From: Patescibacteria group bacterium
GTDB lineage: Bacteria; Patescibacteriota; Patescibacteriia; Magasanikbacterales; UBA922
NCBI GenBank assembly: GCA_041651535.1
Contig: JBAZIZ010000003.1
Span: forward strand, 19,357 to 83,356
Length of the DNA stretch: 64,000 nt
Direction: 5' to 3'
Shown: one piece after another, positions 1 to 64,000 of the stretch
How positions within the stretch are numbered: the first letter of the stretch is position 1
How the letters are laid out: the number at the start of each line of letters is the position of its first letter
Notes under the pieces: generated by a model
Told to the model about the DNA's origin: nothing
The model's input: the letters and a program-made list of their open reading frames with translations, nothing else
Databases searched by the model: none
Program-made: the position numbers and the translations under genes

Positions 1-152
1 ATATTTCTTCCGTTACCGCAACCAACTTCCAACACTTTTGCATTTTTAGAAATATTTTTAATTAAAAAATTATTCTCTTTAATAAAAAGTTCTTTATATT
101 TAGGAGAAGGGGTTTTTAAAATTTTTTCCCAATAATTTATACTACTATTCAT
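1..152 (-). CDS. class I SAM-dependent methyltransferase, 5' fragment (gene runs off the window start)
   Basis: Minus-strand ATG at 150-152. Translation MNSSINYWEKILKTPSPKYKELFIKENNFLIKNISKNAKVLEVGCGNGRN carries the glycine-rich SAM-binding motif I (VLEVGCGNGR). Shorter than the ORF-track cutoff. Confidence 0.5.
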   Translation of the reverse strand, partial: MNSSINYWEKILKTPSPKYKELFIKENNFLIKNISKNAKVLEVGCGNGRN

Positions 153-172
153 ATAATATTTTTCCAAAAAAA

Positions 173-1384
173 TTATTTATTTTCTTCAGAAATTACATCT
201 TTTACTTTTTCTGGAGTATCTTCACTGCTGACTGCAGTTTCATTTCCCAAATCAACAACCGAAATTTGCCATCCTGTAAGTTCAGTAGCAAGACGTACAT
301 TTTGTCCATCTTTACCAATTGCTAAAGAAAATTGATCACTATTAACTTTTGCCACAGCTTCTTTATTTTCTTTATCTAATTCAACTTTTTCAATTTTAGC
401 AGGTGCCAAAGAATTTTTTATATATTCTTCAGCTTTATTAGAATACAAAATCACATCAATTTTTTCTCCACCTAATTCTTCAATAATTACATTTATACGA
501 CTGCCTCTTTGTCCAATACAAGAACCAATTGGATCAATATTTTCATCTTCAGTAAATACAGCAACTTTTGCTCTACTACCAGCATCACGAGCAATACCTT
601 TGATTACAACTTCTTCATTGGCTATTTCAGGAACTTCTTGTTCCAAAACTACTTCAACCATTTTATTAGCTTTTCTAGATAAAATTATTTCAGGACCACG
701 CACGCCAGTTTCTACTGACATCAAATAAAATTTCATTCTATTTCCTAAATTATAACGATCACGAGAGACAGTTTCACCTTGTGGTAAAATTCCAGTAATT
801 TTTCCTAAATCAATGATATAACCACCTTCTCTGTTTCTTCTTTGAACAACACCTTGAACTATCATTCCTTCTTGTTTTTTAAAATCATCAAAAACAGTTT
901 CCCTTTCAGCTTCACGAAGTTTTTGAATAATAACTTGTTTAGCTGTCATAGCAGCCATACGACCAAAATTACCAGGAACTTCTAAATCAATTTTTAAAAT
1001 ATCTCCAATTTTTGCTTTTTTATTGTGAGTTTTAGCTTCAGAAAGCATTATTTGATTTCTTGGATTAAATCTTACTAAATCCGCAATTTCTTCCTCGGTT
1101 AATTCTCTTTCTTCTTGTAACGCTTGTTCTCTTCTTTTTGTTAATTCTTCAGCATCTTTTTCCAATTTTTCAGCTTCAATATCAGCTACAACTTCTTTTT
1201 CATCCCAAACTTTCATATCACCTGTTTCTGGATCAAAAATAACTTGGACATTTTGTTGTTTATTTCCAAAATCTTTTCTGTAAGCAGCTGCCAAAGCAGT
1301 TTGCAAAGCATCAATTACAGTTTCATAATTAAGACCTTTTTCTTCACAAATAAATTGAATTTGTTTTGAAACTTCTGAACTCAT
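173..1384 (-). CDS. nusA: transcription termination/antitermination factor NusA
   Basis: 403-aa ORF with NusA N-terminal, S1 and tandem KH-like regions (MSSEVSKQIQFICEEKGL..., GSRIN..IGQRGSRI). Confidence 0.9.
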   Translation of the reverse strand: MSSEVSKQIQFICEEKGLNYETVIDALQTALAAAYRKDFGNKQQNVQVIFDPETGDMKVWDEKEVVADIEAEKLEKDAEELTKRREQALQEERELTEEEIADLVRFNPRNQIMLSEAKTHNKKAKIGDILKIDLEVPGNFGRMAAMTAKQVIIQKLREAERETVFDDFKKQEGMIVQGVVQRRNREGGYIIDLGKITGILPQGETVSRDRYNLGNRMKFYLMSVETGVRGPEIILSRKANKMVEVVLEQEVPEIANEEVVIKGIARDAGSRAKVAVFTEDENIDPIGSCIGQRGSRINVIIEELGGEKIDVILYSNKAEEYIKNSLAPAKIEKVELDKENKEAVAKVNSDQFSLAIGKDGQNVRLATELTGWQISVVDLGNETAVSSEDTPEKVKDVISEENK

Positions 1385-1540
1385 ATTTATAAATTATTAA
1401 TAAATTAATTTTTTAATAAAAAAACCAGCATATTTATAATGCTAGCCTACAATCAATAGTATAGCATATTTTCAATCTTTTGTCAACCATCTTGTTCGCT
1501 TTTTCTCTTATTTTGGGTGAATTTTGATAAAAAATAAATA

Positions 1541-1760
1541 GACAAAAATATATAAAAAAACAGTTATCTGTACACTTTGTCACTCTGAGGCGAAGCCGAA
1601 GAGTCCCTTAGATAGTGAATTACCACTAATCAATTATAATTTAATAATTATTGAATCAAAAACATCTAAGGGATTCTTCACCCAACTAATCGTCGGGTTC
1701 AGAATGACAAAAGTAAATGGAAATCTGCTTTAAAAAAAGTTTATTTATTCAGAAAATTTA
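1541..1760. repeat. copy A of a ~200-bp structured intergenic repeat (copy B at 9130..9340)
   Basis: Shared blocks with 9130-9340: cact(t)tNtcactctgag...gaagagtccc, attattgaatYaaa, taagggat, tgacaaaa, tggaaat, ttaaaaaagtttatttatt. Conserved ACTCT/AGAGT stem with loops of different length. Confidence 0.5.
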
Positions 1761-1822
1761 TTTAGATAAAAAAGTTTCTAAAAAATAAAAATAATTTTCA
1801 AATCGTTTTTTAATTTTTAATT

Positions 1823-1870
1823 CCTGCCTACATGCCTAACGGCACGTAAACCGGCAGGCAGGTTGAATTT
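1823..1870. terminator. nested GC hairpin (cctgcctac...ggcaggcagg) with flanking T-run, downstream of the yraN stop
   Basis: Inverted repeat CCTGCC/GGCAGG with inner TGCC/GGCA. The same hairpin type recurs at 3192-3211 and 9441-9480. Confidence 0.45.
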
Positions 1871-1875
1871 TTAAT

Positions 1876-2250
1876 TTAAAATGGTATTTCATAATGAAAA
1901 ATTTTATAATCTTTTTCATTATTTATATAAATACTTATTTCTTCAAATTGAATTGGAATATTTGAACTATCAATATTATTTTTTAAACAAAATATTTTTG
2001 CTGTTTTTAACATTTTATTTATTTTTATTTTATCTACTGCTCTTTCAGCACTACCAATTTCACCTTGACGAGTTTTGACTTCAATAAAACATAAAGTATC
2101 CCCTAAAAAACTTTTTTTATGCCAAGCAATAATATCTATTTCTCCTTCACGAATTTTAAAATTACGACAAACAATATCATAATTTAATTTAAATAAAAAA
2201 TCGGTCGCTATTTGTTCACCCCGATTTCCAAGCTCCTTTTTTGTTTTCAT
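1876..2250 (-). CDS. yraN: YraN-family (UPF0102) predicted endonuclease
   Basis: 124 aa; ...GEIDIIA...CFIEVKTR... pattern typical of the YraN/UPF0102 restriction-endonuclease-like fold. Confidence 0.7.
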
Positions 2251-2254
2251 ATTT

Positions 2255-2806
2255 TTAATTTCTAAATAAAATTATTCCATGGTGATAATTTCCTAAATCA
2301 AATTCTTCTTGAACAACAAAATTATTTTTTTCAGCCCAATTTTTTATTTTTGTAAAATCAACAAACTCATTTTCAGTTGGTCCTAATCCACTTAATTTTT
2401 TACTCCAATCGACAATAACGATTCTAGATTTTTCTTTTAAAATACGAGCTGCTTCTGATAATGATATTTCGGAATCTTTAAAATGATATAAAACGTTAAT
2501 AAAAAAGGCAACATCTAAAGTTTTTGGAACAATTGAAAGAGAATTTCTTTTTTCCAAATCAGCCCAAACTGTTTCAATGTTATTTATAAATTCTATTTCT
2601 GCTCGTGCTATGATAGCATCTAAAACATCTTTTAAAATATCGATTGCATAAACAATCCCTCGATCTCCAACAATTTTTGAACCAGTAAAAACAATATGTC
2701 CAGTTCTACCACATCCAAAATCAGCAATATGCATACCTTCATGAAGGTGTGCTTTTTCAAAAATTATACTTGGATCTATTAAATTGTTACCGCTATGATA
2801 AGACAT
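2255..2806 (-). CDS. class I SAM-dependent methyltransferase
   Basis: 183 aa; motif [15 protein letters not shown] and acidic motif II (VYAIDI). Confidence 0.7.
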
Positions 2807-2815
2807 AAAAAAAAA

Positions 2816-3058
2816 TTAAAGACCAAAAGCTTTACCAAAAATTGAAATAAAAATTTCTCCGAGCATCCCAGTCATTCCCAAAAAAGAACCCACGATAAAT
2901 AAAATCCCGATTATCTTGTACATTAAACGACTGCCACCTTCCACACCTAAATGTTCTTCTGCCCAATCAATCCGACCAAAATTTTCTAAAAACCATTCAG
3001 TTTTTATGACCAAAATTGCTCCTAAAGCCATGACAGCTATTCCTAAAAAATATTTCAT
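2816..3058 (-). CDS. small hydrophobic membrane protein (hypothetical)
   Basis: 80-aa ORF with two predicted TM helices. The extended -10 motif lies 25 nt upstream. Confidence 0.4.
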   Translation of the reverse strand: MKYFLGIAVMALGAILVIKTEWFLENFGRIDWAEEHLGVEGGSRLMYKIIGILFIVGSFLGMTGMLGEIFISIFGKAFGL

Positions 3059-3080
3059 AATAAAATTAATTTACAAAACT

Positions 3081-3093
3081 ATTATAACACAAA
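3081..3093 (-). promoter_or_regulatory. extended -10 promoter motif TTTGTGTTATAAT (minus strand)
   Basis: Plus strand reads ATTATAACACAAA. The identical 13-mer recurs upstream of minus-strand genes at 23881, 38304, 39769, 41274 and 51824. Confidence 0.45.
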
Positions 3094-3156
3094 AAATGAC
3101 CAAAAGTCTAACGTCTAAAGTGAAAAGTCTTTTACTAAAAAAATTAAATAAAAAAA

Positions 3157-3229
3157 CAGTCTTGTCTAAGACTATTTTTTAATTTTGCATTCCTGTCTGT
3201 CGGTAGGCAGGTTTAATTTTTAATTTATT
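3157..3229 (-). terminator. tandem intrinsic-terminator module (hairpin acagtcttgtctaagactat, ttttgcatt spacer, hairpin cctgtctgtcggtaggcagg)
   Basis: Immediately downstream of the yebC stop. On the minus strand each hairpin is followed by a T-rich tract. The same module architecture occurs at 9404-9487. Confidence 0.55.
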
Positions 3230-3961
3230 TTATTTCTCGTTTGTATACACAGCTTTTACATCATCTAAATCTTCCATTTTTTCTACAAAATTTGCTAATT
3301 TTTCACTATCTTCATCACTTAAATCTATTTTTTCTTTTGCTACCCATTCTAATCCAGAATCAATCATTTCAATATTATTTTTTTCAACAGTTTCTAACAT
3401 TTTTTGAAAATTTTCTTTTGAGCTATATAATTCTATACCTTCTTCTGTTTCTAAAATATCTTCAACTCCTCCGTCCATTAAATTTAATTGCATTTCTTCC
3501 CAATTATTTATTTTATCTTTTTCTTCTTTTACAAATCTAATAACTCCTTTTTGTTCAAATTGCCATTTTACTGAACCGGCTCCACCCATATTACCACCGT
3601 TTTTTGTAAAAATATTTTTTACTTCAGTAATCGTACGATTACTATTATCTGAAACCGTTTCCACTAAAATCGCACTACTTGCTGGCCCAAAACCTTCATA
3701 TAAAAATTCTTGAAAAACTGCTCCGTCTTTATCTTCACCTGTACCTTTTTTGATGGCTCTTTCAATATTATCTTTTGGCATGTTTACTGCTTTAGCTTTT
3801 TCAATTGCTAAACGCAAAGAAAAATTCATTGTTGGGTCGCCACCACCTTTTTGTGCAGCAACAGATATATGTCTGGCTAATTTTGTAAAAATGCTGGATT
3901 TTTTGGCGTCAGCAGCACCTTTTTTATGTTGGATATTGCTCCATTTATTATGTCCACTCAT
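3230..3961 (-). CDS. yebC: YebC/PmpR-family DNA-binding transcriptional regulator
   Basis: MSGHNKWSNIQHKKGAADAKKSSIFTKLARHISVAAQKGGGDP... is a canonical YebC N-terminus. The ORF track starts at a TTG at 4015; the first ATG (3961) aligns with the family N-terminus. Confidence 0.85.
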   Translation of the reverse strand: MSGHNKWSNIQHKKGAADAKKSSIFTKLARHISVAAQKGGGDPTMNFSLRLAIEKAKAVNMPKDNIERAIKKGTGEDKDGAVFQEFLYEGFGPASSAILVETVSDNSNRTITEVKNIFTKNGGNMGGAGSVKWQFEQKGVIRFVKEEKDKINNWEEMQLNLMDGGVEDILETEEGIELYSSKENFQKMLETVEKNNIEMIDSGLEWVAKEKIDLSDEDSEKLANFVEKMEDLDDVKAVYTNEK

Positions 3962-4112
3962 ATTTATTTTAATTAAAATAAAATAATCTTTTTTAGATTT
4001 TACCTCATTTTTCAAAAAAAATCAAGCAGACAAATTATGATTTATGATTCTAGATTTTAGAATTAAAATTTTTAGCAAATAAACTCATAAATCTAAAATC
4101 TTAATTCTAAAA

Positions 4113-6257
4113 TTATTCGTAGACTTTCTCCACATTCACTCCTGTGTAATAATATTTTAAAATATCTTTAAAACCTACATCTTCTCTATCCGCCATGTAG
4201 GCAGCGTCACGAGCACTCATTCCAACTCCATGCCCAAGCATAGCTTTTGGATACATTTTGTCATATTTAGCAATAACTGATACTAACCACGGTTTTGCAG
4301 ATCCGCCCCACACTTCTGTCCAAGATCTTGTTCGGCCATCACTGTTTGCATAATAAGGAGTAATTACTATTTCTCCTTTGTAAGTAACCATATAACCACG
4401 AGTATTATTAGCTGCTTCCACAACTCTTGGCATTAAAACTTCACTAGCATAACCTAAAAATAATTGATCGCCTGTATTAGCTACAACATCAAAATATCTT
4501 GAAGCATGTTTGTCAGTATTAGTCATTGTATAATAAGCATAAGTTCTAGCTGCGGTCAAAAGTGCTTCTATATAATCAATATCTGATAAATTTGAGGTTT
4601 CGCCTATTCCAGCTACATAATCTTCAAGCAAAAGTTCATTTATAACATAATTATGAGAACCATCTTCAGTTGTACGATATTCAAAAACACCACGATAAGT
4701 GTTAAAATTAACTGCTCCTTTCCAAGAAACAAGCCGATCATAATTTGTTAATTCAAAAACAGCACGATTGTTTTTTTCTGGAACAAGCCTAATAAAATTA
4801 CTAGTAGAAAAATACAATTCATCAGTTTCATAAGTATAAATTCCCCCATCATAATGCATTTTAGCTGTTTTTCCTTTTTCTAATTCACCCATTTTTTTTG
4901 AACCTTTATAAACAATGTAAGTGTCTTCATTTGATTTAAAATAAACTTCGCCATCATCTGGATCACGCCAAATACCAACTCTGATAGTTGGCTCATCAAA
5001 ACGCGGTGTAAAAATTTCTTCCTCTTCTTCAGAATCATATTCACTGTATTTTGAACCAATAAAATTTGAAGAAGCATCTTTTGAAACAACAACTTTTATA
5101 TTTGTAATTGTATCCGACAATATTTTATCACCAATTTTTAAAACTATACTAAAATTATATTCACCAGAATATTTTGGAGTATTTATATAAAAACTTTCTT
5201 TGGCTATTCCCCATTTTTCTACTGAATTTTCTTTATTTAAAATAATTTCTTTTGCTTCCCAACTGTCATCACTAAAATCACCATCATTTTGTTCTGACAA
5301 AACAAAAGAATAATCTGACCAATCTTCAGTGCTTAAATTTTGGTAAGCTAAAATAATTTTTATTCTTTCACCACCTTTAGCTTGAATTTCTTTTTTATTT
5401 ATCATGACAAGTTTTGCTTCACCTTCGGCAGTTTTTACTTCAACATTATCTTTTTCAGTTGTTGGAATTAAATCACTAACATTAGAATAATCTGTTTTTG
5501 TTTGTGTATTCGTTTTTGAACTTAAATTAGAATTATTAAGCAAAGCTCTTGTACCTTCGCCAATCCAACCTGGGTAAGGTGCTAATTTATTATCTTTTTG
5601 AAAAGCAATTACAGCTTGTTTTGTCACTTCGCCAAAATAACCAGTAATTTCATGATCAAAATAACCAAGTTCTTTTAATTTTGTTTGTAATTGTGTAACT
5701 TCTTCTCCTTCATCTTCTAAATATAAATAATTTTTAAAAACATATGTTGGTTTTTCTACAACTTTTATTTTTACATAAAAATAACCACCTTCTAACCAAG
5801 AATAATTTCTAGCAGCTAAATAAAATTTTTCTATATATTCACCAGCTTTTGTATCAGTTGGCACAGAAAAATCAACGTTAATTTCACCAAATTCTTTTGC
5901 TGCTATTTTGTCTGGTGTCATTTTTGCAGTTTGACTTGGTTCTAACCAATTTTTACCAGCAAAAATACTATTATGATAGCGTTCTTCCATGGTATAAGCG
6001 GAAATATAATTTGCTCCACTATTGTCCCAAGTTGTATTTCCAACATTTTGAAATTTAAAAATTACATTTTTTGTTTCACCAGCTATAATTTCTATCGGAT
6101 CATTTACAGTTTGGGAAATATATTTTGCTTTAAATTTAGAATCTTTAATTGAAACTTCAGGAATTGTGTTTATATCTGTCCCAAAAACATTTTTAGAGAA
6201 TAAAAAACTTAAACTCAGAAATAAAACAAAAATAAAAACAAAACTTTTTTTATTCAT
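4113..6257 (-). CDS. secreted SpoIID/LytB-domain protein with a peptidoglycan-binding (PG_binding_1-like) repeat
   Basis: Signal peptide. LQTKLKELGYFDHEITGYFGEVTKQAVIAFQKDNKL is PG-binding-like. The C-terminal ...YYANSDGRTRSWTEVWGG... matches the SpoIID/LytB signature. Confidence 0.7.
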   Translation of the reverse strand: MNKKSFVFIFVLFLSLSFLFSKNVFGTDINTIPEVSIKDSKFKAKYISQTVNDPIEIIAGETKNVIFKFQNVGNTTWDNSGANYISAYTMEERYHNSIFAGKNWLEPSQTAKMTPDKIAAKEFGEINVDFSVPTDTKAGEYIEKFYLAARNYSWLEGGYFYVKIKVVEKPTYVFKNYLYLEDEGEEVTQLQTKLKELGYFDHEITGYFGEVTKQAVIAFQKDNKLAPYPGWIGEGTRALLNNSNLSSKTNTQTKTDYSNVSDLIPTTEKDNVEVKTAEGEAKLVMINKKEIQAKGGERIKIILAYQNLSTEDWSDYSFVLSEQNDGDFSDDSWEAKEIILNKENSVEKWGIAKESFYINTPKYSGEYNFSIVLKIGDKILSDTITNIKVVVSKDASSNFIGSKYSEYDSEEEEEIFTPRFDEPTIRVGIWRDPDDGEVYFKSNEDTYIVYKGSKKMGELEKGKTAKMHYDGGIYTYETDELYFSTSNFIRLVPEKNNRAVFELTNYDRLVSWKGAVNFNTYRGVFEYRTTEDGSHNYVINELLLEDYVAGIGETSNLSDIDYIEALLTAARTYAYYTMTNTDKHASRYFDVVANTGDQLFLGYASEVLMPRVVEAANNTRGYMVTYKGEIVITPYYANSDGRTRSWTEVWGGSAKPWLVSVIAKYDKMYPKAMLGHGVGMSARDAAYMADREDVGFKDILKYYYTGVNVEKVYE

Positions 6258-6333
6258 AAATATTTTTTAGATTAATTTTTTATATTATAGCATAAAATAA
6301 ATTAAAAAGGAAAAAGTAAAAAGGAAAAAAGAT

Positions 6334-6363
6334 TTGATAAAAATAAATAAAAAATGTTATAGT
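6334..6363 (+). promoter_or_regulatory. candidate sigma70 promoter for a TR-containing RNA (TTGATA, 18-nt spacer, TGtTATAGT)
   Basis: -35 TTGATA at 6334-6339; extended -10 TGtTATAGT at 6355-6363. Oriented toward the TR 250 nt downstream. No ORF lies between. Confidence 0.3.
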
Positions 6364-6610
6364 ATTATTGAAAGTAAGCTAATGAATTTTAGATCAAGGT
6401 TTAAAATCGCTGAAATCCTAAAACTTTAAATTACCAGATTTTAATAATCAAGGTTATTAAAAGTGTGTAGTAAAGATTTTAGATGCTACTTACTGATTTT
6501 TGGAGTAGTTTAAAAACTACAAAATAAAATACAGGAAAAATGAGTATATAAGATTTTAATCAGTAAACCTCTAATTCCAGTGCAAACAGATGAAAATCAG
6601 TAAAAAATAA

Positions 6611-6732
6611 GCTCCCGCTATGAGGATGATAGGGTGCCGAATGTCAATCTGTATGACGATGAAGTTCCTAAGTTGAACTGGAACAACTTTGACAACTCGA
6701 ATGACAAGTGGGGTTCAGCTTCTTGCCGTAGC
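6611..6732 (+). repeat. DGR template repeat (TR), 122 bp
   Basis: Aligns gap-free with the reverse complement of 8247-8368. All 19 mismatches fall on TR adenines. The TR frame contains 7 AAC/AAT codons. GC content is well above the local background. Confidence 0.9.
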
Positions 6733-6744
6733 CTCTAAAATACA

Positions 6745-6777
6745 AAAAAAACGTCCTTATGGGCGTTTCTATTTTTA
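6745..6777. terminator. hairpin aaacgtccttatgggcgttt with T-runs on both strands, immediately 3' of the TR and of the avd stop
   Basis: Inverted repeat AACGTCC/GGGCGTT, followed by tctatttttat on the plus strand and ttttttttgtatttt on the minus strand. Confidence 0.5.
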
Positions 6778-7134
6778 TCAAAGAAAACGAATCCAACCAC
6801 CTAACATCCTGCCTATTTCTTGTATTTGACTTTCCAGTTTTATATATTTATTATTATCAATTATTTTTAATTCTCTTTCCATTCTAAGTAAAACTTTCAA
6901 AGTATCAAATTTATTATTTGCTTCTATTAATTTTATCTTCTTGTCTTGTCTTTTTAAACTCATCGCTGATAAAATTAGTTCTAAAAAAGAAATAATATAT
7001 TCTTCACATTTTTTTCCAAGCATATATTGATCTTTTTTAGGAAAAGTTTTGGCATAAAAATAATATTCTTTATATAAGTCAACTGTTTTTTTAAGAATCG
7101 GAGCCTCATTTTTTATTTGATCAAAATTTTGCAT
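6778..7134 (-). CDS. avd: DGR accessory variability determinant (Avd; four-helix-bundle protein, TIGR02436-like)
   Basis: 118-aa basic helical protein that ends ...GGWIRFL, as Avd/four-helix-bundle proteins do. Sits between the TR and the RT. Confidence 0.8.
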   Translation of the reverse strand: MQNFDQIKNEAPILKKTVDLYKEYYFYAKTFPKKDQYMLGKKCEEYIISFLELILSAMSLKRQDKKIKLIEANNKFDTLKVLLRMERELKIIDNNKYIKLESQIQEIGRMLGGWIRFL

Positions 7135-8184
7135 ATGAAAATTTATAAAAATATTTTTAATGATATTATTTCAATGAACAATTTACTTTTAGCATGGGAT
7201 GAATTTAAAAAAGGTAAAAGAAATAAAATAGATGTCCAAAATTTTGAACTTTATTTAGAAGATAATTTATTTAATCTTCATAATGATTTAATAGATAAAA
7301 AATATAAACATAATAAATATACTGATTTTTATATTAATGATCCTAAAAAAAGACACATTCATAAAGCATTAGTAAAAGATAGGCTAATTCATCATGCAAT
7401 TCATCGCATAATTTATCCTATCTTTGATCCAATTTTTATTTTTGATTCTTATTCTTCTAGAAAAAATAAAGGTGTTCATAAAGCAATAAGTAGATTAAAA
7501 GTTTTTTTAAATAAAGTTAATCAAACTCATAATAAATGTTTTGTATTAAAATGTGATATAAAAAAATTTTTTTCTAGCATTGATCATAACATACTCATAA
7601 AAATAATTTCTGAAAAAATAAAAGATGAAGAATTAGTATGTTTATTAAAAGAAATTATTAATAGTTTTGAATCTGAATTTAGTATAAACAAAGATAAAAA
7701 AGGATTACCAATCGGAAATCTAACATCCCAACTTTTTGCAAATGTTTACCTAAATGAATTAGATCAATTTATTAAACAAAATTTAAAAATAAAATATTAT
7801 ATTCGTTATGCTGATGATTTTGTTATTATTCATCAGGATAAAAATTATTTAATAAATAATTTAATTAAAATAGATAATTTTATAAAAGAAAAATTAAAAA
7901 TGTCTTTACATCCAAACAAAATTTCAATCAGAAAGTGTAGTCAGGGTGTAGATTATTTAGGGTATGTAATTTTACCCAAAGCTACTGTTTTGAGAACAAA
8001 GACCAAGCGTAGAATTTTAAAAAAAATTAAATTAAGAATAAAAGAATATAAAAATAAAAAAATTGATAAATTCTTTCTTACTCAATCGATAAATTCTTAT
8101 CTTGGTGTTTTAAGTCATGCTAATAGTTACAAGTTAAAACAAAAACTAAAACAAAGTATTAAAGAAAGTTTTGATGAAAAATAA
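7135..8184 (+). CDS. DGR reverse transcriptase
   Basis: RT motifs include LPIGNLTSQLFANVYLNELD (DGR-type IGxxxSQ rather than the group II QGxxxSP) and YIRYADDFVII (YADD). The N-terminus NNLLLAWDEFKKGKR resembles the Bordetella phage bRT start. The ORF track starts at TTG 7117; the first ATG is 7135. Confidence 0.9.
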   Translation: MKIYKNIFNDIISMNNLLLAWDEFKKGKRNKIDVQNFELYLEDNLFNLHNDLIDKKYKHNKYTDFYINDPKKRHIHKALVKDRLIHHAIHRIIYPIFDPIFIFDSYSSRKNKGVHKAISRLKVFLNKVNQTHNKCFVLKCDIKKFFSSIDHNILIKIISEKIKDEELVCLLKEIINSFESEFSINKDKKGLPIGNLTSQLFANVYLNELDQFIKQNLKIKYYIRYADDFVIIHQDKNYLINNLIKIDNFIKEKLKMSLHPNKISIRKCSQGVDYLGYVILPKATVLRTKTKRRILKKIKLRIKEYKNKKIDKFFLTQSINSYLGVLSHANSYKLKQKLKQSIKESFDEK

Positions 8185-8214
8185 AAGGGACAAATCCACT
8201 GGATCCGTCCCCCC
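8175..8214 (-). terminator. hairpin GGGAC-(15 nt incl. GGATCC)-GTCCC plus T-run just 3' of the VR/target stop
   Basis: Minus-strand reading: ggggggacggatccagtggatttgtcccttttatttt. DGRs commonly carry a GC hairpin downstream of the VR. Confidence 0.5.
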
Positions 8215-8237
8215 AAAAGTTTCAAAATTCCAAAGCC

Positions 8238-8966
8238 CTAGCTCCTGCTACGGCAAGAAGCCGAACCCCACAAGCCAACCGAGAAGTCAAAGTCGAACCA
8301 GCCCAACTTAGGAACCTCATCGTCATACAGACCGACAAACGGCACCCTATCAACCTCATAGCGGGAGCCGGTGCAATCCACATAATGATCGCTGAGAACC
8401 TTTGTAAAAATACAAAGGTTTATACCCTCGTCAGAAGTAAGACATGATCTTCCTTCTTTTTTGATCAATTCTTCAGATTCTCTCGGTGATTTTCCGAGTA
8501 TCTCTTTTCCATTTTCTACGTCATAGATGACGTAAAGTCCTTTCTCAGGAACTTCAACAATATCTTTGATTTCGTTTGGACTAAGATAGGATACACCTTT
8601 CTTATCTCCATTGTGAACCAAAGACATAAGACCATTGACCCCAAGATAGGATTTGGTGGTGATAAAAAGAAAAGGGATACGGTTGTCAGGAATATCCATC
8701 TCCACTGCTTTGGAGATAACTTCCTCACGATAATCTTTGTCTGCGAAGAAATTAATTATCGTTTCAAGAAAATTAATTTCTTTCATTTTTTTGAGGTAGC
8801 TGTCATACAACTTCTCAAGTTTTTTCCTTTTTTCCTGATTTTCTGCTTTGTTTTTCTCAAACACTTCGGAATTCTCTTTAAGAAATTTTTCCTTTTCTTC
8901 AGGAGAAAGTTCATTAAAAAGTTTCTGAATTTTTTTAAATTTTGAATCAAACATTTTACTCTCCAT
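8238..8966 (-). CDS. DGR variable (target) protein with the VR at its extreme C-terminus
   Basis: 242 aa with a Lys/Glu-rich N-terminal helical region and no signal peptide. The C-terminal ...SRYEVDRVPFVGLYDDEVPKLGWFDFDFSVGLWGSASCRS is encoded by the VR. The stop codon falls 3 codons after TR homology ends. Confidence 0.85.
   Translation of the reverse strand: MESKMFDSKFKKIQKLFNELSPEEKEKFLKENSEVFEKNKAENQEKRKKLEKLYDSYLKKMKEINFLETIINFFADKDYREEVISKAVEMDIPDNRIPFLFITTKSYLGVNGLMSLVHNGDKKGVSYLSPNEIKDIVEVPEKGLYVIYDVENGKEILGKSPRESEELIKKEGRSCLTSDEGINLCIFTKVLSDHYVDCTGSRYEVDRVPFVGLYDDEVPKLGWFDFDFSVGLWGSASCRSRS
8247..8368 (-). repeat. DGR variable repeat (VR), 122 bp
   Basis: Reverse complement equals the TR except at 19 positions that are A in the TR (to T or G in the VR). 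11 codons are altered (for example N to F, G, D or V, and K to L). The 3' flank AGGAGCTAGGGC (IMH-like, GC-rich) differs from the TR flank CTCTAAAATAC. Confidence 0.9.
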
Positions 8967-9129
8967 GGTAATTATTTGTAATGTGCTGATAATTATTTAT
9001 TACTAAATAACAAATTATAATAACATATTATAAGTGTTTTGTCAACCTAATTAATCACTTTTTCGCTTATTTTAGCTAAATTTTGATTAAAAAAATAGGT
9101 GAAAATATAAGAATAAACAAAAAAACAAT

Positions 9130-9340
9130 TAGTCAATCACTTTTATCACTCTGAGAAGTATAAAATACAACGAAGAGTCCCCCAGAAAGTGGATTGTCAT
9201 TAGACAATTAAAAATCATCAATTATTGAATTAAAGAAGTTTAAGGGATACCTCTACCCCGACGTAACGTCGGGGTTACGGTATGACAAAATGACTGGAAA
9301 TTTGTTTTAAAAAAGTTTATTTATTTAGCTTATCTATTGA
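9130..9340. repeat. copy B of the ~200-bp structured intergenic repeat (copy A at 1541..1760)
   Basis: Same ordered sequence blocks as copy A. Contains the perfect hairpin ccccgacgtaacgtcgggg inside a longer stem gatacc...ggtatc. The corresponding stem in copy A is gattc...gaatc, a compensatory change. Confidence 0.5.
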
Positions 9341-9403
9341 ATTAAAAATAAATTTTAAAAAAACCTAAATCTAAAATCCTAAATTTTAATTCTAAAATTT
9401 AAA

Positions 9404-9487
9404 AACAGCCTTATTTCAGACTATTTTTTACTTTTGCATTCCTGCCTACCGGTTTATATGCCGTTAGGTATGCAGGCAGGTTTAATT
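9404..9487 (-). terminator. tandem intrinsic-terminator module downstream of the queA stop
   Basis: aaaaacagccttatttcagactatttttt, then cttttgcatt, then cctgcctaccggtttatatgccgttaggtatgcaggcagg, then tttaatttt. Same architecture as 3157-3229. Confidence 0.5.
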
Positions 9488-10630
9488 TTACTTTATTATC
9501 ATCGCATCTCCAAAACTATAAAATCTATATTCTTTTTCAATCGCTTGTTCATAAACATCGAGCATGAACTTTTTTCCGTCAACTAAACTTTTTGCGAAAT
9601 TCTTTGGATTGCCATCATAAAATTTATTAGAAGCAAAAGCACAAACTAACATAAGTAAAGTTGATTTTGGTAAATGAAAATTTGTGATCAAAGCATCAAC
9701 AACTTTAAATTTAAAACCAAGTGTAATGAAAATATTTATATCACCTTTAAAAGCTTCCAATTTTCCGTCTTGATAAGAAGCTAAACTGGCAATTCCTTCA
9801 AGAGTTCTGACACTAGTTGTGCCAACAGCGATTACTCTTCGACCTTCTTTTTTAGCTTTATTTATTTTTTCTGCATTTTCTAAATCTAATTCAATATATT
9901 CACTATGCATTTTATGATCTTCTATATCTTCTGTCTTTACTGGCAAAAATGTTCCTAAACCAACATGCAAAGTAATTTCAGCAAATTCTATTCCTTTTTC
10001 TTTTAAGCGAGCAATCAATTCTGGTGTAAAATGAAAACCAGCTGTCGGGGCGGCTACTGAACCAACATTTTTTGCATAAATTGTTTGATAATCAGTAAAA
10101 TTTTTTGGTTCTGTTTTGACGTAAGGTGGCACTGGAATTTTGCCATATTTATTTGCTTTTTCAATTATTTTTTCTTTTTCATCATCAAATTGGACTAAAA
10201 TTTCTCCACTAATTTCTTTAGCAATTATTTTACAAAAAAAATCAGGAGCAAAACGAACTAACATACCTGGTTTAACTCTTTTACCTGGTTTAGCTAGTAC
10301 TTTCCAAACTCCAGAATTTTCCATTTGACGCACTAAAAAAATTTCAACTTCTTGTTGATTTAAAAGTGGTTTATCTGGAATATTATTTTTATCCAAATCG
10401 CTATCAGCTGCTTCTAATCTACCAAAAAGACGGGCTTTAAATACTTTTGAATTATTTAAAACTAACAAATCACCTTTTTGTAAAAAATCAACTATTTCAA
10501 AAAATTTTTTATCAGTTGTTTTTTTTGATTTTGTGTCAACAACTAAAAGTTTTGAATTGTCTCGTGGTTCAATTGGTTTTTGGGCTATTCTGTCTAATGG
10601 TAAAAAATAATCAAATTCTGTTGTTTTCAT
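9488..10630 (-). CDS. queA: S-adenosylmethionine:tRNA ribosyltransferase-isomerase
   Basis: MKTTEFDYFLPLDRIAQKPIEPRDNSKLLVVD... is a canonical QueA N-terminus; length 380 aa. Confidence 0.85.
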   Translation of the reverse strand: MKTTEFDYFLPLDRIAQKPIEPRDNSKLLVVDTKSKKTTDKKFFEIVDFLQKGDLLVLNNSKVFKARLFGRLEAADSDLDKNNIPDKPLLNQQEVEIFLVRQMENSGVWKVLAKPGKRVKPGMLVRFAPDFFCKIIAKEISGEILVQFDDEKEKIIEKANKYGKIPVPPYVKTEPKNFTDYQTIYAKNVGSVAAPTAGFHFTPELIARLKEKGIEFAEITLHVGLGTFLPVKTEDIEDHKMHSEYIELDLENAEKINKAKKEGRRVIAVGTTSVRTLEGIASLASYQDGKLEAFKGDINIFITLGFKFKVVDALITNFHLPKSTLLMLVCAFASNKFYDGNPKNFAKSLVDGKKFMLDVYEQAIEKEYRFYSFGDAMIIK

Positions 10631-10639
10631 ATCTAAAAA

Positions 10640-11680
10640 TTATAAATATTTATAACGATTATAATTATGCTGTTCATTTGTAACTGCATAATGAACTTGT
10701 CCATTACTATCAGTCAAGAAAAAATTATAATTATTTTTTGTCGGATAAATAGCTGCCATAATAGAATCTAAACTTGGATTACAAATCGGACTAAGCGGTA
10801 ATCCAGGATATTTATAAGTATTCCACAAAGAATCTGTTTGTCTATCTTCAGAAGTAGTAAACACTGTACCGGTTTTAAAAACTGCGTAATGAACTGTGGA
10901 ATCAGCTTGCAGCGCCCAATTTTCTTCTAAACGACGCCAAAATAAATCAGCAACTATTTTTTTATCAGCTAAAGTTTTTACTTCTTTTTCCAAAATAGAG
11001 GCTAAAGTTAAAATTTGATAAACAGTTTTTCCTTGTTTTTCAATTTCCAAATACATTTCTGGAGTAAATTGTGAATCACGGTAAGCAATAAATTTTTCTA
11101 AAATTTCTTTGAGATCAGAATCAGCAAAAACTCTAATTGTTTCTGGAGCTAAATAACCTTCATAACTTACATACTCTGGTTTATCTCTTAAAACTTTATA
11201 TTTAGCAAAATCAACATCTGGTTTAGAAACATCTTTTGCTGTTCGATAATCAACAGCTGGTAAACCAATCAGTTCAGTTGTTTCTTCTGCTTGAAACATG
11301 GCTAAAGATTCAAAATATGTAGCAACATCACGAATATCCCAACCAGGCAAAATGGTTATTTCTTTTTCATTAAAATCTGGTTGATTCAAACTACTCGCAA
11401 TATTAGCAATAGTCAAAGGAGAATTAACAGTGTAATTACCAAATTTTATTTTTTTATCCAAATTATTCCAAGCTAGATATTTTTTAAAAAGCCAAGCATC
11501 AGAAATAATTTTTTCTTTTTCTAATCGAGTTGCTAATTCAGTAGCAGTTTCTCCTTGTTTTACTTCAAAATTTATTTGCGGTTCATGGACTGTCTCTTTT
11601 TTATAAATACTATAATAAAAATAATAAGCAAAAAGAACAAAAACTATTAAAAATAAAAAAAATATTTTATTTAATCGCAT
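10640..11680 (-). CDS. mltG: endolytic murein transglycosylase MltG (YceG family)
   Basis: N-terminal TM, ...ITILPGWDIRDV... core and the conserved C-terminal region of the YceG/MltG family. Confidence 0.75.
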   Translation of the reverse strand: MRLNKIFFLFLIVFVLFAYYFYYSIYKKETVHEPQINFEVKQGETATELATRLEKEKIISDAWLFKKYLAWNNLDKKIKFGNYTVNSPLTIANIASSLNQPDFNEKEITILPGWDIRDVATYFESLAMFQAEETTELIGLPAVDYRTAKDVSKPDVDFAKYKVLRDKPEYVSYEGYLAPETIRVFADSDLKEILEKFIAYRDSQFTPEMYLEIEKQGKTVYQILTLASILEKEVKTLADKKIVADLFWRRLEENWALQADSTVHYAVFKTGTVFTTSEDRQTDSLWNTYKYPGLPLSPICNPSLDSIMAAIYPTKNNYNFFLTDSNGQVHYAVTNEQHNYNRYKYL

Positions 11681-11686
11681 AAAAAA

Positions 11687-12868
11687 TTATTTTATTTTTA
11701 CAAAAAATCTTTTACCTTTTTGTAAAATATCATTTTCTTTTAAAATAAAATCTGGAGATTCTATTTTTTCACTGTTAACTTTTATAGCTCCTTGAGAAAT
11801 TTGACGACGAGCATCAGAATTGCTAGAACAAAAACCGGCTTCAACTAAAACATTTAAAATATTTAAATCTTTTGGTTTTATTTCCATAATATCCTCAGGA
11901 ATTTCTTTATTTTTAAAAGTATTGATAAAATATTCTTCAGCTTTTTCTGCTAAATTTTCATTATGATACATTTTAACGATTTCTTTAGCTAATTTTATTT
12001 TTATATCACGAGGATTTGTTCCGTTTTTCATTTCCGTTTCCATTTCTTTTATTTTTTCCAAAGGAAATCGAGTAGCTAGTGTAAAATATTTTATAATAAA
12101 TTCATCAGCAATCGACATTACTTTTCCAAACATTTCATTTGGTTCAGCAAATAAATTTATTGTATTACCCCAACTAGAACTCATTTTACGTCCGTCTGTA
12201 CCTTCTAAGATTGGACCCATTAAAACATTTTGTGGTTCTTGTCCAAAATGCTCTTGCATTTTTCTACCAGCAAGTAAATTAAATCTTTGATCAGTACCGC
12301 CTAATTCAACATCAGCTTTTATTGCCACTGAATCGTGTCCTTGCATCAAAGGATATAATAATTCACGCAAAGAAACCCGACTACCAGCATCTAGACGACG
12401 ACGAATATTTTCTCGAGCAATAAATTCAGCTAAAGAAAATTGATTGGCTTCTTCACCTATTTCTTTATAAGTCAATTTTCCAAGCCATTTGCTGTTATAA
12501 TGAATTTCGCATTTTTTTATATCCAAAATTTTTCCAGCTTGGGCAACATAATTTTTCATGTTTTGTTTTATTTGTTTTTGATCAAGCATTGGTCTTTCAC
12601 TATCTTTGTCTGAAGTATCACCAATAACACCAGTAAAATCACCAATTATAAAAACAACTTTATGACCTAAATCTTGAAAATCTTTGAGTTTTAAAAGTGG
12701 TATAGAACGACCGATATGAATATTTGGGCTTGTTGGATCAATTCCTAATTTTATTCTAAGTTGTTTTCCGCTTTGCATTTTTTTTTGTAAATCTTTTCTA
12801 TCAATTATTTCTTCGACTCCTCTATTTAAAACTTCTTCAATTTTTTTTAAATCAGTATTTATTTTCAT
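11687..12868 (-). CDS. tyrS: tyrosine--tRNA ligase
   Basis: Class I aaRS HIGR (HIGH-type) and KMSSS motifs, with a C-terminal S4 domain. Confidence 0.9.
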   Translation of the reverse strand: MKINTDLKKIEEVLNRGVEEIIDRKDLQKKMQSGKQLRIKLGIDPTSPNIHIGRSIPLLKLKDFQDLGHKVVFIIGDFTGVIGDTSDKDSERPMLDQKQIKQNMKNYVAQAGKILDIKKCEIHYNSKWLGKLTYKEIGEEANQFSLAEFIARENIRRRLDAGSRVSLRELLYPLMQGHDSVAIKADVELGGTDQRFNLLAGRKMQEHFGQEPQNVLMGPILEGTDGRKMSSSWGNTINLFAEPNEMFGKVMSIADEFIIKYFTLATRFPLEKIKEMETEMKNGTNPRDIKIKLAKEIVKMYHNENLAEKAEEYFINTFKNKEIPEDIMEIKPKDLNILNVLVEAGFCSSNSDARRQISQGAIKVNSEKIESPDFILKENDILQKGKRFFVKIK

Positions 12869-12872
12869 ATAA

Positions 12873-15662
12873 TTATTTTAAATTTTCTAATTGTTTTTGT
12901 AATTTATTTAATTTATCTTGCGCTTCAGCCAATTTATTTTTTTCTATTTCTACAACTTTTTCTGGTGCATTATCTACAAAATTTTTATTATTTAATTTTT
13001 CTTGTAAATTTTTTATATAAGGATTAATTTTTTCAATTTCTAATTTCAATCTAATATTTTCTTTTTCTTTATTTAAATTAGAAGAAAAATCTAAAAATAT
13101 TTCCACTCCACTTTCTACACAAGCTGTATATTTTTCTGGTTTATCCATTTTCTCAAAAATTTCCAATTTTTCCAATCTAGACAAAACTTTGATCACTTCT
13201 TTATTATTTTCTAATAAACTTTTTTTATTTCCAGCACTTATTATAACATCTATCTTTTTAACAGGTTCAATTTTATTTTCTGATCTGACAGAACGGATTT
13301 TGATTATTATATTTTGCAAAACAGAAAAATCTTCAATTTTGTCTTGTTTTTTAGTAAACAAAGAAAATATTTTTTTAATTTTTTCTAATTTATTTTTTGG
13401 CATCTTTTCTACTAATAAAATTTTATTTTCACCATAAATTTCTTGCCAAATTTCTTCTGTCACAAATGGCATAAATGGATGCCAAAGTTTTAAAATTGTA
13501 TTTAAAATATAATTTAATATTTCTGATTTATCACCTTCTATTTTCGCAATTTCCAAATACCAATCAGCTAATTCATTCCAAGTAAAATCTCTTAATTTTT
13601 CTCCAGCCAAAGATAAATTAAAATTATTTATAAGTTTTTCATTTTCTGTAAGTAAATTTGATAAATTATTTAAAATCCATTTATCAGCTAAAGTTTTTGT
13701 TTTCGGTATCACAATATCGTTTTTTGGTTCATCAATATTTAAAAGCATAAAACGACTAATATTCCAAAGTTTATTTGTAAAATTTCTAAAACCAGCAATT
13801 TTTTCTTCAGATAATTTCATATCATTTCCTGGAGTATTACCAATCAAAAGTGATAATCTAGTTGCATCAGCCCCGTATTTTTCTATCATTTGTAAAGGAT
13901 CGATTGTATTACCTAGAGATTTACTCATTTTTTTACCTTTTTCATCTCTAACTAAACCGTGCAAATAAACCGTTTTAAAAGGAATATCTCCAAACGTATA
14001 AGTTGTCATAAGAATCATACGAGCAACCCAAAAAAACAAAATATCATAACCAGTTTCCATAACTGTAGTAGGATGGAAATTTCTAAAATCTTCACTATCA
14101 ATTATTATTTTTTCATTTTCAATTTTTATTTGATCTGCTGAATTTGCCAAAGTAGAAAATGTCCAAAGTCCAGAACTAAACCATGTATCAAGTGTATCGG
14201 TGTCTTGGATCCAATTATTTCCTTTTGGCGCTTCTGTCCCAACATAAATATCTTTTTCTTCGTCTTTTGAATTTTTCATTTTTAATTTTAAATTTGTTTT
14301 GTACCAAACAGGAATTTGATGACCAAACCAAATCTGACGAGAAATGCACCAATCTTTTAGATTATCAATCCAATTAAAATAAACTTTTTCAAACTGTTCC
14401 GGAATAATTTTTATTTGTCCACTTTTAACTGTAATTTGCATGAGTTCTTTCAAAGAAAAATTATCACCATTTTTTACATTTTTTAATTTTGAATTATTGA
14501 TTTTAAATTTTTTGTTTACATCAATAAACCATTGGGTCATTGGCAACGATTCTATAACATCACCAAAACGATCAGAAGTACCGACATTTTGGATTGTATC
14601 TTCTTCTTTTATAAATAAATTATTTTTTTTCAAATTTTCTAAAACTTCTTCTCGACATTTTAAAACTTCAAGCCCAGCATATTTGCCAGCTTTGTCAGAC
14701 ATTTTACCATCTTTATCAATAATTTGAATCATGCCAATTTCATTACCCAAAGATTTTTGTTTTAAATACATTTCAAAATCGACTGAGCTGTGTGCTGGAG
14801 TAACTCCAACTGCTCCAGTTCCGTATTTCATATCAACATGTTCATCGGCAATTATTTTTATTTTTAAATCAATTTCAGAATCAGCAAAATTTTTAATTTC
14901 AAAAGTTTTACCAATAAATTTTTTATATCTTTTGTCTTGTGGATTTACTGCAACTGCAGTATCACCTAATTTTGTTTCTGGACGAGTAGTCGCAATAGCA
15001 ATTGGAAAATCTTGATTATATTTAAAAGTATAAATTTTTGCTGGTCTTTCAATATAAACAAGTTCGTCATCACTGCAAGTTGATTGCCCTTTTACTGACC
15101 AATTTATAACTCTAAAACCACGATAAATGAGTCCATCATCATACATTTTTTTAAATACTGAATAAACAGCTTTATGACGAATTTCATCCAAAGTATAGGC
15201 TTCTCGGCTCCAATCAAGTGAAGCTCCCATTTTTTTTGTTTGTCCAATTATGGTATCATGACTGTTTTTAGCAAATTCTTTTACTTTTTCCAAAAATTTT
15301 TCTTTTCCTAATTCTTGTTTTGGTTTTTTTAAACCTTCTTTTTCAATTAACATTTTTTCTACTTTTGATTCAGTCGCTACAGCTGCATGATCAGTACCAG
15401 GCAACCACAGAGTTTTTTTACCTGACATCCGCTGAAATCTAATTAGAACATCTTGGATAGCTAACATAGCCGCATGACCCATATGTAAAGTTCCGGTAAC
15501 ATTTGGCGGTGGCAAAACAATACTAAAAGATTCTGATTTTTCATCACAAATTCCTTTTTTTACGCAAACATCAGGATTAAAAAAACCGCTTTTTTCCCAT
15601 TTTTCGTAAATTTTATCTTCGTATTTTTGCGGTTCGTAAGTTTTAGCCAATTCTTTTTTCAT
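12873..15662 (-). CDS. valS: valine--tRNA ligase
   Basis: 929 aa; HMGH and KMSKS motifs, editing domain, C-terminal coiled coil. Confidence 0.9.
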   Translation of the reverse strand: MKKELAKTYEPQKYEDKIYEKWEKSGFFNPDVCVKKGICDEKSESFSIVLPPPNVTGTLHMGHAAMLAIQDVLIRFQRMSGKKTLWLPGTDHAAVATESKVEKMLIEKEGLKKPKQELGKEKFLEKVKEFAKNSHDTIIGQTKKMGASLDWSREAYTLDEIRHKAVYSVFKKMYDDGLIYRGFRVINWSVKGQSTCSDDELVYIERPAKIYTFKYNQDFPIAIATTRPETKLGDTAVAVNPQDKRYKKFIGKTFEIKNFADSEIDLKIKIIADEHVDMKYGTGAVGVTPAHSSVDFEMYLKQKSLGNEIGMIQIIDKDGKMSDKAGKYAGLEVLKCREEVLENLKKNNLFIKEEDTIQNVGTSDRFGDVIESLPMTQWFIDVNKKFKINNSKLKNVKNGDNFSLKELMQITVKSGQIKIIPEQFEKVYFNWIDNLKDWCISRQIWFGHQIPVWYKTNLKLKMKNSKDEEKDIYVGTEAPKGNNWIQDTDTLDTWFSSGLWTFSTLANSADQIKIENEKIIIDSEDFRNFHPTTVMETGYDILFFWVARMILMTTYTFGDIPFKTVYLHGLVRDEKGKKMSKSLGNTIDPLQMIEKYGADATRLSLLIGNTPGNDMKLSEEKIAGFRNFTNKLWNISRFMLLNIDEPKNDIVIPKTKTLADKWILNNLSNLLTENEKLINNFNLSLAGEKLRDFTWNELADWYLEIAKIEGDKSEILNYILNTILKLWHPFMPFVTEEIWQEIYGENKILLVEKMPKNKLEKIKKIFSLFTKKQDKIEDFSVLQNIIIKIRSVRSENKIEPVKKIDVIISAGNKKSLLENNKEVIKVLSRLEKLEIFEKMDKPEKYTACVESGVEIFLDFSSNLNKEKENIRLKLEIEKINPYIKNLQEKLNNKNFVDNAPEKVVEIEKNKLAEAQDKLNKLQKQLENLK

Positions 15663-15767
15663 AAATTATTATTAATAATCTTATTATACCCGATTTATAT
15701 AAAAAATCAAGAAAAAAGCTATTTTAAGCTAAATTTTACTCTTTTTTATAAGAAAAACTGAAAACTC

Positions 15768-15796
15768 TTGACAAAAAGCTTTTTTTTATATAATAT
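15768..15796 (+). promoter_or_regulatory. sigma70-like promoter TTGACA-17-TAATAT upstream of the DHH phosphoesterase gene
   Basis: TTGACA at 15768-15773, 17-nt T-rich spacer, TAATAT at 15791-15796. Nearly identical promoter context to 27004-27032. Confidence 0.45.
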
Positions 15797-15847
15797 GCTA
15801 TATTCTCTTGTCAAAAACAAGACGATTTTCAAAGTCCGCAAAAAGAT

Positions 15848-16987
15848 ATGAGTTTAAATAATTTTGAACAATTCAAACAAATAGTAAACGAAAAAAAACA
15901 TATTTTGATTACTTTTAAAAAAAGAGCTGATGGTGATGCTATTGGGGCTGCTTTGGCAATCAAAAAAGTTTTAGAACAAAATGGAAAAAAAATTGATATA
16001 GTTTGTGATGATTTTAAAATTGAAAAAAAATATGCTTTTTTAACTGGCATAAAGGATATAAAAAATGCTTTATTAGATTTACATAAATTTATTATTAGCA
16101 TTGATATCAAAGATACTGGCATTAATGAATTAAGTTATGATATCAAAGAAAATAATTTAAGAATTTTTGTTTCTCCAAAAAAAGGTTTTCTTTCAAAAGA
16201 AAAAATCAAAACTTCTCAAACTGATTTTAAATATGATTTAATAATAGTTTTAGACACTTCTGAATTATATTTACTTGCTAATATTTATAATAAAAATGAA
16301 GATTTTTTTTATACTACTCCAATAATTAATATTGACCACAAATCAACAAATGAATATTTTGGACATTTAAATATTATTGACTTGCCTGCTTCTAGTACTA
16401 GCGAAATAATTTATAAATTATTTGAAAAAATATATCCAGAATTTTTAACTGCTGAGATAGCCGAAATTTTATTGACTGGAATAATTCATGGCACAAATAG
16501 TTTTAAAAACAAAAAAGTTAATCCAAATACTTTAGCTATCGCTGGAAAATTAGTTGATCTCGGAGCTGACAGAGAAAAAATAATAAAAAATTTGTATCAA
16601 ACAAAAGATATTTCCACTTTTAAACTTTGGGGTATTATTTTAAATAATTTACAATACGATAAAGAAAATGATTTAGTTTGGTCAATTTTAACTCGTGAAG
16701 ATTTCAAAAAAACAGATGCTGACAGAAAAGATTTAGAAAATATAATTGATGAAATAATTGTTACTTCTCCAGAAGCTAAATATATTTTACTTTTATTTGA
16801 AAATGAAAATAATGAAATTGAAGGCAAATTAAAAATATTACCAGCACATCATGCCACTGAAATTATGAAAAAATATAATGCTGTCGGAGATGAAAATGAT
16901 GCTAATTTTATAATTAAAAATTCTAGTATCAAAAAAGCTGAGGAAGAAATCTTGCAACACATTAAAAACGAAATTAAAAAAAATTAA
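15848..16987 (+). CDS. DHH-family phosphoesterase (NrnA-like oligoribonuclease/pAp phosphatase)
   Basis: DHH motif (IINIDHKSTNEYFGH), DHHA1-like C-terminal region, GDAIGAALA N-terminal motif. Confidence 0.7.
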   Translation: MSLNNFEQFKQIVNEKKHILITFKKRADGDAIGAALAIKKVLEQNGKKIDIVCDDFKIEKKYAFLTGIKDIKNALLDLHKFIISIDIKDTGINELSYDIKENNLRIFVSPKKGFLSKEKIKTSQTDFKYDLIIVLDTSELYLLANIYNKNEDFFYTTPIINIDHKSTNEYFGHLNIIDLPASSTSEIIYKLFEKIYPEFLTAEIAEILLTGIIHGTNSFKNKKVNPNTLAIAGKLVDLGADREKIIKNLYQTKDISTFKLWGIILNNLQYDKENDLVWSILTREDFKKTDADRKDLENIIDEIIVTSPEAKYILLLFENENNEIEGKLKILPAHHATEIMKKYNAVGDENDANFIIKNSSIKKAEEEILQHIKNEIKKN

Positions 16988-17102
16988 TTAAAAATCGTTC
17001 TTTACAAAAATCTCCAAAAAAGTTTATATACAAAACTTTCGTTTAGATAAATAAGCATATTTATTTAAGTGAAGGTTTTGTGGGTTTAATTATTTTTTAT
17101 TA

Positions 17103-17474
17103 TTGGAGATTAAAATGAAAACGCTAAAAATTCTGTTGACGGTTTTTGGAATTTCAATGTTTTTTACAACATTGGAATTAATATTCCAGGGTGTGTTCTA
17201 TACAGATATTCACATAGGATATCTGTCTGGAACGGCCCTTTGGTCGATTGCTTCGCCTCTGTATATTTTTTTATTTACTAGAGGAGAAAAAGAATACCGC
17301 ACCGAAAAAATGATTGTGTATGGTATTTTATTTGCCTTAGGAGTTGCTGCCGCACATATTTTTTTTCCAGTGGATAAAAATATTATCTTTTTCCCATTGA
17401 TAAAAGATATATTTGTAGTTTTGGTATCGATGGGAATATTTATATTTTTTTATAAAAAAATAGAAGGAGAATAA
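17103..17474 (+). CDS. hypothetical membrane protein (4 TM)
   Basis: 123-aa hydrophobic ORF with a GGAG RBS 8 nt upstream. Noticeably higher GC and different codon usage from its neighbours. Confidence 0.4.
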   Translation: MEIKMKTLKILLTVFGISMFFTTLELIFQGVFYTDIHIGYLSGTALWSIASPLYIFLFTRGEKEYRTEKMIVYGILFALGVAAAHIFFPVDKNIIFFPLIKDIFVVLVSMGIFIFFYKKIEGE

Positions 17475-17475
17475 A

Positions 17476-17925
17476 ATGAAAAAGATTTTAAGTTACGTCC
17501 AACTAGTTGCTCTAGCTGAAACAAACCCAGAGGAAAGGGTTTGTATTGAAAAAAATGGTGAAGTGATTGAAATGTCTGCAACAGACGCACTGTCTGAAAT
17601 AGACAAAATGTTCTTTATAAAAAAAGAAGAACATAAAGAAGAAGAATTAAAAAAAAGACCCGGACAGTGGGTCTATGAAATTGTGGAGGATCTAAATTGC
17701 AATGTCTCAATGGGCGATGAACTTTTCTCATTGTCTGGATTCTCCTTAAATAAGAGCCAAAGGCAAGAGATTATGGAATCAATCATCGGGATTAATTCCA
17801 CAGATGCATTATCTGGCATCTTTAAAATGGAAGAAATCTTTGTCCAAAAACTGATAGAGTTTGGACTGGATGAAAAAAAAGCTAAGCAGGCAGCTAAAGA
17901 AACTATTAACAGTTTTAAGTTTTAG
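17476..17925 (+). CDS. hypothetical protein
   Basis: 149 aa with a GGAGAA RBS. Translationally coupled to the upstream ORF and shares its higher GC. Confidence 0.4.
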   Translation: MKKILSYVQLVALAETNPEERVCIEKNGEVIEMSATDALSEIDKMFFIKKEEHKEEELKKRPGQWVYEIVEDLNCNVSMGDELFSLSGFSLNKSQRQEIMESIIGINSTDALSGIFKMEEIFVQKLIEFGLDEKKAKQAAKETINSFKF

Positions 17926-17942
17926 TTTTTTTGCTCTTTTAT

Positions 17943-17975
17943 ATCCCGGTTGAAATATACCGGTTTTTTTATTTT
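17943..17975 (+). terminator. intrinsic terminator (ccggttgaaatataccgg plus T7) after the two-gene plus-strand unit
   Basis: CCGGT/ACCGG stem followed by tttttttatttt. Confidence 0.5.
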
Positions 17976-17989
17976 AAAATTTTTTAAAA

Positions 17990-18042
17990 ACAGAAAACTC
18001 CCTTGTAAGGAGTTTTATTTTAAAATTTTGCATTTTTAATTT
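17990..18042 (-). terminator. intrinsic terminator (actcccttgtaaggagt plus T-run on the minus strand) with ttttgcattttt spacer
   Basis: Directly downstream of the stop of the 18043..19581 gene. Confidence 0.5.
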
Positions 18043-19581
18043 TTAATTCAGTAGGCTTTTCCCTGTCATTTCTTTTGGAATTTCAATTTGTAATTCAGTC
18101 AAAATTGTTGGTGCAATATCAGCTAAATTTCCCGAAGGATAAACTAAACTCAAGTCTCCGTTGATTGAATCATTTTTGACAATCTTTTTTCCACGTAAAC
18201 TATTTTTAATAATCAAAAAAGGTATAGTTTCAACCACATTTATTCCTAATAATTCTTTTTTTACATAACTAGAACTTATAAACAAAGTTCCATCTTTAGC
18301 TAGGCAATAATCAGCAATTTTTTTTATTTGTTTATCTAAAAGTAAAATATTTTTTTTGATTTTTTCTTTATCAGAAACAAAGTCTGCTGTCAGATCTAAA
18401 ATTGAATAGTTAGCTAAATAAAAATCAAAATTATCATTATTAATATTTTTAATAATTTTATTTGTTGTCGTCTTAGTAGTTTTTCTTAAATATTCATTAT
18501 AATCTCCTGTTATTGATAATTTTACCATTTCATCTGTTTCATTTTCAAAAGCATCATTAATTTTTCCGTTAAAATAATAAGTTACGTGAGAAAATTTTTC
18601 TGGTCCAGCTAAATGTAATTGTTTAAATTTATTTTTACTCAACGTTTCGGTCAAAGAATTGTATATAAAAAATTTTGGAAACGCTACTAAAGCTGGTAAT
18701 TCTTTATCATATTCTGTTAAAGTAATTACAAGATTTTCTAAATGATCAAAAATTATAGGAAATTTTGTAAAAGATGGTAACGCAAAAGCTTTTGTAAGTT
18801 GTCGCATACCAACAGAAGAATGATTGAAAAAAAAGATTAAATCATTTTTGTTAAAATTATATTGAACCTGTTTAATTTTTATTGGACTTTTTTCCAGCAA
18901 AGAAAAATCAGCCAAAATATTTTTTAGATCAAATGATTCTATATCCGAAGAATTACAGATAGTTTTATATACTTTTTCAGTTCTATCCCAATGTCTATCC
19001 ATATCCATCGCAAAATTTTTTCCAGACAAACTAGCCAAAATAACATTATGATTATTTTTTATCTTTGCTAAAAAATTTTCTAGAATTTTTTTATTATTTT
19101 CATCCATTGTATTTTCAGTATCTAAAAAAATATGTAAAAAAATCTTTTTTTTACTAACATTTTTGTAAAATTCTAATAAAGAAAGAAGATGTTTTTCATC
19201 AGAAAATTGTTTATCTATTCCCAAAAAACCAGCTAAATGTAAATTGGAATTATTTTTTTGTAAAAATTCAATACTTTTCAACAAAATTTTATTTTCAAAA
19301 AAAGTTTTATCAGTTATTGCTCTATCAATTTTTTCTCTGGTTGAATAACAAAGACGACCAGCCCCAATATTTAAATGTCCAGCAATTGAATTTCCCTTTT
19401 CATCGTCAGAAGAACCAATTTGTCGACCAGCACTATACAAAGTTGTTGCAGGATATTCTTTGGAAAAAAAATAAAAATTTGGCAATATTTTTTTGCTAAG
19501 TAAATTTTCTTCACTTTCTGGAGCTATACCAAATCCATCAAGCAAAATAAGTACTGTCGGTTTTTTTATTTTTTCCAACAT
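18043..19581 (-). CDS. divergent paralog of cofactor-independent phosphoglycerate mutase (alkaline-phosphatase superfamily); probable pseudo-enzyme
   Basis: N-terminal LILLDGFG and GNSIAGHLNIGAGR (catalytic Ser context) are conserved. The DGRD and ADHGN metal-ligand motifs present in the neighbouring gpmI are replaced (DTEN; none). Confidence 0.6.
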   Translation of the reverse strand: MLEKIKKPTVLILLDGFGIAPESEENLLSKKILPNFYFFSKEYPATTLYSAGRQIGSSDDEKGNSIAGHLNIGAGRLCYSTREKIDRAITDKTFFENKILLKSIEFLQKNNSNLHLAGFLGIDKQFSDEKHLLSLLEFYKNVSKKKIFLHIFLDTENTMDENNKKILENFLAKIKNNHNVILASLSGKNFAMDMDRHWDRTEKVYKTICNSSDIESFDLKNILADFSLLEKSPIKIKQVQYNFNKNDLIFFFNHSSVGMRQLTKAFALPSFTKFPIIFDHLENLVITLTEYDKELPALVAFPKFFIYNSLTETLSKNKFKQLHLAGPEKFSHVTYYFNGKINDAFENETDEMVKLSITGDYNEYLRKTTKTTTNKIIKNINNDNFDFYLANYSILDLTADFVSDKEKIKKNILLLDKQIKKIADYCLAKDGTLFISSSYVKKELLGINVVETIPFLIIKNSLRGKKIVKNDSINGDLSLVYPSGNLADIAPTILTELQIEIPKEMTGKSLLN

Positions 19582-19583
19582 AA

Positions 19584-21179
19584 TTATTTTTTTATCAATA
19601 AACTTTTTCCAGTCATTTCTCGGGCTTTTTCAATATCCATAATTTCTAACAAAGTTGGAGCAACATCTGCCAAAATACCGTCTTGTAATTTACAATTCTT
19701 ATATTTTTTAGAAACTAAAACACAAGGGACGGGATTAGTTGTATGTTCAGTCATCATTTCATTTGTTTTTAAATCTATCATCATATCTGCATTACCATGA
19801 TCAGCAATAATCAAAGCTTGTCCATTTTTTTTCAAAATTTCTTTCACTAATTTAGCAACATTTTTATCTACAGTTTTTACTGCTTTTTGTGTAGCCAAAA
19901 AATTTCCTGTATGCCCTACCATATCTGCATTGGGAAAATTAACACAAATAAAATCATACTTATCTTTTTGCAAATAATCTAAAATCTTTTTTGTCATTTT
20001 TTCAGTATTCATTTCTGGTTTGTCAGCGTAAGAATATTCGATTGGAGATTTTACAACTTCTCTTTTTTCACCATCAAGCGGATCAGGGAAACCACCATTT
20101 ATAAAGTAAGTAATGTGAGCATATTTTTCAGTTTCAGAAATATATAATTGGCGACGATTACCATCGATAACTGTCGGTAAACAATTTTTTATATCTGGAC
20201 TAGGAAAAGCTGTGAAAATATAAGGTAAATCTGGACCAAAATCAGTCATGGCTACAAAACGAGTATTCTTTGGATATTTTTTTCTGATAAAAGCATTATT
20301 TCTTTCACTAAAATCAGGTTGTACAAAAGCTTTAGTAATTTGACGAGCACGATCACTGCGAGCATTAAAAAAAATAATTACATCATCATTATTTATTGTC
20401 GTAATTGGTTTACCTTTTTCATCAACAATTACTGTTGGTTCTACGTATTCGTCTGTCTCATTTTTATTATAAGCTGTCTCTAAAGCAGTCGCAGCATCTT
20501 TTTCTAATATTCCTTCACCTAAAACCATCGCATTGTAAGCTTTGGCAGTTCTTTCCCAAATTTTATTTCTATCCATAGCATAAAATCTACCCATAATCGT
20601 AGCAATTTTTTCATGAGGTTGTAAAAAATTTTTTAAATCTTTTAAAAAAGTAGTAGCTCCATGAGGTGAAGAATCTCGACCATCAGTAATTAAATGTAAA
20701 AAAACTTTTTCTTGTCTTTCTCTTCTAAGCAATTCTAAAGTTGCATAAAGATGCTGTGGATTAGCATGAGCACTATTTCCATTTGTAAGCAAACCAAAAA
20801 TATGAACAGCGGTTTTGTATTTTTTTGCGTGATAAATTGCTTGCTTAAAAGCTTGGTTTTTAAAAAAAGTTCCATCTTTTATAGCATCAGAAATAATCAC
20901 TAAATCTTGTTTGACTATACGACCGGCTCCAATATTTAAATGTCCAGCTTCAGAATTTCCTTGTTGTCCTTTGAATAAACCAACATTTTCTCCATAAGTT
21001 TTCAAAATTGAACTTGGATATTTTTTTAAATAAGAAAAAATATTTGGAGCTGTTTTTGGTGTGATAGCATTACCGATATTTTTTTGATCTGCTAAACCAA
21101 AACCATCCAAAATAATAAGCATTGTCGGTGAAATTTTATTTTTTAACATATAAAAATTATCTATTATCGCCAGAACCAT
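19584..21179 (-). CDS. gpmI: 2,3-bisphosphoglycerate-independent phosphoglycerate mutase
   Basis: 531 aa with LIILDGFG, GNSEAGHLNIGAGR, DGRD and ADHGN motifs all present. Confidence 0.85.
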   Translation of the reverse strand: MVLAIIDNFYMLKNKISPTMLIILDGFGLADQKNIGNAITPKTAPNIFSYLKKYPSSILKTYGENVGLFKGQQGNSEAGHLNIGAGRIVKQDLVIISDAIKDGTFFKNQAFKQAIYHAKKYKTAVHIFGLLTNGNSAHANPQHLYATLELLRRERQEKVFLHLITDGRDSSPHGATTFLKDLKNFLQPHEKIATIMGRFYAMDRNKIWERTAKAYNAMVLGEGILEKDAATALETAYNKNETDEYVEPTVIVDEKGKPITTINNDDVIIFFNARSDRARQITKAFVQPDFSERNNAFIRKKYPKNTRFVAMTDFGPDLPYIFTAFPSPDIKNCLPTVIDGNRRQLYISETEKYAHITYFINGGFPDPLDGEKREVVKSPIEYSYADKPEMNTEKMTKKILDYLQKDKYDFICVNFPNADMVGHTGNFLATQKAVKTVDKNVAKLVKEILKKNGQALIIADHGNADMMIDLKTNEMMTEHTTNPVPCVLVSKKYKNCKLQDGILADVAPTLLEIMDIEKAREMTGKSLLIKK

Positions 21180-21486
21180 TTATTTTGTTTCTTTCCAATC
21201 TGGAAAATAATTTATTTAAATTTGTGTTAGCAACATCTTCTAAATCAATTTTTAATTCATGAGACAAATTAGAAATATACCATAAGACATCACCCAATTC
21301 TTTTTTTATTTCTTCTTTTTTTATTTCTGAAACAACACCGTTATCATCTCTGATTATTTTTTTTATTTTTTCTGCAACTTCACCTGCCTCACCCATCAAA
21401 CCAAGAGTTGGATAAATGAAATTGTTATCTTTATCAGGATAACTCGCGGTTTTTCTAGCTTCTTTTTGATATTCATTAAATTCCAT
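21157..21486 (-). CDS. MazG-like nucleotide pyrophosphohydrolase (small single-domain form)
   Basis: EAGEVAEK...ELGDVLWY EExxE/D helix motifs typical of the MazG/NTP-PPase fold. Confidence 0.65.
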   Translation of the reverse strand: MEFNEYQKEARKTASYPDKDNNFIYPTLGLMGEAGEVAEKIKKIIRDDNGVVSEIKKEEIKKELGDVLWYISNLSHELKIDLEDVANTNLNKLFSRLERNKINGSGDNR

Positions 21487-21510
21487 ATTTTTTAATTTTT
21501 ACTTTTGACT

Positions 21511-22764
21511 TTAATTTAACTCTTCTTCAATTTCCATCAAACGATTATATTTCTCTACTCTTTCTGAACGAGACAAAGAACCAGTTTTTATAAAATCAGA
21601 ATTAACTGCCACAGCTAAATCAGCAATAAAAGTGTCAGCAGTTTCTCCCGAACGATGTGAAACTGAAACTTTGTAATTATTTTTCTTGGCTAAATAAATT
21701 GCATCAATAGTTTCAGACAAAGTTCCAATTTGATTTAATTTGATTAACACAGCATTTGCGACTTTTTCTTTTATTCCTTTTTGTATTCTTTCAGTATTAG
21801 TTACAAATAAATCATCGCCAACTAAAGAAATCTTCTTACCTAATTTTTTTGTAAGTAATTCCCAATTTGTCCAATCATCTTCAGCCAAAGCATCTTCAAT
21901 AGAAACAAAAGGATATTTTTTAACCCAAGTTTCTAAAATTCCAATCATTTTTTCTCCACTGATAGCTTCTTTTTTGCCAAAAAAATAATATTTATTATCA
22001 CGATAAAATTCGCTAGCGGCAATATCTAAAGCAAGAAAAACATTTTTTCCTGGTAGATAGCCCGCAGTTTTTATAGCATTTAAAACAAATTCTATTGCTC
22101 TTTCATTGTTCAATAAATCAGGAGCAAAACCACCCTCATCGCCAACAGAAGTTGCATAACCTTTTTGATTCAAAAGACCAGCTAAAGCATGAAAAATTTC
22201 TGCACCCATTCTCACTCTTTCTGACATTTTTTTATGAACTGGTACAATCATAAATTCTTGACAACTCAAATTATTATCAGCATGACGTCCGCCATTTATA
22301 ATATTCATTGTGGCAAAAGGCATACGCCAATTTTTTTCTGGCAATCTATAAGTTTGTCTTATATATTTATATAATGGTTGTTTTTTTGAATCAGCTACCG
22401 CTCGAGCAGACGCTAAAGAAACTGATAAAATAGCATTAGCTCCGAGTTTGGTTTTATTTTTTGTTCCATCAATTTTTAGCATTGTTTCATCTAATTTTCT
22501 TTGATTTTCAGCGTCAAAATTTTTTAAATTTTTAGCAAGAATAGAATTGACATTTTTTACTGCTTTTAAAACTCCTTTTCCTCCATATCTTTTTGATTTA
22601 TCACGCATTTCTAAAGCTTCATGAGTACCAGTACTTGCTCCACTTGGTACAGCAGATTTACCACAAGAACCATCAACCAAAATAACTTTTGTTTCTATTG
22701 TCGGATTACCACGAGAATCCAAAATTTCTCTTGCTTTAATTTCTTTAATCAGTGTTTTTTTCAT
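21511..22764 (-). CDS. eno: enolase (phosphopyruvate hydratase)
   Basis: IKEIKAREILDSRGNPTIE N-terminus and the C-terminal ...SHRSGETED-like signature (SHRSGETADTF). Confidence 0.92.
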   Translation of the reverse strand: MKKTLIKEIKAREILDSRGNPTIETKVILVDGSCGKSAVPSGASTGTHEALEMRDKSKRYGGKGVLKAVKNVNSILAKNLKNFDAENQRKLDETMLKIDGTKNKTKLGANAILSVSLASARAVADSKKQPLYKYIRQTYRLPEKNWRMPFATMNIINGGRHADNNLSCQEFMIVPVHKKMSERVRMGAEIFHALAGLLNQKGYATSVGDEGGFAPDLLNNERAIEFVLNAIKTAGYLPGKNVFLALDIAASEFYRDNKYYFFGKKEAISGEKMIGILETWVKKYPFVSIEDALAEDDWTNWELLTKKLGKKISLVGDDLFVTNTERIQKGIKEKVANAVLIKLNQIGTLSETIDAIYLAKKNNYKVSVSHRSGETADTFIADLAVAVNSDFIKTGSLSRSERVEKYNRLMEIEEELN

Positions 22765-22920
22765 AAAAAAATATTATTAATAACTTAGTAAATTATATCA
22801 AAAATGAGTTACTAATTCAAGGTAAAAAGCATATAAGACAGGAAGTATATAAGCAAGTAAGAAAAAAATACTTATTAGCTTACTGGCTATATTTGCCTGC
22901 CTGCAATTTTAAAAATAAAA

Positions 22921-22969
22921 AAACAGCCATATTTCAGACTGTTTTTAATTTCTAATTAAATTATTGATT
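22921..22969 (-). terminator. terminator hairpin acagccatatttcagactgt plus T-run downstream of the SIMPL-domain gene
   Basis: Same hairpin family as 9404 and 34545. Confidence 0.4.
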
Positions 22970-23827
22970 TTACTTTATTTCAAAAGTAATACTTACGTTT
23001 AATTTAACTTCTTCTGAACCTTCAGAAACAGTTGGAGTAGAAGCACCGCCTAATCCATAAGCCATACTTGAATCCGTTTTTGCATAATAAACAGGATAAC
23101 TATTATCAGAATATTCATTATAAGAAATTACATCAACAAAATTTACTCCTAAACTTTCTGATAAAATAGTAATTTGTTTTTTAGCTTTTTCTAAAGCATC
23201 TGCTCTAGCTAAATCTGTGTAATGGTCTCGATCATCAACTATCCATTCTAAATTTCCAATATTAGTAATACCAATAGAACCAGCCAAAGACAAAACTTCT
23301 GATGTTTTTGCTGTATCTTTTATTTTAACAGTAACTTGTTGACTTACTTCATAAGCATCTAAAGTTCTACCATCATTTTCAGTCCAATTATAAATTGGAT
23401 TAACATTATAATTTGTAGTTTGGATATCTTCATTAGCAATACCTAAATTTTTTAATCCTTCCAAAAATTTATTCATGGTTTCAGTATTTTTACTTTGTGC
23501 TTCTTCAACTGTTATAGCTTCGCTAGTAACTCCAAGAACAAGACGAGCAACATCAGGTTTAATTACTGAAGAACCATCAACATTAATTGTAATCATTTTT
23601 TGATTTTTATCACTAAGACCAATATAATTATATTTCTTGATTTCATTTCTTATTAAAACTCCAATAAAAACAATCACATAAACTAATAAAATTCCTAAAA
23701 AAGTCATCATCAACTTTTTTGGAAACTCACACGAACCACAAGCAAGAGAACAAAGACATTTTTTTTCTTTATTGTCTGTTTTGATCTCAAGCTCTGGAGT
23801 TTGAGATACATTTTTTTTGACAGGCAT
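22970..23827 (-). CDS. SIMPL-domain (DUF541) membrane-anchored protein
   Basis: An N-terminal cytoplasmic Cys-rich tail (CLCSLACGSCEF), one TM, then a SIMPL-like pattern (ITINVDGSSVIKPDVARLVLGV...). Confidence 0.5.
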   Translation of the reverse strand: MPVKKNVSQTPELEIKTDNKEKKCLCSLACGSCEFPKKLMMTFLGILLVYVIVFIGVLIRNEIKKYNYIGLSDKNQKMITINVDGSSVIKPDVARLVLGVTSEAITVEEAQSKNTETMNKFLEGLKNLGIANEDIQTTNYNVNPIYNWTENDGRTLDAYEVSQQVTVKIKDTAKTSEVLSLAGSIGITNIGNLEWIVDDRDHYTDLARADALEKAKKQITILSESLGVNFVDVISYNEYSDNSYPVYYAKTDSSMAYGLGGASTPTVSEGSEEVKLNVSITFEIK

Positions 23828-23880
23828 ATCTTTAAATTAAAAAATAAAAAGTAAAAATTAAAAAAATTTTTATCAAATAT

Positions 23881-23893
23881 ATTATAACACAAA
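23881..23893 (-). promoter_or_regulatory. extended -10 promoter motif TTTGTGTTATAAT (minus strand)
   Basis: Identical 13-mer 54 nt upstream of the SIMPL gene start. Confidence 0.4.
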
Positions 23894-23959
23894 AAAATAA
23901 AAATTCAAAATTAAAAAGTAAAAATTATTAAATCTAACTTGTCTACCGATAGGCAGAAA

Positions 23960-25153
23960 TCATAAATTTTCTATTCCTGGCAAAGTTTCTTTGGCAATAT
24001 ATTCAAGCATTGCTCCACCGCCAGTAGAAACTAAATCTATATTATTTTCTATTTTTAATTCATTAACAATTTGAACGGTTTCTCCACCACCAACAACACC
24101 AAAAGCTTTTCCTTTTGATCTATCTGAGACTAAACGCGCGACAGATTTTGTTCCATTGTCAAAAGGTTTTTTTTCAAAAAATCCCATCGCCCCATTCCAA
24201 ACCAAAGTATTTGCTTTACGAATATATTTAGAAAATAATAAAATTGTCTCTGGCCCAATATCAAAAATTTTTTCTCCTGTTTTACAAATATTTTTTTTCT
24301 TCTTATCAATTTTTACAGTTCGATAATTATTAAAATTTTTATCAGCCACAACTACATCAATTGGCAAAATAATTTTTTTGTTTTGACAAATACGGGCTAT
24401 TTCTTTTTTGTATTCTTCATCACAAATCGAGTCACCAATATTATATTTTAAAGCTTTTAAATATGTATTTAAAATTCCGCCACCAATTAAAATAAAATCG
24501 GTTTTTCCTAGCAAAGAATTTATCACCGGAATCTTTGTCTCCATTTTTACTCCACCCAAAATTGCTACATAAGGTAATTTAAAATTTTTACTTATCCGAT
24601 TTAATCCTTTAATTTCTTTTTCTAATAAAAATCCTGCATAACTAGGTAAAAATTTTGTGATACCAGTTACACTAGCTGCTTGACGATGAGCAACTGAAAA
24701 ACCATCCAAAACAAACAAATCTCCCCAAGAAGCTAAAATTTCAGTTAAAGATCCATTTTCTTTATCTTCTTCTTTAGAAAATCTAATGTTATCAAACATA
24801 ACAGCCGAACCTGCACGCATTTTTTTTATTTCATTTTCTATTTCTGCTAAACGTTTTTTATTAAAAATCAAATTACGCGTTTCTATTTTTTTTACTTTCT
24901 TTTTTAAAAGTTTTTGTAATTCTTCTAAAATTGGATCGACTTTCAAAGAAGAAACTACTTTACCTTCTGGACGACCGACATGAGTTATTAGTAAAACTTT
25001 TGCTTTAGCTTTAAGCAAAAAATTTATAGTCTCTAAACTAGCTTTGATTTTTGTATTATCCAAAACTTTTTTATTTTTAATCGGAACATTAAAATCTACA
25101 CGTAATAAAACTGTTTTTCCTGATAATTTTTTAATATTTTTTAAACTTTTCAT
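23960..25153 (-). CDS. pgk: phosphoglycerate kinase
   Basis: ...GKTVLLRVDFNVP... N-terminal signature; 397 aa. Confidence 0.9.
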   Translation of the reverse strand: MKSLKNIKKLSGKTVLLRVDFNVPIKNKKVLDNTKIKASLETINFLLKAKAKVLLITHVGRPEGKVVSSLKVDPILEELQKLLKKKVKKIETRNLIFNKKRLAEIENEIKKMRAGSAVMFDNIRFSKEEDKENGSLTEILASWGDLFVLDGFSVAHRQAASVTGITKFLPSYAGFLLEKEIKGLNRISKNFKLPYVAILGGVKMETKIPVINSLLGKTDFILIGGGILNTYLKALKYNIGDSICDEEYKKEIARICQNKKIILPIDVVVADKNFNNYRTVKIDKKKKNICKTGEKIFDIGPETILLFSKYIRKANTLVWNGAMGFFEKKPFDNGTKSVARLVSDRSKGKAFGVVGGGETVQIVNELKIENNIDLVSTGGGAMLEYIAKETLPGIENL

Positions 25154-25158
25154 AAAAA

Positions 25159-25782
25159 TTGTTTATTTGTTTTATTTTTGTTATACTTAATTATATCACT
25201 TTTGTGATCTTTTACAAAATAATTTTTAATCTTAAATATATGGATGTCCCAGAAAAAATTAAAGATTTCAAAAAAAGTTTTTTTGATTTTACAATTTTTA
25301 TTGTTCTCACAATTTTGACTATTTTATTTGTTTATAATTTTAGTCTTCTCTTTTTTCCCAAACTAGAATTAGATGATTGCTATAGTTATAAATATGCCAA
25401 TATCAGAAGTGAAACTTGTTCTTATGACCAAAATTATATTGATGAATGTTATACAAATGGTAATGACATTATTTATAAAAGTAATTGTGAAATGGAATGT
25501 TCAACTTGTGAAAAAGAACATCAACAAATTCGTGAAGATTATAGAGAACAGACAACTTGGTTTAAAATAATTTTTTCAGCAATAATAGCAATTATTTTCC
25601 TCTTCATACCTATCAGAGAAAAATTGGTTAGTTATGCTTTGATTGGTGGTTCAATGATTTCGCTTTTATTTGCTACGATTGTTTCTTTTGATACTATCTT
25701 TGATAGATTTTTCCCAATCGTTGTTTTTGTAGAGACACTCTTAATTATATTTATCTATTATAAGATGAAAAAAAGAAATTAA
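25159..25782 (+). CDS. hypothetical membrane protein
   Basis: Hydrophobic termini with a central Cys-rich segment. An alternative ATG at 25240 is the more plausible start. Confidence 0.35.
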   Translation: MFICFIFVILNYITFVIFYKIIFNLKYMDVPEKIKDFKKSFFDFTIFIVLTILTILFVYNFSLLFFPKLELDDCYSYKYANIRSETCSYDQNYIDECYTNGNDIIYKSNCEMECSTCEKEHQQIREDYREQTTWFKIIFSAIIAIIFLFIPIREKLVSYALIGGSMISLLFATIVSFDTIFDRFFPIVVFVETLLIIFIYYKMKKRN

Positions 25783-25937
25783 GCAAAAAAGTTTTTGAAA
25801 AAATATTGTAATTTGCCCCACTCAGGGGCTTTTTTATTCTCTAACTTTTTATTTCCTAAATCTAGAATTTAAAATCTTAAATTTAAAAAAACCTGTTTTT
25901 AAAACAGATTTTTTTATTATAGAATATAAAATTATTT

Positions 25938-26942
25938 TTATTTCTTCGCCATGATCTCCGCCATCTCCACTAAACGATTTGCATAACCCCATTCATTATC
26001 ATACCAAGCAATTATTTTTACCATATTATCATCGACTACTTTTGTCAAAGTTAGATCAACTATTGAGGAATTACTATTACCAATAAAATCACTAGAAACT
26101 AATGGTTCAGAAGTAACACCTAAAATTCCTTTTAATTTACCTTTACTAGCTTTTATCAAAGCATCATTTATTTGTTTTTCTGTAGCATTTTTTTTCAATA
26201 AAACAGTTATATCTGACAAAGATACAGTAATAGTTGGGACACGTATTGCTAAACCATCAAATTTATTTTCAATTTCTGGTAAAACTTTAGCAGTAGCAAT
26301 TGCAGCGCCAGTAGAAGTCGGCACCATATTTTGAGCGGCAGCTCTAGCTCGACGCAAATCTTTATGAGGAGAATCTTGCAAACGTTGGTCAGCTGTATAA
26401 GCATGAATTGTAGTCAACATTGCTTTTTCAACTCCAAAATTTTCACTTAAAACTTTCATTACTGGTGCTGTACAATTTGTTGTACAAGAAGCATTATTAA
26501 TAACTTCTTCTCCTGAATAGATACTGTCATTTATACCACGAACATAAGTCTTTACATCTTCACCTTTTGCAGGGGCTGATAAAATAACTTTTTTAGCTCC
26601 AGCTTTTAAATGTAATTTTAAACCTTCATTGTTTGTAAAAACTCCAGTTGATTCGATAACTACATCAATTTTTAATTTTTTCCAAGGTAGCATGCTTGGA
26701 TCTTTTTCAGCAAAGACTTCAATTTTTTTGTTATTGATTATTAAAAATTTATCGGTGAAAGAAATTTTTAAACTAGTATCAGGATAAGCTGTATCATATT
26801 TTAATAAATGGGCTAAAGTTTTTGTATCAGTCAAATCATTGATAGCAATAACTTCTAAATTTTTCTTTTTTAAAGCTACTTTCAAAGCATGACGACCAAT
26901 GCGTCCAAAACCATTGATAGCTATTCTAGTTTTTTGTGACAT
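25938..26942 (-). CDS. gap: glyceraldehyde-3-phosphate dehydrogenase
   Basis: INGFGRIGR Rossmann motif and the ASCTTNC active-site motif. Confidence 0.92.
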   Translation of the reverse strand: MSQKTRIAINGFGRIGRHALKVALKKKNLEVIAINDLTDTKTLAHLLKYDTAYPDTSLKISFTDKFLIINNKKIEVFAEKDPSMLPWKKLKIDVVIESTGVFTNNEGLKLHLKAGAKKVILSAPAKGEDVKTYVRGINDSIYSGEEVINNASCTTNCTAPVMKVLSENFGVEKAMLTTIHAYTADQRLQDSPHKDLRRARAAAQNMVPTSTGAAIATAKVLPEIENKFDGLAIRVPTITVSLSDITVLLKKNATEKQINDALIKASKGKLKGILGVTSEPLVSSDFIGNSNSSIVDLTLTKVVDDNMVKIIAWYDNEWGYANRLVEMAEIMAKK

Positions 26943-27003
26943 AATTTTTTTAATTAAATTATTTATTTTTATTATTATAGCAAAATTAAATTTAAAAGTA
27001 AAT

Positions 27004-27106
27004 TTGACAAAAAATTTTTTTCTTTATATAATATAAATACTTTTTGGCACCTTTTCGAGAGAAAAGGCGGCTCCACACTCCACTCTGCTGGAGTGTAGTT
27101 TTTTAT
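27004..27106 (+). ncRNA. candidate small RNA: perfect TTGACA-17-TATAAT promoter, two hairpins, T-run
   Basis: TTGACA 27004-27009, 17-nt spacer, TATAAT 27027-27032. Downstream are CCTTTTC-gaga-GAAAAGG, then CACACTCCA-ctctgc-TGGAGTGTG, then TTTTTT. There is no ORF. Confidence 0.3.
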
Positions 27107-27110
27107 ATAA

Positions 27111-27536
27111 TTATTTAAATTGTTTTTTAAAAATATCTTTAATCTTAAAAAATTCTTCTGTTTCTAAAACACTGTCTTTGTGTAATAATCTTTTAATACT
27201 AATTATTCGACCTTGGCTTATATTAACTGACCTTATTTTTTTACCACCTGAAATAGAAATTTGATACCAAACAGAAGGATTTTTGGTCTTGGTTGTTAAT
27301 GGCAAAACAAAGCACATTTCTTTATTATATTTTTTTAATATAAGCACAGGACGATGAAATTTTTCATTTTTACCATCCATTTCAAATCCAACATTCCTGC
27401 CTAATGCCGCCCACCAAATTTGACCTTCGTAAAAATAAATGTCTTTTTTTGGATTGACATGTAAAAATAATTTATATTTAGTCCAATCTAAAAAATTTTT
27501 AAAAAGTTCGATAAAATTCCCCTCCTTATTTTTCAT
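27111..27536 (-). CDS. MazF/PemK/Kid-family endoribonuclease-like protein with a 35-aa N-terminal extension
   Basis: GQIWWAALGRNVGFEMDGKNEKFHRPVLIL...CFVLPLTTK...RSVNISQGRIISIKRL parallels Kid/PemK (GEIW...RPVLIV...VVPVTS...). No adjacent antitoxin ORF. Confidence 0.55.
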   Translation of the reverse strand: MKNKEGNFIELFKNFLDWTKYKLFLHVNPKKDIYFYEGQIWWAALGRNVGFEMDGKNEKFHRPVLILKKYNKEMCFVLPLTTKTKNPSVWYQISISGGKKIRSVNISQGRIISIKRLLHKDSVLETEEFFKIKDIFKKQFK

Positions 27537-27545
27537 AAAATTTAT

Positions 27546-28625
27546 TTATTTTTTTCTAATATTTTCGATCTCTTTAATAATTTTATCTTCACCAGATTCA
27601 ACCCATTTTTTAAAAGCAGTAGATGGTTTGTATTTCGGAATATAATTTAAAAATTTTTCTAAATCAAAATCATTTAAAACAATACCTGCACCATTTTTTT
27701 CTGTTTCAAAAGCATTACAAGCTTGTTCTATATGTGTGGGAATCATAGCTACAGGTTTTTCAAAATAAATAGCTTCAGCTAAAGATTCAAAACCAGCAGT
27801 ACCGATAAATCCTTTGCAACTAGACAGATATTTTAAAAATACAAAATCATTTAATCTATGAAAAAATAATGTCTTATTAAACACAGTAATTTCATCCGCG
27901 TCTTTTTTATCCCAAAAAAAATGCCATTCTTCTTTTGGATTTTTTTGATGTAATTCTTTAATTTTATCAACCAAAAATTGATTCATTAAATAACCACAAA
28001 TATAATTTTCTTTCTTACTTGTTTCTAAAAAAACTTCTGGTCTTAAAATTGGTGGGATAACAATTATTTTTTTATTTAAAATATCTTCTTTTTTTTCTAA
28101 AGACAAAGCAAAAATTTTATCCGCTTTTAGACAAGTTATTTTATTATATAAATTCATGGCTTTAATTTCAATTTTACTTTCAGTTAAAGGAAACTCAAAG
28201 TCTGGATGTAAAAAAATATATTGATTAGCCAAACACACAAATGGTTTTTTAAAAGAAAAAACAAAATTAGAAAAACCAGCCAAAAAATCATATAAATTTA
28301 TTATTATATCTGGATTTGATTCTTTGATTTTTTTTCTAATAAAAAAAATACTTCTTATAAAAATAGGTATCTTAAATAGATTTATAAAAAAACTTTTCCA
28401 AATATTAGTACGAATTTTTTTAGTCGTCGCAAAATCTGGACTAAAAAAATTAGAGACTGGAACTTTTATTTTTTCAACAAAAAAAATTGGTAAATTTCTT
28501 TTTTTATCTTTACCAACTAAAACTTCCACAACTTTATGTCCTTTTTTTTCTAATATTGTTTTCAAAGCTAAAGCTTGAGTCAAATGTCCTCGGCCTTCTC
28601 CTTGAACTATAAACAAAAAATTCAT
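27546..28625 (-). CDS. GT-B glycosyltransferase (MurG/GT28-GT1-like)
   Basis: N-terminal FIVQGEGRGHLTQALAL glycine-rich loop, as in the MurG/MGT N-domain; 359 aa. Confidence 0.5.
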   Translation of the reverse strand: MNFLFIVQGEGRGHLTQALALKTILEKKGHKVVEVLVGKDKKRNLPIFFVEKIKVPVSNFFSPDFATTKKIRTNIWKSFFINLFKIPIFIRSIFFIRKKIKESNPDIIINLYDFLAGFSNFVFSFKKPFVCLANQYIFLHPDFEFPLTESKIEIKAMNLYNKITCLKADKIFALSLEKKEDILNKKIIVIPPILRPEVFLETSKKENYICGYLMNQFLVDKIKELHQKNPKEEWHFFWDKKDADEITVFNKTLFFHRLNDFVFLKYLSSCKGFIGTAGFESLAEAIYFEKPVAMIPTHIEQACNAFETEKNGAGIVLNDFDLEKFLNYIPKYKPSTAFKKWVESGEDKIIKEIENIRKK

Positions 28626-29167
28626 AACTTGGCTGTTTTTTTATTAAAATTCAAACAAGAAGCACAGGTCAAAGCTGCTGCCAAAGCATCCGCAGTATCA
28701 TCTAGTTTTATTTTACTATTTATTTTTAATTCCATTTCTACCATTTTTTGTATTTGGTTTTTATCAGCTCGTCCATAACCAGTAATTGCTTGTTTTATTT
28801 GTAATGGTGTAAATTCATGAACTTCAATATTATTCATAATCAAAGTCAAAAGTATTACTCCTCTTGCCTGACCTACACTCATGGCAGTTTTGATATTTTT
28901 AGCAAAAAAAAGATCCTCAACACCAGCGCAATCTGGTTTGTATTTTTTTATTATTTTTTGTAATTCAACATGTATTTCTTGTAGACGGTCAATAAATTTT
29001 TTTTTTGTTGAAGTTTCTATACAACCATAATCCAAAACTTTCCAAGAAGAATTTTCTTTTTCTAAAATACCGTAACCTAAACGTCCAAATCCCGGATCAA
29101 TTCCAATTATGCGTGTTGTTTTTTCTATCATAAAATTAACGAACGCCAATGATTTTTCTAACGTCAT
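28622..29167 (-). CDS. ruvC: crossover junction endodeoxyribonuclease RuvC
   Basis: IIGIDPGFGRLGYGIL and catalytic acidic residues; 181 aa. Confidence 0.85.
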   Translation of the reverse strand: MTLEKSLAFVNFMIEKTTRIIGIDPGFGRLGYGILEKENSSWKVLDYGCIETSTKKKFIDRLQEIHVELQKIIKKYKPDCAGVEDLFFAKNIKTAMSVGQARGVILLTLIMNNIEVHEFTPLQIKQAITGYGRADKNQIQKMVEMELKINSKIKLDDTADALAAALTCASCLNFNKKTAKL

Positions 29168-30104
29168 TTATAGTTTCTTTGGCAATTACGGAAGCTTTTT
29201 TAGAACCAGCAATTAAAATCTCAGCAATTTTATCATGATTTTCTAAAAGCTCTTTTCTTTTTTGACGAAAATCGGCAAAGTATTTTGCAATTGCATTAGT
29301 AAGTTCGACTTTCAAATCAGAATTTTTTAAAATTCCTTTTTTATATTCTTCTAGAAATTGTTTGTAGACAATTTCTTCGCCGAAATTTTTTAATAAATTC
29401 AATAAATTTAAAATACCTTCTTTATCACTCACTGCTTTTTTTATTTTGTTTTTTATTGTTTCTTCATCATCAGCTAATTCTATAACATGATTTTCTCCTA
29501 AAGATTTACTCATTTTTTTTGTAGAATCAACTAAACTCATAATTTTTGGAGTTTCTGTTAAAAGAACTTCAGCAGTTGAAAAATAATTTTCATATCTTTT
29601 ATTAAACCATTTGGCAATATCTCTAGTAATTTCCACATGTTGAATTTGATCTTTACCTACAGGAACAGTGTTAGCTTTATAAAGCAAAATATCAGCTGCT
29701 TGAAGTACTGGATAAGTCAAAAGACCAGCATTAATATTTTTTGCCTGATGACTAGATTTATCTTTATATTGAGTCATTCTTTCCAACTCACTTATCGGAC
29801 AAACACAATTAAAAATCCAAGTTAACTCTGTATGTTCTGGTACTTGAGATTGAATATAAAAAATTGATTTCTCAGGATCTATACCAGCTGCCAAAAGTTC
29901 AGCTGCAGTTCGAATAATTTGTGATCTTCTAAATTCAGCATCAATATTTCCAGTTAAAGAATGATAATCAGCAATCGCAAAAATACATTTATATTTACCA
30001 CTATTTTGTAAGTCTACCCAATTTTTTATAGCTCCTAAATAATTTCCTAGATGAATATTTCCTGTTGGCTGAATAGCTGAATAAATTATTTTTTCGTTTT
30101 TCAT
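29136..30104 (-). CDS. trpS: tryptophan--tRNA ligase
   Basis: IYSAIQPTGNIHLGNYLGA (HIGH-type) and KMSKSLG motifs. Confidence 0.9.
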   Translation of the reverse strand: MKNEKIIYSAIQPTGNIHLGNYLGAIKNWVDLQNSGKYKCIFAIADYHSLTGNIDAEFRRSQIIRTAAELLAAGIDPEKSIFYIQSQVPEHTELTWIFNCVCPISELERMTQYKDKSSHQAKNINAGLLTYPVLQAADILLYKANTVPVGKDQIQHVEITRDIAKWFNKRYENYFSTAEVLLTETPKIMSLVDSTKKMSKSLGENHVIELADDEETIKNKIKKAVSDKEGILNLLNLLKNFGEEIVYKQFLEEYKKGILKNSDLKVELTNAIAKYFADFRQKRKELLENHDKIAEILIAGSKKASVIAKETINDVRKIIGVR

Positions 30105-30122
30105 AAGCTAAATAAATTATTT

Positions 30123-32027
30123 TTAAACTTCGATGACTACTGGTAAAATCATCGGACGTTTTTCAGTTTTAGTAAAAATAAACTGACCAATTTTATCACG
30201 AATATCATTTTTAATTTGATTAGTATCTGCCCAAGAAGCTGGATCAGATTTAATAACCATTTTTTTAACTTTTTGTCTAATTTCTTCAATCAATTCTTTA
30301 TTATCTTTCAAAAAAACAAAACCACGAGAAATTATATCTGGATTTTGAATGAGTTTGCCAGTTTTACCTTCAATAGTTGCAATTACTACTAGCATACCAT
30401 CTTCAGCTAAAACTTGTCTATCACGCAAAACTATATTTTGTGTGTCACTTACTCCTAAACCATCAACAAAAACATAATCAGACACAGCTTTTTTAGTAGA
30501 AAATTTTGCACTATCTTTGTCTACTTCCAAAATTGAACCATTGTCTGGCACAAAAATTTTTTCTTTTGGAAAACCATTTTCAAAAGCTAGTTTTTGCGCT
30601 TCTTTCAAAAAATAATGATTTGCATAAACTGGCATAAAATAAGTTGGTTGAATTTGTTTTATCATTTCTAAAATATCTTCTCTGGTAGCATGACCACTAA
30701 CATGGACATCCATAAATTCGCCATGAATAACATTATCACACTGACGATACATATTGTCTTTTAATCTTTGAATCGTTCTTTCGTTTCCAGGAATTATGGA
30801 AGAAGAAAAAATCACAGTATCTTGTTTTTTAAGTTTAATATGTCGATGTTGTTTATTAACAATTTTCATTAAAACAGCATTTTCTTCACCTTGAGCGCCA
30901 GTACACATAATAACAACTCTATTGTCTGGATAATCATTAATCTTTTTTATATCAATAAGCAAATTTGGTTTAACTTTTATATAACCAAGTTTTTGGGCTA
31001 TTTCTACATTGACTTTCATACTGTAACCATCTAAGGTTACTTTTTTATTTAATTTTTCAGCAGCTTGTAAAACCCATTTTATTCTTTCAAGTTGAGAAGA
31101 AAATGTTCCGATAATTACTCGTCCAGTAGCTTTTGATAAAACTTCGTATAAATTTCTATACATATCTTCATAACTACCATGACTTTTTTCATGAGTAACA
31201 CCTAAACTTTCAAGCATCAAAACTGTTGGCTGTTTTAATTTACTTAAATAAGTATAATCAAGAGTACACATTCCTTTTTTATCTCTTTCTAAAGTCCAAT
31301 CGCCAGGATGTATCGCTGTACCATTTGGAGTTTGAATAATTACTCCGACAGCATCCATGATTGAATGTTCTACTTGAAAAAATTTAACAGTAATTTTTCC
31401 TAAATAAAAAACATCTTTCACACTTTTGACAGTAATTGTTTTTAATTTTCCGGCTGAACCTTTTTTATAATCTTCTTGTTTATGTTTTACTAAAGCTAAG
31501 GTTAAGTCACGTCCAATAATAGTTGGATTACCTATTTTTTCTAACAAAATTGGCGCTGCTCCGATGTGATCCAAATGACCATGTGAAAAAATTACAGCCC
31601 GAATATTTTTTGTTTTTCCTTCTAAATATTTTGTATTAGGAATTATATAATCAATTCCTGGCATATCTTCTTCTGGAAATTGAAGGCCCATATCCAAAAT
31701 AACAATATCATTGCCATATTCAAAAATAGTCATATTACGACCAACTTCTTCACAACCACCGATCGGAATTATTTTTAATTTTTGTCTTTGCATAATCGGA
31801 TCAAAATCTCGGTCACTATTTTGACTAAAATTTTTATTACTTACATTATTGTTTTTGTGATGAAACGAATATTTTTTGTTAGTAAAAGTAGAAAAACTTT
31901 TACCACTATTTTTACGTACATCTTTGTCTTCTTGTCTATTTCCGGTAGAACTGTAAGTTCTGTGTCTACGAGATCGGTTGTTAAAACCAGATCCTTTGGA
32001 AACAAAAGACTTGTTTTCTGAATCCAT
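30123..32027 (-). CDS. rnj: ribonuclease J
   Basis: Metallo-beta-lactamase HGHLDHIG, beta-CASP and C-terminal domains. Carries a ~80-aa basic low-complexity N-terminal extension. Confidence 0.85.
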   Translation of the reverse strand: MDSENKSFVSKGSGFNNRSRRHRTYSSTGNRQEDKDVRKNSGKSFSTFTNKKYSFHHKNNNVSNKNFSQNSDRDFDPIMQRQKLKIIPIGGCEEVGRNMTIFEYGNDIVILDMGLQFPEEDMPGIDYIIPNTKYLEGKTKNIRAVIFSHGHLDHIGAAPILLEKIGNPTIIGRDLTLALVKHKQEDYKKGSAGKLKTITVKSVKDVFYLGKITVKFFQVEHSIMDAVGVIIQTPNGTAIHPGDWTLERDKKGMCTLDYTYLSKLKQPTVLMLESLGVTHEKSHGSYEDMYRNLYEVLSKATGRVIIGTFSSQLERIKWVLQAAEKLNKKVTLDGYSMKVNVEIAQKLGYIKVKPNLLIDIKKINDYPDNRVVIMCTGAQGEENAVLMKIVNKQHRHIKLKKQDTVIFSSSIIPGNERTIQRLKDNMYRQCDNVIHGEFMDVHVSGHATREDILEMIKQIQPTYFMPVYANHYFLKEAQKLAFENGFPKEKIFVPDNGSILEVDKDSAKFSTKKAVSDYVFVDGLGVSDTQNIVLRDRQVLAEDGMLVVIATIEGKTGKLIQNPDIISRGFVFLKDNKELIEEIRQKVKKMVIKSDPASWADTNQIKNDIRDKIGQFIFTKTEKRPMILPVVIEV

Positions 32028-32110
32028 ATGTTAAAAATTTAGAACGCGATATTTTTCAGAAGTATAACGCGTTATATTAAATAATTTTAAAAATAAAAAA
32101 TGAAGATATT

Positions 32111-34156
32111 TTAATTATCCCAAACCATTTTGGTTTTGACATACCAATTAACAACATTGGAAAATCTATCACTAGGTTCAGAAATTCTTTCGACACTAAA
32201 ACCTTTTATATAATCTTCTTGAGCATAAGTATAAGTCGGGGTATATAAAAATATTGCTGGAATATCTGCCAAAATCTTTTCTTGAACTTGTGCGTAAAGA
32301 CCTGCAACTTTCTCTTCTTCTTTTGCTACTCTAATTTCTTGTAAAAGTTTGTCGACATCATTATTTGCGTAAGAAGATAAATTTAAACCAGGATAATTTA
32401 TTTGATCAGAATGCCAAAATGGATATTGGTCAGGATCATTACCTAACAAAACTCCATAAAGCAAAACATCATAATTTCTTGTTTTTAAAACTTCTTTTGT
32501 AAAATCTTGAGCATCAACAAAACTTACATTAACTTTAATTCCAGTATCTTGCCAATAACCAGAAATTAATTGGGCGACTTTTGTATATTCTGGGGTAGCT
32601 ACTGTAACCAAATTTATTTCTAAAATATTTTTTTTATCTTCACTACCTTTTTTATAACGATAAAAAATCTGAGCTGGATCAAGTAAAGTATTTAATTCGT
32701 TTTCTACATCTTCATTTATTTTATTTAAATCCATTGTCGAAGAATTAGTTGAATTTTCAGTTAATTCAGTTTCATCAACTGAAGCTACATTTTCTCCATT
32801 TTCAGTAGAACTTGTAGTATTTTGATTTTCTTCTTGCTGTTTTATTAAATATTCAACTTTTTCTTTTTTTAAAAGTTCTCGATACTCTTCAGCTGAAATC
32901 TTTTCCCAATTTTTATCCAAAAGTTCGTTAGCTTTAGAAACAGAAAAAGTTATTTTATTTTCTAATACTGAAAAACCTGGATAAGACTCCAAAATTGGTC
33001 CTTCTATTGTTTTAGCTTCATTTTCTAAAACATCTTTGACAATTCTTTCCTTATCCAAAGATTCTGCTAAAGCTAATCTCAAATCTTTATTGTCTAATTT
33101 AGTCAAATTAAAAAACAAAGCTGTATATTGAGGTAATTGTAAAGTATGAATATTTATATGTTTTCTTTCAATTTTAGAACGATATTCATAAGGTACAAAA
33201 CTAATACCATTTATTTCTTGTTCACGTAAAGCATTAATTAATCCGTCTGGTCCATCATAATCAGAAAAAAATTCAAAAGATATTTTTTTTATATAAGCAG
33301 GAATTTTATAATAATTTTCATTTCTTACTAAATCAATTCGGTGAACATAACCAGTTTCATCTTTTACTAATTTATCAAATTTATAAGGACCAGTCCCGAT
33401 AGGTTGTAAATTTCTTTGAGCTAATTTTACTTGTTCATAAGGAATTGCTGACCAAATATGTTGCGGTAAAATTCCAACTGTTAAACTTGAAAGAAATGAA
33501 GCAGAAGACTGAGGTAAAATAAATTTAATTTTATAATCATCTATTTTTTCAACTTTTATATCTTTAAAAGAAAGTTGTAGAGGGCTAGCCACTCCAGCTT
33601 CTTGAATTAAATCAAAAGTAAAAATAACATCGTCTGCTGTAAAATTTGTATTATCATGCCACAAAACATCTTTTTTCAATTCAAATATGTATTCAGTTTT
33701 AGCTTCATTTATTTCATATTTAACTGCCAAATCAGTTATTAAATTTCTTTTTTCATCATATTTCAAAAGTCCAGAATAAACCATAGAACAAAGATCTTGA
33801 TCCACTTCATTTAAAGAAGCAAAAATAGGATTAATATGTTGCAAAGAACCTAAAACTCCTTCAGTATATTCACCATAAATTTTTGGAACTTCGATCTTAT
33901 ATCTTAAACTAAAAACATAAGCTGACCAAACAAAAGAAATAACAAAAATCCAAATAGCTGAAAAAAATATAGTTTTTTCTTTTGGAGAAAGTACTTTTCC
34001 AATACAAAAAATCTGTCTAGAATTTGGTGATTTTTGTCTTCTGGCATTTTTTAAAAGATAATATTCATGTTTATTTTTTCTTTCTTTTTGTAAATCAAAA
34101 AAATAGACTAATTTATTTTTTGTCTTTTTTAAAAAATTTTTAATTGAAAAATTCAC
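32111..34156 (-). CDS. membrane-anchored ABC transporter substrate-binding protein (family 5, oligopeptide-type)
   Basis: N-terminal TM plus SBP_bac_5-like domain, with an internal acidic low-complexity insertion. Confidence 0.65.
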   Translation of the reverse strand: MNFSIKNFLKKTKNKLVYFFDLQKERKNKHEYYLLKNARRQKSPNSRQIFCIGKVLSPKEKTIFFSAIWIFVISFVWSAYVFSLRYKIEVPKIYGEYTEGVLGSLQHINPIFASLNEVDQDLCSMVYSGLLKYDEKRNLITDLAVKYEINEAKTEYIFELKKDVLWHDNTNFTADDVIFTFDLIQEAGVASPLQLSFKDIKVEKIDDYKIKFILPQSSASFLSSLTVGILPQHIWSAIPYEQVKLAQRNLQPIGTGPYKFDKLVKDETGYVHRIDLVRNENYYKIPAYIKKISFEFFSDYDGPDGLINALREQEINGISFVPYEYRSKIERKHINIHTLQLPQYTALFFNLTKLDNKDLRLALAESLDKERIVKDVLENEAKTIEGPILESYPGFSVLENKITFSVSKANELLDKNWEKISAEEYRELLKKEKVEYLIKQQEENQNTTSSTENGENVASVDETELTENSTNSSTMDLNKINEDVENELNTLLDPAQIFYRYKKGSEDKKNILEINLVTVATPEYTKVAQLISGYWQDTGIKVNVSFVDAQDFTKEVLKTRNYDVLLYGVLLGNDPDQYPFWHSDQINYPGLNLSSYANNDVDKLLQEIRVAKEEEKVAGLYAQVQEKILADIPAIFLYTPTYTYAQEDYIKGFSVERISEPSDRFSNVVNWYVKTKMVWDN

Positions 34157-34165
34157 ATTTCAATA

Positions 34166-34384
34166 TTAAACTACTAAATTTAGAATAGCTATCAAAAAGA
34201 ATAAAACTGACAATACAACTGTAATATTAAACAAAACTTTGTCCATTCCTCTTCGAGAAGAAACAATACTTCCACTCTGACCACCAAAAGCTGCTCCAGT
34301 ACCAGAACCTTTTTGTTGTAATAAAATGGTAATTATCAGTAAAATTGATAAAACAATTTGGATTATGTTTAAAATAAAACTCAT
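34166..34384 (-). CDS. secG: preprotein translocase subunit SecG
   Basis: 72 aa, two TM helices, LLQQKGSGTGAAFGG motif. Confidence 0.7.
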   Translation of the reverse strand: MSFILNIIQIVLSILLIITILLQQKGSGTGAAFGGQSGSIVSSRRGMDKVLFNITVVLSVLFFLIAILNLVV

Positions 34385-34540
34385 ATTTTTATACTCTTAT
34401 TGCTAAATATTATGAAGCTATTATATAAAAAATGGAGTTAAATGTCAAATACCTGCACAATTTTAGATTTAAGATTTTAGATTTAGGAATTAAAAAATTA
34501 TTTACTTACTTGTTTGCCTAATTACTTGTCAAATATTATA

Positions 34541-34586
34541 AAAAGACAGTCATATTTCAGACTGCTTTTTAATTTTGCATTTTTAA
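34541..34586 (-). terminator. intrinsic terminator (acagtcatatttcagactgc hairpin plus T-run, ttttgcattttt spacer) downstream of tsf
   Basis: Member of the recurring terminator module family. Confidence 0.5.
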
Positions 34587-35231
34587 TTAATTTAGTTGTT
34601 CATTCACTTCTTCAACAAAATTATTTTGTTTTTTTTCAATTCCTTCGCCAACTTCATATCTAACAAAACGACGCAAAGTAATTTTTTCTCCAATTTCTCC
34701 AGAAATAGCTGTGAGCAATTCACCAATTTTTTTATCTTCATCTTTGATAAAATCTTGTTCCAAAAGACAATTTTCTGAATAATATTTATTCATTTTACCT
34801 TCTAGAATCTTTTCTACCATTTCTGCTGGTTTTCCTTCATTTACAAGTTGTTCACGATAAATAGCTCTTTCTCGATTTAAATCTTCTTCGGTTACATCTT
34901 CACGAGAAAGATATTTTGGATTCATAGCAGCTATATGCATAGCGATATCATTACCCAAAAGAGAAAATTTTTCATTTTTTGCAACAAAATCAGTTTCAGA
35001 ATTTAATTCTAGCATAACTCCAACTCTTCCACCATGTAAATAAGTGAAAATTTTTCCTTCAGCAGCTATTTTATCAGCTCTTTTGGCAGCTTTAGCAGCA
35101 CCTTTTTTTCTAAGCCAATCAATAGCTTTTTCAAAATCACCATTATTTTCTTCCAAAGCTTTCTTGCAATCAAGCATACCAGCTCCGGTTTGTGATCTTA
35201 ATTTAGCGACATCTTGAGCGGTAATAGACAT
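34587..35231 (-). CDS. tsf: elongation factor Ts
   Basis: MSITAQDVAKLRSQTGAGMLDCKKALEE is a canonical EF-Ts UBA-like N-terminus. Confidence 0.9.
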   Translation of the reverse strand: MSITAQDVAKLRSQTGAGMLDCKKALEENNGDFEKAIDWLRKKGAAKAAKRADKIAAEGKIFTYLHGGRVGVMLELNSETDFVAKNEKFSLLGNDIAMHIAAMNPKYLSREDVTEEDLNRERAIYREQLVNEGKPAEMVEKILEGKMNKYYSENCLLEQDFIKDEDKKIGELLTAISGEIGEKITLRRFVRYEVGEGIEKKQNNFVEEVNEQLN

Positions 35232-35301
35232 AATATTTTATTTTAAAATTGATTATTTTATTTCAAATTCTCTTAATAGAAAGAAAATTGTTATAAAAGT
35301 T

Positions 35302-36030
35302 TTATTTTTTTTCAGCAGTAGTGGCTACAGTTTTTTGTTTTTTAACAAAAATTTCATTACCTTCTTTTACAGCTGCTGCAACTAATTTTACAATAAGTTC
35401 AATTGATTTCACAGCATCATCATTAGCTGCGATAACATAATCAATTTTTGTTGGGTTAGCATTTGTATCACAAACTCCAACAATTGGGATGTTTAATCTA
35501 TTTGCTTCAACAATCGCAGTTTTTTCTTTTTGGACAGAAGGGACAAAAATAACATCTGGTCTTTTTGTCAAACCACTTAAACCAGCTAAAGTCTTTTCTT
35601 GGTCTTGTAATTCACGAGCAATTTCTAATTGTTCTTTTTTTGTATAATTTACAAGTTCACCTTTAGCTTGTTTTTCTTTCATTGTATTAAATTTTCTGAT
35701 AAGTTTTTTTATTTCCGCAAAATTAGTAAGCATCCCACCTAACCAACGTTCAACTAAATAAGGCATTTCACAACTGATTGCTGCATCTCTTACTATTTGA
35801 CGAGCTTGAGGTTTAGTTGAGACAAAAAGTATTTTTTTGCCTTCAGCTGCCATGTTTTTTACTTCTTCAAGCACTGTTTCTAATTGACCAAGAGTTTTTT
35901 CAAGATCAATAACATGAACACGGTTTCTACTTGTAAAGATGAAATCTTTCATCTTTGGATGCCAGCGAGAGACATTGTGTCCAAAATGAACTCCAGCTTG
36001 TAGCATTTCTTCAATACTAGGTATTTTCAT
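35302..36030 (-). CDS. rpsB: 30S ribosomal protein S2
   Basis: MLQAGVHFGHNVSRWHPKM signature. Confidence 0.92.
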   Translation of the reverse strand: MKIPSIEEMLQAGVHFGHNVSRWHPKMKDFIFTSRNRVHVIDLEKTLGQLETVLEEVKNMAAEGKKILFVSTKPQARQIVRDAAISCEMPYLVERWLGGMLTNFAEIKKLIRKFNTMKEKQAKGELVNYTKKEQLEIARELQDQEKTLAGLSGLTKRPDVIFVPSVQKEKTAIVEANRLNIPIVGVCDTNANPTKIDYVIAANDDAVKSIELIVKLVAAAVKEGNEIFVKKQKTVATTAEKK

Positions 36031-36314
36031 AAAATTTTCCTTTTATCCTCTGATATTCGACCCTTTAAATGGTTAAAGAGAGGAAAAAATAAATATCATG
36101 AGGGATTTATAAATAAAAATTGTAGCTAAAATATATATTATTTTTAAAAAAATGTCAAGAGAAACCCCAACTTATAATTTTTAAATTTTTACAATTCATT
36201 TTATTATCCAACAAAATTTATTTATAAACTGTGTTTTATTGCTAATAACTTGACTTTTTTTCTTTTTACATATAGGATAAAATCAGTACACTAACAATTT
36301 AAAAGGAGACCAAA

Positions 36315-37337
36315 ATGAGAAAAAAAGTTTTACCAAAAAAAGCATGGATTTCTTTAACTGGAGTTTGCAACAACCAATGTAAATGGTGTTACAGAAATGG
36401 AAATGAAACTCAAATTTTTATTGATTACGAAAAAGTAAAAGCAAAAATAAAAACTTTTGCTGAAATCGGGATTAAAACCATTACCATTATTGGCGGAGAA
36501 CCCACACTTCATCCAAATTTTAAAGAAATTATAAATGAAATTATTAAATTTGGTATGACTTGTATTATAGTCACAAATGGAAGAAAAAAAATTGAGATAC
36601 CGGAAAAATGGAAGGATAATCCTTTAGTAAAATATGTATTTTCTCTTCATGGCGCAAACGAAGAACATTATTTTAAAAATACTAGTTCTAAAAACGGTTT
36701 TACGGAAATGATAGAAAATGTAACTTATCTTAAAAAAGAAGGGGTCAAACTTTCTGTCAATATAGTCCTTGGGAAGGAAATGATTGATCATCTTGACATC
36801 TTTTACAAATTGATAAACAAATTGTCAATAAAGAAATTGAATTTTACTTACGCAGTTCCTTCGGTTGATGACGAAAATTATGAAGCAATTCCCCTTCGTC
36901 TAGTAGAACTTACAAAAAAAATATATTCTGATTGTACTAAAAATAATATTAAATCTTCTTTTATTTTAAGTTTACCTTGGTGTTTACTTGGTAAAGATGA
37001 TTTGAAATATTTTATCGAAAATAAATTAATAAGTTTCAATTGCCCGGTAAATTATGGGAAAGGATTTTTATTAAAAGAAAATGGTGCTATAGCTCTTTGT
37101 ACGCATCTTTCAAATTATGAAATTTTAAATGCGGCAAAATCTGAAAAAGTTCTTTTAAACGCTAAAAATTTTATAAATTTTTGGAATTCAAAAAAAATAA
37201 AAGAACTCAGAAAGACAGTAAATGTTTACCGTCATGAAAAATGTGTTAAATGCGATTATAGATTTAATTGTAAAGGCGGATGTCCTCTTTGGTGGCAACG
37301 CTTTGACTTTGGTGATATTATAAACAGTCATTATTAG
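36315..37337 (+). CDS. radical SAM/SPASM-domain peptide-modifying enzyme
   Basis: CNNQCKWCY (CX3CX2C) radical-SAM cluster motif. C-terminal CVKCDYRFNCKGGC (CX2CX5CX3C) SPASM motif. GGAG RBS. Confidence 0.8.
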   Translation: MRKKVLPKKAWISLTGVCNNQCKWCYRNGNETQIFIDYEKVKAKIKTFAEIGIKTITIIGGEPTLHPNFKEIINEIIKFGMTCIIVTNGRKKIEIPEKWKDNPLVKYVFSLHGANEEHYFKNTSSKNGFTEMIENVTYLKKEGVKLSVNIVLGKEMIDHLDIFYKLINKLSIKKLNFTYAVPSVDDENYEAIPLRLVELTKKIYSDCTKNNIKSSFILSLPWCLLGKDDLKYFIENKLISFNCPVNYGKGFLLKENGAIALCTHLSNYEILNAAKSEKVLLNAKNFINFWNSKKIKELRKTVNVYRHEKCVKCDYRFNCKGGCPLWWQRFDFGDIINSHY

Positions 37338-37347
37338 GAGGTTAAAA

Positions 37348-37506
37348 ATGACTGCGCAAAAACTTTTCGGCTCTTTGAGAGGAAGCCATATTATTCCTCC
37401 AAAGGGAGAAGAAACAGGGAGAAATTTTAGCTCAGACGGATTTATGTGCAACGGAGATTGCGATGTGGGAGACGAATGTTATTGCGACAATGATCCGGAG
37501 GAGTAG
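37348..37506 (+). CDS. candidate RiPP precursor peptide (52 aa, Cys/Asp-rich C-terminus)
   Basis: AGGAGG RBS 7 nt upstream. MTAQKLFGSLRGSHIIPPKGEETGRNFSSDGFMCNGDCDVGDECYCDNDPEE. Starts 11 nt after the rSAM stop and is followed by a terminator. Not in the ORF track (under 60 aa). Confidence 0.55.
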   Translation: MTAQKLFGSLRGSHIIPPKGEETGRNFSSDGFMCNGDCDVGDECYCDNDPEE

Positions 37507-37516
37507 GAGTTTCGAC

Positions 37517-37560
37517 AGGTGCTTGCACCGCCAGGTTGTTTATTCAACCTGGTTTTTTAT
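37517..37560. terminator. double hairpin (ggtgcttgcacc; ccaggttgtttattcaacctgg) plus T7, closing the rSAM-peptide unit
   Basis: T-run on the plus strand. Convergent with the stop of the minus-strand HExxH gene. Confidence 0.5.
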
Positions 37561-38154
37561 TTTATGCCAAAAAGCAAAAACTGAAATATCAAATTCTTTT
37601 TTAAATAATTTATTAAAAGTATTTATTGTTTTTTTTGAAAGGGCTATTTTGTCTAAAAATGATTTAAATTTTTCTTCTCCAAAAACTACAATTAAACTAT
37701 TTACCATATGAAAACCAAAATTATAAATATAAGCATTATTTTTTTCATAATAAAATTTCAAATTTTTTACCCCTTTAAAATTTGTTTTTTTATTTTGTCC
37801 AGCTAAAAAACAGGCCAAACCTTCATTTAACCACAAAGGTTTTAAATCGTTTATTTTTTCTTTAAAATAAAGATGAACTAATTCGTGTTTTAAAGTACGC
37901 CAGTAATCTTCACGATCTTTATGATTTGATTCTTCTAAAAATTTTTCGTAACATAAAATATGAATGTTACCATCTCTTGCCCAACCAACTAGCCAATCAG
38001 GAGTTTCTTTTTTAAAAAATTTATTTATTTCTTTTCTTGAATTATACAAAAATATTTTAGGCTCTTTTATCTTTACAGAAAAAAAATTTTCAAATTCTTT
38101 TTTTGTTTTTTTAAGTAAATTTTTAGTTTTTAAATCATTAATTTTTAGCTTCAT
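37540..38154 (-). CDS. putative zinc metallopeptidase (HExxH)
   Basis: HELVH with downstream WLNEG (possible third ligand Glu); 204 aa, basic, no signal peptide. Confidence 0.45.
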   Translation of the reverse strand: MKLKINDLKTKNLLKKTKKEFENFFSVKIKEPKIFLYNSRKEINKFFKKETPDWLVGWARDGNIHILCYEKFLEESNHKDREDYWRTLKHELVHLYFKEKINDLKPLWLNEGLACFLAGQNKKTNFKGVKNLKFYYEKNNAYIYNFGFHMVNSLIVVFGEEKFKSFLDKIALSKKTINTFNKLFKKEFDISVFAFWHKIKNQVE

Positions 38155-38170
38155 AAAATTAGCAACTATT

Positions 38171-38340
38171 AAAAATCTTGTTTACCTGCTAATTCTATTT
38201 TTTCTTCATTAGCACATTCATATTTTACTGAGTATGAAAAAGGTTGTGGGGTACAAGCGCAGATAATTTTAGATTTCTGATTCTAGATTTTAGAATTAAA
38301 AATATTATAACACAAAAATTAGATAAAATGAAAATTTAAC
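38171..38340 (-). repeat. truncated remnant of the giant-gene C-terminal cassette plus its upstream promoter element
   Basis: 38176-38258 matches the 5' 80 bp of the cassette (encoding ACTPQPFSYSVKYECANEEKTELAGK) up to the common breakpoint ...gtacaagc|gcagataattttagattt. The extended -10 motif is at 38304-38316. Confidence 0.7.
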
Positions 38341-38481
38341 TTAATTAAGGCAAAAAATAGTCAAATAACTTGACAAAACTGTTAAAAAGTGCTATAATTT
38401 CTTGTTATGAATATTAGGATATTGTATAATATTTATAGCACATTAGATGGATCTTTTAACAATTTATATTGGGAGTTTACC

Positions 38482-39222
38482 ATGAAAAGTCTTACTTTTA
38501 TTGCAGTATTTCTTTCTTTCTTCGCTGTCGCTTGTGGCGGCAAAGAATCTGATTGTTGTATCGTTGTCGATGACGACGAAACAACGGATGAAGTTACCGA
38601 TGAAACTTCGGATGAAACAGCCGATGGGGCAACTGAAGCTGAAATTGATGAGGTGTCTGATGGAGACATCGTTGAAAATGAAAACGAAACTGATGAAGAT
38701 GAAGAAACACTTGATGAAGATTCAGGAGAGGTTACATATCATGAACCTGAGAATCTGGACGAGTGCCAGAATTCAGTTTGTTCTGAGGTATGTGTAGTCG
38801 AGTGGGATCAAATGGGAAAAGATGTAATCTTTTACCTGTTAAATGGAGATAGTATTGAAAAATACTCTGACTGTCCCGTCAGAATCAAACTGGAAATCGG
38901 ATCAAATGACAAATGTTATACTACGGTTATTGAGACTGCGGGCTGTAATGTTACAGCTGGTTTAGACGGACGAAAAGAAGCAAATTCTTCAATGCCTATC
39001 TCTGGTTTACTAACCTACGGAACCGACAAAGTTTACTACGAATTGTCAGAAACAGATGAAACAATTCAGGAAGATGGAGTTTTTAATTACACGAGATGGG
39101 AAAACTGTATTAACACTAATGGAGTAGATCTATGTGAAAAATACGGTTTGGAAAAAGTTCAAATTGAGGGTGAGAGCTTTGGTCTAGCTTCTGAAGAAAA
39201 ATGGGTTGCCATCTCCCAGTAA
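38482..39222 (+). CDS. acidic Cys-rich lipoprotein, paralog C of the cassette-associated family
   Basis: GGGAG RBS. MKSLTFIAVFLSFFAVAC lipobox, D/E/T-rich linker, LDECQNSVCSEVCVVEWDQ motif, C-terminal ...YGLEKVQIEGE. The ORF track starts further upstream; the first ATG with a signal peptide is 38482. Higher GC than the genome. Confidence 0.6.
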   Translation: MKSLTFIAVFLSFFAVACGGKESDCCIVVDDDETTDEVTDETSDETADGATEAEIDEVSDGDIVENENETDEDEETLDEDSGEVTYHEPENLDECQNSVCSEVCVVEWDQMGKDVIFYLLNGDSIEKYSDCPVRIKLEIGSNDKCYTTVIETAGCNVTAGLDGRKEANSSMPISGLLTYGTDKVYYELSETDETIQEDGVFNYTRWENCINTNGVDLCEKYGLEKVQIEGESFGLASEEKWVAISQ

Positions 39223-39239
39223 TTTCACATTACCCAGGT

Positions 39240-39292
39240 TCCGTTTATCTCATTGTAGATAAACACTTTTGAGCCTGGGTTTTCTTTTTTAT
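39240..39292. terminator. long hairpin (acccaggttccgtttatctcattgtagataaac...gagcctgggt) between convergent lipoprotein C and cassette 1
   Basis: Nested inverted repeats followed by ttttctttttt. Confidence 0.45.
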
Positions 39293-39342
39293 AAAAAATA
39301 CTCTATTATCTAGAGTATTTTATTTTTATTTAATATTTTATT

Positions 39343-39730
39343 TTAATCTTCTGTACTTTCAGGCAAAACTACTAGATAACCATCAAAAGCTGTGAAACTT
39401 TTGTTAAAATTATCGTCTATTATCTTACCACATTTATCAGTATCACAATTCCCTTCTCTACACTCTCCATTACAATAATCCCAATTATCAGTTATCTGAA
39501 CTTTTGGTTGATAATAACAATAATAATCATTGTCTAGTAAGTTATAGGTTTTCTTTAAAGTATTTTTTAAATTGGTACAAAGAGTTGTATCAGTACTTGT
39601 TCCACCAAAACAATGTTCTTCTGTAATATCACCTACTTTTTCTTGTTTACCTGCTAATTCTGTTTTTTCTTCATTAGCACATTCATATTTTACTGAGTAT
39701 GAAAAAGGTTGTGGGGTACAAGCGCGGATA
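39343..39730 (-). repeat. orphan C-terminal cassette 1 of the giant protein (variant tail)
   Basis: Encodes ...ACTPQPFSYSVKYECANEEK...KVQITDNW, ~90% identical to the giant C-terminus, then a different 45-aa Cys-rich tail (DYCNGECREGNCDTDKCGKIIDDNFNKSFTAFDGYLVVLPESTED). The ORF-track start is a TTG inside the -10 box, so independent translation is doubtful. Confidence 0.75.
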
Positions 39731-39870
39731 ATTTTAGATTTATGATTCCAGAATTTAGAATTAAAAATATTATAACACAAAAATTCTGTAAAATAAAAAA
39801 GACCCGAGTCAGTTAAGTAATTTCATTTCTGAAAAAACTAACCAACTCGGGTGGGGATGTGGGATTTATT
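39731..39870 (-). promoter_or_regulatory. cassette-associated element: long imperfect hairpin terminator plus extended -10 TTTGTGTTATAAT
   Basis: 139/140 bp shared with 41232-41370 (minus a 7-bp tagaatt unit). Contains acccgagtcggttaag...ctaaccaactcgggt, which forms a stem on the minus strand followed by ttttttatttt, then the promoter 13-mer. Confidence 0.55.
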
Positions 39871-40762
39871 TAGGGAGTGGAACGAAGTCAATATCCGACC
39901 ACCTATAACACGGGCCTTCTATACCTTCAACATATACTGGTTCATCTCCTTCTTCTTCACACCAATTTATTCCATCATTATTGATACAACTTGTGTAATC
40001 TCCGTAGTTGTATTTTTTTTTCCCTTGCCAAGTTTCACCAGTATCAGAAAAGAAAAAGTAAATTAATGTGCCATAATACGGATTATTAAGGTCTTCTTTT
40101 GTCCCCTGAACAGGTATTTTTTCAGACTCAATTTGTGAATAATCCCAAGCTATTTCTGTATGATCTACAAAGTTCGCATAACATATGTTATGCGAAGTTT
40201 CAAGCCAAATATCAAGATAGCTATCTTTACTATCAATTTCTTCTCCATTTTTGGCTAGATTGAACCAAAAAATCCTTTCTTTTGTCTCCTCATCCCACAT
40301 AAGAAGACAAAGCTGAGAACACGGAGAATCTTTACATTCTTCCAGATTCTGCAGCTTTACAAAACTTGGATCAGCTGGGACCTCATAATCTGTACAATAC
40401 AGGTTACTATCCCAAGCTTCTCTACAGTAGAAAACTTCTGGATCCTGTCCAGAATTTTCTCTGCATTTTCTTTCTCCTTGCCAGAAGCCATCGACACAGA
40501 CAAGTATCCACTGTCCATTATCAACAGTAGAGCACATTCTGTCTCCATCAGTACAAACTGGTTCAGTTGTGTCCTCGTCAGTGGACACTGTATCATCTGC
40601 TTCATCAGTTGATTCGACGACATCTTCATCCGGATTTTCATCTATAGACTCATCAGTCTTAGACTCGTTATCCGGAAGGGTTGGTTCTTCTCCACTGCAT
40701 GATACAGCGAAGAAAGAAAGAAACACAATTACAAAGATAATGCATTTCATGGTAATCTCCAT
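39866..40762 (-). CDS. acidic Cys-rich lipoprotein, paralog B
   Basis: MEITMKCIIFVIVFLSFFAVSCSG lipobox; acidic linker near-identical to paralog A; LEECKDSPCSQLCLLMWDE motif; divergent C-terminal domain. Confidence 0.6.
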   Translation of the reverse strand: MEITMKCIIFVIVFLSFFAVSCSGEEPTLPDNESKTDESIDENPDEDVVESTDEADDTVSTDEDTTEPVCTDGDRMCSTVDNGQWILVCVDGFWQGERKCRENSGQDPEVFYCREAWDSNLYCTDYEVPADPSFVKLQNLEECKDSPCSQLCLLMWDEETKERIFWFNLAKNGEEIDSKDSYLDIWLETSHNICYANFVDHTEIAWDYSQIESEKIPVQGTKEDLNNPYYGTLIYFFFSDTGETWQGKKKYNYGDYTSCINNDGINWCEEEGDEPVYVEGIEGPCYRWSDIDFVPLPK

Positions 40763-40858
40763 CTATAAAGTTATATAAATCCCTTGTAAAGAACAATATT
40801 AAATATGATTATTTAACAATATAATATAGCACTTTTTTGCTCTTTTGTCAATATTAAC

Positions 40859-41231
40859 CTAGTTTTCTGTGTTTTCAGGTAAAACTACGAGATATCCATT
40901 GAATTTTGTAAATGATTTGTCATTATCCTTATTACATTCCTTAGGACTTGTTCCATAAAGCCCGTTATTACAATACCCCCAATTATCAGTTATCTGAACT
41001 TTTGGTTGATAATAACAATAATAATCATTGTCTAGTAAGTTATAGGTTTTCTTTAAAGTATTTTTTAAATTGGTACAAAGAGTTGTATCAGTACTTGGTC
41101 CACCAAAACAATGTTCTTCTGTAATATCACCTACTTTTTCTTGTTTACCTGCTAATTCTGTTTTTTCTTCATTAGCACATTCATATTTTACTGAATATAG
41201 GAAAGGTTGTGGAGTACAAGCGCAGATAATT
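40859..41231 (-). repeat. orphan C-terminal cassette 2, an exact copy of the giant gene 3' end
   Basis: 40859-41221 is identical to 42187-42549 (the stop codon and last 121 codons of the giant gene). No in-frame start, because an extra tagaatt unit shifts the upstream TTG/ATG out of frame. Confidence 0.85.
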
Positions 41232-41370
41232 TTAGATTTATGATTCTAGATTTTAGAATTTAGAATTAAAAATATTATAACACAAAAATTCTGTAAAATA
41301 AAAAAGACCCGAGTCGGTTAAGTAATTTCATTTCTGAAAAAACTAACCAACTCGGGTGGGGATGTGGGAT
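41232..41370 (-). promoter_or_regulatory. cassette-associated terminator/promoter element, copy 2
   Basis: Identical to 39731-39870 apart from a tagaatt indel and 1 SNP. Extended -10 motif at 41274-41286. Confidence 0.55.
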
Positions 41371-42090
41371 TTATATTACAAACACAAAATAAAATGATCC
41401 TCCGAAGAAAGTTTCCACACCTTCTATCTCAACGACTTCCAATCCAAATTCTTTACATGTATCACGACCTGCCTGAGCGTCATAACACTCTACATAACCC
41501 TCCATTCTCAATTCTTTTTCTTCTCTAAAAAAGAAGCTGAATTGTCTCTCAGTTCCCAAATAAGAGACATGTTCAAGAGGTATTTTATAGCCTTCGGTAA
41601 TTGCATCTTCTTTTCCAATAAATGAATTTTCTGGAACAGAGAAAAAACATTTTTCAAAATTATCCACAAAAAGTTTAAACTTGAAACTTCTTTGGTCATC
41701 ACAGTTTACGCTATTACTTGTCTTTTTTTCACACCATTTACCGCTATTTGCTCCTTCATCCCACAGAAGGAAACAAATTTCTGAACAAGAAGAATTTTTG
41801 CATTCTTCCAAGCTTTGTAATTCTGTATAGACAATCTCCTGATCATCTATATCAGAATCATTTTCTTCTTCAGATTCAGTATCGATTTCAGTTGTGTCCT
41901 CGTCATTGGACACTGTATCATCTTTTACTTCATCATTTTCTTCGACGACATCTTCGTCTGGATTTTCGTCTATAGACTCATCAGTCTTAGACTCGTTATC
42001 CGTAAGGTTTGGTTCTTCTCCACTGCATGATACAGCGAAGAAAGAAAGAAACACAATTACAAAGATAATGCATTTCATGGTAATCTCCAT
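41371..42090 (-). CDS. acidic Cys-rich lipoprotein, paralog A (immediately downstream of the giant gene)
   Basis: Same lipoprotein signal and acidic linker as paralog B; LEECKNSSCSEICFLLWDE motif; C-terminal ...CKEFGLEVVEIEGVE. Confidence 0.6.
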   Translation of the reverse strand: MEITMKCIIFVIVFLSFFAVSCSGEEPNLTDNESKTDESIDENPDEDVVEENDEVKDDTVSNDEDTTEIDTESEEENDSDIDDQEIVYTELQSLEECKNSSCSEICFLLWDEGANSGKWCEKKTSNSVNCDDQRSFKFKLFVDNFEKCFFSVPENSFIGKEDAITEGYKIPLEHVSYLGTERQFSFFFREEKELRMEGYVECYDAQAGRDTCKEFGLEVVEIEGVETFFGGSFYFVFVI

Positions 42091-42186
42091 CTATAAAGTT
42101 ATATAAATCCCTTGTAAAGAACAATATTAAATATGATTATTTAACAATATAATATAGCACTTTTTTGCTCTTTTGTCAATATTAAC

Positions 42187-45100
42187 CTAGTTTTCTGTGT
42201 TTTCAGGTAAAACTACGAGATATCCATTGAATTTTGTAAATGATTTGTCATTATCCTTATTACATTCCTTAGGACTTGTTCCATAAAGCCCGTTATTACA
42301 ATACCCCCAATTATCAGTTATCTGAACTTTTGGTTGATAATAACAATAATAATCATTGTCTAGTAAGTTATAGGTTTTCTTTAAAGTATTTTTTAAATTG
42401 GTACAAAGAGTTGTATCAGTACTTGGTCCACCAAAACAATGTTCTTCTGTAATATCACCTACTTTTTCTTGTTTACCTGCTAATTCTGTTTTTTCTTCAT
42501 TAGCACATTCATATTTTACTGAATATAGGAAAGGTTGTGGAGTACAAGCACGGGTAGCATCACCAAAGAAATTTTCTTCTGCATTTTTTATACACGAATT
42601 ATTTGCACATTCACTATTTTCTTTACAAGTGATTTGTGTGCCAGAACATCTACCAATTTCGTTTGGTTCATCATCACAATATGGTTTTCTATTTTTAAAC
42701 AAACCTTTTGTACCACTTCCTCCTATCACTTCATCATTTTTTCCAGTATCTAAAATAACTGTTTTTATCGGCATTTGATCATCATCAGCATAAGCGTAAA
42801 AAGATAAATAAGCTTCAAAAGGAGAATTTTTTATAATGATTTTTTTGCCTGTACTATTGTTTACTGAAGTCTCTGTAATATTATCAATACTTAAATTATC
42901 AAAATCTCCTAACACATATTTTTTATTTATTTCATCATATTTTACTCCAAAAATTCGTGGTGAATTTATAGAATAAAGTTTTTCAAAGAAAGTTTGTCCT
43001 GTTCCACTACTCAAATGATCAATTAATGAAGTTCCGGGTGCTTGTTTATCTTTAGATTCATCAAATTTATAATAAGCGGCAGCAAACACATCCATAAAAG
43101 ATGTATTATTTGGAAAAGATGCAGTTATAAATTCATGTTCATTTAATGTAGTAAACTGTTTATATTCTGGATTAATATCAGACGCGGTAAAATCAAGTGC
43201 TTTAAACAAACCATTTGTTTTTGTTGGGATTCCAGAAGTTTCAAAATCATAGTCAATTATTTGGCTTTTATCTATTACTGAAAAATAATAAAATCTATCA
43301 AAATCTATTACTGTTGTTTTATTATTTTGCAAATCCGTCTCTGTTTTAAAAACATCATCTGTTCTTTTTGTTAAAGATCCAAAAGGAGCATTTGAATAAT
43401 TTTTTATTTTTGAAACTGAATCCACTAAAGTTTCTATGTAAATATCAGAATAAGTGGTAGCATTTTTTAAATTTTTAGTTAAAGTTTTATCCAAACCTTT
43501 TTTTCCAGACCACAAAATATCTGTTCGCGGTTTTGTGTTATTATTTAACAAATTATTATCATAAAGTACTCCATATTCAGTACATTTACTATTTAATTCT
43601 ACGATAACTGCAAGACGCATACCATAACTTTCGCCGTCTGAATTATCATGAGCATCTATAAATCTAGATATATAGCCAAGAAAATCTCCATCTTCATTAA
43701 AATCCAAACCAATAGCTAATAAAGTTGCATTTTCTTCTTCATTCAATCTATCTGAATCCCCACGTCCAAAATAAAAAGGATCAGATTGTTTATTAATAGT
43801 ATTTTCTAATGATATATCTTGACAATTATTTTCTGTGCACAGAGAATTTAAAGTGGTTTTAGAATTATTTTGATTTAAAATAGAATCTGAATAAAAATAT
43901 CCAACATATCTTGTTTTAATTTCATTCTTTCCTGTATCGTTATACAATTCATAGGTAAAATTAAAATCACTATTATTTTTAAAGAGAACAGTATTTTCTT
44001 TTTCTAATAAATAAGAAACAAAATTTAAACCCGAATTAGTTGAAGATCCTGAGGCCATACAAAATTTTTCATTATAACCTGTACAATAATTTTTAACAGG
44101 TGCATATAATATTTTGTTTGTGCTTTGTCTTAATTTATTAAAATCAATAGTAAAAGTTTCTGCATCTAAAAGACCTATGGTTCTCCCTTCTGCTCCAGAT
44201 ATATGTTCAATTGGTACAATATGAATTTTTGCTATTTCTTCTTCTTTAATTTTATTTTCTAGTTCACTTATATAAATAAAACTATTATTTAAGTTAGATC
44301 CATTAAAACTTTTAAAATTAGGGGATAAAAATAAATTATAAAGATTAAATTTACTTGCTTTTTCTCCATCTCCACTATCATTACCATCATGATAAAAACC
44401 TAAAGTTTCAATTTTTGTTCCAGAATTATATGAATTATATGAAGAAGAAGTTATTTCTAAATTACTAGAATTAAAACGTATTGGGTGAATTAAAGTACCC
44501 ACATCACCATATTCGCCTGAATCTTGACCTACAGCTGGAGCAAATGATTTTACTATTCCATTTGTTAAAACTGTATAATAAGGATCATTTACGGCATCAA
44601 ATCTTAATATTCTAATATTTTTTAAATCAATTTGTCTATTCTCTTTATAAGTATCAATATTTTTTGCCCATTCATTTAACATGATATATTGTTGTTTTTC
44701 ATCGTTACTATTAATAACTTCTTTATATTTATCTGAAACTACGCCACCTCCGCCAGTGTTTTCTTCTTCTGCTTCAAAATACAGACCGGCTACTTCTTGT
44801 CTATTAAAATAATTATAAATTTTAAAGCTACATTCTCCTGAATTATAGTCATCATTACAATCGGCTGTAAAAACTGGTCTATTAAAAGCTAAATTATATT
44901 GATTATTTAATATAGTATCATTTATAGTTTGTCCATTAATCACAGTTCCTAAACCATATTCAGGAGTTTGTCCTTGTTCAGTACTATTTAAACAGAAAAC
45001 TTGGCCAAAATCATTTGAATCGGAATTCCCTTCAGTTGGATTACCTTCTGGGTTATAACCTGCTTCTGGGTTATAATTATATAAATCCATTTGTGAAATA

Positions 45101-48100
45101 CTACGGTCAGAATAATACCAAGTCAAACAAGGATAATAAGTTTTATTACCAGCTTTTTCGCCACGACTTTTATCATATTCCATACAAACACCAGTCACTC
45201 CATAATATGTTCCCTGTTGTTCTATTTTATTACATACTCCTCCTTCACCACAATCTGTATCAATAAAACAGACATCACCTGTTTTTTCACCAATTCCAGA
45301 ACAAATTCCTTGTGGAATAAATGCGTAATCAGCATTACTTTGTTTAAAATCTAGAGGCCAGTAATCAATAGTACCATCTTTATATTCTACTTTTGTATAA
45401 AGACAACTGCCAAATCCAACTGAATCATCTGGATTAGTAAAAATATTTGAACTATATTGATAATAATTTGCATTATCATATTTTGATTTTATTTTTGTCC
45501 ATTCAGTTCTATTAAAATCAGTGTCGTCTAAATTAAAATAATATCTGCCACAACTTACTTCACTTGAATCTTCATCATCTTCATTTAAATTAAAACAATC
45601 AATATATTTATCTGAATCAAAATTAGCTATTAAACGAATATCAAAAGGTGAATCTTCTTCAGGGAAAGTTTTACAAGATTCTGCATATAAATTTTCTTTT
45701 ATTTTATCTCCAGATAAAACAGCTATTAAATCTTGTTCATTTGTTACTCCTACAAAACTTGTTTCATTTTTTCCATCTACTGGTAAAATACATTTTCCAT
45801 CGTAACACACTCCAGAGGAACCATCTTTTCCAGTACAAGCAGAAAAATCAGGTTTTGTGATTGATCCAGATCCAAATAAAGCTGGTATTTTACAACTATT
45901 ATTATCAGATTCATAAATCAAATAAGCACGGGATGCATTACCATCTTGCAAATAAATAGTTTTATAACCATCCAAATTTCTTTTATTCAAAAAAGCATAA
46001 CCAGTATAATCTTTGTCATACCAACTTGGATAAGCAAATTCACTAATTCTTTCTACATATTTATTTTTATCCAAAATCTTTTCGTCATCATCAGGTTTAT
46101 TTTGTAATTTATAATTAGCACAAACTTCCACTTTGTTTCCATCACTATCTTCTTCAATAGTTTTACTAGTACATTCTAAATATTGTTCACATTCTCGATC
46201 TATTTTTACTTTTATGAGCAAATTTGATTGATTGTTTGTGTCTGAAACTGGAGAAACTAGATTATAATCATTTTCTCGGCTATTTTTATAAGTAGAAGTT
46301 GCATTATATAATTTATTTGGATATTCTTCTCTATCTAATAAAATACAACCTTGTTCTTGACTAACCATGCCACCACAACTAGCAGTCTGAGAAGTTAATT
46401 TATCATTATATAAATTATAGTATTCTTTTGGTTGATTATCAGAATTCAAATCAGCCCAATCTAAAAATTTTGTACAACCATTATTTTCTTCATCACATAA
46501 ACCGACTTTACCTTGATAACCAGCCGAGCCATTTGAAGGTAAATCACCGCAAGGCAATTCGCCTATCTTGTCACAAAAACCTTTTTCACCACATTGTGAA
46601 TCTTCTGTACAATACATATTTGAAGGATAAGAACAATAGCCAATAGCATCCACAACAACACACATCGCGCCTTCAGGACAGTCCCCGCTGTTATAACATA
46701 ATCCTGGTGGATCTAATTTACAAGAACCTACCCCTGACATATACCAAGCTGGGTCATCATTACCTACTTTTTTATATTCACACAAAGTATTTCCAGCTAA
46801 AACTGGATCTTTGAAATAAGAAATTAGATTATTTGCTGAGTAACTACCACAACCAACCAAGCTATCGTTACACAAAATTTCACTATATAATTCTGGTTTA
46901 TTTAATAAAAATACATCACCAAAAACATAAGAATCGTCATAATTTTTTCCAGCTTTGATTTGTGATTCTTTTCCCATTTCTGTACAACCAATGTCATCAC
47001 TATTACAAATATGATCATTTTTTAAAGTCAAATATACAGGTTCAGAAGTCGGTGGAATTACAACAGTAGAAGTAACTATTTCTAAATTTTTTGTATACAA
47101 CCCGGCAATATTTAAAGTGTAAAAATCATAACTATCTGATATTTTTATTTTTTTAGCAAACACTGGATTTTTTATAAATCCAAAATTAAATTCAGAAACT
47201 GAACTGATTATGTTATTATCTTCTGAATCTAAAACACAACCTGTAGAATTATTACAAAATAAATTATAAACAGCATAATATTCATCTCCATAATCATCGT
47301 TTCTATTATAAGTATCTTGAAGTTTTGCACAACCAATCGCATCTTCCCGACATAATTTTGCAAAACCAGTAAGATTAATAACACTGCCATCATTTTCTGT
47401 ATCACTATTTACTGTATAAGAACTACAACCTAAATATCTACCTGGAAATCCATCAAGCGGAGTATTATCACAAACTTCTGGAACATCATAACCTAAATTT
47501 GTTTTCCAAGAATCTTTGATAACAGCTAATCGATCATCTGCAGTATCTCCTACTTTATTTAAACGAATATTATCTAAGAAAAATATTTTATTAGTAACAT
47601 TTGATTCAAAAAATAATTGAACTGAAGCAGTGTTAATTCCATTTACTAAAATTGGTCCTAATTTATATTCTTGCCATTCATCATTTATTGACAAAGGACG
47701 CAAAGCACTAGTCAAATTATCAGTAGTTAAATATGTTTCATTTCCAGATTGAGAAAAATAAACATTTAAATTTTGGATATCACCTTTTGCCCAAAAAGTA
47801 AGTTCATACCATTTGTCATCATTTAAATTATCAAACAAAATTCCAGCGTTAAAATTATAATAAGCTGTACCACCAATAACTCGAAGAGAATGTCCACCAA
47901 CATAAGTTGATTCAGTTTTTATATCAACATCTCCCTGACTACAAGATCCACTTGATCCATTTTCACACCAATTTTCTTTTAAAATACTTAGAGCATTTTC
48001 ATCATCGCCTGCTGGTTCAAAATCATTTTCAAAAGTTTTATGTAAATTATTTCCTGTATTACCAATATATAATCGACAACCATCTGCTGAAGCTGGACAA

Positions 48101-51100
48101 GATCTAGCTTCTTCTGGAATAGAATAATATTCACAAGCTCCTTTATCATTTCCTTGATCAACATAAAAACCATTATCATAACAACGTAGACAATTATTGT
48201 TTTGCCATTTTCCACCTTTTTGTAAACAAATATTTTGATTATTTATATCATCATCTTCATACATGTTCAAATCAGTTTTACGATAAAGAGAACATTGATC
48301 AGAAACAGTAATTGTTTTATTTAAACTGCGATAAAAAATATTTCCAGCATCATCATAAAGTGCTGTACAATTATATTTATCATAATCTTCCACTGCTTCA
48401 CCATTTATATATTTATTATATTTTTCTCGATTACAAGTATTGTAACTTTCATTCAAAGAAATACTACTATCATTTTCATAAGCTGGGGAACCAACTTCAA
48501 AATGAGATTTAATTTCTGCTGAAACAGAAGTAAGATTTTCAATAAAAATTTCATCTTCTGAACTTATTTTTTTCAAATTATGTTTTTTCAAAACATAACC
48601 AGTTTTATCACTACCTTCCCAAGAATAAAATACAGATGCATTTTCACCATCAGGTAATTCACATTTTTTTGTGTCTGAAAAATAAACCAAGCTATTGGCT
48701 CCATTTCCAACTTCATCAACTTTTGTGAATTCAGAACAACCAGCATAAGTTGCTTGGCAAGTTTCAGCAGTACTTGGAATAAAATATAAAGGGAAAACAG
48801 AATCTTCAAAAGCTGAAGCATTTTGTTTGAATGTATCATAACCCACACAAGTTTCTGGACACCAATTTTGTAATTCAACTTTTCCACCTATTTCTTCTCC
48901 ACTATTTACTTCAGTATAACTTGCACAACCAACTTCATCTGGTAAACAAACACCAGCAAAATCTTCACATTCTTTTGACCTATCAGCTAAATAAAGTAAA
49001 TCAGCTTTTGATTTTGGCCATTCGATTAGCGAAGTAGTTTTATCTACATCATAACAAGCTAAATAATCAGGAGCTTTTTTTAAATGAATTTGATCTTGAT
49101 AAGTACTAGATGTAGTTTCTAAAGTTTCTGGATTATAACTATATTCTTTTTTCTCCCAATTAAATAATTCGCAACCATTAGCATCAGAAGAACAAGAGTA
49201 TTGCTCAGCTTTAGAATTTAAAAACAAATTTTGATTTCCTCCGAGAGACGCACCTTTTATATCATTGTTCAAATAAAAACTATTTATCCAATTTCCAGAA
49301 TCATTTTTATTTAAACTGTAAGCTTGGCAACCAACTGCATCAGCATTACAATCTCCGTATTCTAAAGTACGTGATAAATAAGAAGCTTCATCGCCAGTTA
49401 AATTATTAGAAAAAGTCTTACAAGTATTATAAATTGGTTCACAAGAATCTCCATAAAATTTCCAAGTATTTTTTTCTTGCAAACAATAACCGTATTTTTC
49501 ACATTTGCCATTATTATCTTCTACTACGCAAGAATCATAATCAATAACTTGTTCTTGGCGAGTATTTGTACCATCCAAAATTTCTGAACTGTAGGTTTTT
49601 AATTTTATTCTAGCTTCTGGAGCTTTGATTATCCAATTTGGATTTATAAGACCATAATAATTACCTTCAGTATAATAAGCATTTACAACTGTTTCCAAAG
49701 TTGGGTTTCCTAATTCTGTAGCTTTTTCGGCAACGATTTCAAAACCAAGAGGAATTATTCTAGCTTTACGCATTTTTTGTAAATTTGAATAACATAATCC
49801 TTTTGTATAACAATCTTTTGTTTGATTTTCATTTGAATATTCAGAATAAAATATTTGATTACCATTAATTATTCCTTCATCAATCGCTTGTTTAATCGTC
49901 ATTGGATTACCAGTATTGTATCTATTAATTACTGTTTGCCAACTGGAATCCATAACACAATTATCATTAGCAGGTTCATCTGGACAACTGACAAATTGTG
50001 AAACATAATCGTATTTTTCCAAACTCAAATTTGGTAAATCTTTTATCAAATAAGAGTAAGCATTTTCAACTGCTTTGCGATTATAATTTAAAACACTGGC
50101 GTAAGGATTTGTTACTGATTCTTTCCCTGATTCTTTGCTAGTTGGGAATAAACCATCTTGTAAAATATTTTGTGCTAAAGTTGAAACAAAAGTATTAGCA
50201 AAAGTAGAAATTGCTGTTGGAATAATTTGCCAACCGCTCACTGCATACATTCCTGCCATTTGAGTAGCACTCATTTCACCCTGTTGTTTAGCTCCAACTG
50301 CTTCTGATTCAGTTTTAACTGTTTGGGCTGGGGTTTTTATTTCTCCAGAAATCACATCTTTTACAGCTTTAAAACCATCACCTTCGGCTCTTTCAGCATT
50401 TGCTGATTCAGTTGCTTTAGCGTTCAATGAATCGATATTACTTTTAGCAACTAAAACTGTTCCTAGACCACCTTGAGTTACATCCAGATTAGCGTTGAAA
50501 ATTTCAGCAGCTGAATATTTATCTTGAACATTATCCCATCCACTTTTCATTTCATTCCAAGAACAAGATGGCTGTGGACCTTTTTCACTGCCTGAACCAT
50601 ATTCATTACTATAAATATTGCTTAAACCAACTTGTAAACTTAATTGAAAATTTAAATCTGGTGGAGTACAAAAATTCATCCCCAATACTCCTTTTCCAAA
50701 ATCAGCAATGGCTGACGCTGCAGAATCCAAAGCTACATTAGCAAAATAATCTCCTGGACTTTCTTGAAAAACAGCTGGTTTTTTTCCAACTGCTGAGTCT
50801 GCTAGATAAGTTGCAGCATCATAAGCTAATTTTCTAGTAAAATAAGAAGCAGCATTTATCAAAGAACCCAAAGCAGAACTTAATAAAGTATCTAAAATTT
50901 GATCTTTTATGTCCGCTGTTTTTTCTGGCAAACTTTCAATAACTGAAACGGGAAAACCTGCTTTTGCAATTTGTGGTCTAAACATGCCAATTGCAAAAAA
51001 ATTAAAAAATAAAAAAATACTGAGCAAAATCGACAAGGAAATTTTTTTAGCTCGATTTTTTTTAAACATAATTTTGTAGTTAGTATTTATCAAAAAATAA

Positions 51101-51111
51101 AAATTTACCAT
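42187..51111 (-). CDS. giant (2974-aa) secreted Cys/Asn/Tyr/Asp-rich surface protein
   Basis: Single uninterrupted ORF. Probable start at M15 (51069), giving MFKKNRAKK-hydrophobic-AKAG signal-like N-terminus. Numerous Cys-rich modules. No recognisable Rhs/YD, PAAR or enzymatic motifs. Confidence 0.8.
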   Translation of the reverse strand: MVNFYFLINTNYKIMFKKNRAKKISLSILLSIFLFFNFFAIGMFRPQIAKAGFPVSVIESLPEKTADIKDQILDTLLSSALGSLINAASYFTRKLAYDAATYLADSAVGKKPAVFQESPGDYFANVALDSAASAIADFGKGVLGMNFCTPPDLNFQLSLQVGLSNIYSNEYGSGSEKGPQPSCSWNEMKSGWDNVQDKYSAAEIFNANLDVTQGGLGTVLVAKSNIDSLNAKATESANAERAEGDGFKAVKDVISGEIKTPAQTVKTESEAVGAKQQGEMSATQMAGMYAVSGWQIIPTAISTFANTFVSTLAQNILQDGLFPTSKESGKESVTNPYASVLNYNRKAVENAYSYLIKDLPNLSLEKYDYVSQFVSCPDEPANDNCVMDSSWQTVINRYNTGNPMTIKQAIDEGIINGNQIFYSEYSNENQTKDCYTKGLCYSNLQKMRKARIIPLGFEIVAEKATELGNPTLETVVNAYYTEGNYYGLINPNWIIKAPEARIKLKTYSSEILDGTNTRQEQVIDYDSCVVEDNNGKCEKYGYCLQEKNTWKFYGDSCEPIYNTCKTFSNNLTGDEASYLSRTLEYGDCNADAVGCQAYSLNKNDSGNWINSFYLNNDIKGASLGGNQNLFLNSKAEQYSCSSDANGCELFNWEKKEYSYNPETLETTSSTYQDQIHLKKAPDYLACYDVDKTTSLIEWPKSKADLLYLADRSKECEDFAGVCLPDEVGCASYTEVNSGEEIGGKVELQNWCPETCVGYDTFKQNASAFEDSVFPLYFIPSTAETCQATYAGCSEFTKVDEVGNGANSLVYFSDTKKCELPDGENASVFYSWEGSDKTGYVLKKHNLKKISSEDEIFIENLTSVSAEIKSHFEVGSPAYENDSSISLNESYNTCNREKYNKYINGEAVEDYDKYNCTALYDDAGNIFYRSLNKTITVSDQCSLYRKTDLNMYEDDDINNQNICLQKGGKWQNNNCLRCYDNGFYVDQGNDKGACEYYSIPEEARSCPASADGCRLYIGNTGNNLHKTFENDFEPAGDDENALSILKENWCENGSSGSCSQGDVDIKTESTYVGGHSLRVIGGTAYYNFNAGILFDNLNDDKWYELTFWAKGDIQNLNVYFSQSGNETYLTTDNLTSALRPLSINDEWQEYKLGPILVNGINTASVQLFFESNVTNKIFFLDNIRLNKVGDTADDRLAVIKDSWKTNLGYDVPEVCDNTPLDGFPGRYLGCSSYTVNSDTENDGSVINLTGFAKLCREDAIGCAKLQDTYNRNDDYGDEYYAVYNLFCNNSTGCVLDSEDNNIISSVSEFNFGFIKNPVFAKKIKISDSYDFYTLNIAGLYTKNLEIVTSTVVIPPTSEPVYLTLKNDHICNSDDIGCTEMGKESQIKAGKNYDDSYVFGDVFLLNKPELYSEILCNDSLVGCGSYSANNLISYFKDPVLAGNTLCEYKKVGNDDPAWYMSGVGSCKLDPPGLCYNSGDCPEGAMCVVVDAIGYCSYPSNMYCTEDSQCGEKGFCDKIGELPCGDLPSNGSAGYQGKVGLCDEENNGCTKFLDWADLNSDNQPKEYYNLYNDKLTSQTASCGGMVSQEQGCILLDREEYPNKLYNATSTYKNSRENDYNLVSPVSDTNNQSNLLIKVKIDRECEQYLECTSKTIEEDSDGNKVEVCANYKLQNKPDDDEKILDKNKYVERISEFAYPSWYDKDYTGYAFLNKRNLDGYKTIYLQDGNASRAYLIYESDNNSCKIPALFGSGSITKPDFSACTGKDGSSGVCYDGKCILPVDGKNETSFVGVTNEQDLIAVLSGDKIKENLYAESCKTFPEEDSPFDIRLIANFDSDKYIDCFNLNEDDEDSSEVSCGRYYFNLDDTDFNRTEWTKIKSKYDNANYYQYSSNIFTNPDDSVGFGSCLYTKVEYKDGTIDYWPLDFKQSNADYAFIPQGICSGIGEKTGDVCFIDTDCGEGGVCNKIEQQGTYYGVTGVCMEYDKSRGEKAGNKTYYPCLTWYYSDRSISQMDLYNYNPEAGYNPEGNPTEGNSDSNDFGQVFCLNSTEQGQTPEYGLGTVINGQTINDTILNNQYNLAFNRPVFTADCNDDYNSGECSFKIYNYFNRQEVAGLYFEAEEENTGGGGVVSDKYKEVINSNDEKQQYIMLNEWAKNIDTYKENRQIDLKNIRILRFDAVNDPYYTVLTNGIVKSFAPAVGQDSGEYGDVGTLIHPIRFNSSNLEITSSSYNSYNSGTKIETLGFYHDGNDSGDGEKASKFNLYNLFLSPNFKSFNGSNLNNSFIYISELENKIKEEEIAKIHIVPIEHISGAEGRTIGLLDAETFTIDFNKLRQSTNKILYAPVKNYCTGYNEKFCMASGSSTNSGLNFVSYLLEKENTVLFKNNSDFNFTYELYNDTGKNEIKTRYVGYFYSDSILNQNNSKTTLNSLCTENNCQDISLENTINKQSDPFYFGRGDSDRLNEEENATLLAIGLDFNEDGDFLGYISRFIDAHDNSDGESYGMRLAVIVELNSKCTEYGVLYDNNLLNNNTKPRTDILWSGKKGLDKTLTKNLKNATTYSDIYIETLVDSVSKIKNYSNAPFGSLTKRTDDVFKTETDLQNNKTTVIDFDRFYYFSVIDKSQIIDYDFETSGIPTKTNGLFKALDFTASDINPEYKQFTTLNEHEFITASFPNNTSFMDVFAAAYYKFDESKDKQAPGTSLIDHLSSGTGQTFFEKLYSINSPRIFGVKYDEINKKYVLGDFDNLSIDNITETSVNNSTGKKIIIKNSPFEAYLSFYAYADDDQMPIKTVILDTGKNDEVIGGSGTKGLFKNRKPYCDDEPNEIGRCSGTQITCKENSECANNSCIKNAEENFFGDATRACTPQPFLYSVKYECANEEKTELAGKQEKVGDITEEHCFGGPSTDTTLCTNLKNTLKKTYNLLDNDYYCYYQPKVQITDNWGYCNNGLYGTSPKECNKDNDKSFTKFNGYLVVLPENTEN

Positions 51112-51135
51112 CTGATAAATACTAGCTCCTATTTT

Positions 51136-51798
51136 TTAATCAGAATTATTAACTAAGCTGTATTCTTCTTTAATCAATTTTTCAGCTACACTCAGCAAAG
51201 TTTTATCATCAATTTTATTTAATTCTTCTTCACTTATCTGTCCAGTTGAAATTAAAATCGAACGCAAAGTTGCTGGGTCTTTTAACAATTCATTCATATC
51301 AATGTCATTTTCATTTCCTTCTCCTAATTGACTTTTTACCAAAAGATCGGCAGGCGTAGCTAAAGAATCATCACCTAAAGGATTTAGATCAATAGTTGAG
51401 CTACTATATTCTGCTGAATTTGAATTTATAATACTTGAACCAGTAGCACAATTTGCTCCAATCGGACAATTTGGATCTTCTCCTTGATCAATTTCCACTT
51501 TATCTTCTACACCATCAGAATCACTATCAGGTAAATAAGGACTTGTTTCATAAAAATATAACTCTTCATAATCGTTTATACCATCATGATCTGTGTCTAT
51601 TTGTTGTAATTTTGAATTTTCATCATAATCAGACAAATTTGAAGTTTCACCATTTTCTGAACTTACTTTCAAAGCATAAGGCCCATAAATATTTCTTTTC
51701 ATCTGCATAAAACCAAGCCCAACTACTAAAATTGCAAAGAAAAACAACAAAACAAAGCCGATTTTTTGCTCTTTATTTAATTTATTTTTTTCTTCCAT
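51136..51798 (-). CDS. membrane-anchored protein with thrombospondin-type-3-like Ca-binding Asp repeats
   Basis: One TM, then DTDHDGINDYEE and DSDSDGVEDKVE (DxDxDG) repeats. 24 nt upstream of the giant gene on the same strand. First ATG with sensible N-terminus is at 51798 (ORF track 51849). Confidence 0.5.
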   Translation of the reverse strand: MEEKNKLNKEQKIGFVLLFFFAILVVGLGFMQMKRNIYGPYALKVSSENGETSNLSDYDENSKLQQIDTDHDGINDYEELYFYETSPYLPDSDSDGVEDKVEIDQGEDPNCPIGANCATGSSIINSNSAEYSSSTIDLNPLGDDSLATPADLLVKSQLGEGNENDIDMNELLKDPATLRSILISTGQISEEELNKIDDKTLLSVAEKLIKEEYSLVNNSD

Positions 51799-51823
51799 AC
51801 ACAAAAAATTACTTTCAAAATTA

Positions 51824-51836
51824 TTATAACACAAAT
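51824..51836 (-). promoter_or_regulatory. extended -10 promoter motif TTTGTGTTATAAT upstream of the TSP3-like/giant gene pair
   Basis: Same 13-mer as at 3081, 23881, 38304, 39769 and 41274. Confidence 0.4.
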
Positions 51837-52091
51837 AATTAAAAAACAAAAGAACAAAAGTGCTTTAAGTGAACATCACCACGCCCACCATCGCAAGCAT
51901 AAGCTTGCTTAGGCGTTACGGGCGGAAAAGTAAAAGTTAGGAGTCAAAAATTAAAAGGAAAAAATAATTGATACGGTTTTACTATTGTTTTTTATTGTAA
52001 AAAAAATTTAAAAACAATGAACAAACACAAAAAGAAAAACAATTTAAAAAAATGACTTTTAACTTTAGACTTTTAACTTTATATTTTTGTT

Positions 52092-52910
52092 TTAAAGTTT
52101 GTTTATTTTACTAACAATAATTATCCACTCACTAAGTCCTATTTTTTCCGCTCTAACATCTTCTCTTAAACCTATTTCTTGTAAAATTTTATTGATCAAT
52201 TTTCTATCAATTTGTAATTCTTCAGATAAATTTTTAGAAACTTGTTTTCTTTTATTTTTAAAACCAGCTTTAACTACTCTAAAAAAATTTTTTTCATCTT
52301 CTACACTATTTTTTTTCAAATCTTTTTTTATAATAATTTCAATTACTGCAGAATCAACTTTTGGTGCTGGGAAGAAACTACCACGAGCAACTTTTGAAAT
52401 CAGACGAACATCCCCATAATATTTTACTGACAAAGATAATAAACTACTTTTTTTATCTCTTTCTAAAATTCTTTCAGCAACTTCCTTTTGCACCATAACA
52501 ATTATAGATTCTGGTTTTTTTTCATTTTCTAAAAATAAACGTAAAATTTCAGAAGTTATTTGATAAGGCAAATTAGCTACAATTTTAAAATTATCTAAAT
52601 TTTTTATAAGTTCATTATAATGATTTAAAACATTACCCCAAATTATTTCAATATTTGGAAATTCAATTTGTTTTTCTTGCCAATAATCTTTTAATTTTTG
52701 TTCAATTTCAAAAGCAAAAATTTTTTTTACTTTTTTAGCTAATTCAAAAGTTAAAACACCAAAACCAGGACCAACTTCTACCACAATATCTTCTTTTTTT
52801 AAATCTGCTTCTTCAACTATTTTTTTTACCACACCAAAATTTACCAAATAATTTTGACCATATTTTTTACTAGGTTTTAAATCATATTTTTTCCAAAGTT
52901 CTGACAACAT
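52092..52910 (-). CDS. rsmA: 16S rRNA (adenine1518/1519-N6)-dimethyltransferase RsmA/KsgA
   Basis: KKYGQNYLVN...VVEVGPGFGVLT motifs. Confidence 0.85.
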   Translation of the reverse strand: MLSELWKKYDLKPSKKYGQNYLVNFGVVKKIVEEADLKKEDIVVEVGPGFGVLTFELAKKVKKIFAFEIEQKLKDYWQEKQIEFPNIEIIWGNVLNHYNELIKNLDNFKIVANLPYQITSEILRLFLENEKKPESIIVMVQKEVAERILERDKKSSLLSLSVKYYGDVRLISKVARGSFFPAPKVDSAVIEIIIKKDLKKNSVEDEKNFFRVVKAGFKNKRKQVSKNLSEELQIDRKLINKILQEIGLREDVRAEKIGLSEWIIIVSKINKL

Positions 52911-53023
52911 AAAATAATTTCAAAATTATGATTTATGATTTCTGATTTTAAAATTAATTCTAAAATCTAGAATCTAAAATCTTAAATTAATTATTATAAA
53001 TTCGATTAATATTATTTAAAAAC

Positions 53024-54160
53024 TTAATTTTCTTGCTTAAGTCCAGCCTCTGTATATCGATTAGCTGCATTCCATAACATAAAACCATTATTATCATATT
53101 TTTCTATAGCATCAATCTGAGCACGAATTTTTTCTGCATCATAAACTGCTCCAATATTAAAAGCTTGAATCCATGGACGAACTTGGGTTCGTTTACTATT
53201 TTTAAAAACATTTTCTGCTTTTTTCATTCCATTATCAATTACTAAATATGGATAATCCGCAGGATTTTGTAATCCTAAATGTCCTGAAGGATAATGCGAT
53301 GGATACATCATCGGACAAATAAAATCTACCTTATCAATTGCTCCAGCAAGTGTTTGCCCAATACTCATACCATCTTGCCTTTCCATCACAAAACCAAAAA
53401 AATCAATTGAAATCCAAACTGGATAATTTTTTAATGATTCATCTAAATAAGAAAAAAAATCAGCCATAATTTCATTTTTATTTTGTGTTTGATTTTCATA
53501 AAATACTGTATTTAAATCACCATCACTCGGAAAACGTACATAATCAAAATTTATTTCATCAAAACCAAATTTTGTAGCTTCGCGTGCAATATCTAAATTA
53601 TATTTCCAAACATCTTTTTTTGATGGATCCACCCAAGACAATCCTTTGTAATCACGCCAAATTCCACCAAATTTATTTTTTATTGCCCAATCATCTTTTT
53701 TTTCTGCTAAAATTGGATCTTGAAAAACTGTTTGTCGAGCAATTACATAAATATTTTTTTCATGAAATTTTTTTATAATTTTTTTTAAATCACCAAGCAA
53801 ATTTTTTTCTAAACCAAATTCATTTACAATTGGTAAGTTACTATCATACAAAACAAAACCTGTATAATCTTTGATATCAATCACGACTGCATTAAGTTCA
53901 GTCTTTTCCATCAAATCAATAATTTGATCGGTTTTAGAATCAAGCCCCGCTGAATAAGCTGTCAGATACAAAGCTTTGACTTCTTGTTTAGGAATTTTTT
54001 GTTGTTTAAAAAAATTAACTTTTGTTAAATTAGAAAATTGCTCATTAACAAAAAAATCAAATTGATATTTAGTTAAAAACAAAAAAAATAAATTTAAAAA
54101 AACGCAAAAAAGCGTTATTAAAATTAAAAGAGAAAAATTTTTTTTGTGAAAAAAAATCAT
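53024..54160 (-). CDS. membrane-anchored putative glycoside-hydrolase-like TIM-barrel protein (COG1306/DUF4015-like)
   Basis: N-terminal TM. KALYLTAYSAG...VVIDIKDYTGF...FDEINFDYVRFP pattern of the putative-GH family; 378 aa. Confidence 0.45.
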   Translation of the reverse strand: MIFFHKKNFSLLILITLFCVFLNLFFLFLTKYQFDFFVNEQFSNLTKVNFFKQQKIPKQEVKALYLTAYSAGLDSKTDQIIDLMEKTELNAVVIDIKDYTGFVLYDSNLPIVNEFGLEKNLLGDLKKIIKKFHEKNIYVIARQTVFQDPILAEKKDDWAIKNKFGGIWRDYKGLSWVDPSKKDVWKYNLDIAREATKFGFDEINFDYVRFPSDGDLNTVFYENQTQNKNEIMADFFSYLDESLKNYPVWISIDFFGFVMERQDGMSIGQTLAGAIDKVDFICPMMYPSHYPSGHLGLQNPADYPYLVIDNGMKKAENVFKNSKRTQVRPWIQAFNIGAVYDAEKIRAQIDAIEKYDNNGFMLWNAANRYTEAGLKQEN

Positions 54161-54771
54161 AATTCTTCTATAAATAATTCCCCTTGTCTTAAAATTTTTA
54201 TTTTCCCGTCTTGAACACTGGCGATTGTTGATGGACTATGTGAAACTAATTCACCAGCGTCAATTATCAAATCTGGTTGGTCAACTTTATTAGCAAACAT
54301 ATCTTCTATTTCTTTTATTGAATAAGGATTTTGTGTAGAACTTAGATTAGCTGAAGTAGAAATAATTGGTCCACCTAATTTTTGACAAAGATCGATTGTA
54401 AGTGGATGACTTGAAACACGAAAAGCTATTGTATCATCCTCGGAAACCACACCACGTGGAAAAATATCTTTTTTAACTGTAGCCACTAAAGTTAATGGCC
54501 CAGGCCAATATTTTTCAGCTAAATAATTTAATTTTTCATTCCAATCAATTTTATCAATTATCATTGATAAATCAGAAACTAAAATAAGCAAACTTTTATT
54601 TTCTTGTCTTTGTTTAATTTTAAATATTTTTTCTACAGCTTTTTCATTTAAAGCATCCGCTCCTAATCCATAACAGGTTTCAGTTGGGTAAACTAAAGTT
54701 TTTCCATTTTTCAAAGAATCCACTATAAAATTTATATCTAATTCTTCCATTTTTAGGATATTCATAAACAC
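54157..54771 (-). CDS. tsaC: L-threonylcarbamoyladenylate synthase (TsaC/YrdC/Sua5 family)
   Basis: LVYPTETCYGLGADALNEKAVEKIFKIKQRQENKSL signature; 204 aa. Confidence 0.8.
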   Translation of the reverse strand: MFMNILKMEELDINFIVDSLKNGKTLVYPTETCYGLGADALNEKAVEKIFKIKQRQENKSLLILVSDLSMIIDKIDWNEKLNYLAEKYWPGPLTLVATVKKDIFPRGVVSEDDTIAFRVSSHPLTIDLCQKLGGPIISTSANLSSTQNPYSIKEIEDMFANKVDQPDLIIDAGELVSHSPSTIASVQDGKIKILRQGELFIEEL

Positions 54772-54842
54772 TAATTAAATGTGAATAAATTATATACAAA
54801 AATCTTGTCTTTTACAACTTTTTGACTTAAAAATCAAAAAAC

Positions 54843-54870
54843 TTGATTTTTTAAAAAAATATGCTATAAT
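54843..54870 (+). promoter_or_regulatory. sigma70-like promoter TTGATT-16-TGcTATAAT upstream of rpmF-nusB-rnc
   Basis: TTGATT 54843-54848; extended -10 TGCTATAAT 54862-54870; rpmF ATG at 54904. Confidence 0.45.
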
Positions 54871-54903
54871 ATTTTCAGTTTTATTTATCTAATTTAAACA
54901 AAT

Positions 54904-55125
54904 ATGGGACTTCCATCAAAAAAGAGAACTCCAAGATCTCGTGATGACCGTCGTTCACATCATGCGCTCAAAAAAATTACAGTAAAAACTTGTCCAAATT
55001 GTGGAGAAAAACTTTTAGCTCACAGAGCTTGTACAAAATGCGGAAATTATAAAGGTAAAAAAGTAGTTTCTGTAGAAAAAAGAGTACAAAGACAAAGCAG
55101 AAATAAAAAAGCTATAAAAAACTAG
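54904..55125 (+). CDS. rpmF: 50S ribosomal protein L32
   Basis: MGLPSKKRTPRSRDDRRSHHALK...CPNCGE...CTKCGNY zinc-ribbon L32 pattern. Confidence 0.8.
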   Translation: MGLPSKKRTPRSRDDRRSHHALKKITVKTCPNCGEKLLAHRACTKCGNYKGKKVVSVEKRVQRQSRNKKAIKN

Positions 55126-55161
55126 TTTCTTGAAAAAGAACTGGTTTTTAAAATAAAATAT

Positions 55162-55611
55162 ATGTCAAAAAGACATACCGCGAGAACAATTGTTATGCAA
55201 ACTCTTTACGAATGGGATTTTCGAGGTAATCCTTCTTCTGCTTTGCCTGCCATAATTGAACAAAATATGGCTGAATTTGGACAAGGTTTAGAAGAAAATC
55301 AAGAATATATCAAAAATACTGTAGATAATATTATTGATAAACAAACCGAAATAGACGAAAAAATCGTAAAATATGCTGATAATTGGTCTTTGGAACAAAT
55401 GACTCTTATAGATCGTAATATTTTACGTTTAGGTTGTTACGAAATATTATATAACGATGAAATTCCACCAAAAGTAGCTATAAATGAAGCTATTGAGATT
55501 GCTAAAACTTTTGGCGGACCAAGTTCGGGAAAATTTATAAATGGCATTTTAGGAGCTATTTATAAAGATTTAGAAAATACTGAAAAACATGAAAAAGAAG
55601 TTGTAAAATAA
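55162..55611 (+). CDS. nusB: transcription antitermination factor NusB
   Basis: [17 protein letters not shown]... NusB N-terminus; 149 aa. Confidence 0.85.
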
Positions 55612-55613
55612 TT

Positions 55614-56384
55614 ATGAATATAAATATAATTGATTCCTACAAAACAAAAAATTTTGCTGATTTAGAAAAAAAAATATCAGTTGATTTTGTTAATAAAAAT
55701 ATTTTAGTCCAATCTCTAATTCACAGATCTTTTTTAAACGAAAATAAAGAATTTCCTTTAGCCCATAATGAAAGATTAGAATTTTTAGGAGATGCTGTTT
55801 TAGAATTAGTTGTTACTGAATATTTATTTGAAAATTTTTTAAATCCAGAAGGAGAATTGACAAATTGGCGTGCGGCTTTAGTCAATGGTTCAATGTGTGC
55901 TAATGTTGCTCATGATTTAGAAATGGAAAAATATTTATTTTTATCACATGGAGAATCAAAAGATGCTAATACCAAAGCTAGAGATTACATTTTAGCAAAT
56001 GCGCTTGAAGCTTTAATTGGCGCAATTTATATTGATCAAGGAATGGAAAAAACTGGAGAATTTATTCATAAAAATATTATTACAAAATTACCTGAAGTTT
56101 TGGAACAAGGCTTATGGATGGATGCCAAATCAAGATTTCAAGAAGCTGCACAAGAAATTATTGGTATTACACCAACTTACAAAGTAATTAGCGAAGAAGG
56201 TCCTGATCATGCAAAAAATTTTGTTATTGGAGTTTTTTTAGATAAAGAAAAAATAGCTGAAGGAAAAGGGACAAGCAAACAAGAAGCTCAAACAAATGCA
56301 GCAGAAAATGCTTTAGCAATAAAAAAATGGAAAGGACCAAAAATAAGCATTTTAAAAAGAGAAGAAAATGATCCAATTGGCTAA
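55614..56384 (+). CDS. rnc: ribonuclease III
   Basis: ERLEFLGDAVLELVVTEYLF catalytic signature with a C-terminal dsRBD. Confidence 0.9.
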   Translation: MNINIIDSYKTKNFADLEKKISVDFVNKNILVQSLIHRSFLNENKEFPLAHNERLEFLGDAVLELVVTEYLFENFLNPEGELTNWRAALVNGSMCANVAHDLEMEKYLFLSHGESKDANTKARDYILANALEALIGAIYIDQGMEKTGEFIHKNIITKLPEVLEQGLWMDAKSRFQEAAQEIIGITPTYKVISEEGPDHAKNFVIGVFLDKEKIAEGKGTSKQEAQTNAAENALAIKKWKGPKISILKREENDPIG

Positions 56385-56420
56385 AAATTATTTAATTGCA
56401 AATAAAAAATTAAATAATAG

Positions 56421-56493
56421 GCGCCATTAGCTCAGTCGGTAGAGCAGTTGCCTCTTAAGCAAACGGTCGCAGGTTCAAATCCTGCATGGCGCA
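56421..56493 (+). tRNA. tRNA-Lys (anticodon CUU)
   Basis: Manual cloverleaf: acceptor GCGCCAT/ATGGCGC, D arm GCTC-AGTCGGTA-GAGC, anticodon loop CUCUUAA, T arm GCAGG-TTCAAAT-CCTGC, discriminator A, no encoded CCA. Confidence 0.75.
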
Positions 56494-56560
56494 CAAAAAA
56501 ACAATTTATATTAAGATTTATAAATCCAAAATCATAAATCGTAAATATTAAATTTACTAG

Positions 56561-56632
56561 GCTTCTGTGGTGAAATGGATATCACGCTTGGCTTCGGACC
56601 AAGTATTCCGGGTTCGAATCCTGGCGGGAGCA
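56561..56632 (+). tRNA. tRNA-Arg (anticodon UCG)
   Basis: Manual cloverleaf: acceptor GCTTCTG/CGGGAGC, D arm GTGA-AATGGATA-TCAC, anticodon stem CTTGG/CCAAG with loop CUUCGGA, T arm CCGGG-TTCGAAT-CCTGG. Confidence 0.75.
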
Positions 56633-56635
56633 CAA

Positions 56636-56669
56636 AAAAACTTCTTAAATATAGAAGTTTTTTTATTTT
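56636..56669. terminator. hairpin aacttcttaaatatagaagtt plus T-run after the tRNA pair (convergent with the RND gene stop)
   Basis: Perfect 8-bp stem followed by tttttttattttttattttt. Confidence 0.45.
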
Positions 56670-59600
56670 TTATTTTTGACTGAATTTTTGATAAATAACT
56701 GGCAAGACAACAAGAGTCAAAACTGTTGAAAACGAAAGACCAAAAACTATTGCATAACCAAGCGGCCCCCAAGTTGGATCAGACATTGCCAAAGGTATCA
56801 TACCAAGCACGGTTGTAATAGTCGTCAAAATAATTGGACGTAATCTGGAATGTCCTCCATCTTTTATAGCATCGTCAAGATTGAAACCCTTTTCTCTATT
56901 CACATTTATTTTTTCAATTAAAATAATCGCATTTTTAACTACAATTCCTACTAAAGCAACTATTCCAATTGCACCGGGAAAACTAAGTGGTTGTCCCATA
57001 AAAACTAATCCTGGTAATACACCAATTAAGGCTAAAGGTACAGTAACTAAAATAAATAAAGTTTGTTTAAAAGAATTAAATTGTAAAACTAATAAAATAC
57101 TAATTAAAATAATTCCCAAAATCATTGATCTGAAAATATCTTGAAAAGATTCTGCCATATCTTCATTTTCTCCACCATATTTTATAGTATAACCTTCTGG
57201 TAAAACAATATTATTTTTTATTTCTTTTTTAGCTTGATTAAAAATATCTTGCGATGTCTTTCCTTCTTCAATATCACCAACTATTTCCATGATTCTATTT
57301 CCATCTTCATGTTGTATTAAAGAACGACTAAAATCAAGATTACTTTTTATAAAAGAAGCAATTGGTATATTACCTTGACTACTAGCAATTGTTATTGATT
57401 CAATATTATTCAAATCAATTTGTTTATTGCTCATTCCATCATTTATTCCATCTAAATCATATTTTACTAAAACGTTTATTTCCTGACCATCTTTGCGAAT
57501 TACAGTTGCATCTACTCCAGCGATAGCACTTCGTAAAACAGAAGCAATTTGTGAAGTGGAAATTCCATACATTTGAGCTTTTACTCTATCAATTTCCAAA
57601 ACAAATTCTCCAGGTGAATCTTGATTAGAAAAACGAACACTTCGAGTACCTGGTATATTTTCAACTATCTGTTTAATCTGTAAAGAAATTTCATCCAAAA
57701 TTTCTAAATCTTGGCCTTGAACTGAAATTGATATTGGATCAGAACTTGGTGGACCCATCATATCTTGAGTCAATTCATACTCAATACCATCAATATTTTT
57801 AAGTTCTTCATTATATTTTTCAATAAAATTCAGACTGCCGTAATTTCTTTTTTGTTTTAAATTAACTACAATTCCAGCGTAATTACTATTTCCCGAACTA
57901 TTTGAACTTAAAACACTGCCCCCACTCGTCTTTGAACCAATATTAGTCAAAAATGACTCTACATTTTCATCTGCTAAAAGTAAATCTTCAATTTCAGTAA
58001 TTTTTTGACTAGTCATTTCTAATGGTGTTCCAGCTGGTAATTGAAAATTCATGTAAACTTTTGGTTCATTACCTGTTGGAAACATACTTACTTTTAAAAC
58101 TCCGCCTATAGGCAAAGCTAAACTTAAAATAAAAGCAATTGAAACTATCCGCAACAATTTTTTTGATTTTTTTTGGTCTGCAAGTAAAGAACTAATCAGA
58201 CTATCATATTTTTCATTTATATTATCCATCATTTTTTCTTTCCAATTTTTTTGATTTTCTAAAATTTGTTTTTGTTTTTTTTGTTCTGGTTCAAAAGGAG
58301 TTTGCCAAGAATCTTCAATATTAATATCTTTTTTATCTTTAAAAAGTAAAGCTCCGAATGTTGGTATCAAAGCTAAAGCAACAAAAAGAGAAGAAATTAA
58401 AACAGCACTGATTGTAATCGGAATACTTACCATAAATTTTCCGATTACCCCACTGACACCTAACAAAGGTAAAAAGGCAAAAACCGTTGTTAAAGTTCCG
58501 GCAACTAAAACCCATTGATATTCTTTAACTGAAGCCATACAGGCTTCCTTCACTTTCATTCCTTTATTTAAATTAACATTTATACCCTCGGCTACCACAA
58601 TTGCATTATCTACTAAAATTCCCAAAGATAAAATCAAACAAAATAAAGTTAAAAAATTTAATGTATAACCTGCGACTGACAAAAAAATAAAAGACATCAA
58701 AAAGGTAGTTGGCACTGACAAACCAGCCAACAAAGCTTCACGCCAACCTAAAAATAAAAACAATAAAACTACTACTATAATTACAGTTTCAATTCCATTC
58801 ACAAATAAATTAGACAAATCATTTTTTATATCTTGTCCAGCATTTTTACTAAAATCAAAACTTAAATCATCAGGGTATTCACTTTTTATTTTATCTAATT
58901 TAGACAATACACTATCAATAATTCTGATTGTATCTCCACCGCTAGTTTTATATAAATTTAAAGAAATTGCTGTCTTGGTTTCTTCTCCATTTTTACTTAA
59001 TCTTGACAATGTTTGTAATTCAGAATAATCACTGTAAACATTAGCAACATCTTTAAGTAAAATTGCTGTATTAGAAATGTTAGCAATAGGAATTGTTTTA
59101 ACTTCATCAATATTCAAAAGACGCCCAGCAAATCTAACTGTATATTCCATACCAGAACTTTCAATCGAACCAGCTGGAACATCACTATTAGCTGAACCAA
59201 TTGCTTGTACTACTCCTAAAAGAGAAAGTCCATAATTATCTAATTTAGCTTTATCGATTATAACTTTTATTTCTTCATCTTGCCCACCTAAAACATCAAC
59301 AGAACTTATACCAGAAACTATTTCAATTTCATTTTTAATATCATCGGCATAATTTTTTATTTCCGAACGAGAATAAGGGCCACTTATAGAAAAAGTCAAA
59401 ATCGGTTCATCATCCAAACTGATTTGTTTAACTGTAGGATCTTTAGCATCATCAGGCAAATCGCTTTTTACTTCATCAATCTTGTCTTTTAAATCATTTA
59501 TTTTTTCTTGTGCATCAGCATTAGCATCAAATTGAACAAATATAAATGATAAACTATTTTTTGATTGAGAAGTTAACTCTTCAACATCATCTAAACTTTT

Positions 59601-59828
59601 AATTTTATCTTCTATCGGTTGTGTCACAAGTTCTTCGACATCAGCTGCATTTGCTCCAGGAAACACAGTTACAACTACAGCGTACGGTATTTCAACTTCT
59701 GGCATTGATTCTTTAGGTAATCTAATTATAGAAAATAATCCAAAAATCAAAAGAATTAGAACTATCAAAAAAGTAAACCTGTATTTATGGACAAAAAAAT
59801 CCCAAATTGTATTATTTTGTTTGTTCAT
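56670..59828 (-). CDS. RND-family efflux transporter permease (AcrB/MMPL-like)
   Basis: 1052 aa; 12-TM topology with two large extracytoplasmic loops; N-terminal MNKQNNTIWDFFVHKYRFTFLIVLIL typical of AcrB-like proteins. Confidence 0.8.
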   Translation of the reverse strand: MNKQNNTIWDFFVHKYRFTFLIVLILLIFGLFSIIRLPKESMPEVEIPYAVVVTVFPGANAADVEELVTQPIEDKIKSLDDVEELTSQSKNSLSFIFVQFDANADAQEKINDLKDKIDEVKSDLPDDAKDPTVKQISLDDEPILTFSISGPYSRSEIKNYADDIKNEIEIVSGISSVDVLGGQDEEIKVIIDKAKLDNYGLSLLGVVQAIGSANSDVPAGSIESSGMEYTVRFAGRLLNIDEVKTIPIANISNTAILLKDVANVYSDYSELQTLSRLSKNGEETKTAISLNLYKTSGGDTIRIIDSVLSKLDKIKSEYPDDLSFDFSKNAGQDIKNDLSNLFVNGIETVIIVVVLLFLFLGWREALLAGLSVPTTFLMSFIFLSVAGYTLNFLTLFCLILSLGILVDNAIVVAEGINVNLNKGMKVKEACMASVKEYQWVLVAGTLTTVFAFLPLLGVSGVIGKFMVSIPITISAVLISSLFVALALIPTFGALLFKDKKDINIEDSWQTPFEPEQKKQKQILENQKNWKEKMMDNINEKYDSLISSLLADQKKSKKLLRIVSIAFILSLALPIGGVLKVSMFPTGNEPKVYMNFQLPAGTPLEMTSQKITEIEDLLLADENVESFLTNIGSKTSGGSVLSSNSSGNSNYAGIVVNLKQKRNYGSLNFIEKYNEELKNIDGIEYELTQDMMGPPSSDPISISVQGQDLEILDEISLQIKQIVENIPGTRSVRFSNQDSPGEFVLEIDRVKAQMYGISTSQIASVLRSAIAGVDATVIRKDGQEINVLVKYDLDGINDGMSNKQIDLNNIESITIASSQGNIPIASFIKSNLDFSRSLIQHEDGNRIMEIVGDIEEGKTSQDIFNQAKKEIKNNIVLPEGYTIKYGGENEDMAESFQDIFRSMILGIILISILLVLQFNSFKQTLFILVTVPLALIGVLPGLVFMGQPLSFPGAIGIVALVGIVVKNAIILIEKINVNREKGFNLDDAIKDGGHSRLRPIILTTITTVLGMIPLAMSDPTWGPLGYAIVFGLSFSTVLTLVVLPVIYQKFSQK

Positions 59829-61575
59829 ATGTTTTTATATTTACTTTTTGTCCAATATTTAACCCTTTAACTGCAGAAACTATTTTGTCATTAGTTTCTA
59901 AACCTTTATTTATTTCAACAGTATCACCTAATATATTACTAATTTCAACTTCTTTTTCTTGAATTAGATTATTTTCATCAACAAAAAAAACTGTTTTTTT
60001 ATTTTCATAAATTTTAACAGCAGCTAAAGGTAAAATATATTTTTGAGTTTCAGAAAAATTTACTACTGATATTTTAATGTTGGCATATTGACCAATTGTT
60101 AAATCATTTTCTAAATCAGTTATTGCCACTATAACTTCTATTTTTTTACTAACTGAATCAATACTTGGAGCGATTTTACTCACTAAACCTTTATATTTAT
60201 CTTCAATTAAGACTTCATTACCTACAGCAATTAAACTTTTTTCTTTTTGATTAATAAAAACTTTTACTTGCATACCCTCTTTGTTAACAACACCAGTTAT
60301 AATATTACCAGCAGACACAAAATCACCATTTTTATACGGCATACTTGAAATTATACCTGCAAATGGTGCTCTGATTATTGATTTGTTATAAAGAGTCTGT
60401 ACCTGAGAAACATTTGCTTTTAGAGCTGCTAAATCAACTTCACGAGGATTAGCTTTTATTTTTTCCAAAGCTGCCAAAGCTTGATTATAAGCTGTTTCTT
60501 TTATTTGAATTGTGCTTTTTGCTGTCGCTTTTATATCTGATAAATCTTTGACAGCTTTTTCATAAGCTAAATTATAAGTATTTAAACTATTACCACTAGA
60601 ATTTTCACCTTGTTTGGCTGATGTTAAAGTATTTTTTATTTCACTAACTGCTGATCTGGCAGAAATTATGCTACTTTTAAAACCATTTAAAGTTGTTAAG
60701 CTCAAATTTCCTACAGCTGTACTAGCATCAAGCATTGTTTGTACATCAAACAGATGGGAACTTAAACTGTCTAAAGCTTCAATCGCTTTATTTGTCACCA
60801 GACTAATTTGTTCATCTGAACTTTCTTTATTTATTTTTTCCATTGTTAAATTAAATTCTTGTTTTAAATTTTTTGTTTTAACATAACTTTCTTCTGATTT
60901 ATCAACAGTGGCGGTATTTAAAACACCTAAATAATCTTCAAAAGAATCGTTAGCAATATCGTTATCAACCCCAATAATATTATCAGAAGCAGTCAATCCA
61001 ACTGACAAAACCGAATCAACACTTTGTAAAACATTATATAAAGTATCACCGCCTAAATTTAAATTATTTTCTGCTAATTTAAGAGCCATTTCGTAAGAAT
61101 TAATTGTTTGGTTAAGACTGTTTTTTGTATTTTCCAAATCAGCTTTGGCAAGTTCAACAGCAGTTTCATAAATTTTTATATCTTCAGCACTAGAACCAGC
61201 GACTCGCAAGTCAAGAACAGCTTGAGTTTGTGCTAACTGAGCGGCTAAAGTAGAATTATCAAGTTCCATTATTATTTGTCCTTGATTTACATTATCACCA
61301 ATATTAAAATTAATTTTTTTTATTTTAGCTGAAAGTTCAGAACGAATATCTAATTGTTCTAAAGACTCTACTTTACCTGTCGCATAAACATAATTATTAT
61401 CTTGATAATTACCCACATTTAAAATTTCAACATTTTTTAAAGTTTCTCCAGTATCTTTTTTGAAATTAAACTTTGCCTCCACAATTCGATAAACAAAAAC
61501 ACATAAAATCAAAATACCCAAAATGTAAATAATTTTAGTTTTAGTTTTATTTTTACTAAAAAAATTTTTTATCAT
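59812..61575 (-). CDS. efflux periplasmic adaptor (membrane-fusion protein, HlyD-like) with an unusually long coiled coil
   Basis: N-terminal TM, long alpha-helical hairpin, beta-barrel/lipoyl-like segments (IIRAPFAGIIS). Overlaps the RND gene start by 17 nt. Confidence 0.7.
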   Translation of the reverse strand: MIKNFFSKNKTKTKIIYILGILILCVFVYRIVEAKFNFKKDTGETLKNVEILNVGNYQDNNYVYATGKVESLEQLDIRSELSAKIKKINFNIGDNVNQGQIIMELDNSTLAAQLAQTQAVLDLRVAGSSAEDIKIYETAVELAKADLENTKNSLNQTINSYEMALKLAENNLNLGGDTLYNVLQSVDSVLSVGLTASDNIIGVDNDIANDSFEDYLGVLNTATVDKSEESYVKTKNLKQEFNLTMEKINKESSDEQISLVTNKAIEALDSLSSHLFDVQTMLDASTAVGNLSLTTLNGFKSSIISARSAVSEIKNTLTSAKQGENSSGNSLNTYNLAYEKAVKDLSDIKATAKSTIQIKETAYNQALAALEKIKANPREVDLAALKANVSQVQTLYNKSIIRAPFAGIISSMPYKNGDFVSAGNIITGVVNKEGMQVKVFINQKEKSLIAVGNEVLIEDKYKGLVSKIAPSIDSVSKKIEVIVAITDLENDLTIGQYANIKISVVNFSETQKYILPLAAVKIYENKKTVFFVDENNLIQEKEVEISNILGDTVEINKGLETNDKIVSAVKGLNIGQKVNIKTYEQTK

Positions 61576-61580
61576 ATAAA

Positions 61581-62171
61581 TTATTTATTAAATATTAAAA
61601 AACAAATTTTATCAATTAATTCTTTTGAATCTAATTTTTGATTATTTTGAAAAACATATTCATAAATAAAAGGATTAAGTGTAGAAAAAAGCACTAAAGT
61701 CACTGTCCGATGATCAACTTTTCCTGTTATATTTTTATATTTGATTATTTCTTCTGATAAGGGTTTGAATATTTCGATAACATCTTCTCTAGCTTGGGAG
61801 AAAAATTTTTCAAAATGTTTATGATGTCTGCCAATTCTTTTTGAAATAATTTTCAAAAAACTATTTTTATTTAAAATAAAAAAATCAAAAACAATTGCTA
61901 AAATTTTCCCTGTTTTGTCTCGTACATTTTTTTGTCTAAATTCTTCGGTTTTAAACAATTCTGTAATTTTTTCTTTAAAAAAACTATAATTTTTATTTAA
62001 AATAAATAGATATAAATCATTTTTATTTTTAAAATGATAGTAAAGAGCTGCTTTTGTCACATTGGCAGACTTGGCAATACTACTCATGGAAACTGAATCA
62101 TATTCATCATGAAAAAAAAGTTTTTGAGCAGCAATAACAATATTATCAATGTGATTATTTTTATTAGCCAT
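61581..62171 (-). CDS. TetR/AcrR-family transcriptional regulator
   Basis: N-terminal HTH SMSSIAKSANVTKAALYYHFKNKNDLY. Confidence 0.8.
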   Translation of the reverse strand: MANKNNHIDNIVIAAQKLFFHDEYDSVSMSSIAKSANVTKAALYYHFKNKNDLYLFILNKNYSFFKEKITELFKTEEFRQKNVRDKTGKILAIVFDFFILNKNSFLKIISKRIGRHHKHFEKFFSQAREDVIEIFKPLSEEIIKYKNITGKVDHRTVTLVLFSTLNPFIYEYVFQNNQKLDSKELIDKICFLIFNK

Positions 62172-62356
62172 ATTAAAAAATATTTATATTTACTAACCGA
62201 ACGGTAAGTAAATATATCATTGTTTTAAAAAACAGTCAAACAGGGCTGTGTATAAATAAAAATAGTTAAAATTTATTAGAGATTCTTGACAAAAAAACAA
62301 AAATAAGCTAGTTTTAATTTAGCTAGTGCCCTTTTATAAAAATTGGAGGAAAAAAA

Positions 62357-62806
62357 ATGTTTGAGAAAAAAACAAGACTTACTGTCGAAGAAATTTCGAA
62401 ACTTGTATACCATAATCTGGAATACAAGTTTCAGGAAAAACTTTCTGGACCGGAAAAACCGAAAAAGGAAAGGAGAAAAAAAATTTTTTATCAGAAAATT
62501 TGTGAGCCAATTGCTCACAACCTGATTAAAAACGACAGTTCAATTCCGATATTGGACTTCAAAATTTTTTCAAAAATTCTTGAAGAACTGGGCGTGTTTT
62601 CAATTCTCGGAATCGAAGAAAAAATGGTTGCCAATGAAATGGCGACTATAATCTTCGACGAATGGTACAACAACTTTTTTCCAGAAGATCCCTATAGAGT
62701 TTTCTGGAATATGGTACTTTCTGCCGAGTGTCTGGCAGAAAAATTTAACATGAAAGCAATTGAGGTGGTTGCGGAAATGTTCCCTATTAAAGCACCAAAA
62801 ATTTAG
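62357..62806 (+). CDS. hypothetical protein
   Basis: 149-aa ORF with GGAGG RBS 8 nt upstream, followed by a hairpin terminator. Confidence 0.4.
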   Translation: MFEKKTRLTVEEISKLVYHNLEYKFQEKLSGPEKPKKERRKKIFYQKICEPIAHNLIKNDSSIPILDFKIFSKILEELGVFSILGIEEKMVANEMATIIFDEWYNNFFPEDPYRVFWNMVLSAECLAEKFNMKAIEVVAEMFPIKAPKI

Positions 62807-62811
62807 TCCAC

Positions 62812-62848
62812 CCCCCTAACTCTCGCAGACGCGAGGGTTATTTTATTA
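62812..62848. terminator. hairpin ccctaactctcgcagacgcgagggtta plus T-run between convergent genes
   Basis: CTCGC/GCGAG core stem extended by CCCT/AGGG, followed by ttttattatt. Confidence 0.4.
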
Positions 62849-63544
62849 TTAGAGTTGTGTTATCTCAATATCTGAAAAATTATCTTTTTGTTTAAGATAA
62901 ATATTTTTTGTTTTAACTAATTCAAGAATCGCTAAAAAACTAACAATAATTTCTGTTTTATTTTTATCATTATTTAAAATTTGAGAAAAATTTATTTTTT
63001 TTTGTTTTTTCAAAAAATCTCTAATCGCAGTTATTTTATCTTTTAAAAGAATAGTTCTGTCTATACTTGTTTTTGGTAAAGGTTTTGGTGGTTTAATTTT
63101 AAACAAAACTTTTTCCATTGTTTTTTGTAAAGCAAACAAAGACAAATTTTCAGGTAAAAAAAATTCATTTGTTTTTTTTGCTGGTTCTAATCTGGATACA
63201 GCTTTTTTATCAGCTAACCATTTTTTATTTATTTCACGGCTAAGCTCTAAATATTTTTTATATAATTTAAGCTGTTCTTCTAGATTACTCTCGTCTTCTT
63301 CTTCAGGCATAAATTGTGGTAAAATCGCTTTTGACTTCAAAAGTAAAAGCCGACTAGCCAAAACCAAAAAATCAGCCAATTCTTCTGCTTGGATTTCTTC
63401 CATTTTTTCTAAATAATCTAAATAATTTTCAGTAACAGCTGAAATTGAAATTTCACTAATTTCCATTTTCTTTTCATCAATTAAAGAAAGAAGAAGATCA
63501 AAAGGTCCACTAAAATTTTTAAAATTTACGTTAAAACTATTCAT
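62849..63544 (-). CDS. scpA: segregation and condensation protein A
   Basis: FSGPFDLLLSLIDEKKMEISEISISAVTENYLDYL ScpA N-terminal signature. Confidence 0.8.
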   Translation of the reverse strand: MNSFNVNFKNFSGPFDLLLSLIDEKKMEISEISISAVTENYLDYLEKMEEIQAEELADFLVLASRLLLLKSKAILPQFMPEEEDESNLEEQLKLYKKYLELSREINKKWLADKKAVSRLEPAKKTNEFFLPENLSLFALQKTMEKVLFKIKPPKPLPKTSIDRTILLKDKITAIRDFLKKQKKINFSQILNNDKNKTEIIVSFLAILELVKTKNIYLKQKDNFSDIEITQL

Positions 63545-64000
63545 ATTTTTTCTTTTTATTGTAAAAATGTATTACCAGCAAATCTTTTAAAATAAAAAAC
63601 CCATGTTTAAAAAAAGAAACTCCCCCCCGATTTATTAAACATTTTTCTTTTATTATAACAGGTAATTCCTTTTTTTTAAAATTATTTTTTTCAGCAAGTA
63701 AAAATATTTCTAAATCAAACACCCAACGGCCAGTTTTAATTTTAGAAAAAATTATTTCAGCACTATTTTTATCAAAAATCTTTAATCCACATTGAGTATC
63801 AGTATATTTTTTTAATTCTGTTGGCAAAAATAAACGAAAAATTTTACTCATAATTTTTCGATAAAATTTATATTGACGAGCTTTATTTATTTTTCTGTTA
63901 CCAAAGATAAAATTATAATTTTCAAAATTCGTACTTTGATTTAAAAAATCCAAACCATAAGGCAATTCAATATCAGTAAAAGCAAAAAAATCAAATTCTT
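63537..64000 (-). CDS. GT2-family polyprenyl-phosphate glycosyltransferase, C-terminal part (gene continues past the window end)
   Basis: YTDTQCGLKIF is the DxQCG(F/L)K motif of DPM1/ArnC/GtrB-like GT2 enzymes. The frame stays open to position 64000. Confidence 0.55.
   Translation of the reverse strand, partial: EFDFFAFTDIELPYGLDFLNQSTNFENYNFIFGNRKINKARQYKFYRKIMSKIFRLFLPTELKKYTDTQCGLKIFDKNSAEIIFSKIKTGRWVFDLEIFLLAEKNNFKKKELPVIIKEKCLINRGGVSFFKHGFFILKDLLVIHFYNKKKKYE

Follow-up and report, generated by a model that had tools for sequence, protein, structure and literature searches.

The window analyzed here is a 64 kb stretch of a Patescibacteria group bacterium genome (GCA_041651535.1, contig JBAZIZ010000003.1). 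It contains a genuine and complete diversity-generating retroelement (DGR) of a type widespread among ultra-small (CPR) bacteria. Its flanking genes are housekeeping genes (YebC, SpoIID-like, QueA, MltG/YceG, TyrRS and ValRS). The features are as follows:

6334-6363, plus strand: promoter-like site of the DGR RNA (TTGATA, 18 nt, TG-extended TATAGT; 10/12, a consensus match only)
6370-6610, plus strand: non-coding, structured leader segment that precedes the TR in the DGR RNA; proposed counterpart of Sp (profile, covariation)
6611-6732, plus strand: TR, 122 nt with 32 adenines, 7 AAY codons and 21 variable-capable codons
6749-6776, unstranded: 8-bp hairpin with a tetraloop, an A-run before and a T-run after it; terminator-like on the plus strand
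6778-7134, minus strand: avd (accessory variability determinant), encoding 118 aa on the strand opposite to TR and RT (NF033474, PF22296)
7135-8184, plus strand: DGR reverse transcriptase (RT), 349 aa, with IGNLTSQLFANVY and YADD (PF00078, E 5.2e-24; bRT 8ub7)
8184-8214, minus strand: GC-rich hairpin and T-run after the target gene, 14 pairs, 6 of them GC, 33 nt after the VR
8213-8237, minus strand: three degenerate ~8-nt repeats (CTTTGG/ATTTTGA/CTTTTGG) directly after the target stop codon
8238-8966, minus strand: target gene, a DUF5701 protein with a predicted N-terminal helical hairpin and C-terminal C-type-lectin-like domain
8247-8368, minus strand: VR, the last 40 target codons but two (alignment, repeat search)
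9017-9045, minus strand: promoter-like site of the target gene (TTGACA, 17 nt, TG-extended TATTAT; 11/12, a consensus match only)

The TR/VR pair and the gene order

The TR and VR were compared by pairwise alignment and by a repeat search. It was found that they form an ungapped inverted pair of 122 bp (84% complementary) in which the homology breaks off abruptly at both ends, and that all 19 mismatches are at TR adenines (10 A>T and 9 A>G), the same length and count as given in an earlier note on this DNA. Given the 32 A per 122 nt of the TR, the probability of 19 random mismatches all falling at A is 4.2e-14. At the 3′ ends of the repeats the final 15 nt (GCTTCTTGCCGTAGC), a possible IMH/IMH*-type boundary, are GC-rich and identical in TR and VR, with divergence beyond. 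The GC contents of 47.5% (TR) and 54.9% (VR), relative to 28.2% for the window, fit the GC-rich islands of ~50% described previously. A degenerate A-to-N scan revealed no further VR in the 64 kb window.

The TR is in the frame of the target ORF, and 30 of its 32 adenines are at codon positions 1 or 2. Its four AAC and three AAT codons read F, G, G, F, D, F and V in the VR, the four residues that had been named before. We counted 12 altered codons, not 11 as stated earlier, of which 10 are amino-acid changes and two are silent. The VR spans codons 200-240 of the 242 codons of the target and so has the C-terminal location first assigned to it, within the last 40 codons; the end of the TR-like homology is followed by R, S and the TAG stop, that is, by two sense codons rather than ending three codons before the stop. 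The theoretical repertoire computed for the 21 variable-capable codons of the TR is ~10^17.7 protein variants.

The order TR (+), avd (-) and RT (+) is that of architecture B3, 'TR-(avd)-RT', of CPR/DPANN DGRs, which comprises 90% of CPR DGRs (Wu et al. 2018, PMC5758913). Among the 600 pattern matches listed in a search of genomes for RT relatives, at least 417 were confirmed, and 80 loci were retained, with RT identities of 48-64%. By title these loci are mostly Patescibacteria/CPR and a few are DPANN, which fits the enrichment of DGRs in CPR-type genomes stated in the earlier note. In every related locus with enough upstream DNA, avd is antisense between TR and RT. As a DGR it is therefore nothing unusual, a new example of a known architecture that adds a chromosomal cassette to those of CPR genomes.

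The conserved structured RNA 5′ of the TR

The 241 nt between the promoter-like site and the TR, positions 6370-6610, are a conserved structured non-coding RNA (~240 bases) that adjoins the TR and has its own -10-like box. There is no ORF of 40 aa or more in this segment on either strand. The following elements were recognized, all on the plus strand:

6377-6394/6399-6411: helix P1
6431-6448/6453-6470: helix P2
6475-6489: primer-like strand
6490-6501/6592-6603: helix P3, 12 bp, covarying, with its second arm just 5′ of the TR
6505-6508/6517-6520: helix P4
6523-6535: conserved single strand AAUAAAAUACAG
6534-6554/6559-6578: helix P5, a long interrupted stem
6728-6741: TR 3′ boundary and TR-specific tail (GUAGCCUCUAAAAU), which pairs with leader positions 6476-6489 as helix PT

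The leader is conserved across 13 DUF5701-type cassettes (alignment A3), and an iterated nhmmer profile detected it in 53 of the 80 genome RT loci, irrespective of the target; in each of them the leader adjoins the TR on its 5′ side and stops immediately before it. The RNAalifold structure of 33 leaders has 53 pairs, 48 of them with compensatory changes. The percentage of paired cells was 95.4%, relative to 69% for shuffled and at most 48% for slid alignments, the covariation was 0.785 versus 0.26, and none of 500 shuffles reached the observed values. Because G-U pairs are abundant, the leader was assigned to the plus strand. Nearly all of the 33 related leaders have a -10-like box ~13-16 nt before helix P1. 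Rfam scans yielded no Rfam 15 family matching the leader, and no such RNA family was found in the literature searched. The leader profile matched four CPR-type RT loci and none of the 41 classical phage DGR loci, in which the TR is 80-150 nt before the RT. The leader lies inside the coordinates of the earlier note, the account of which contained neither this RNA nor the reversal of avd nor the identity and fold of the target.

Helix PT, which is contiguous with P3 on one leader strand (6476-6489/6728-6741 and 6490-6501/6592-6603), was predicted by RNAalifold on alignment A3, with 94.9% paired and four pairs changed on both sides. These four are the only covarying PT pairs in the DUF5701 subgroup, and the support across families comes from duplex energies and not from column-wise covariation: the mean energy of cognate leader/tail duplexes was -18.1 kcal/mol, compared to -13.5 kcal/mol for non-cognate ones (MWU p 8e-10). 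When ~300 windows within ±1.5 kb were compared as partners of the leader strand, the TR 3′ window was the single best in 11 of 27 loci and only 29th-34th of 248-303 windows in 6 of 27.

The ~45 nt from the TR to the avd stop codon are taken up by the terminator-like hairpin with its U-run. On the minus strand the stem of this hairpin is followed by eight T (6741-6748, the A-run on the plus strand), and the corresponding helix of A3 (433-442/451-460) is 91% paired with four covarying pairs. The hairpin looks as if it terminates transcription from both sides, that of the DGR RNA and that of avd, and it may serve as an Avd-binding stem-loop as well. Handa et al. (bioRxiv 10.1101/2023.10.23.563531) report stem-loops closely following the TR for 207 DGRs out of 278.

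The leader probably positions and primes the reverse transcriptase, as suggested by the covariation and by a topological analogy to the Bordetella phage Sp RNA. A separate non-coding RNA of ~405 nt would be transcribed from the promoter at 6334-6363 to the hairpin and U-run at 6749-6776, and this DGR RNA would begin with the structured leader (241 nt), continue through the TR (122 nt) and end in a short tail. The leader would take the part of Sp, which sits downstream of the TR. Its strand 6476-6501 would pair first with the TR 3′ boundary and TR-specific tail (6728-6741) and then with the 12-nt segment that leads up to the TR (6592-6603), and this double pairing would loop out the TR and set its 3′ end beside the primer-like strand. 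The P1/P2 hairpins (UACG/CAAG-type loops), the A-rich single strand and the P5 stem would bind Avd and the RT, and RT-Avd would copy the TR with misincorporation opposite adenines. The cDNA would then replace the VR (8247-8368), changing up to 21 codons (~10^17.7 variants) and leaving the scaffold codons fixed. The limits of transcription, priming by the leader, the contacts with protein, the homing step and what the target does biologically are all inferred.

An unlikely alternative is that the leader is a real structured RNA but acts as a cis-regulatory 5′ leader or stability element that controls the amount of TR RNA or read-through into the RT, with priming from elsewhere, such as the avd-antisense sequence 3′ of the TR. 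The leader has no sequence or Rfam similarity to Bordetella Sp/RT-10, the terminator-like hairpin after the TR may leak, and a survey located candidate stem-loops/duplexes within 100 nt downstream of the TR, CPR elements included (Handa et al.). However, lineages with differing sequences each preserve specific pairing between the leader strand and the TR 3′ boundary; the PT-pairing strand runs straight into the 12-bp helix P3, which covaries and involves the bases immediately before the TR; the order of the leader elements equals that of Sp; and the little DNA between the TR and avd is itself terminator-like.

Two further elements follow the VR. The hairpin at 8184-8214 looks like a terminator and is possibly the 'downstream inverted repeat' of DGRs. 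The repeats at 8213-8237 resemble a weak copy of the YTTGR array that follows the VR in CPR-type DGRs: in 68 loci there were 3.4 YTTGR motifs per 70 nt after the VR, in comparison to 1.1 for both the region after the TR and random windows (p 4e-25), with a spacing peak of 7-9 nt. This ~8-nt tandem array is a candidate cis element that may mark the VR, and not the TR, as the recipient.

Target protein, activity and reverse transcriptase lineage

The target begins at 8966 or, more likely, at 8954, where GGAG is four to six bases upstream; the database copy is 238 aa. Residues 91-241 match Pfam DUF5701 (PF18959; 54.0 bits, cut-off 27.4), a family with 939 cluster representatives at E ≤ 0.001, and no signal peptide or membrane segment was seen in the protein. 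In a confident structural model, the C-terminal half is predicted to adopt a C-type-lectin fold that bears the VR; the model superposes on CLec/FGE-type domains, and the VR maps to its C-terminal strands. The sequence identity to Mtd, TvpA, LdtA/DUF1566 and the Bdellovibrio Bd2740 fibre tip is 6-13%, and of these proteins Foldseek supports Bd2740 only, a Ca-free C-type lectin the trimer of which matches Mtd (PMC10769870). The N-terminal 90 residues, a helical hairpin in the model, are absent from all four.

The literature searched names neither DUF5701 nor a connection of this family to DGRs. The DUF5701 DGR is one recurring cassette lineage, found in two genome loci (L005 and L165) and ~16 complete metagenome cassettes, with shorter contigs that carry the RT only in part. 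Of the 42 DUF5701 loci with enough flank, 26 have no RT nearby, so the family is independent of a DGR in cis.

The DGR lineage is active, as the differences between near-identical sister cassettes are almost confined to the VR. Loci L086 and L088 are 99.7% identical over 10.5 kb and identical in the TR, and 21 of their 30 differences are inside the VR; L095 and L099 have 17 VR differences, 16 of them at TR adenines. The copy in the window is probably active as well. It is quite improbable that the cassette is a relic, in which past VR diversification has ceased and the TR/VR differences are fossil. Related DUF5701 loci do decay: L098 and L124 retain RT fragments of only 56 and 105 aa, and L104 has kept the leader, TR and avd with an RT remnant of only 30 aa. 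In the window, however, the RT, avd and target ORFs are full length and intact, the catalytic YADD is present, the 122 bp of TR/VR have zero non-adenine mismatches and zero indels, and the leader helices, promoter box and terminator are all intact.

The product of 6778-7134 was evaluated by HMM search, and the 118-aa Avd proposed at this position was borne out by matches to the NCBIfam equivalog NF033474, 'diversity-generating retroelement protein Avd' (82.1 bits, cut-off 80), and to Pfam bAvd PF22296 (71.8 bits, cut-off 40, E 7.6e-20). The gene is on the minus strand, an orientation that had been left unstated. Its start codon adjoins that of the RT (CAT next to ATG), as in relatives. No ribosome-binding site or convincing promoter was found for RT or avd, the region having 23 promoter-like matches relative to 20 ± 4 when shuffled.

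Translation of 7135-8184 (+) gave the motifs LPIGNLTSQLFANVY and RYADDF, and the best PDB relative of the RT was Bordetella phage bRT (8ub7, E 7.8e-41, residues 3-317 aligned), with group II intron RTs at E 2.8e-25, 16 orders of magnitude behind. The earlier identification of a DGR-type RT thus agrees with the closest solved structure, and the clustering with group II intron or retron RTs that had been named as contrary to it was not observed (162 versus 300 bits; bRT best). That the protein is a group II intron, retron or defence RT and the 122-bp repeat unrelated to it has a negligible probability: the best NCBIfam model is a group II intron RT/maturase (162 bits), with weaker matches to Drt3a and a retron RT, but these scores are far under the cut-offs (300, 200 and 235 bits), the RT is by far closest to bRT, the Avd equivalog adjoins it, Rfam scans revealed no intron or retron RNA family, and 56 of the 80 loci of the closest RT relatives bear their own adenine-specific TR/VR pair. 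Membership in the group II intron (TIGR04416, 162 versus 300 bits) or retron (St85, 58 versus 235 bits) families was rejected, with no cognate RNA in the Rfam scans.

Taken together, it is very likely that this is a complete, chromosomal and probably active CPR/DPANN-type DGR (B3) that varies the ligand-binding face of a DUF5701/C-type-lectin-fold protein, the proposed leader-RNA mechanism included.

Comparison with known systems

To our knowledge, no CPR/DPANN DGR has been reconstituted to date, and the DGRs of CPR and DPANN are a large share of all DGRs. A leader that pairs with both TR ends provides a concrete RNA of ~405 nt (window positions 6370-6776) for work with the RT and Avd, and it would account for the location of avd, antisense between TR and RT. 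The leader is also a marker for annotating TRs in small genomes, even with the VR on another contig, and DUF5701, with its predicted C-type-lectin variant, is a target family newly linked to DGRs.

The cassette shares gene order, orientation and RT lineage with CPR/DPANN DGRs (B3, PMC5758913; 'DGR clade 2' of Roux et al. 2021, PMC8144416), as well as Avd and a C-terminal VR. Like CPR DGR targets as reported, its target is without a recognizable membrane or known functional domain. It differs in that the target is convergent and downstream of the RT, a layout present in 5 of the 56 TR/VR-bearing loci (four genome loci and the window); in the remaining loci, the target is upstream of the TR.

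In retrons, a structured RNA precedes the template on one transcript, and a long-range duplex brings the priming nucleotide beside the template 3′ end. The leader-TR RNA shares this layout with the msr-msd RNA, but the RT is outside the retron clade (58 versus the 235-bit cut-off) and its product is destined to take the place of a gene segment, whereas the retron product accumulates as msDNA. In contrast to retrons, DGRs require Avd.

Adenine-specific TR-to-VR transfer is common to the cassette and the Bordetella phage BPP-1 DGR (mtd-avd-TR-Sp-brt). The RT and bRT align over 315 residues, including IG(S/N)LTSQLFANVY and Y(M/A)DD; both systems have an Avd homologue, a target of C-type-lectin fold (here predicted) with a C-terminal VR, repeats that end in a GC-rich identical stretch and a hairpin downstream of the VR. 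In the cassette, however, avd is inverted and between TR and RT, the 140-nt spacer 3′ of the TR is absent and a 241-nt structured RNA is found 5′ of the TR instead, and the element is chromosomal and not phage-borne, with a target that is not a tail fibre.

Bordetella Sp is reportedly the 'RT-10' motif of Weinberg 2017/Rfam; the RT-10 covariance model had no match in the DGR RNA region even at E up to 10, and no structured spacer of the Bordetella type lies between TR and RT, the TR being only ~45 nt from the avd stop codon. The leader thus appears to be Sp-like in topology and not a member of the Sp RNA family. In the Bordetella-type RNA, the cDNA is primed from the 2′-OH of a nucleotide inside the spacer. 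In the cryo-EM structure of the Bordetella DGR spacer RNA, the Avd-binding stem-loop is followed by the primer strand and the stop-duplex strand, and after these come a short stem-loop, an A-rich unpaired strand and the long stem that binds the RT (Handa et al., bioRxiv 10.1101/2023.10.23.563531). The leader has the same order on one strand: UNCG-type stem-loop(s) come first, followed by a strand that pairs with the TR 3′ end and, next to it, one that pairs with the bases just 5′ of the TR; a short stem-loop, a single-stranded A-rich stretch and a long interrupted stem complete it. PT with P3 matches the topology of a template:primer duplex next to the 'cPRT Stop' duplex. The differences are that the leader has two apical hairpins and Sp one, and that the leader is 5′ and Sp 3′ of the TR, which is a circular permutation. 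The survey of DGR RNA elements by Handa et al. looked only 40 nt upstream of the TR.

We regard as evenly balanced the general proposal that CPR/DPANN DGRs use a circularly permuted DGR RNA, in which an autonomous ~240-nt 5′ leader has the roles of Sp and a YTTGR array marks the VR. In such an RNA the leader may contribute primer strand and stop duplex as well as the elements that bind Avd and the RT, all of which Sp contributes 3′ of the TR. If the permutation is true, the RNP architecture seen by cryo-EM in Bordetella would be conserved through an RNA rearrangement.

The retroelement and its chromosomal setting

The template repeat (TR) and variable repeat (VR) were located by our own alignment and by a repeat search, both of which gave a 122-nt ungapped match between 6611-6732 (plus strand) and the reverse complement of 8247-8368, exactly where the earlier note had placed it. 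Outside both arms the identity drops at once, and no further VR-like copies, or VRs in trans, were found within the 64 kb window. On recount, all 19 mismatches were found to fall on adenines of the plus-strand copy (10 A>T and 9 A>G), as had been claimed; with 32 adenines among the 122 TR positions, the probability of 19 out of 19 by chance is 4.2e-14. When translated in register with ORF 8238-8966 (minus strand), the TR shows the seven AAC/AAT codons reported before (four AAC and three AAT), 30 of its 32 adenines lie at codon positions 1 or 2, and 21 of its codons can vary, for a theoretical repertoire of about 10^17.7 protein variants. Two of the earlier counts needed correction: 12 codons, not 11, differ in the VR from those of the TR (2 silently, 10 with a change of amino acid), and the homology stops two sense codons, not three codons, short of the target stop. 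The final 15 nt of the TR and VR are GC-rich and identical, with divergence beyond. The G+C contents of TR and VR (47.5 and 54.9%, relative to 28.2% for the window) agree with the description of GC-rich (~50%) repeats in an AT-rich background.

The elements are in the order TR (plus), avd (minus), reverse transcriptase (RT, plus) and target (minus), with the following ORFs:

6778-7134, minus strand: avd; NCBIfam NF033474 "diversity-generating retroelement protein Avd" 82.1 bits (cut-off 80), Pfam bAvd 71.8 (cut-off 40)
7135-8184, plus strand: RT; RVT_1 reverse transcriptase
8238-8966, minus strand: target; 242 aa, more likely 238 aa from the ATG at 8954

The previous assignments of 6778-7134 to Avd, and of the RT to the diversity-generating retroelement (DGR) type with an N-terminus like that of the Bordetella phage RT (bRT), both stood. 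Avd scored above the NF033474 and bAvd cut-offs, and a sequence search of solved structures gave nothing significant for this protein. The top match to the RT among all solved structures was bRT (8ub7; E 7.8e-41, residues 3-317), in an alignment that takes in LPIGNLTSQLFANVY vs IPIGSLTSQLFANVY, and RYADDF vs RYMDDI. Group II intron RTs of solved structure rank after bRT in this search (E 2.8e-25), and the NCBIfam group II, Drt and retron models scored far below their cut-offs. Therefore, a group II intron, retron or defence RT is rejected, including the group II- or retron-like RT that the earlier note had said would count against it. The note's interpretation of the locus as a complete DGR is right, as is the observation behind it.

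The start codons of avd and the RT gene adjoin each other in head-to-head orientation (7120-7150; CAT directly followed by ATG), and the same junction was seen in 23 related loci, with a gap of 0-4 nt in most. There is a -10-like box at about -13 to -7 before each start, inside the first codons of the partner gene (TATAAA for avd), and no Shine-Dalgarno sequence. From this arrangement, the two genes may give divergent leaderless mRNAs; alternatively, the RT may be expressed by transcription reading through from the TR RNA. A promoter scan identified no RT or avd promoter, the predicted sites being no more numerous than in shuffled sequences.

Relatives of the RT were collected by scanning one genome per species; at least 417 were confirmed among the first 600 pattern matches, and 80 were kept (48-64% identity; the titles name mainly Patescibacteria/CPR and in a few cases DPANN, and some are of mislabelled MAGs). 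An adenine-specific TR/VR pair of their own was found in 55 of these 80 loci (56 with the window). In loci with such a pair the TR is invariably on the RT strand, with some 400 nt from its end to the RT, and this interval is filled by an opposite-strand Avd homologue in all loci with enough upstream DNA. The window element has the architecture B3, "TR-(avd)-RT", which accounts for 90% of CPR DGRs and occurs almost nowhere else (Wu et al. 2018, PMC5758913); the lineage has been named DGR clade 2, which is cellular and confined to the Patescibacteria (Roux et al. 2021, PMC8144416). The neighbouring genes are housekeeping genes (YebC, SpoIID/peptidoglycan-binding protein, QueA, YceG/MltG, TyrRS and ValRS), and the element is therefore chromosomal.

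Several observations were made nearby or in related loci. A viral-classified IMG/VR contig, L165 (UViG_3300035698_027858, 33.8 kb), has a 64% identical RT, the leader RNA described below and the same convergent VR layout; it could be either a CPR phage or prophage bearing the cassette or a misclassified cellular fragment. The related locus L016, whose contig also carries a B3 cassette, has at 941-1841 a second TR/VR pair (TR 1306-1442) followed by a plus-strand Avd homologue, which would be a different architecture beside the B3 element. In locus L007, a LOOT RNA (Rfam RF03000, 68.8 bits) lies at 7259-7371 (minus strand), about 1.2 kb downstream of a CPR DGR RT. In the window, the AT-rich target-queA intergenic region contains two GC-rich hairpins (9226-9285 and 9436-9482, e.g., CCCCGACGTAACGTCGGGG), without Rfam match, which may be terminators or a small repeat element.

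The target family and its diversification

The 238-aa form of the target is preferred on the basis of a GGAG upstream of the ATG and agreement in length with the database copy of the protein (P0001). Looking up the exact target sequence gave no matching contig. The target belongs to Pfam DUF5701 (54 bits, cut-off 27.4), a family of 939 representatives at 50% identity (E <= 0.001) whose name was absent from the literature searched; within that literature, DUF5701 is not previously named as a DGR target family. A sequence search of solved structures yielded nothing significant, and neither a signal peptide nor a membrane segment was seen, as is typical of CPR targets. A confident AlphaFold2 model (58 homologues, pLDDT 95.2) consists of a helical hairpin (residues 1-90) and an alpha/beta domain. 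Foldseek supported one match to this model, Bd2740 (probability 0.99), the tip of which is described as a calcium-free C-type-lectin variant and the trimer of which matches only the Bordetella phage target protein Mtd (PMC10769870). Because Bd2740 is itself described as a C-type-lectin variant, the target is predicted to be a distant variant of this type with the VR on its last strands. Roux et al. predicted the C-type-lectin type for uncharacterised CPR targets (PMC8144416).

Of the metagenomic DUF5701 loci, 42 had 2.5 kb or more of downstream sequence; 13 of these had the same convergent cassette (target, then opposite-strand RT, avd and TR), 3 had RT remnants, and 26 had no RT nearby. Therefore, DUF5701 is a CPR protein family of which one lineage was captured by a DGR. 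Three of the metagenome loci contain decaying cassettes: L104 kept the leader, TR and avd with the RT reduced to a 30-aa remnant, and L098 and L124 have RT fragments of 56 and 105 aa and no detectable TR.

Comparison of sister cassettes bears on activity. The related loci L086 and L088 are 99.7% identical over 10.5 kb and have identical TRs, and 21 of their 30 differences lie within the 125-nt VR. Between L088 and L089 the VR has a single difference, at a TR adenine, and the 97% identical pair L095 and L099 has 17 VR differences, 16 of them at TR adenines. This concentration of differences in the VR argues that the lineage of sister cassettes is diversifying in nature. The window copy has intact genes, an intact leader and zero non-adenine TR/VR mismatches. 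The VR of L086 (5496-5620) is 3 nt longer than its own TR (7397-7518; 125 vs 122 nt), due to an in-frame indel inside the VR.

A structured leader RNA and a repeat array after the VR

The interval between the SpoIID-like gene and the TR is 353 nt long, without an ORF of at least 40 aa. In a TR-flank alignment of DUF5701-type cassettes, a stretch of approximately 240 nt adjoining the TR on its 5' side matched the TR in conservation (mean column identity 74%). This leader (6370-6610, plus strand) falls inside the span 6334-8966 of the earlier note, the DGR parts of which stand, and was not part of that description. A sequence-only profile found the leader in about 30 of the 80 genome RT loci at first and in 53 of 80 after three iterations, many of the loci without a match simply having no upstream sequence. 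The leader-bearing genome loci have unrelated targets and include archaeal (DPANN) loci, and the copies share the strand of the TR and RT and always stop 0-15 nt short of the TR (e.g., 4215-4469 in L005 and 7519-7768, minus strand, in L086). Of 41 classical phage DGR loci from IMG/VR, in which the TR lies 80-150 nt ahead of the RT, none was matched by the profile; the 4 CPR-type loci all were.

A single-sequence fold of 6365-6790 was uninformative (z -1.88), so only comparative analysis revealed the structure. With 33 leaders of diverse cassettes aligned by plain MAFFT, RNAalifold predicted 53 pairs, 48 of them with compensatory double changes, and none of 500 shuffles attained the observed values. 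G-U pairs are frequent, and therefore the transcribed strand is the plus strand.

Support for the 53 leader pairs (observed; shuffled; 3' partners slid by 1-3 columns)
Cells paired: 95.4%; 69.1%; 36-48%
Covariation score: 0.785; 0.263; 0.19 or less

The features of the leader and its surroundings are:

ending at 6363, plus strand: promoter-like site matching consensus, TTGATA -35 and TG-extended -10 TGTTATAGT, just before the first conserved leader base
6377-6394 / 6399-6411, plus strand: P1, long hairpin with an apical YYAMGG motif (UACG/CAAG-type loops)
6431-6448 / 6453-6470, plus strand: P2, same type as P1
6475-6489, plus strand: PT leader strand, GAUUUUAGAUGCUAC; partner 6728-6741, GUAGCCUCUAAAAU
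6490-6501 / 6592-6603, plus strand: P3, 12-bp helix, gapless after PT, its 3' strand ending 7 nt before the TR
6505-6508 / 6517-6520, plus strand: P4, short, variable stem
6523-6535, plus strand: nearly invariant single strand, AAUAAAAUACAG
6534-6554 / 6559-6578, plus strand: P5, three-part stem
6749-6768: hairpin of 8 bp with a tetraloop, starting 16 nt after the TR
8184-8214, minus strand: GC-rich hairpin and T-run, ending at the RT stop codon
8213-8237, minus strand: three degenerate ~8-nt repeats after the target stop codon

P3 is among the best-supported helices, with double changes in 11 of 12 pairs. The PT partner comprises the last 5 nt of the TR/VR homology and 9 TR-specific nt; in the DUF5701 subgroup PT is 94.9% paired with four covarying pairs, and across families the strands have quite different sequences and keep their complementarity. 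Cognate leader/tail duplexes were more stable than non-cognate ones (means of -18.1 and -13.5 kcal/mol; Mann-Whitney p 8e-10). When about 300 windows up to 1.5 kb away on either side were ranked as partners of the leader strand, the TR 3' window came first in 11 of 27 loci and among the first three in 14 of 27.

The -10-like box is equidistant from P1 in nearly all 33 leaders. The hairpin at 6749-6768 covaries, and the eight A before it and the T-run after it, which overlaps the avd stop codon, make it look like a bidirectional terminator. In the simplest reading, leader, TR, tail and hairpin would form a separate RNA of about 405 nt. In a DUF5701 cassette, L113, a tRNA-like sequence was seen, in the alignment only, directly upstream of the leader (about 3900-3975, minus strand), and this leader is without P2.

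On the recipient side, the 70 nt that follow the VR in 68 CPR-type loci contain 3.4 TTGR/TTAG motifs on average, a threefold enrichment over both the TR flank and random windows (1.1 each; p 4e-25), with a sharp peak of spacing at 7-9 nt. The motifs form a tandem YTTGR array (CTTGA/CTTGG/CTTAG, about 8 nt) immediately after the VR and target stop (e.g., in L014, L010, L007, L119 and L138), which is weak in the window (3 units, 8213-8237). The array may be a recipient-specific cis element. Pairing of the P1/P2 loops (UCAAGG in the window) with the post-VR CCTTGA-type repeats was considered and dropped: UUACGG-loop loci such as L014 keep CTTGA repeats, and therefore loop and repeat do not covary.

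The leader, with its pairing to both TR ends, and the post-VR repeat array are general to the CPR-type DGR class and, as far as could be checked, undescribed. In scans of the window (gathering cut-off, and E <= 10) and of 16 related loci, the leader matched no Rfam 15 family; Rfam 15 includes the RT-1 to RT-19 motifs (Weinberg et al. 2017), of which RT-10 is the Bordetella spacer. The literature searched, of which coverage was incomplete so that an earlier description is possible, contained no description of the leader.

Comparison with the Bordetella phage spacer

The Bordetella phage TR requires 20 nt upstream and a 140-nt spacer RNA (Sp) downstream. In the cryo-EM work on this element (bioRxiv 10.1101/2023.10.23.563531), the first feature along Sp is a stem-loop that binds Avd and has a UNCG loop. 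Next comes the strand that pairs with the 3' end of the TR, forming the template:primer duplex with priming from Sp A56, and directly adjacent to it a strand whose partner, in the "cPRT Stop" duplex, is the sequence immediately before the TR. A short stem-loop, unpaired adenosines with a single-stranded "Thumb Ring", and a long interrupted bRT-binding stem follow in that order. The same preprint surveyed other DGRs, CPR included, within limits of 40 nt on the upstream and 100 nt on the downstream side of the TR, and because of this upstream limit the leader could not have been detected there.

The leader has the same succession as Sp: P1/P2, the PT strand, the P3 strand, P4, an A-rich single strand and P5. 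It has no sequence similarity to Sp, and, unlike Sp, the whole block precedes the TR, so that the P3 partner is contiguous with the TR. By this analogy, we infer that the leader may be a circularly permuted spacer with an Sp-like function, and such a permutation would also account for the antisense avd that occupies the TR-RT interval.

What the first reader, a model, noticed from the sequence alone, without database searches (positions are those of the whole stretch)
36315..38154. RiPP-like cluster: radical-SAM/SPASM enzyme, an unannotated 52-aa Cys/Asp-rich precursor peptide and an HExxH protein
The 340-aa enzyme has a CX3CX2C radical-SAM motif and a C-terminal CX2CX5CX3C SPASM motif. These mark peptide-modifying rSAM maturases such as sactipeptide/ranthipeptide synthases, anSME and PqqE. 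Eleven nt after its stop, behind a perfect AGGAGG RBS, lies a 52-codon ORF missing from the ORF track. It has a plausible leader (MTAQKLFGSLRGSHIIPPKGEETGRNFSSDGF) and an acidic four-Cys core (MCNGDCDVGDECYCDNDPEE). A double-hairpin terminator follows. The Cys-X-X-Asp/Glu spacing would suit thioether (Cys to acidic or adjacent residue) cross-linking, but the chemistry cannot be inferred. The convergent downstream gene carries an HExxH zinc-peptidase motif and could be the leader peptidase. It is on the opposite strand, so the association is only positional.
Basis: partly seen in the sequence, partly recalled or inferred. Interest (0 to 1): 0.7.

Follow-up and report, generated by a model that had tools for sequence, protein, structure and literature searches.

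The report
Uncharacterised radical-SAM peptide-modification cassette
A tiny-genome Patescibacteria bacterium carries a three-gene module (an iron-sulfur radical enzyme, an unannotated 52-residue Cys/Asp-rich peptide and a small zinc-protease-like protein) that recurs in many ultra-small bacteria and archaea and most likely makes a modified peptide of a family nobody has described.

Summary
36315..37337(+) encodes a radical-SAM enzyme with CX3CX2C and a C-terminal CX2CX5CX3C; it passes PF04055 and TIGR04085. Ten nt after its stop, behind AGGAGG, lies a 52-codon ORF (37348..37506) followed by an intrinsic terminator. A convergent 204-aa HExxH protein follows.

The small ORF is a real gene. About 25 distinct metagenomic and MAG loci with enzyme homologues at 26-66% identity carry an adjacent peptide. 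These peptides share a leader (L..FF..L.G.HI) and a Cys/Asp-rich C-terminus. A profile built without the window peptide finds it as the only significant hit among 663 window ORFs (E 1.5e-7). NCBI's annotation skips it.

About 20 of these loci also encode a small HExxH protein. Most belong to a novel zincin-like family; the window's M1/MA-like type recurs in four loci. DPANN archaea carry the same trio in another gene order.

No Pfam or NCBIfam model covers the peptide or the common HExxH family. The enzyme falls far below every curated maturase cutoff and has no RRE domain. No paper on the family was found.

Best reading: a new RiPP-like cassette. Thioether (Cys-Asp) cross-linking and leader removal by the zincin are inferred, not shown.

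The parts
36250..36278 (+). Promoter-like site (TTGACT-17-TAGGAT), 37 nt upstream of the enzyme's start codon
   Evidence: Consensus scan only. The number of such sites in the region is not above the shuffle expectation, so this is a weak part.
36315..37337 (+). Radical-SAM/SPASM enzyme, 340 aa, with no N-terminal RRE domain. Conserved Cys: C18/C22/C25 (SAM cluster) and C207, C223, C243, C262, C310, C313, C319, C323.
   Evidence: PF04055 E 2e-26. TIGR04085 39.1 bits vs 27. Invariant Cys in a 29-sequence alignment. AF2 model pLDDT 89. Foldseek top hits are SuiB, SkfB and anSME.
37336..37341 (+). AGGAGG ribosome-binding site for the peptide gene; it overlaps the enzyme's stop codon
   Evidence: Read directly from the sequence. 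The homologue L003 has GGAGG 8 nt before its peptide ATG.
37348..37440 (+). Leader part of the precursor peptide (residues 1-31). The conserved motif is L6-F7..S9-L10.G12.H14-I15.
   Evidence: Family alignment A2: L10 and G12 are at least 90% conserved, and the consensus is M..L..FF..L.G.HI.K.
37441..37506 (+). Core part of the precursor peptide (FMCNGDCDVGDECYCDNDPEE plus stop), Cys/Asp-rich
   Evidence: C34 is at least 90% conserved and C38 is invariant across 22 peptides. The 'C-D' unit is conserved. The closest homologue has FLCNGECDVTGDKGCDNDP.
37530..37563 (+). Intrinsic terminator (9-bp stem, 6-nt loop, T-run) ending the enzyme-peptide operon. It overlaps the 3' end of the convergent HExxH gene.
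   Evidence: Terminator scan and MFE fold.
37540..38154 (-). 204-aa HExxH protein ('c1' type), gluzincin-like: H90ExxH94...W108LNE111G
   Evidence: Sub-threshold Peptidase_M1 and Peptidase_MA_2 hits. The family profile hits the HExxH..WLNE region of tricorn F3 and aminopeptidase N. It recurs beside the cassette in L003, L004 and L050.

Best explanation
This is a self-contained three-gene RiPP-type cassette.

The enzyme and the 52-aa peptide are co-transcribed. The rSAM/SPASM enzyme recognises the conserved N-terminal leader (LF.SL.G.HI). Because it has no RRE domain, recognition must be direct or through a partner. The enzyme then uses a 5'-deoxyadenosyl radical to modify the Cys/Asp-rich core.

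The most likely modification is one or more intramolecular thioether bridges. Each would run from a Cys sulfur, held on an auxiliary Fe-S cluster, to a carbon of a nearby acidic residue, in the manner of ranthipeptides and PapB.

The neighbouring small HExxH zincin then trims off the leader.

Shown here:
- the genes and their motifs;
- conservation and co-evolution of the enzyme-peptide pair;
- recurrent linkage to HExxH proteins.

Inferred:
- that the peptide is the enzyme's substrate (strong inference, about 0.8);
- that the HExxH protein is the leader peptidase (about 0.5);
- thioether chemistry (about 0.35);
- the biological role, which is unknown. No exporter is encoded nearby.
For: - Operon anatomy: a 10-nt gap, an RBS and a terminator.
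- Peptide adjacency: about 25 distinct loci with enzyme identity of 26-66% keep an adjacent peptide with the same leader motif and a Cys-rich C-terminus. Gene order varies: rSAM-pep-HExxH, rSAM-HExxH-pep (L011), pep-HExxH-rSAM (L045), and pep-rSAM-HExxH in Pacearchaeota.
- Leave-out profile test: E 1.5e-7.
- Coding-type divergence from L003: 8 synonymous codon changes among 21 conserved residues, and mismatches by codon position of 19/18/31.
- Core type tracks enzyme clade: CNG[DE]CDV..CDNDP at 66% identity, GIDCCDV at 39-46%, CDC repeats at about 30-35%, LCQCQCRR at 26%. This fits enzyme-substrate co-evolution.
- One precursor carries two tandem cores (P0138), a RiPP hallmark.
- Fold: nearest to the peptide maturases SuiB and SkfB, and to anSME, which also acts on Cys.
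- HExxH proteins lie in about 20 of the peptide-bearing loci. The c2 type weakly hits only zincin peptidase families: SprT-like, M76, M78, DUF5700 and MA_2. The c1 type matches the M1 catalytic motif. In the window and L003 clade, c1 replaces c2. This suggests an interchangeable, that is proteolytic, role.
- Precedent for Cys-Asp chemistry: PapB cross-links Cys-Xn-Asp/Glu for n = 0-6 (PMC9413430).
Against: - No biochemical data exist.
- The enzyme lacks the RRE domain that most leader-dependent SPASM maturases use.
- The canonical last Cys of the 7-Cys SPASM motif is absent in the whole family.
- It scores far below the cutoff of every curated maturase family, including SCIFF/ranthipeptide, sactipeptide, PqqE and MftC. 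The chemistry therefore cannot be transferred by homology.
- In the window the HExxH gene is convergent, not co-transcribed.
- Some peptide-bearing loci with at least 2.5 kb of flank show no HExxH gene (L025, L029, L043).
- HExxH proteins in RiPP clusters can be aKG-dependent hydroxylases of Asp rather than proteases (PMC12636437).
- No transporter or immunity gene is nearby.
Confidence: 0.7

Rival explanations
1. The enzyme does modify the peptide, but the product is not a thioether-bridged secreted RiPP. It is an intracellular Cys/Asp-rich metal-binding peptide or a peptide-derived cofactor, on the logic of PQQ and mycofactocin (rSAM/SPASM plus small peptide plus peptidase, no exporter). The modification could be something else: Cys oxidation to formylglycine, epimerisation, or a C-C or C-O link.
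For: No transporter, immunity or signal-peptide feature appears in any locus examined. Cores such as CDCHCECDCLEIDCQCDCHCDC resemble metal-chelating repeats. anSME, which oxidises Cys, is among the nearest folds and shares the RRE-less architecture of about 340-370 aa.
Against: Core sequences vary widely in length and repeat number. That is more typical of specialised metabolites than of a cofactor, whose core would be invariant. The enzyme sits well below the PqqE, MftC and anSME cutoffs.
Confidence: 0.2
2. The HExxH protein is not the leader peptidase. It could be an aKG/Fe(II)-dependent HExxH hydroxylase acting on the Asp-rich core. It could be a leader-binding or immunity factor. In the window specifically, it could be an unrelated convergent neighbour.
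For: aKG-HExxH enzymes that beta-hydroxylate Asp and His occur fused or adjacent to rSAM enzymes in RiPP clusters (PMC12636437). The cores here are Asp-rich. The window gene is on the opposite strand. Every Pfam hit for c1 and c2 is below its cutoff.
Against: No c1 or c2 sequence hits the aKG-HExxH family model (TIGR04267/IPR026337) in NCBIfam, even at permissive E-values. The c1 type carries the gluzincin HExxH...WLNEG signature of M1 peptidases. The c2 type's weak hits are all to zincin peptidases. The c1 type recurs in four independent loci, at enzyme identities of 26%, 45%, 66% and 100%, so mere neighbourhood is unlikely.
Confidence: 0.3
3. The 52-codon ORF is not a gene. The GC-rich stretch would then be a structured RNA, an attenuator, or a chance ORF.
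For: The stretch is 43-50% GC in a 28% GC genome. Its GC3 is 0.42 against 0.11-0.19 in neighbouring genes. A 241-nt fold that includes the terminator gives z = -3.7. NCBI does not annotate the ORF.
Against: No Rfam family matches, even at E <= 10. Without the terminator the fold is unexceptional: z -1.5 in the window and -0.85 in L003. Conservation is at the amino-acid level across nucleotide-divergent loci, with synonymous changes. The ORF has a perfect RBS.
Confidence: 0.03
4. The rSAM enzyme acts on a non-peptide or large-protein substrate (anSME-, MoaA-, NirJ- or tungsten-cofactor-type), and the adjacent peptide is incidental.
For: The top NCBIfam hits by score include MoaA (N-terminal half only) and the tungsten-cofactor maturase across the full length. 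A 29%-identical Peregrinibacteria homologue sits in a metabolic operon with no peptide (L060).
Against: All those hits are 4- to 8-fold below their cutoffs. The peptide adjacency survives changes of gene order and of domain of life. No sulfatase, molybdopterin or heme d1 genes flank the cassette.
Confidence: 0.05

Closest known systems
Ranthipeptide systems (PapB/PapA freyrasin; SCIFF maturases such as CteB and Tte1186)
   Same: An rSAM/SPASM enzyme next to a short precursor whose core is rich in Cys and acidic residues. PapB links Cys to a downstream Asp or Glu, and in vitro accepts spacings of 0-6 residues (PMC9413430). CteB is among the structural neighbours.
   Different: There is no RRE domain. 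The enzyme is 340 aa rather than about 450. TIGR03974 scores 21 bits against a cutoff of 425. The leader and core are unrelated to SCIFF or PapA, and no NCBIfam precursor model hits. The partner is a zincin rather than a PCAT or other protease. The cassette is found in CPR and DPANN organisms.
anSME (anaerobic sulfatase-maturating enzyme, TIGR03942; PDB 4K36-39)
   Same: The same two-domain architecture without an RRE and a similar length. It acts on a Cys in a peptide segment. It is a structural neighbour at TM 0.66-0.69.
   Different: The enzyme scores 50 bits against a cutoff of 349. No sulfatase gene is nearby. A dedicated small precursor peptide sits there instead. The final Cys of the 7-Cys motif is missing.
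SuiB/streptide and SkfB/sporulation killing factor maturases
   Same: These are the best Foldseek and PDB-profile matches: SuiB E 6e-16 with TM 0.70-0.75, and SkfB E 3e-21 by profile. Both pair a peptide-modifying rSAM with an adjacent precursor gene.
   Different: Identity is 15-16%. SuiB has an N-terminal RRE. SkfB has a Twitch domain with a [2Fe-2S] cluster rather than a SPASM domain. Their substrates (a Lys-Trp link; a Cys-Met sactionine) are unrelated to this core.
ACGX-repeat, SynChlorMet and GeoRSP rSAM/SPASM systems (TIGR04340, TIGR04250/04251, TIGR04303)
   Same: RRE-less SPASM enzymes of about 340-360 aa that align end to end with this one. They are bioinformatically defined cassettes with Cys-rich small peptides.
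   Different: Scores are 41-61 bits against cutoffs of 400. The peptide has no ACGX repeats and no selenocysteine context. The accessory genes differ.
aKG-dependent HExxH hydroxylases in rSAM RiPP clusters (ChlBH, BpmH, PflC; IPR026337/TIGR04267)
   Same: A HExxH protein genetically coupled to an rSAM enzyme and a precursor peptide. The known members hydroxylate Asp and His (PMC12636437).
   Different: None of the HExxH proteins tested here (the window's c1 and representatives of c2 and c3) matches that family model. They are much smaller (140-230 aa). They carry a downstream Glu, as gluzincins do, and weakly match only peptidase families.

Membership tests
Radical SAM superfamily (PF04055) | CX3CX2C cluster motif and a match to the core-domain profile | tested here: met
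   C18x3C22x2C25. PF04055 scores 93.6 bits against a cutoff of 29.5. The three Cys are invariant in 29 homologues.
SPASM subfamily (TIGR04085 / PF13186) | Match to the C-terminal SPASM domain profile | tested here: met
   TIGR04085 scores 39.1 bits against 27 on residues 220-340. PF13186 is just below its cutoff (17.8 vs 21.5).
SPASM subfamily (TIGR04085 / PF13186) | Full 7-Cys motif CX9-15GX4C-gap-CX2CX5CX3C-gap-C, ligating two auxiliary [4Fe-4S] clusters | tested here: inconclusive
   C243-x18-(G257x4)C262 and C310x2C313x5C319x3C323 are invariant. No Cys follows C323 in any of the 29 homologues. C207 and C223 are conserved upstream, so eight non-SAM Cys exist, but which cluster they ligate could not be checked.
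RiPP maturase-precursor pair (general) | A short precursor gene conserved beside the enzyme, with a conserved leader and a variable core | tested here: met
   About 25 distinct loci. Alignment A2. Leave-out HMM E 1.5e-7.
RiPP maturase-precursor pair (general) | RRE (PqqD-like) leader-recognition domain, in the enzyme or as a separate partner | tested here: not met
   The rSAM motif starts at residue 18. No PF05402 or PqqD hit was found in the enzyme or its neighbours. An RRE is typical of RiPP systems but not obligatory.
Ranthipeptide / SCIFF maturase (TIGR03974) | Profile score above cutoff, and a SCIFF- or PapA-type precursor | tested here: not met
   20.9 bits against 425. No curated precursor model hits the peptides.
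Ranthipeptide / sactipeptide (chemical definition) | A Cys-S to C-alpha, C-beta or C-gamma thioether in the mature peptide | not testable with these tools
   This needs MS/MS and NMR of the modified peptide.
Sactipeptide maturase (StsB family NF045574; SkfB, CteB structures) | Profile score above cutoff | tested here: not met
   60.3 bits against 625, over the N-terminal half only.
anSME (TIGR03942) | Profile score above cutoff, and a sulfatase substrate gene | tested here: not met
   50.1 bits against 349. No sulfatase was found in any locus.
PqqE / MftC cofactor maturases | Profile score above cutoff, with PqqA/PqqD or MftA/MftB partners | tested here: not met
   PqqE 41.7 bits against 381; MftC 48.5 against 265. 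The partners are absent.
Gluzincin metallopeptidase (clan MA; Peptidase_M1 / Peptidase_MA_2), for the window HExxH protein | HExxH plus a downstream Glu as third zinc ligand | tested here: met
   H90, E91, H94 and E111 ('WLNEG') are invariant in four homologues. The region aligns to the M1 catalytic motif of tricorn F3 and aminopeptidase N.
Gluzincin metallopeptidase (clan MA; Peptidase_M1 / Peptidase_MA_2), for the window HExxH protein | Profile score above the Pfam cutoff, or a confirmed fold | tested here: inconclusive
   PF01433 scores 23.4 bits against 27.7, and PF13485 scores 20.1 against 32.4. The single-sequence AF2 model failed (pLDDT 41).
aKG-dependent HExxH hydroxylase (TIGR04267 / IPR026337) | Match to the family profile | tested here: not met
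   No NCBIfam hit for c1 at E <= 0.1, or for c2 and c3 at E <= 10.

The most novel reading that the evidence does not exclude
This is a previously unrecognised RiPP class specific to ultra-small episymbiotic prokaryotes (CPR/Patescibacteria bacteria and DPANN archaea) and shared across the two domains. An RRE-less SPASM enzyme would install Cys-Asp or other cross-links in Cys/Asp-repeat cores. Dedicated minimal zincins of a new family would mature the peptide. The product could be a metal-binding or host-interaction peptide, made by organisms generally thought to have almost no specialised metabolism.
Probability: 0.35. Interest if true: 0.75.

Novelty: new variant of a known kind. Interest (0 to 1): 0.55.

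Why it matters
CPR bacteria and DPANN archaea have minimal genomes and depend on hosts, and few natural-product pathways are known from them. A compact cassette that is conserved but diversifying in both groups would be a defined entry point to their chemistry.

It also offers several specific things:
- a SPASM enzyme that must read a leader without an RRE;
- a possible non-canonical auxiliary-cluster ligation;
- two unclassified small zincin families with a candidate substrate.

The practical test is simple. Three short genes can be synthesised and co-expressed.

Tried and rejected
- Structured-RNA reading of the GC-rich stretch. Rfam at gathering and at E <= 10 gave nothing relevant. No tRNA or tmRNA lies there. 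Fold z-scores without the terminator are ordinary. Rejected.
- Searching the 5.8-billion-protein index with the window peptide alone found only itself. A family profile was needed.
- Structure of the HExxH protein. The single-sequence model was unusable (pLDDT 41), so no fold search was run on it.
- PDB profile search for the c2 HExxH family: no meaningful hit.
- A PDB sequence search with the SPASM fragment, meant to map the Cys ligands, was uninformative beyond the CteB motif.
- Defence-system reading. PADLOC gave only generic viperin-core similarity to the rSAM domain. Rejected.
- Phage origin. The viral-contig scan returned only generic rSAM cores, at most 29% identity over the N-terminal half.
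- c1 and c2 HExxH families as one family. hhalign aligns only the motif region (probability 13%). They are treated as separate.
- Seven literature searches (Patescibacteria/CPR/DPANN with rSAM/SPASM/RiPP; HExxH with rSAM; Cys-rich with archaea; PapB/ranthipeptide) found no description of this cassette.
Full report
**Source and setting**

The window is 28% GC. The enzyme at 36315..37337 is identical to NCBI MFA5211258.1, 'MAG: radical SAM protein [Patescibacteria group bacterium]', on a 159-kb contig. Upstream, on the other strand, lie rpsB, tsf, secG, a solute-binding protein and RNase J. Downstream lie putative lipoproteins and a 2974-aa ORF. The cassette is therefore an isolated insertion among unrelated genes.

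**Checking the observation**

The sequence shows exactly what was described:
- a 340-aa ORF with C18x3C22x2C25 and C310x2C313x5C319x3C323;
- AGGAGG at 37336-37341, overlapping its stop codon;
- a 52-codon ORF starting 6 nt later, at 37348;
- a terminator-like hairpin with a T-run at 37530-37553;
- a convergent 204-aa ORF with HELVH.

PF04055 matches at E 2e-26. The SPASM domain model TIGR04085 passes its cutoff on the C-terminal fragment (39.1 vs 27). Pfam's SPASM model falls just short (17.8 vs 21.5).

NCBI's accessions for the enzyme and the HExxH protein are consecutive, so the peptide is indeed unannotated there. JGI, ENA and Logan gene calls do include it.

**Is the small ORF a gene or an RNA?**

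The ORF is 43-50% GC in an AT-rich genome, so I first tested an RNA reading.
- Rfam gave nothing at gathering or permissive thresholds.
- The initial fold z-score of -3.7 came from the terminator. Without it, z is -1.5, and -0.85 in the closest homologue.

The protein reading is strongly supported.
- The 66%-identical enzyme P0002 (locus L003) is followed by a 49-aa ORF, MKVKTLFNSLNGEHI...FLCNGECDVTGDKGCDNDP, and by a convergent HExxH gene.
- Against the window peptide, 21 of 49 residues are identical. Eight of these use different synonymous codons. Mismatches by codon position are 19/18/31.
- Across metagenome and genome scans and targeted look-ups, about 25 distinct loci carry a 40-80-aa ORF beside the enzyme. 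The consensus leader is M..L..FF..L.G.HI.K, and the C-terminus is Cys-rich and usually Asp-rich.
- An HMM built from 20 of these peptides, excluding the window and L003, finds 37348..37506 as the only significant hit among all 663 window ORFs of at least 20 aa. It scores E 1.5e-7, and the runner-up scores 0.21.

**The peptide family**

The core type follows the enzyme clade:

| Core type | Enzyme identity to window | Where |
|---|---|---|
| F[ML]CNG[DE]CDV....CDNDP | 100% and 66% | window and L003 only |
| G-I-D-C-C-D-V-x-x-(G/T)-(D/C)-C | about 39-46% | main group |
| CDCxCECDC... repeats | about 30-35% | |
| SPLCQCQCRR | about 26% | |
| DCDCVDCPSDCICMDCQDC, encoded upstream of the enzyme | 29% | Pacearchaeota |

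One precursor has two tandem cores (P0138).

The family is rare and unnamed. A profile search of 1.84 billion cluster representatives gave 28 hits at E <= 1e-3. A word-indexed search of 5.8 billion proteins gave 10. None carries more than a 'hypothetical protein' name. No Pfam or NCBIfam model matches.

**The enzyme**

The 29-sequence alignment shows invariant Cys at positions 18, 22 and 25, and at 223, 243, 262, 310, 313, 319 and 323. C207 is nearly invariant. G257x4C262 fits the SPASM 'GX4C' element.

No Cys follows C323 in any member, so the canonical seventh Cys is absent. Eight non-SAM Cys are conserved. I could not determine whether C207 completes the second auxiliary cluster or whether one cluster has an open or non-Cys site.

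There is no N-terminal RRE, because the SAM motif begins at residue 18.

All curated NCBIfam maturase families score 4- to 20-fold below their cutoffs:

| Family | Bits | Cutoff |
|---|---|---|
| W-cofactor maturase | 68 | 380 |
| ScmE | 61 | 400 |
| StsB | 60 | 625 |
| ACGX | 51 | 400 |
| anSME | 50 | 349 |
| MftC | 48 | 265 |
| PqqE | 42 | 381 |

The AF2 model is confident (pLDDT 89, pTM 0.88). Its best solved-structure matches are SuiB (E 6e-16, TM 0.70-0.75), SkfB, anSME, BlsE, PqqE, CteB and TigE (the sequence-profile view is). This places it among SPASM/Twitch enzymes that act on peptides or proteins.

A 29%-identical Peregrinibacteria homologue sits in a metabolic operon with no peptide (L060). 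This marks the outer edge of the family.

**The HExxH partner**

All-against-all clustering of neighbouring ORFs and family HMMs show that most cassettes include a 140-230-aa HExxH protein.
- The commonest type (c2) lies directly after the peptide in about 17 distinct loci. Its conserved pattern is YGxGGSY...HEIIHL.IE...HW.KERIVDL, with H, E, H and a Glu 17 residues downstream invariant.
- Types c3 and c4 cross-hit c2. The c3 type is the one found in the Pacearchaeota loci.
- The c2 type has no Pfam hit above cutoff. Its weak hits are all to zincin peptidase families: SprT-like in 5 of 14 members, plus M76, M78, DUF5700, DUF2268, WLM and MA_2.

The window's protein belongs to a different type (c1).
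- H90, E91, H94, Y96, P106, W108, E111 and G112 are invariant.
- It has sub-threshold Peptidase_M1 and MA_2 hits.
- Its profile aligns to the HExxH...WLNE catalytic segment of tricorn F3 and aminopeptidase N.
- It occurs in four independent loci: the window, L003, L004 (together with c2) and L050 (together with c2).

In the window and L003 clade c1 is the only HExxH protein. This looks like replacement of one metallopeptidase by another, and it is my main reason for favouring a proteolytic role.

The alternative is an aKG-dependent HExxH hydroxylase of Asp, as known from rSAM-linked RiPP clusters (PMC12636437). It remains open, but sequence does not support it: no hit to TIGR04267 was found. 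Three peptide-bearing loci with adequate flank lack any HExxH gene (L025, L029, L043).

**Mechanism proposed**

The enzyme and peptide are co-transcribed. The enzyme binds the conserved leader and modifies the core. The zincin removes the leader.

I favour thioether formation between Cys and a nearby acidic residue, for three reasons:
- the one invariant core feature is Cys next to or near Asp;
- SPASM enzymes acting on Cys-rich cores typically make sacti- or ranthi-type bridges;
- PapB cross-links Cys to a downstream Asp or Glu at spacings of 0-6 (PMC9413430).

This step is an inference with roughly one-in-three confidence. Cofactor-like or metal-binding products are serious alternatives, given the lack of any exporter.

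**Distribution**

MAG titles of the loci include Patescibacteria, Minisyncoccia, Parcubacteria, Paceibacterota and Saccharibacteria. A few are labelled Gammaproteobacteria, Thiotrichaceae, Bdellovibrionales or Clostridia, and these binning labels are unverified. Archaeal homologues are named Pacearchaeota and Nanoarchaeia.

Several copies are decaying, with stops or truncations in the enzyme (L014, L021/22, L027/28). No family member was found in viral contigs. No defence-system model applies.

**Novelty and score**

The kind of system, an rSAM/SPASM enzyme with an adjacent precursor, is well known, and many such pairs await study. This variant is distinct in several ways:
- the precursor family and the main zincin family are absent from Pfam and NCBIfam;
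- the enzyme belongs to no curated family;
- it lacks an RRE and the last SPASM Cys;
- the cassette is concentrated in CPR and DPANN organisms.

Seven literature searches found no description of it. I rate it a new variant of a known kind, with interest 0.55.

Noticed in passing
window 38176-42400: Three paralogous putative lipoproteins (38407..39222 +, 39866..40762 -, 41371..42090 -). Each has a lipobox-like N-terminus (LSFFAV[AS]C), an acidic D/E/T-rich linker and a Cys-containing C-terminal domain. They sit among 83-98% identical direct DNA repeats of 106-300 nt spaced 1.3-1.5 kb apart. None has a Pfam hit. A 145-aa Cys-rich ORF (39343..39780 -) lies between them.
   Followed up: partly
window 42187-51111 (-): A giant 2974-aa ORF with an N-terminal hydrophobic segment. 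Its only Pfam hit is a weak CBM_4_9 match. It is probably a surface protein typical of CPR episymbionts.
   Followed up: no
window 37348-37506; L003 4314-4463: The peptide gene has strikingly high third-position GC: 0.42 against 0.11-0.19 in neighbouring genes in the window, and 0.66 against 0.28-0.36 in L003. It prefers TGC, GAC and GAG against the genomic bias. The archaeal locus L056 does not show this. RNA folding does not explain it. Unexplained.
   Followed up: partly
L014 3700-4000; L021/L022/L048; L027/L028: Several homologous cassettes carry in-frame stops, or truncated or split rSAM genes. These are either decaying copies or assembly errors. L021/L022 also hold a second rSAM gene and both c2 and c3 HExxH genes.
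   Followed up: no
P0138 (91 aa, from the representative library): A precursor with two tandem copies of the core (AIDCCDVEQGDCG ... AIDCCDVESGDCG) behind a single leader.
   Followed up: no
L054 1259-4041: A MAG labelled Clostridia has two tandem rSAM/SPASM paralogues of this family. Between them lies a Cys/Pro-rich 56-aa ORF (MEKLKELLKRRNATNIVPKERPAG...CHECGG...CSPC). No HExxH gene is present.
   Followed up: no
window 56421-56633: tRNA-Lys(CTT) and tRNA-Arg(TCG) lie 67 nt apart. They are the only Rfam or ARAGORN hits in the 64-kb window.
   Followed up: no

What the first reader, a model, noticed from the sequence alone, without database searches (positions are those of the whole stretch)
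38171..42561. Giant-protein C-terminal cassette array, interleaved with paralogous acidic lipoprotein genes
In transcription order on the minus strand, the giant gene (stop at 42187) is followed by lipoprotein A and then a terminator-promoter element. Next comes cassette 2, an exact copy of the giant gene's last 363 nt with no usable start. Lipoprotein B and a second terminator-promoter element follow. Then comes cassette 1, which has the same 5' breakpoint and the same 85 residues as cassette 2 but a different 45-aa Cys-rich tail. A convergent lipoprotein C follows. Last are a third promoter element and a cassette truncated after 83 bp, beside the HExxH gene. All cassettes begin at the same breakpoint (...ggagtacaagc|gc) and carry the same upstream hairpin and TTTGTGTTATAAT element. 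They are therefore copies of one cassette unit, not independent duplications. This resembles orphan C-terminal-domain/immunity arrays of polymorphic toxin systems (CdiA-CT, Rhs, MafB) and silent-cassette antigenic variation (pilS/vlsE-like). Homologous recombination with cassette 1 would swap the last ~45 residues of the 2974-aa surface protein. If the toxin-immunity analogy holds, the downstream lipoproteins could be cognate partners or immunity-like proteins. Nothing here matches a known toxin domain, so the locus may be a new recombination-based surface-variation system in a reduced-genome bacterium.
Basis: partly seen in the sequence, partly recalled or inferred. Interest (0 to 1): 0.85.

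Follow-up and report, generated by a model that had tools for sequence, protein, structure and literature searches.

The report
Silent tail cassettes behind giant gene
A tiny symbiotic-type bacterium (Patescibacteria) keeps untranslatable spare copies of the last stretch of a 2974-residue surface-protein gene, interleaved with related lipoprotein genes, and recombination with them can give the protein a different tip; the layout is known from pathogens but not from this group or this protein.

Summary
The giant gene (42187-51111, minus strand) is followed by three tandem units. Each unit holds a 5'-truncated copy of the gene's 3' end (363, 381 and 83 nt), all joined to one leader at the same breakpoint, and a paralogous acidic lipoprotein gene. 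The copies have no usable start codon. Cassette 1 has an ortholog in another species, with dN/dS 0.22 at dS 0.64. At least five related populations carry similar arrays, with eleven or more different tails and four different breakpoints. One public contig of the same species (L027) has the giant gene running directly into the cassette-1 tail. That copy also carries two nonsense codons.

The toxin/immunity reading is not supported. The C-terminal module is the conserved end of a family of about 3000-residue Patescibacteria proteins (165 representatives). The model is a beta-sandwich and matches no toxin. Only a 15-25-residue Cys loop varies. The downstream genes encode exported lipoproteins, not cytoplasmic immunity proteins.

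Best reading: a homologous-recombination reservoir of silent tail cassettes, architecturally like Rhs orphans, pilS or vlhA. It is a new variant of a known kind. Whether switching is programmed, and what the lipoproteins do, remain inferred.

The parts
42187..51111 (-). Expression-site gene: giant protein of 2974 aa. It has one N-terminal hydrophobic segment (residues 23-46) and 96 Cys.
   Evidence: Family of about 3000-aa Patescibacteria proteins.
42187..42549 (-). Last 363 nt of the giant gene, the segment copied in the cassettes. It comprises a 222-nt homology block, the 30-nt box VQITDNWGYC (42298-42327), the variable loop (42244-42297) and the conserved last 18 codons plus stop (42187-42243).
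42142..42179 (-). lipoA promoter (TTGACA-N17-TATATT). The same element precedes lipoB (40814-40851) and, inverted, lipoC (38370-38407).
   Evidence: (I1, I2)
41371..42078 (-). Lipoprotein A, 235 aa. Signal peptide with AVSC lipobox, acidic linker, Cys-containing domain. GGAG lies 8 nt upstream of the ATG.
   Evidence: NCBI MFA5211263.1
41307..41357 (-). Terminator hairpin 1, followed by a U run.
   Evidence: -30 kcal/mol, z -7.1
41222..41284 (-). Promoter TGTGTTATAAT (41274-41284) plus a leader with about five 7-nt repeats (TCTAAAA-like), ending at the junction ...ttatctgc|gcttgtact.
40859..41221 (-). Cassette 2: exact, start-less copy of the giant gene's last 363 nt.
39866..40750 (-). Lipoprotein B, 294 aa. 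N-terminus identical to lipoA, with a Cys-rich insert and a diverged body.
39802..39852 (-). Terminator hairpin 2.
   Evidence: -27.1 kcal/mol
39724..39779 (-). Second promoter (39769-39779) plus heptad leader.
39343..39723 (-). Cassette 1: same breakpoint, 85 near-identical codons, alternative loop NGECREGNCDTDKCGKIIDDNFNK, conserved end. Silent, yet under purifying selection.
   Evidence: Annotated as hypothetical protein WC414_02010.
39232..39321 (.). Two hairpins between cassette 1 and the convergent lipoC gene. The same pair is conserved in L008.
38482..39222 (+). Lipoprotein C, 246 aa, inverted relative to the array. Its ortholog sits next to the orthologous cassette in another species.
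38259..38314 (-). Third promoter (38304-38314) plus heptad leader, with no hairpin.
38176..38258 (-). Cassette 0: an 83-nt stump carrying cassette-1-type SNPs, abutting the 5' UTR of the HExxH gene (37540-38154).

Best explanation
The locus is a reservoir of silent C-terminal cassettes for a giant surface protein of a Patescibacteria (CPR) bacterium.

Origin. An illegitimate tandem duplication joined the 5' UTR of the gene downstream (a leader with 7-nt repeats) to a point inside the 3' end of the giant gene. Unequal crossing-over and gene conversion then expanded and reshuffled the units. Each unit runs: truncated 3' end, lipoprotein gene, terminator, promoter/leader.

Structure of each cassette. 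It keeps DNA homology to the expressed gene on the 5' side (222 nt plus the VQITDNWGYC box) and on the 3' side (the last 18 codons; in units G and 2 also the lipoprotein promoter and signal-peptide sequence). These flanks bracket a Cys-containing loop of about 15-25 residues that differs between cassettes.

Switching. Homologous recombination between the expressed gene and a cassette installs another loop at the tip of the protein's last beta-sandwich module. A crossover loops out the units in between. Gene conversion is also possible where there is homology on both sides. Either event changes which lipoprotein gene lies immediately downstream.

Shown: the anatomy; that the cassettes are untranslatable; purifying selection on a cassette; arrays with many tails in relatives; the mosaic identity pattern; one natural recombinant.

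Inferred: that switching is adaptive (variation of a host-contact or phage/host-exposed epitope); its frequency; the role of the lipoproteins as partners.
For: (a) One junction sequence is shared by three cassettes, and units G and 2 share 541 nt of exact identity.
(b) There is no usable start codon. Start codons in front of cassettes are not conserved among relatives: ATG in species 2, TTG/TTA in L028, TTA in L025.
(c) Cassette 1 against its ortholog in L008 gives dN/dS 0.22 at dS 0.64 over 52 codons (a rough Fisher test on approximate site and difference counts gives p about 5e-4). This resembles the adjacent lipoC gene (0.29). The Cys positions are kept and there is no frameshift.
(d) At least eleven distinct tails, every one open to the same stop position, occur in five or more related populations. 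Breakpoints fall at four different codons (MPIKK, KPYC, ACTPQ, VQITDNW), always joined to the same kind of leader. L028 shows the empty leader at the end of its array, with a 3-nt microhomology.
(e) Identity between units is mosaic, 100% then below 50% then about 95%, which indicates recombination or conversion inside the array.
(f) L027 (GCA_030154545.1) is 99-99.7% identical to the window. Its giant-gene body runs into cassette-1-type homology, tail 1 and lipoC, and lacks lipoA, cassette 2 and lipoB. The first SNP after the breakpoint is giant-type and all later SNPs are cassette-1-type.
(g) The loop is the least confident part of the C-terminal half of an otherwise fair model (pLDDT 55 against 80-94 nearby) and is hypervariable across the whole family.
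Against: No clonal or time-series data show switching.

Only one recombinant contig was found. Its giant gene carries two in-frame stop codons, and its far end is unrelated sequence, so it may be a decaying or partly chimeric locus rather than a working switch.

Cassette 1 has only about 54 nt of imperfect 3' homology. A swap to it would therefore be a one-way deletion.

Cassette 2 is identical to the expressed tail and adds no diversity.

In species 2 every contig with the giant gene's 3' end shows the same tail.

Variation in array order among short contigs could come from assembly paths through repeats of about 230 nt.

Distant family members have no arrays.
Confidence: 0.6

Rival explanations
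1. By-product of lipoprotein gene-family expansion. Selection acts on tandem amplification and diversification of the acidic lipoprotein genes. The duplicated segment happened to start inside the giant gene, so the 3' fragments hitchhike and have no function. They look conserved because they are repeatedly overwritten from the expressed gene.
For: Every cassette is physically tied to a lipoprotein gene that has its own promoter. The lipoproteins are under purifying selection (dN/dS 0.18-0.29) and are themselves mosaic. Cassette 2 is an exact copy of the expressed tail. The promoter in front of the cassettes is a generic one inherited from the duplication.
Against: Cassette 1 and its ortholog keep a tail type that neither species currently expresses, with dN/dS 0.22 and conserved Cys. 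Overwriting from the expressed gene cannot explain that unless the expressed tail itself has switched. No frameshift or stop occurs in any of the eleven or more tails. Four independent breakpoints all preserve the reading frame through to the normal stop codon.
Confidence: 0.22
2. Polymorphic toxin system. The C-terminal tail is a toxin or effector tip, and each downstream lipoprotein is its cognate immunity protein. The orphans are displaced toxin/immunity pairs, as in CdiA-CT/CdiI, Rhs or MafB.
For: The architecture is the same: a large exported protein, 5'-truncated start-less C-terminal fragments that share homology with the main gene, and each followed by a small variable gene. A deletion that fuses main gene to orphan resembles the one in Salmonella Rhs (PMC3967940).
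Against: The module is conserved across 165 family representatives, always at the C-terminus. Only a short loop varies. There is no toxin or immunity match in Pfam, NCBIfam, PADLOC or PDB, and the fold resembles a beta-sandwich. The partner genes encode exported lipoproteins. The same cassette sits next to different lipoproteins in L012 and L013.
Confidence: 0.05
3. The cassettes are independent small genes, transcribed from the TGTGTTATAAT promoter and translated into Cys-rich peptides of about 50-130 aa.
For: A promoter lies upstream and, for cassette 1, terminators lie downstream. In species 2 every cassette begins with ATG. NCBI annotates cassette 1 as a CDS.
Against: The window cassettes have no start codon and no Shine-Dalgarno sequence; cassette 2 has an in-frame stop 27 nt upstream. 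Relatives carry TTA or no start at that position. There is no signal peptide, although the domain is disulfide-rich.
Confidence: 0.05
4. Assembly artefact: the repeats are collapsed or mis-joined strain variants in a metagenome-assembled genome.
For: The window comes from a MAG, and exact 541-nt repeats are hard to assemble from short reads.
Against: An independent ENA assembly matches 10,956 nt at 100% and breaks exactly k-1 nt inside the repeat. A separate 1069-nt contig carries lipoA alone. The same architecture recurs in several other species and samples.
Confidence: 0.03

Closest known systems
Rhs / CdiA orphan C-terminal modules (for example Salmonella Typhimurium rhs-main and rhs-orphan, PMC3967940; CDI/Rhs orphans, PMC3150448)
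   Same: A large exported protein gene is followed by 5'-truncated fragments that lack translation initiation signals and share a stretch of homology with the main gene. Each fragment is followed by a small linked gene. Recombination between the main gene and an orphan deletes what lies between them and expresses the orphan tip, which is the arrangement seen in L027.
   Different: There is no toxin domain. The swapped part is a loop of about 20 residues in a conserved beta-sandwich. The linked genes encode exported lipoproteins, not cytoplasmic immunity proteins. No demarcation motif such as VENN or PxxxxDPxGL is present, and no T5SS/T6SS context.
Silent-cassette gene-conversion systems (Neisseria pilE/pilS, Borrelia vlsE, Anaplasma msp2, Mycoplasma synoviae vlhA, PMC4206340 and PMC2825196; review PMC4534519)
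   Same: There is one expression site. Nearby lies a tandem reservoir of start-less partial copies with conserved flanks around a variable core. The copies stay in frame and under selection. In vlhA and pilS the silent copies lack the 5' end, as they do here.
   Different: Each cassette is interleaved with a full, separately promoted lipoprotein gene and is preceded by a promoter. The window holds only 2-3 cassettes. The organism is an environmental Patescibacteria bacterium with no adaptive immune system to evade. Segmental, unidirectional conversion has not been shown.
VARTIG modules of Thermococcales (PMC8416519)
   Same: A large exported protein has a C-terminal Ig-like domain that is hypervariable through recombination, followed by variable downstream genes. 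The layout resembles a polymorphic toxin system but has no recognisable toxin.
   Different: VARTIG variation is between genomes. No array of silent in-genome cassettes with a common breakpoint is reported in the abstract read here. The protein families and the domain of life differ.
Phage Mu/P1 tail-fibre G/C segments and the R64 shufflon (established knowledge, not tested here)
   Same: Alternative C-terminal tips of a recognition protein are stored next to the gene. In Mu each tip comes with its own accessory gene.
   Different: Those systems use a site-specific invertase and inverted segments. Here the cassettes are direct repeats and no recombinase gene was found among the neighbouring genes scanned. 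The predicted products are deletions or conversions by general recombination.

Membership tests
Polymorphic toxin systems (CdiA-CT, Rhs, MafB with orphan arrays) | C-terminal domain is a toxin, unrelated in sequence and fold between strains | tested here: not met
   The module is conserved at the C-terminus of 165 family representatives. There is no toxin match. The model gives only weak beta-sandwich matches.
Polymorphic toxin systems (CdiA-CT, Rhs, MafB with orphan arrays) | Immunity gene immediately downstream, tightly linked, acting inside the producer cell | tested here: not met
   The downstream genes encode proteins with a signal peptide, a lipobox Cys and 9-14 Cys in the mature part. 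The same cassette sits next to different lipoproteins in L012 and L013. Neutralisation itself cannot be tested with these tools.
Polymorphic toxin systems (CdiA-CT, Rhs, MafB with orphan arrays) | Orphan fragments lack start signals and share 5' homology with the main gene | tested here: met
Silent-cassette recombinational variation (pilE/pilS, vlsE, msp2, vlhA type) | A single full-length expression site plus several partial copies that cannot be expressed on their own | tested here: met
   The motif scan of the whole window finds only these copies.
Silent-cassette recombinational variation (pilE/pilS, vlsE, msp2, vlhA type) | Conserved flanks around a variable core, with copies kept in frame under selection | tested here: met
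   (dN/dS 0.22). The 5' box shows fewer third-position differences than the 3' flank (0.16 against 0.36).
Silent-cassette recombinational variation (pilE/pilS, vlsE, msp2, vlhA type) | Observed transfer of cassette sequence into the expression site within a lineage | tested here: inconclusive
   L027 shows the giant gene fused to tail 1 in the same species. It is a single contig, its gene carries two nonsense codons, and there are no clonal data.
Diversity-generating retroelement target | A template repeat near a reverse transcriptase that matches the variable region and differs from it at adenines | tested here: not met
   The window does contain a DGR (RT 7117-8184; TR 6611-6732; VR 8247-8368; all 19 mismatches at TR adenines). 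Its TR matches only the gene at 8238-8966, not the giant tail. Differences among cassettes include indels.
Site-specific inversion switches (shufflon, Gin/Cin) | Recombinase gene and inverted repeats flanking alternative C-terminal segments in opposite orientation | tested here: not met
   The cassettes are direct repeats. The neighbouring genes are HExxH peptidase-like, radical SAM, KsgA and a TSP3-repeat protein, with no recombinase.
Family of giant (~3000 aa) Patescibacteria proteins with C-terminal ...VQ[VI].DNWG[WY]CN...G.I[IV]V.P module | Length about 2800-3300 aa, module at the extreme C-terminus, synteny KsgA - TSP3-repeat protein - giant gene | tested here: met

The most novel reading that the evidence does not exclude
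A programmed tip-switching system for the host-contact protein of an episymbiotic Patescibacteria bacterium. General recombination, possibly stimulated by transcription through the silent cassettes and by the 7-nt-repeat leader, exchanges the hypervariable Cys loop of the giant protein. The same event changes the downstream lipoprotein, which would act as a cognate partner (anchor, chaperone or decoy). This would give a reduced genome a heritable, population-level repertoire of host or phage specificities. It would be the counterpart, by homologous recombination, of phage tail-fibre cassettes, and it would sit in the same genome as a DGR.
Probability: 0.25. Interest if true: 0.85.

Novelty: new variant of a known kind. 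Interest (0 to 1): 0.7.

Why it matters
Patescibacteria make up a large share of bacterial diversity and are thought to live attached to other cells. How they recognise hosts, and how they vary their surface, is largely unknown.

This locus points to a conserved giant surface protein whose last module carries a hypervariable loop. In one low-GC clade, spare loops are stored as silent cassettes. That yields concrete, testable predictions about junction reads, excision circles and strain-specific tails. It also names a candidate determinant of host range or of escape from phage or host defence.

The locus further shows that an orphan-cassette layout resembling polymorphic toxin systems can serve a non-toxin module. 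Such layouts should therefore not be annotated as toxin/immunity pairs by architecture alone. Five searches of the held literature returned nothing that describes this system.

Tried and rejected
- Family searches (Pfam, NCBIfam, PADLOC, PDB sequence) on the giant protein, the lipoproteins and cassette 1 gave nothing useful. The only hits were a weak CBM_4_9 match in the giant protein and sub-threshold noise.
- The lipoprotein structure prediction failed (pLDDT 45 from 7 sequences), so no fold search was run. Co-folding with the C-terminal module was not possible with these tools.
- The DGR hypothesis for the tail was rejected.
- The sortase-signal reading of 'LPENTEN' was rejected by inspection: no hydrophobic or charged tail follows it, and the family consensus simply ends in a beta-strand, G.IIV.P.
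- A search for arrays in distant family members (L003-L007, L022-L026, L030) found one module per locus. The short P0025 is the 3' end of a giant gene near the end of its contig, not an orphan.
- The exact giant protein and the 235-aa lipoA (P0154) are not on record in the contig index.
- The first homology search, with the last 274 aa, found one relative only.
- The apparent difference in array order between L008 and L011 was not counted as population variation. L009 shows the same cassette behind another lipoprotein, so repeat-driven assembly paths cannot be excluded.

Full report
OBSERVATION

On the minus strand, the 2974-codon gene (42187-51111) is followed by three tandem units of 1328, 1498 and 1465 nt. 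Each unit begins at the same junction...aaaattatc(t/c)gc|gcttgtac.... There a leader is fused to codon 2854 of the giant gene.

- Cassette 2 (40859-41221) is an exact copy of the gene's last 363 nt. The exact identity continues for 541 nt, through the lipoprotein promoter and about 70 nt into lipoA/lipoB. It then collapses to 13-48% in the lipoprotein bodies and recovers to 75-98% at the terminator/promoter.
- Cassette 1 (39343-39723) shares 85 near-identical codons (three substitutions). It then carries a different Cys-rich loop and ends with a homologous 18-codon stretch.
- Cassette 0 (38176-38258) is an 83-nt stump next to the HExxH gene.

The hairpins are strong terminators. TGTGTTATAAT is the organism's general extended -10 promoter: it has six exact copies in the window, one of them in front of the giant operon. 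The three lipoproteins are paralogs. Each has a signal peptide with a lipobox Cys, a very acidic linker and a 9-14-Cys domain. lipoC is inverted but keeps the same TTGACA...TATAAT promoter.

The cassettes cannot be translated. Cassette 2 has an in-frame stop 27 nt upstream and no start codon. Cassette 1's only upstream start is a TTG inside the -10 box.

An independent ENA assembly matches 10,956 nt perfectly and ends 140 nt inside the exact repeat. A 1069-nt contig holds lipoA alone. The array is therefore not an assembly artefact. The window corresponds to an NCBI MAG labelled 'Patescibacteria group bacterium' (WC414_02005-02020).

WHAT THE MODULE IS

A profile of the last ~185 residues finds 165 representatives among 1.84 billion proteins. 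Sixty of the 150 listed exceed 2500 aa, and the match always lies at the extreme C-terminus. Family members share the synteny KsgA - TSP3-repeat protein - giant gene. In distant, GC-rich members the gene lies next to VirB4/TraG-like, PrgI and TraC-like genes.

The module is therefore a conserved structural domain with one hypervariable loop. It is not a polymorphic toxin.

RELATIVES

Arrays occur only in a narrow low-GC clade.

- L008/L020 (GCA_964583125.1 and a JGI contig) show: giant 3' end, a lipoB-like gene, the same terminator and promoter, leader, a 54-codon cassette that starts at VQITDNW and carries a cassette-1-type loop, the same two hairpins, a convergent lipoC ortholog, then recA.
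- Other contigs of that population place further cassettes (P0092, P0027, P0152, P0151) between further lipoprotein paralogs. These paralogs are themselves mosaics of N-terminal and body modules.
- L028 has two cassettes and, at the end of its array, an empty leader. This reveals the ancestral downstream sequence and a 3-nt microhomology at the junction.
- L002 and L029 have long cassettes that break at MPIKK and KPYC.
- L025 has a cassette beside a convergent lipoprotein gene.

In all there are at least eleven tails. Every one is open to the normal stop codon, with the flanks VQITDNWGYC and ...GYLVVLPE... conserved. Four different breakpoints are all fused to the same kind of 7-nt-repeat leader. 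Start codons in front of the cassettes are not conserved (ATG, TTG, TTA or none). Distant family members have a single module per locus.

SELECTION AND RECOMBINATION

Cassette 1 against its ortholog gives dN/dS 0.22 at dS 0.64. This is comparable with lipoC (0.29) and lipoB/X1 (0.18), whereas the last 300 codons of the giant gene evolve fast (0.72). A rough Fisher test gives p about 5e-4. A decaying fragment would not behave like this.

The 222 nt upstream of the box in the window's cassettes match the window's own giant gene, not that of the other species. The homology block is therefore recent, while the tail-1/lipoC pair is old. This pattern, together with the mosaic identity profile, requires recombination between the expressed gene and the array.

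A direct example is L027 (GCA_030154545.1), which is 99-99.7% identical to the window. Its giant-gene body continues into cassette-1-type sequence, tail 1, the hairpins and lipoC. It lacks lipoA, cassette 2 and lipoB. The first SNP after the breakpoint is giant-type and the rest are cassette-1-type. A de Bruijn mis-join would need k of about 20 or less, so the junction is probably real.

There are caveats. The L027 giant gene has two nonsense codons about 275 codons from its end. The far end of the contig is unrelated sequence. The arrangement could also be ancestral rather than derived.

MECHANISM

The steps below are marked as shown or inferred.

1. Origin by illegitimate tandem duplication, from inside the gene to the 5' UTR of the next gene. 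Shown by the junctions.
2. Expansion and reshuffling by homologous recombination. Shown by the mosaics and by the arrays in relatives.
3. Exchange of the tail at the expression site, by crossover (a deletion) or by conversion. One natural instance was found; the frequency is unknown.
4. Adaptive variation of an exposed loop of a surface protein. Inferred.
5. Lipoproteins as partners of the tail. Weakly supported at best, because the linkage is not strict in the short contigs.

COMPARISON

The architecture matches Rhs/CdiA orphans (PMC3967940, PMC3150448) and silent-cassette systems such as vlhA and pilS (PMC4206340, PMC4534519). The non-toxin hypervariable C-terminal beta-sandwich recalls VARTIG (PMC8416519). 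The locus fails the toxin and immunity criteria, is not a DGR target, and has no invertase.

Five searches of the held literature found no description of such arrays in Patescibacteria. A paper on the Patescibacteria T4SS reports that no adhesin was detected in that dataset (PMC12102498).

VERDICT

The feature is real and non-random. It is most likely a recombination reservoir for the tip of a giant surface protein. It is a new variant of a known kind, in a phylum and on a protein family where the kind was not known. Interest 0.7.

Noticed in passing
window 6611-8368 (RT 7117-8184 +; TR 6611-6732; VR 8247-8368 at the 3' end of gene 8238-8966 -): A complete-looking diversity-generating retroelement. 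It has an RVT_1 reverse transcriptase and a 122-nt template/variable repeat pair whose 19 mismatches all fall at template adenines (A>T 10, A>G 9). Its target is a 242-aa DUF5701 protein with no signal peptide. It does not target the giant gene.
   Followed up: partly
L003, L004, L030 (distant relatives); window 51136-52910: The giant-protein family keeps the synteny KsgA - small TSP3-repeat protein - giant gene. In GC-rich relatives it lies beside VirB4/TraG-like, PrgI and TraC-like genes. A published survey of the Patescibacteria T4SS found no adhesin (PMC12102498), so this family is a candidate. No T4SS genes were seen among the ORFs of the window that were scanned.
   Followed up: partly
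window 41226-41266, 39728-39761, 38262-38296; L008 1975-2017; L028 ~560-596 and ~1850-1890; L002 225-260: Every cassette junction is immediately preceded by 3-6 tandem 7-nt repeats (TCTAAAA/TCAGAAA/TCATAAA; AAAAGTA in L002). This holds although the breakpoint inside the gene differs among lineages. Why all junctions abut this leader is unexplained.
   Followed up: partly
L027 (reverse strand), equivalent to window ~43010-43045: The strain variant whose giant gene carries tail 1 has two nonsense changes 30 nt apart (TCA>TAA, GGA>TGA) among about five differences in 1100 nt. Its lipoC is replaced upstream of window position ~38828 by unrelated sequence. This may be a pseudogenised locus, a chimeric contig end, or sequencing error.
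   Followed up: partly
window 42298-42327 and all cassettes in relatives: The 30-nt box GTTCAGATAACTGATAATTGGGGGTATTGT keeps the non-AT-rich codons CAG and GGG in nearly all copies across species. Pairwise third-position differences are 0.16, against 0.36 in the GYLVVLP flank.
   Followed up: partly
window 18043-19581 and 19584-21179: Two adjacent genes both match 2,3-bisphosphoglycerate-independent phosphoglycerate mutase, one much more weakly (iPGM_N 3e-32 against 2e-68). They sit in a glycolysis cluster with enolase, PGK and GAPDH.
   Followed up: no
window 9007-9088 versus 38327-38408: The region upstream of the DGR target gene is 72% similar over 82 nt to the lipoC promoter region. This may be a shared promoter type.
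   Followed up: no
window 42187-43155 versus L008 2-970: The last ~300 codons of the giant gene evolve fast between species (45% aa identity, dN/dS 0.72), compared with 0.18-0.29 for the neighbouring lipoprotein genes.
   Followed up: no
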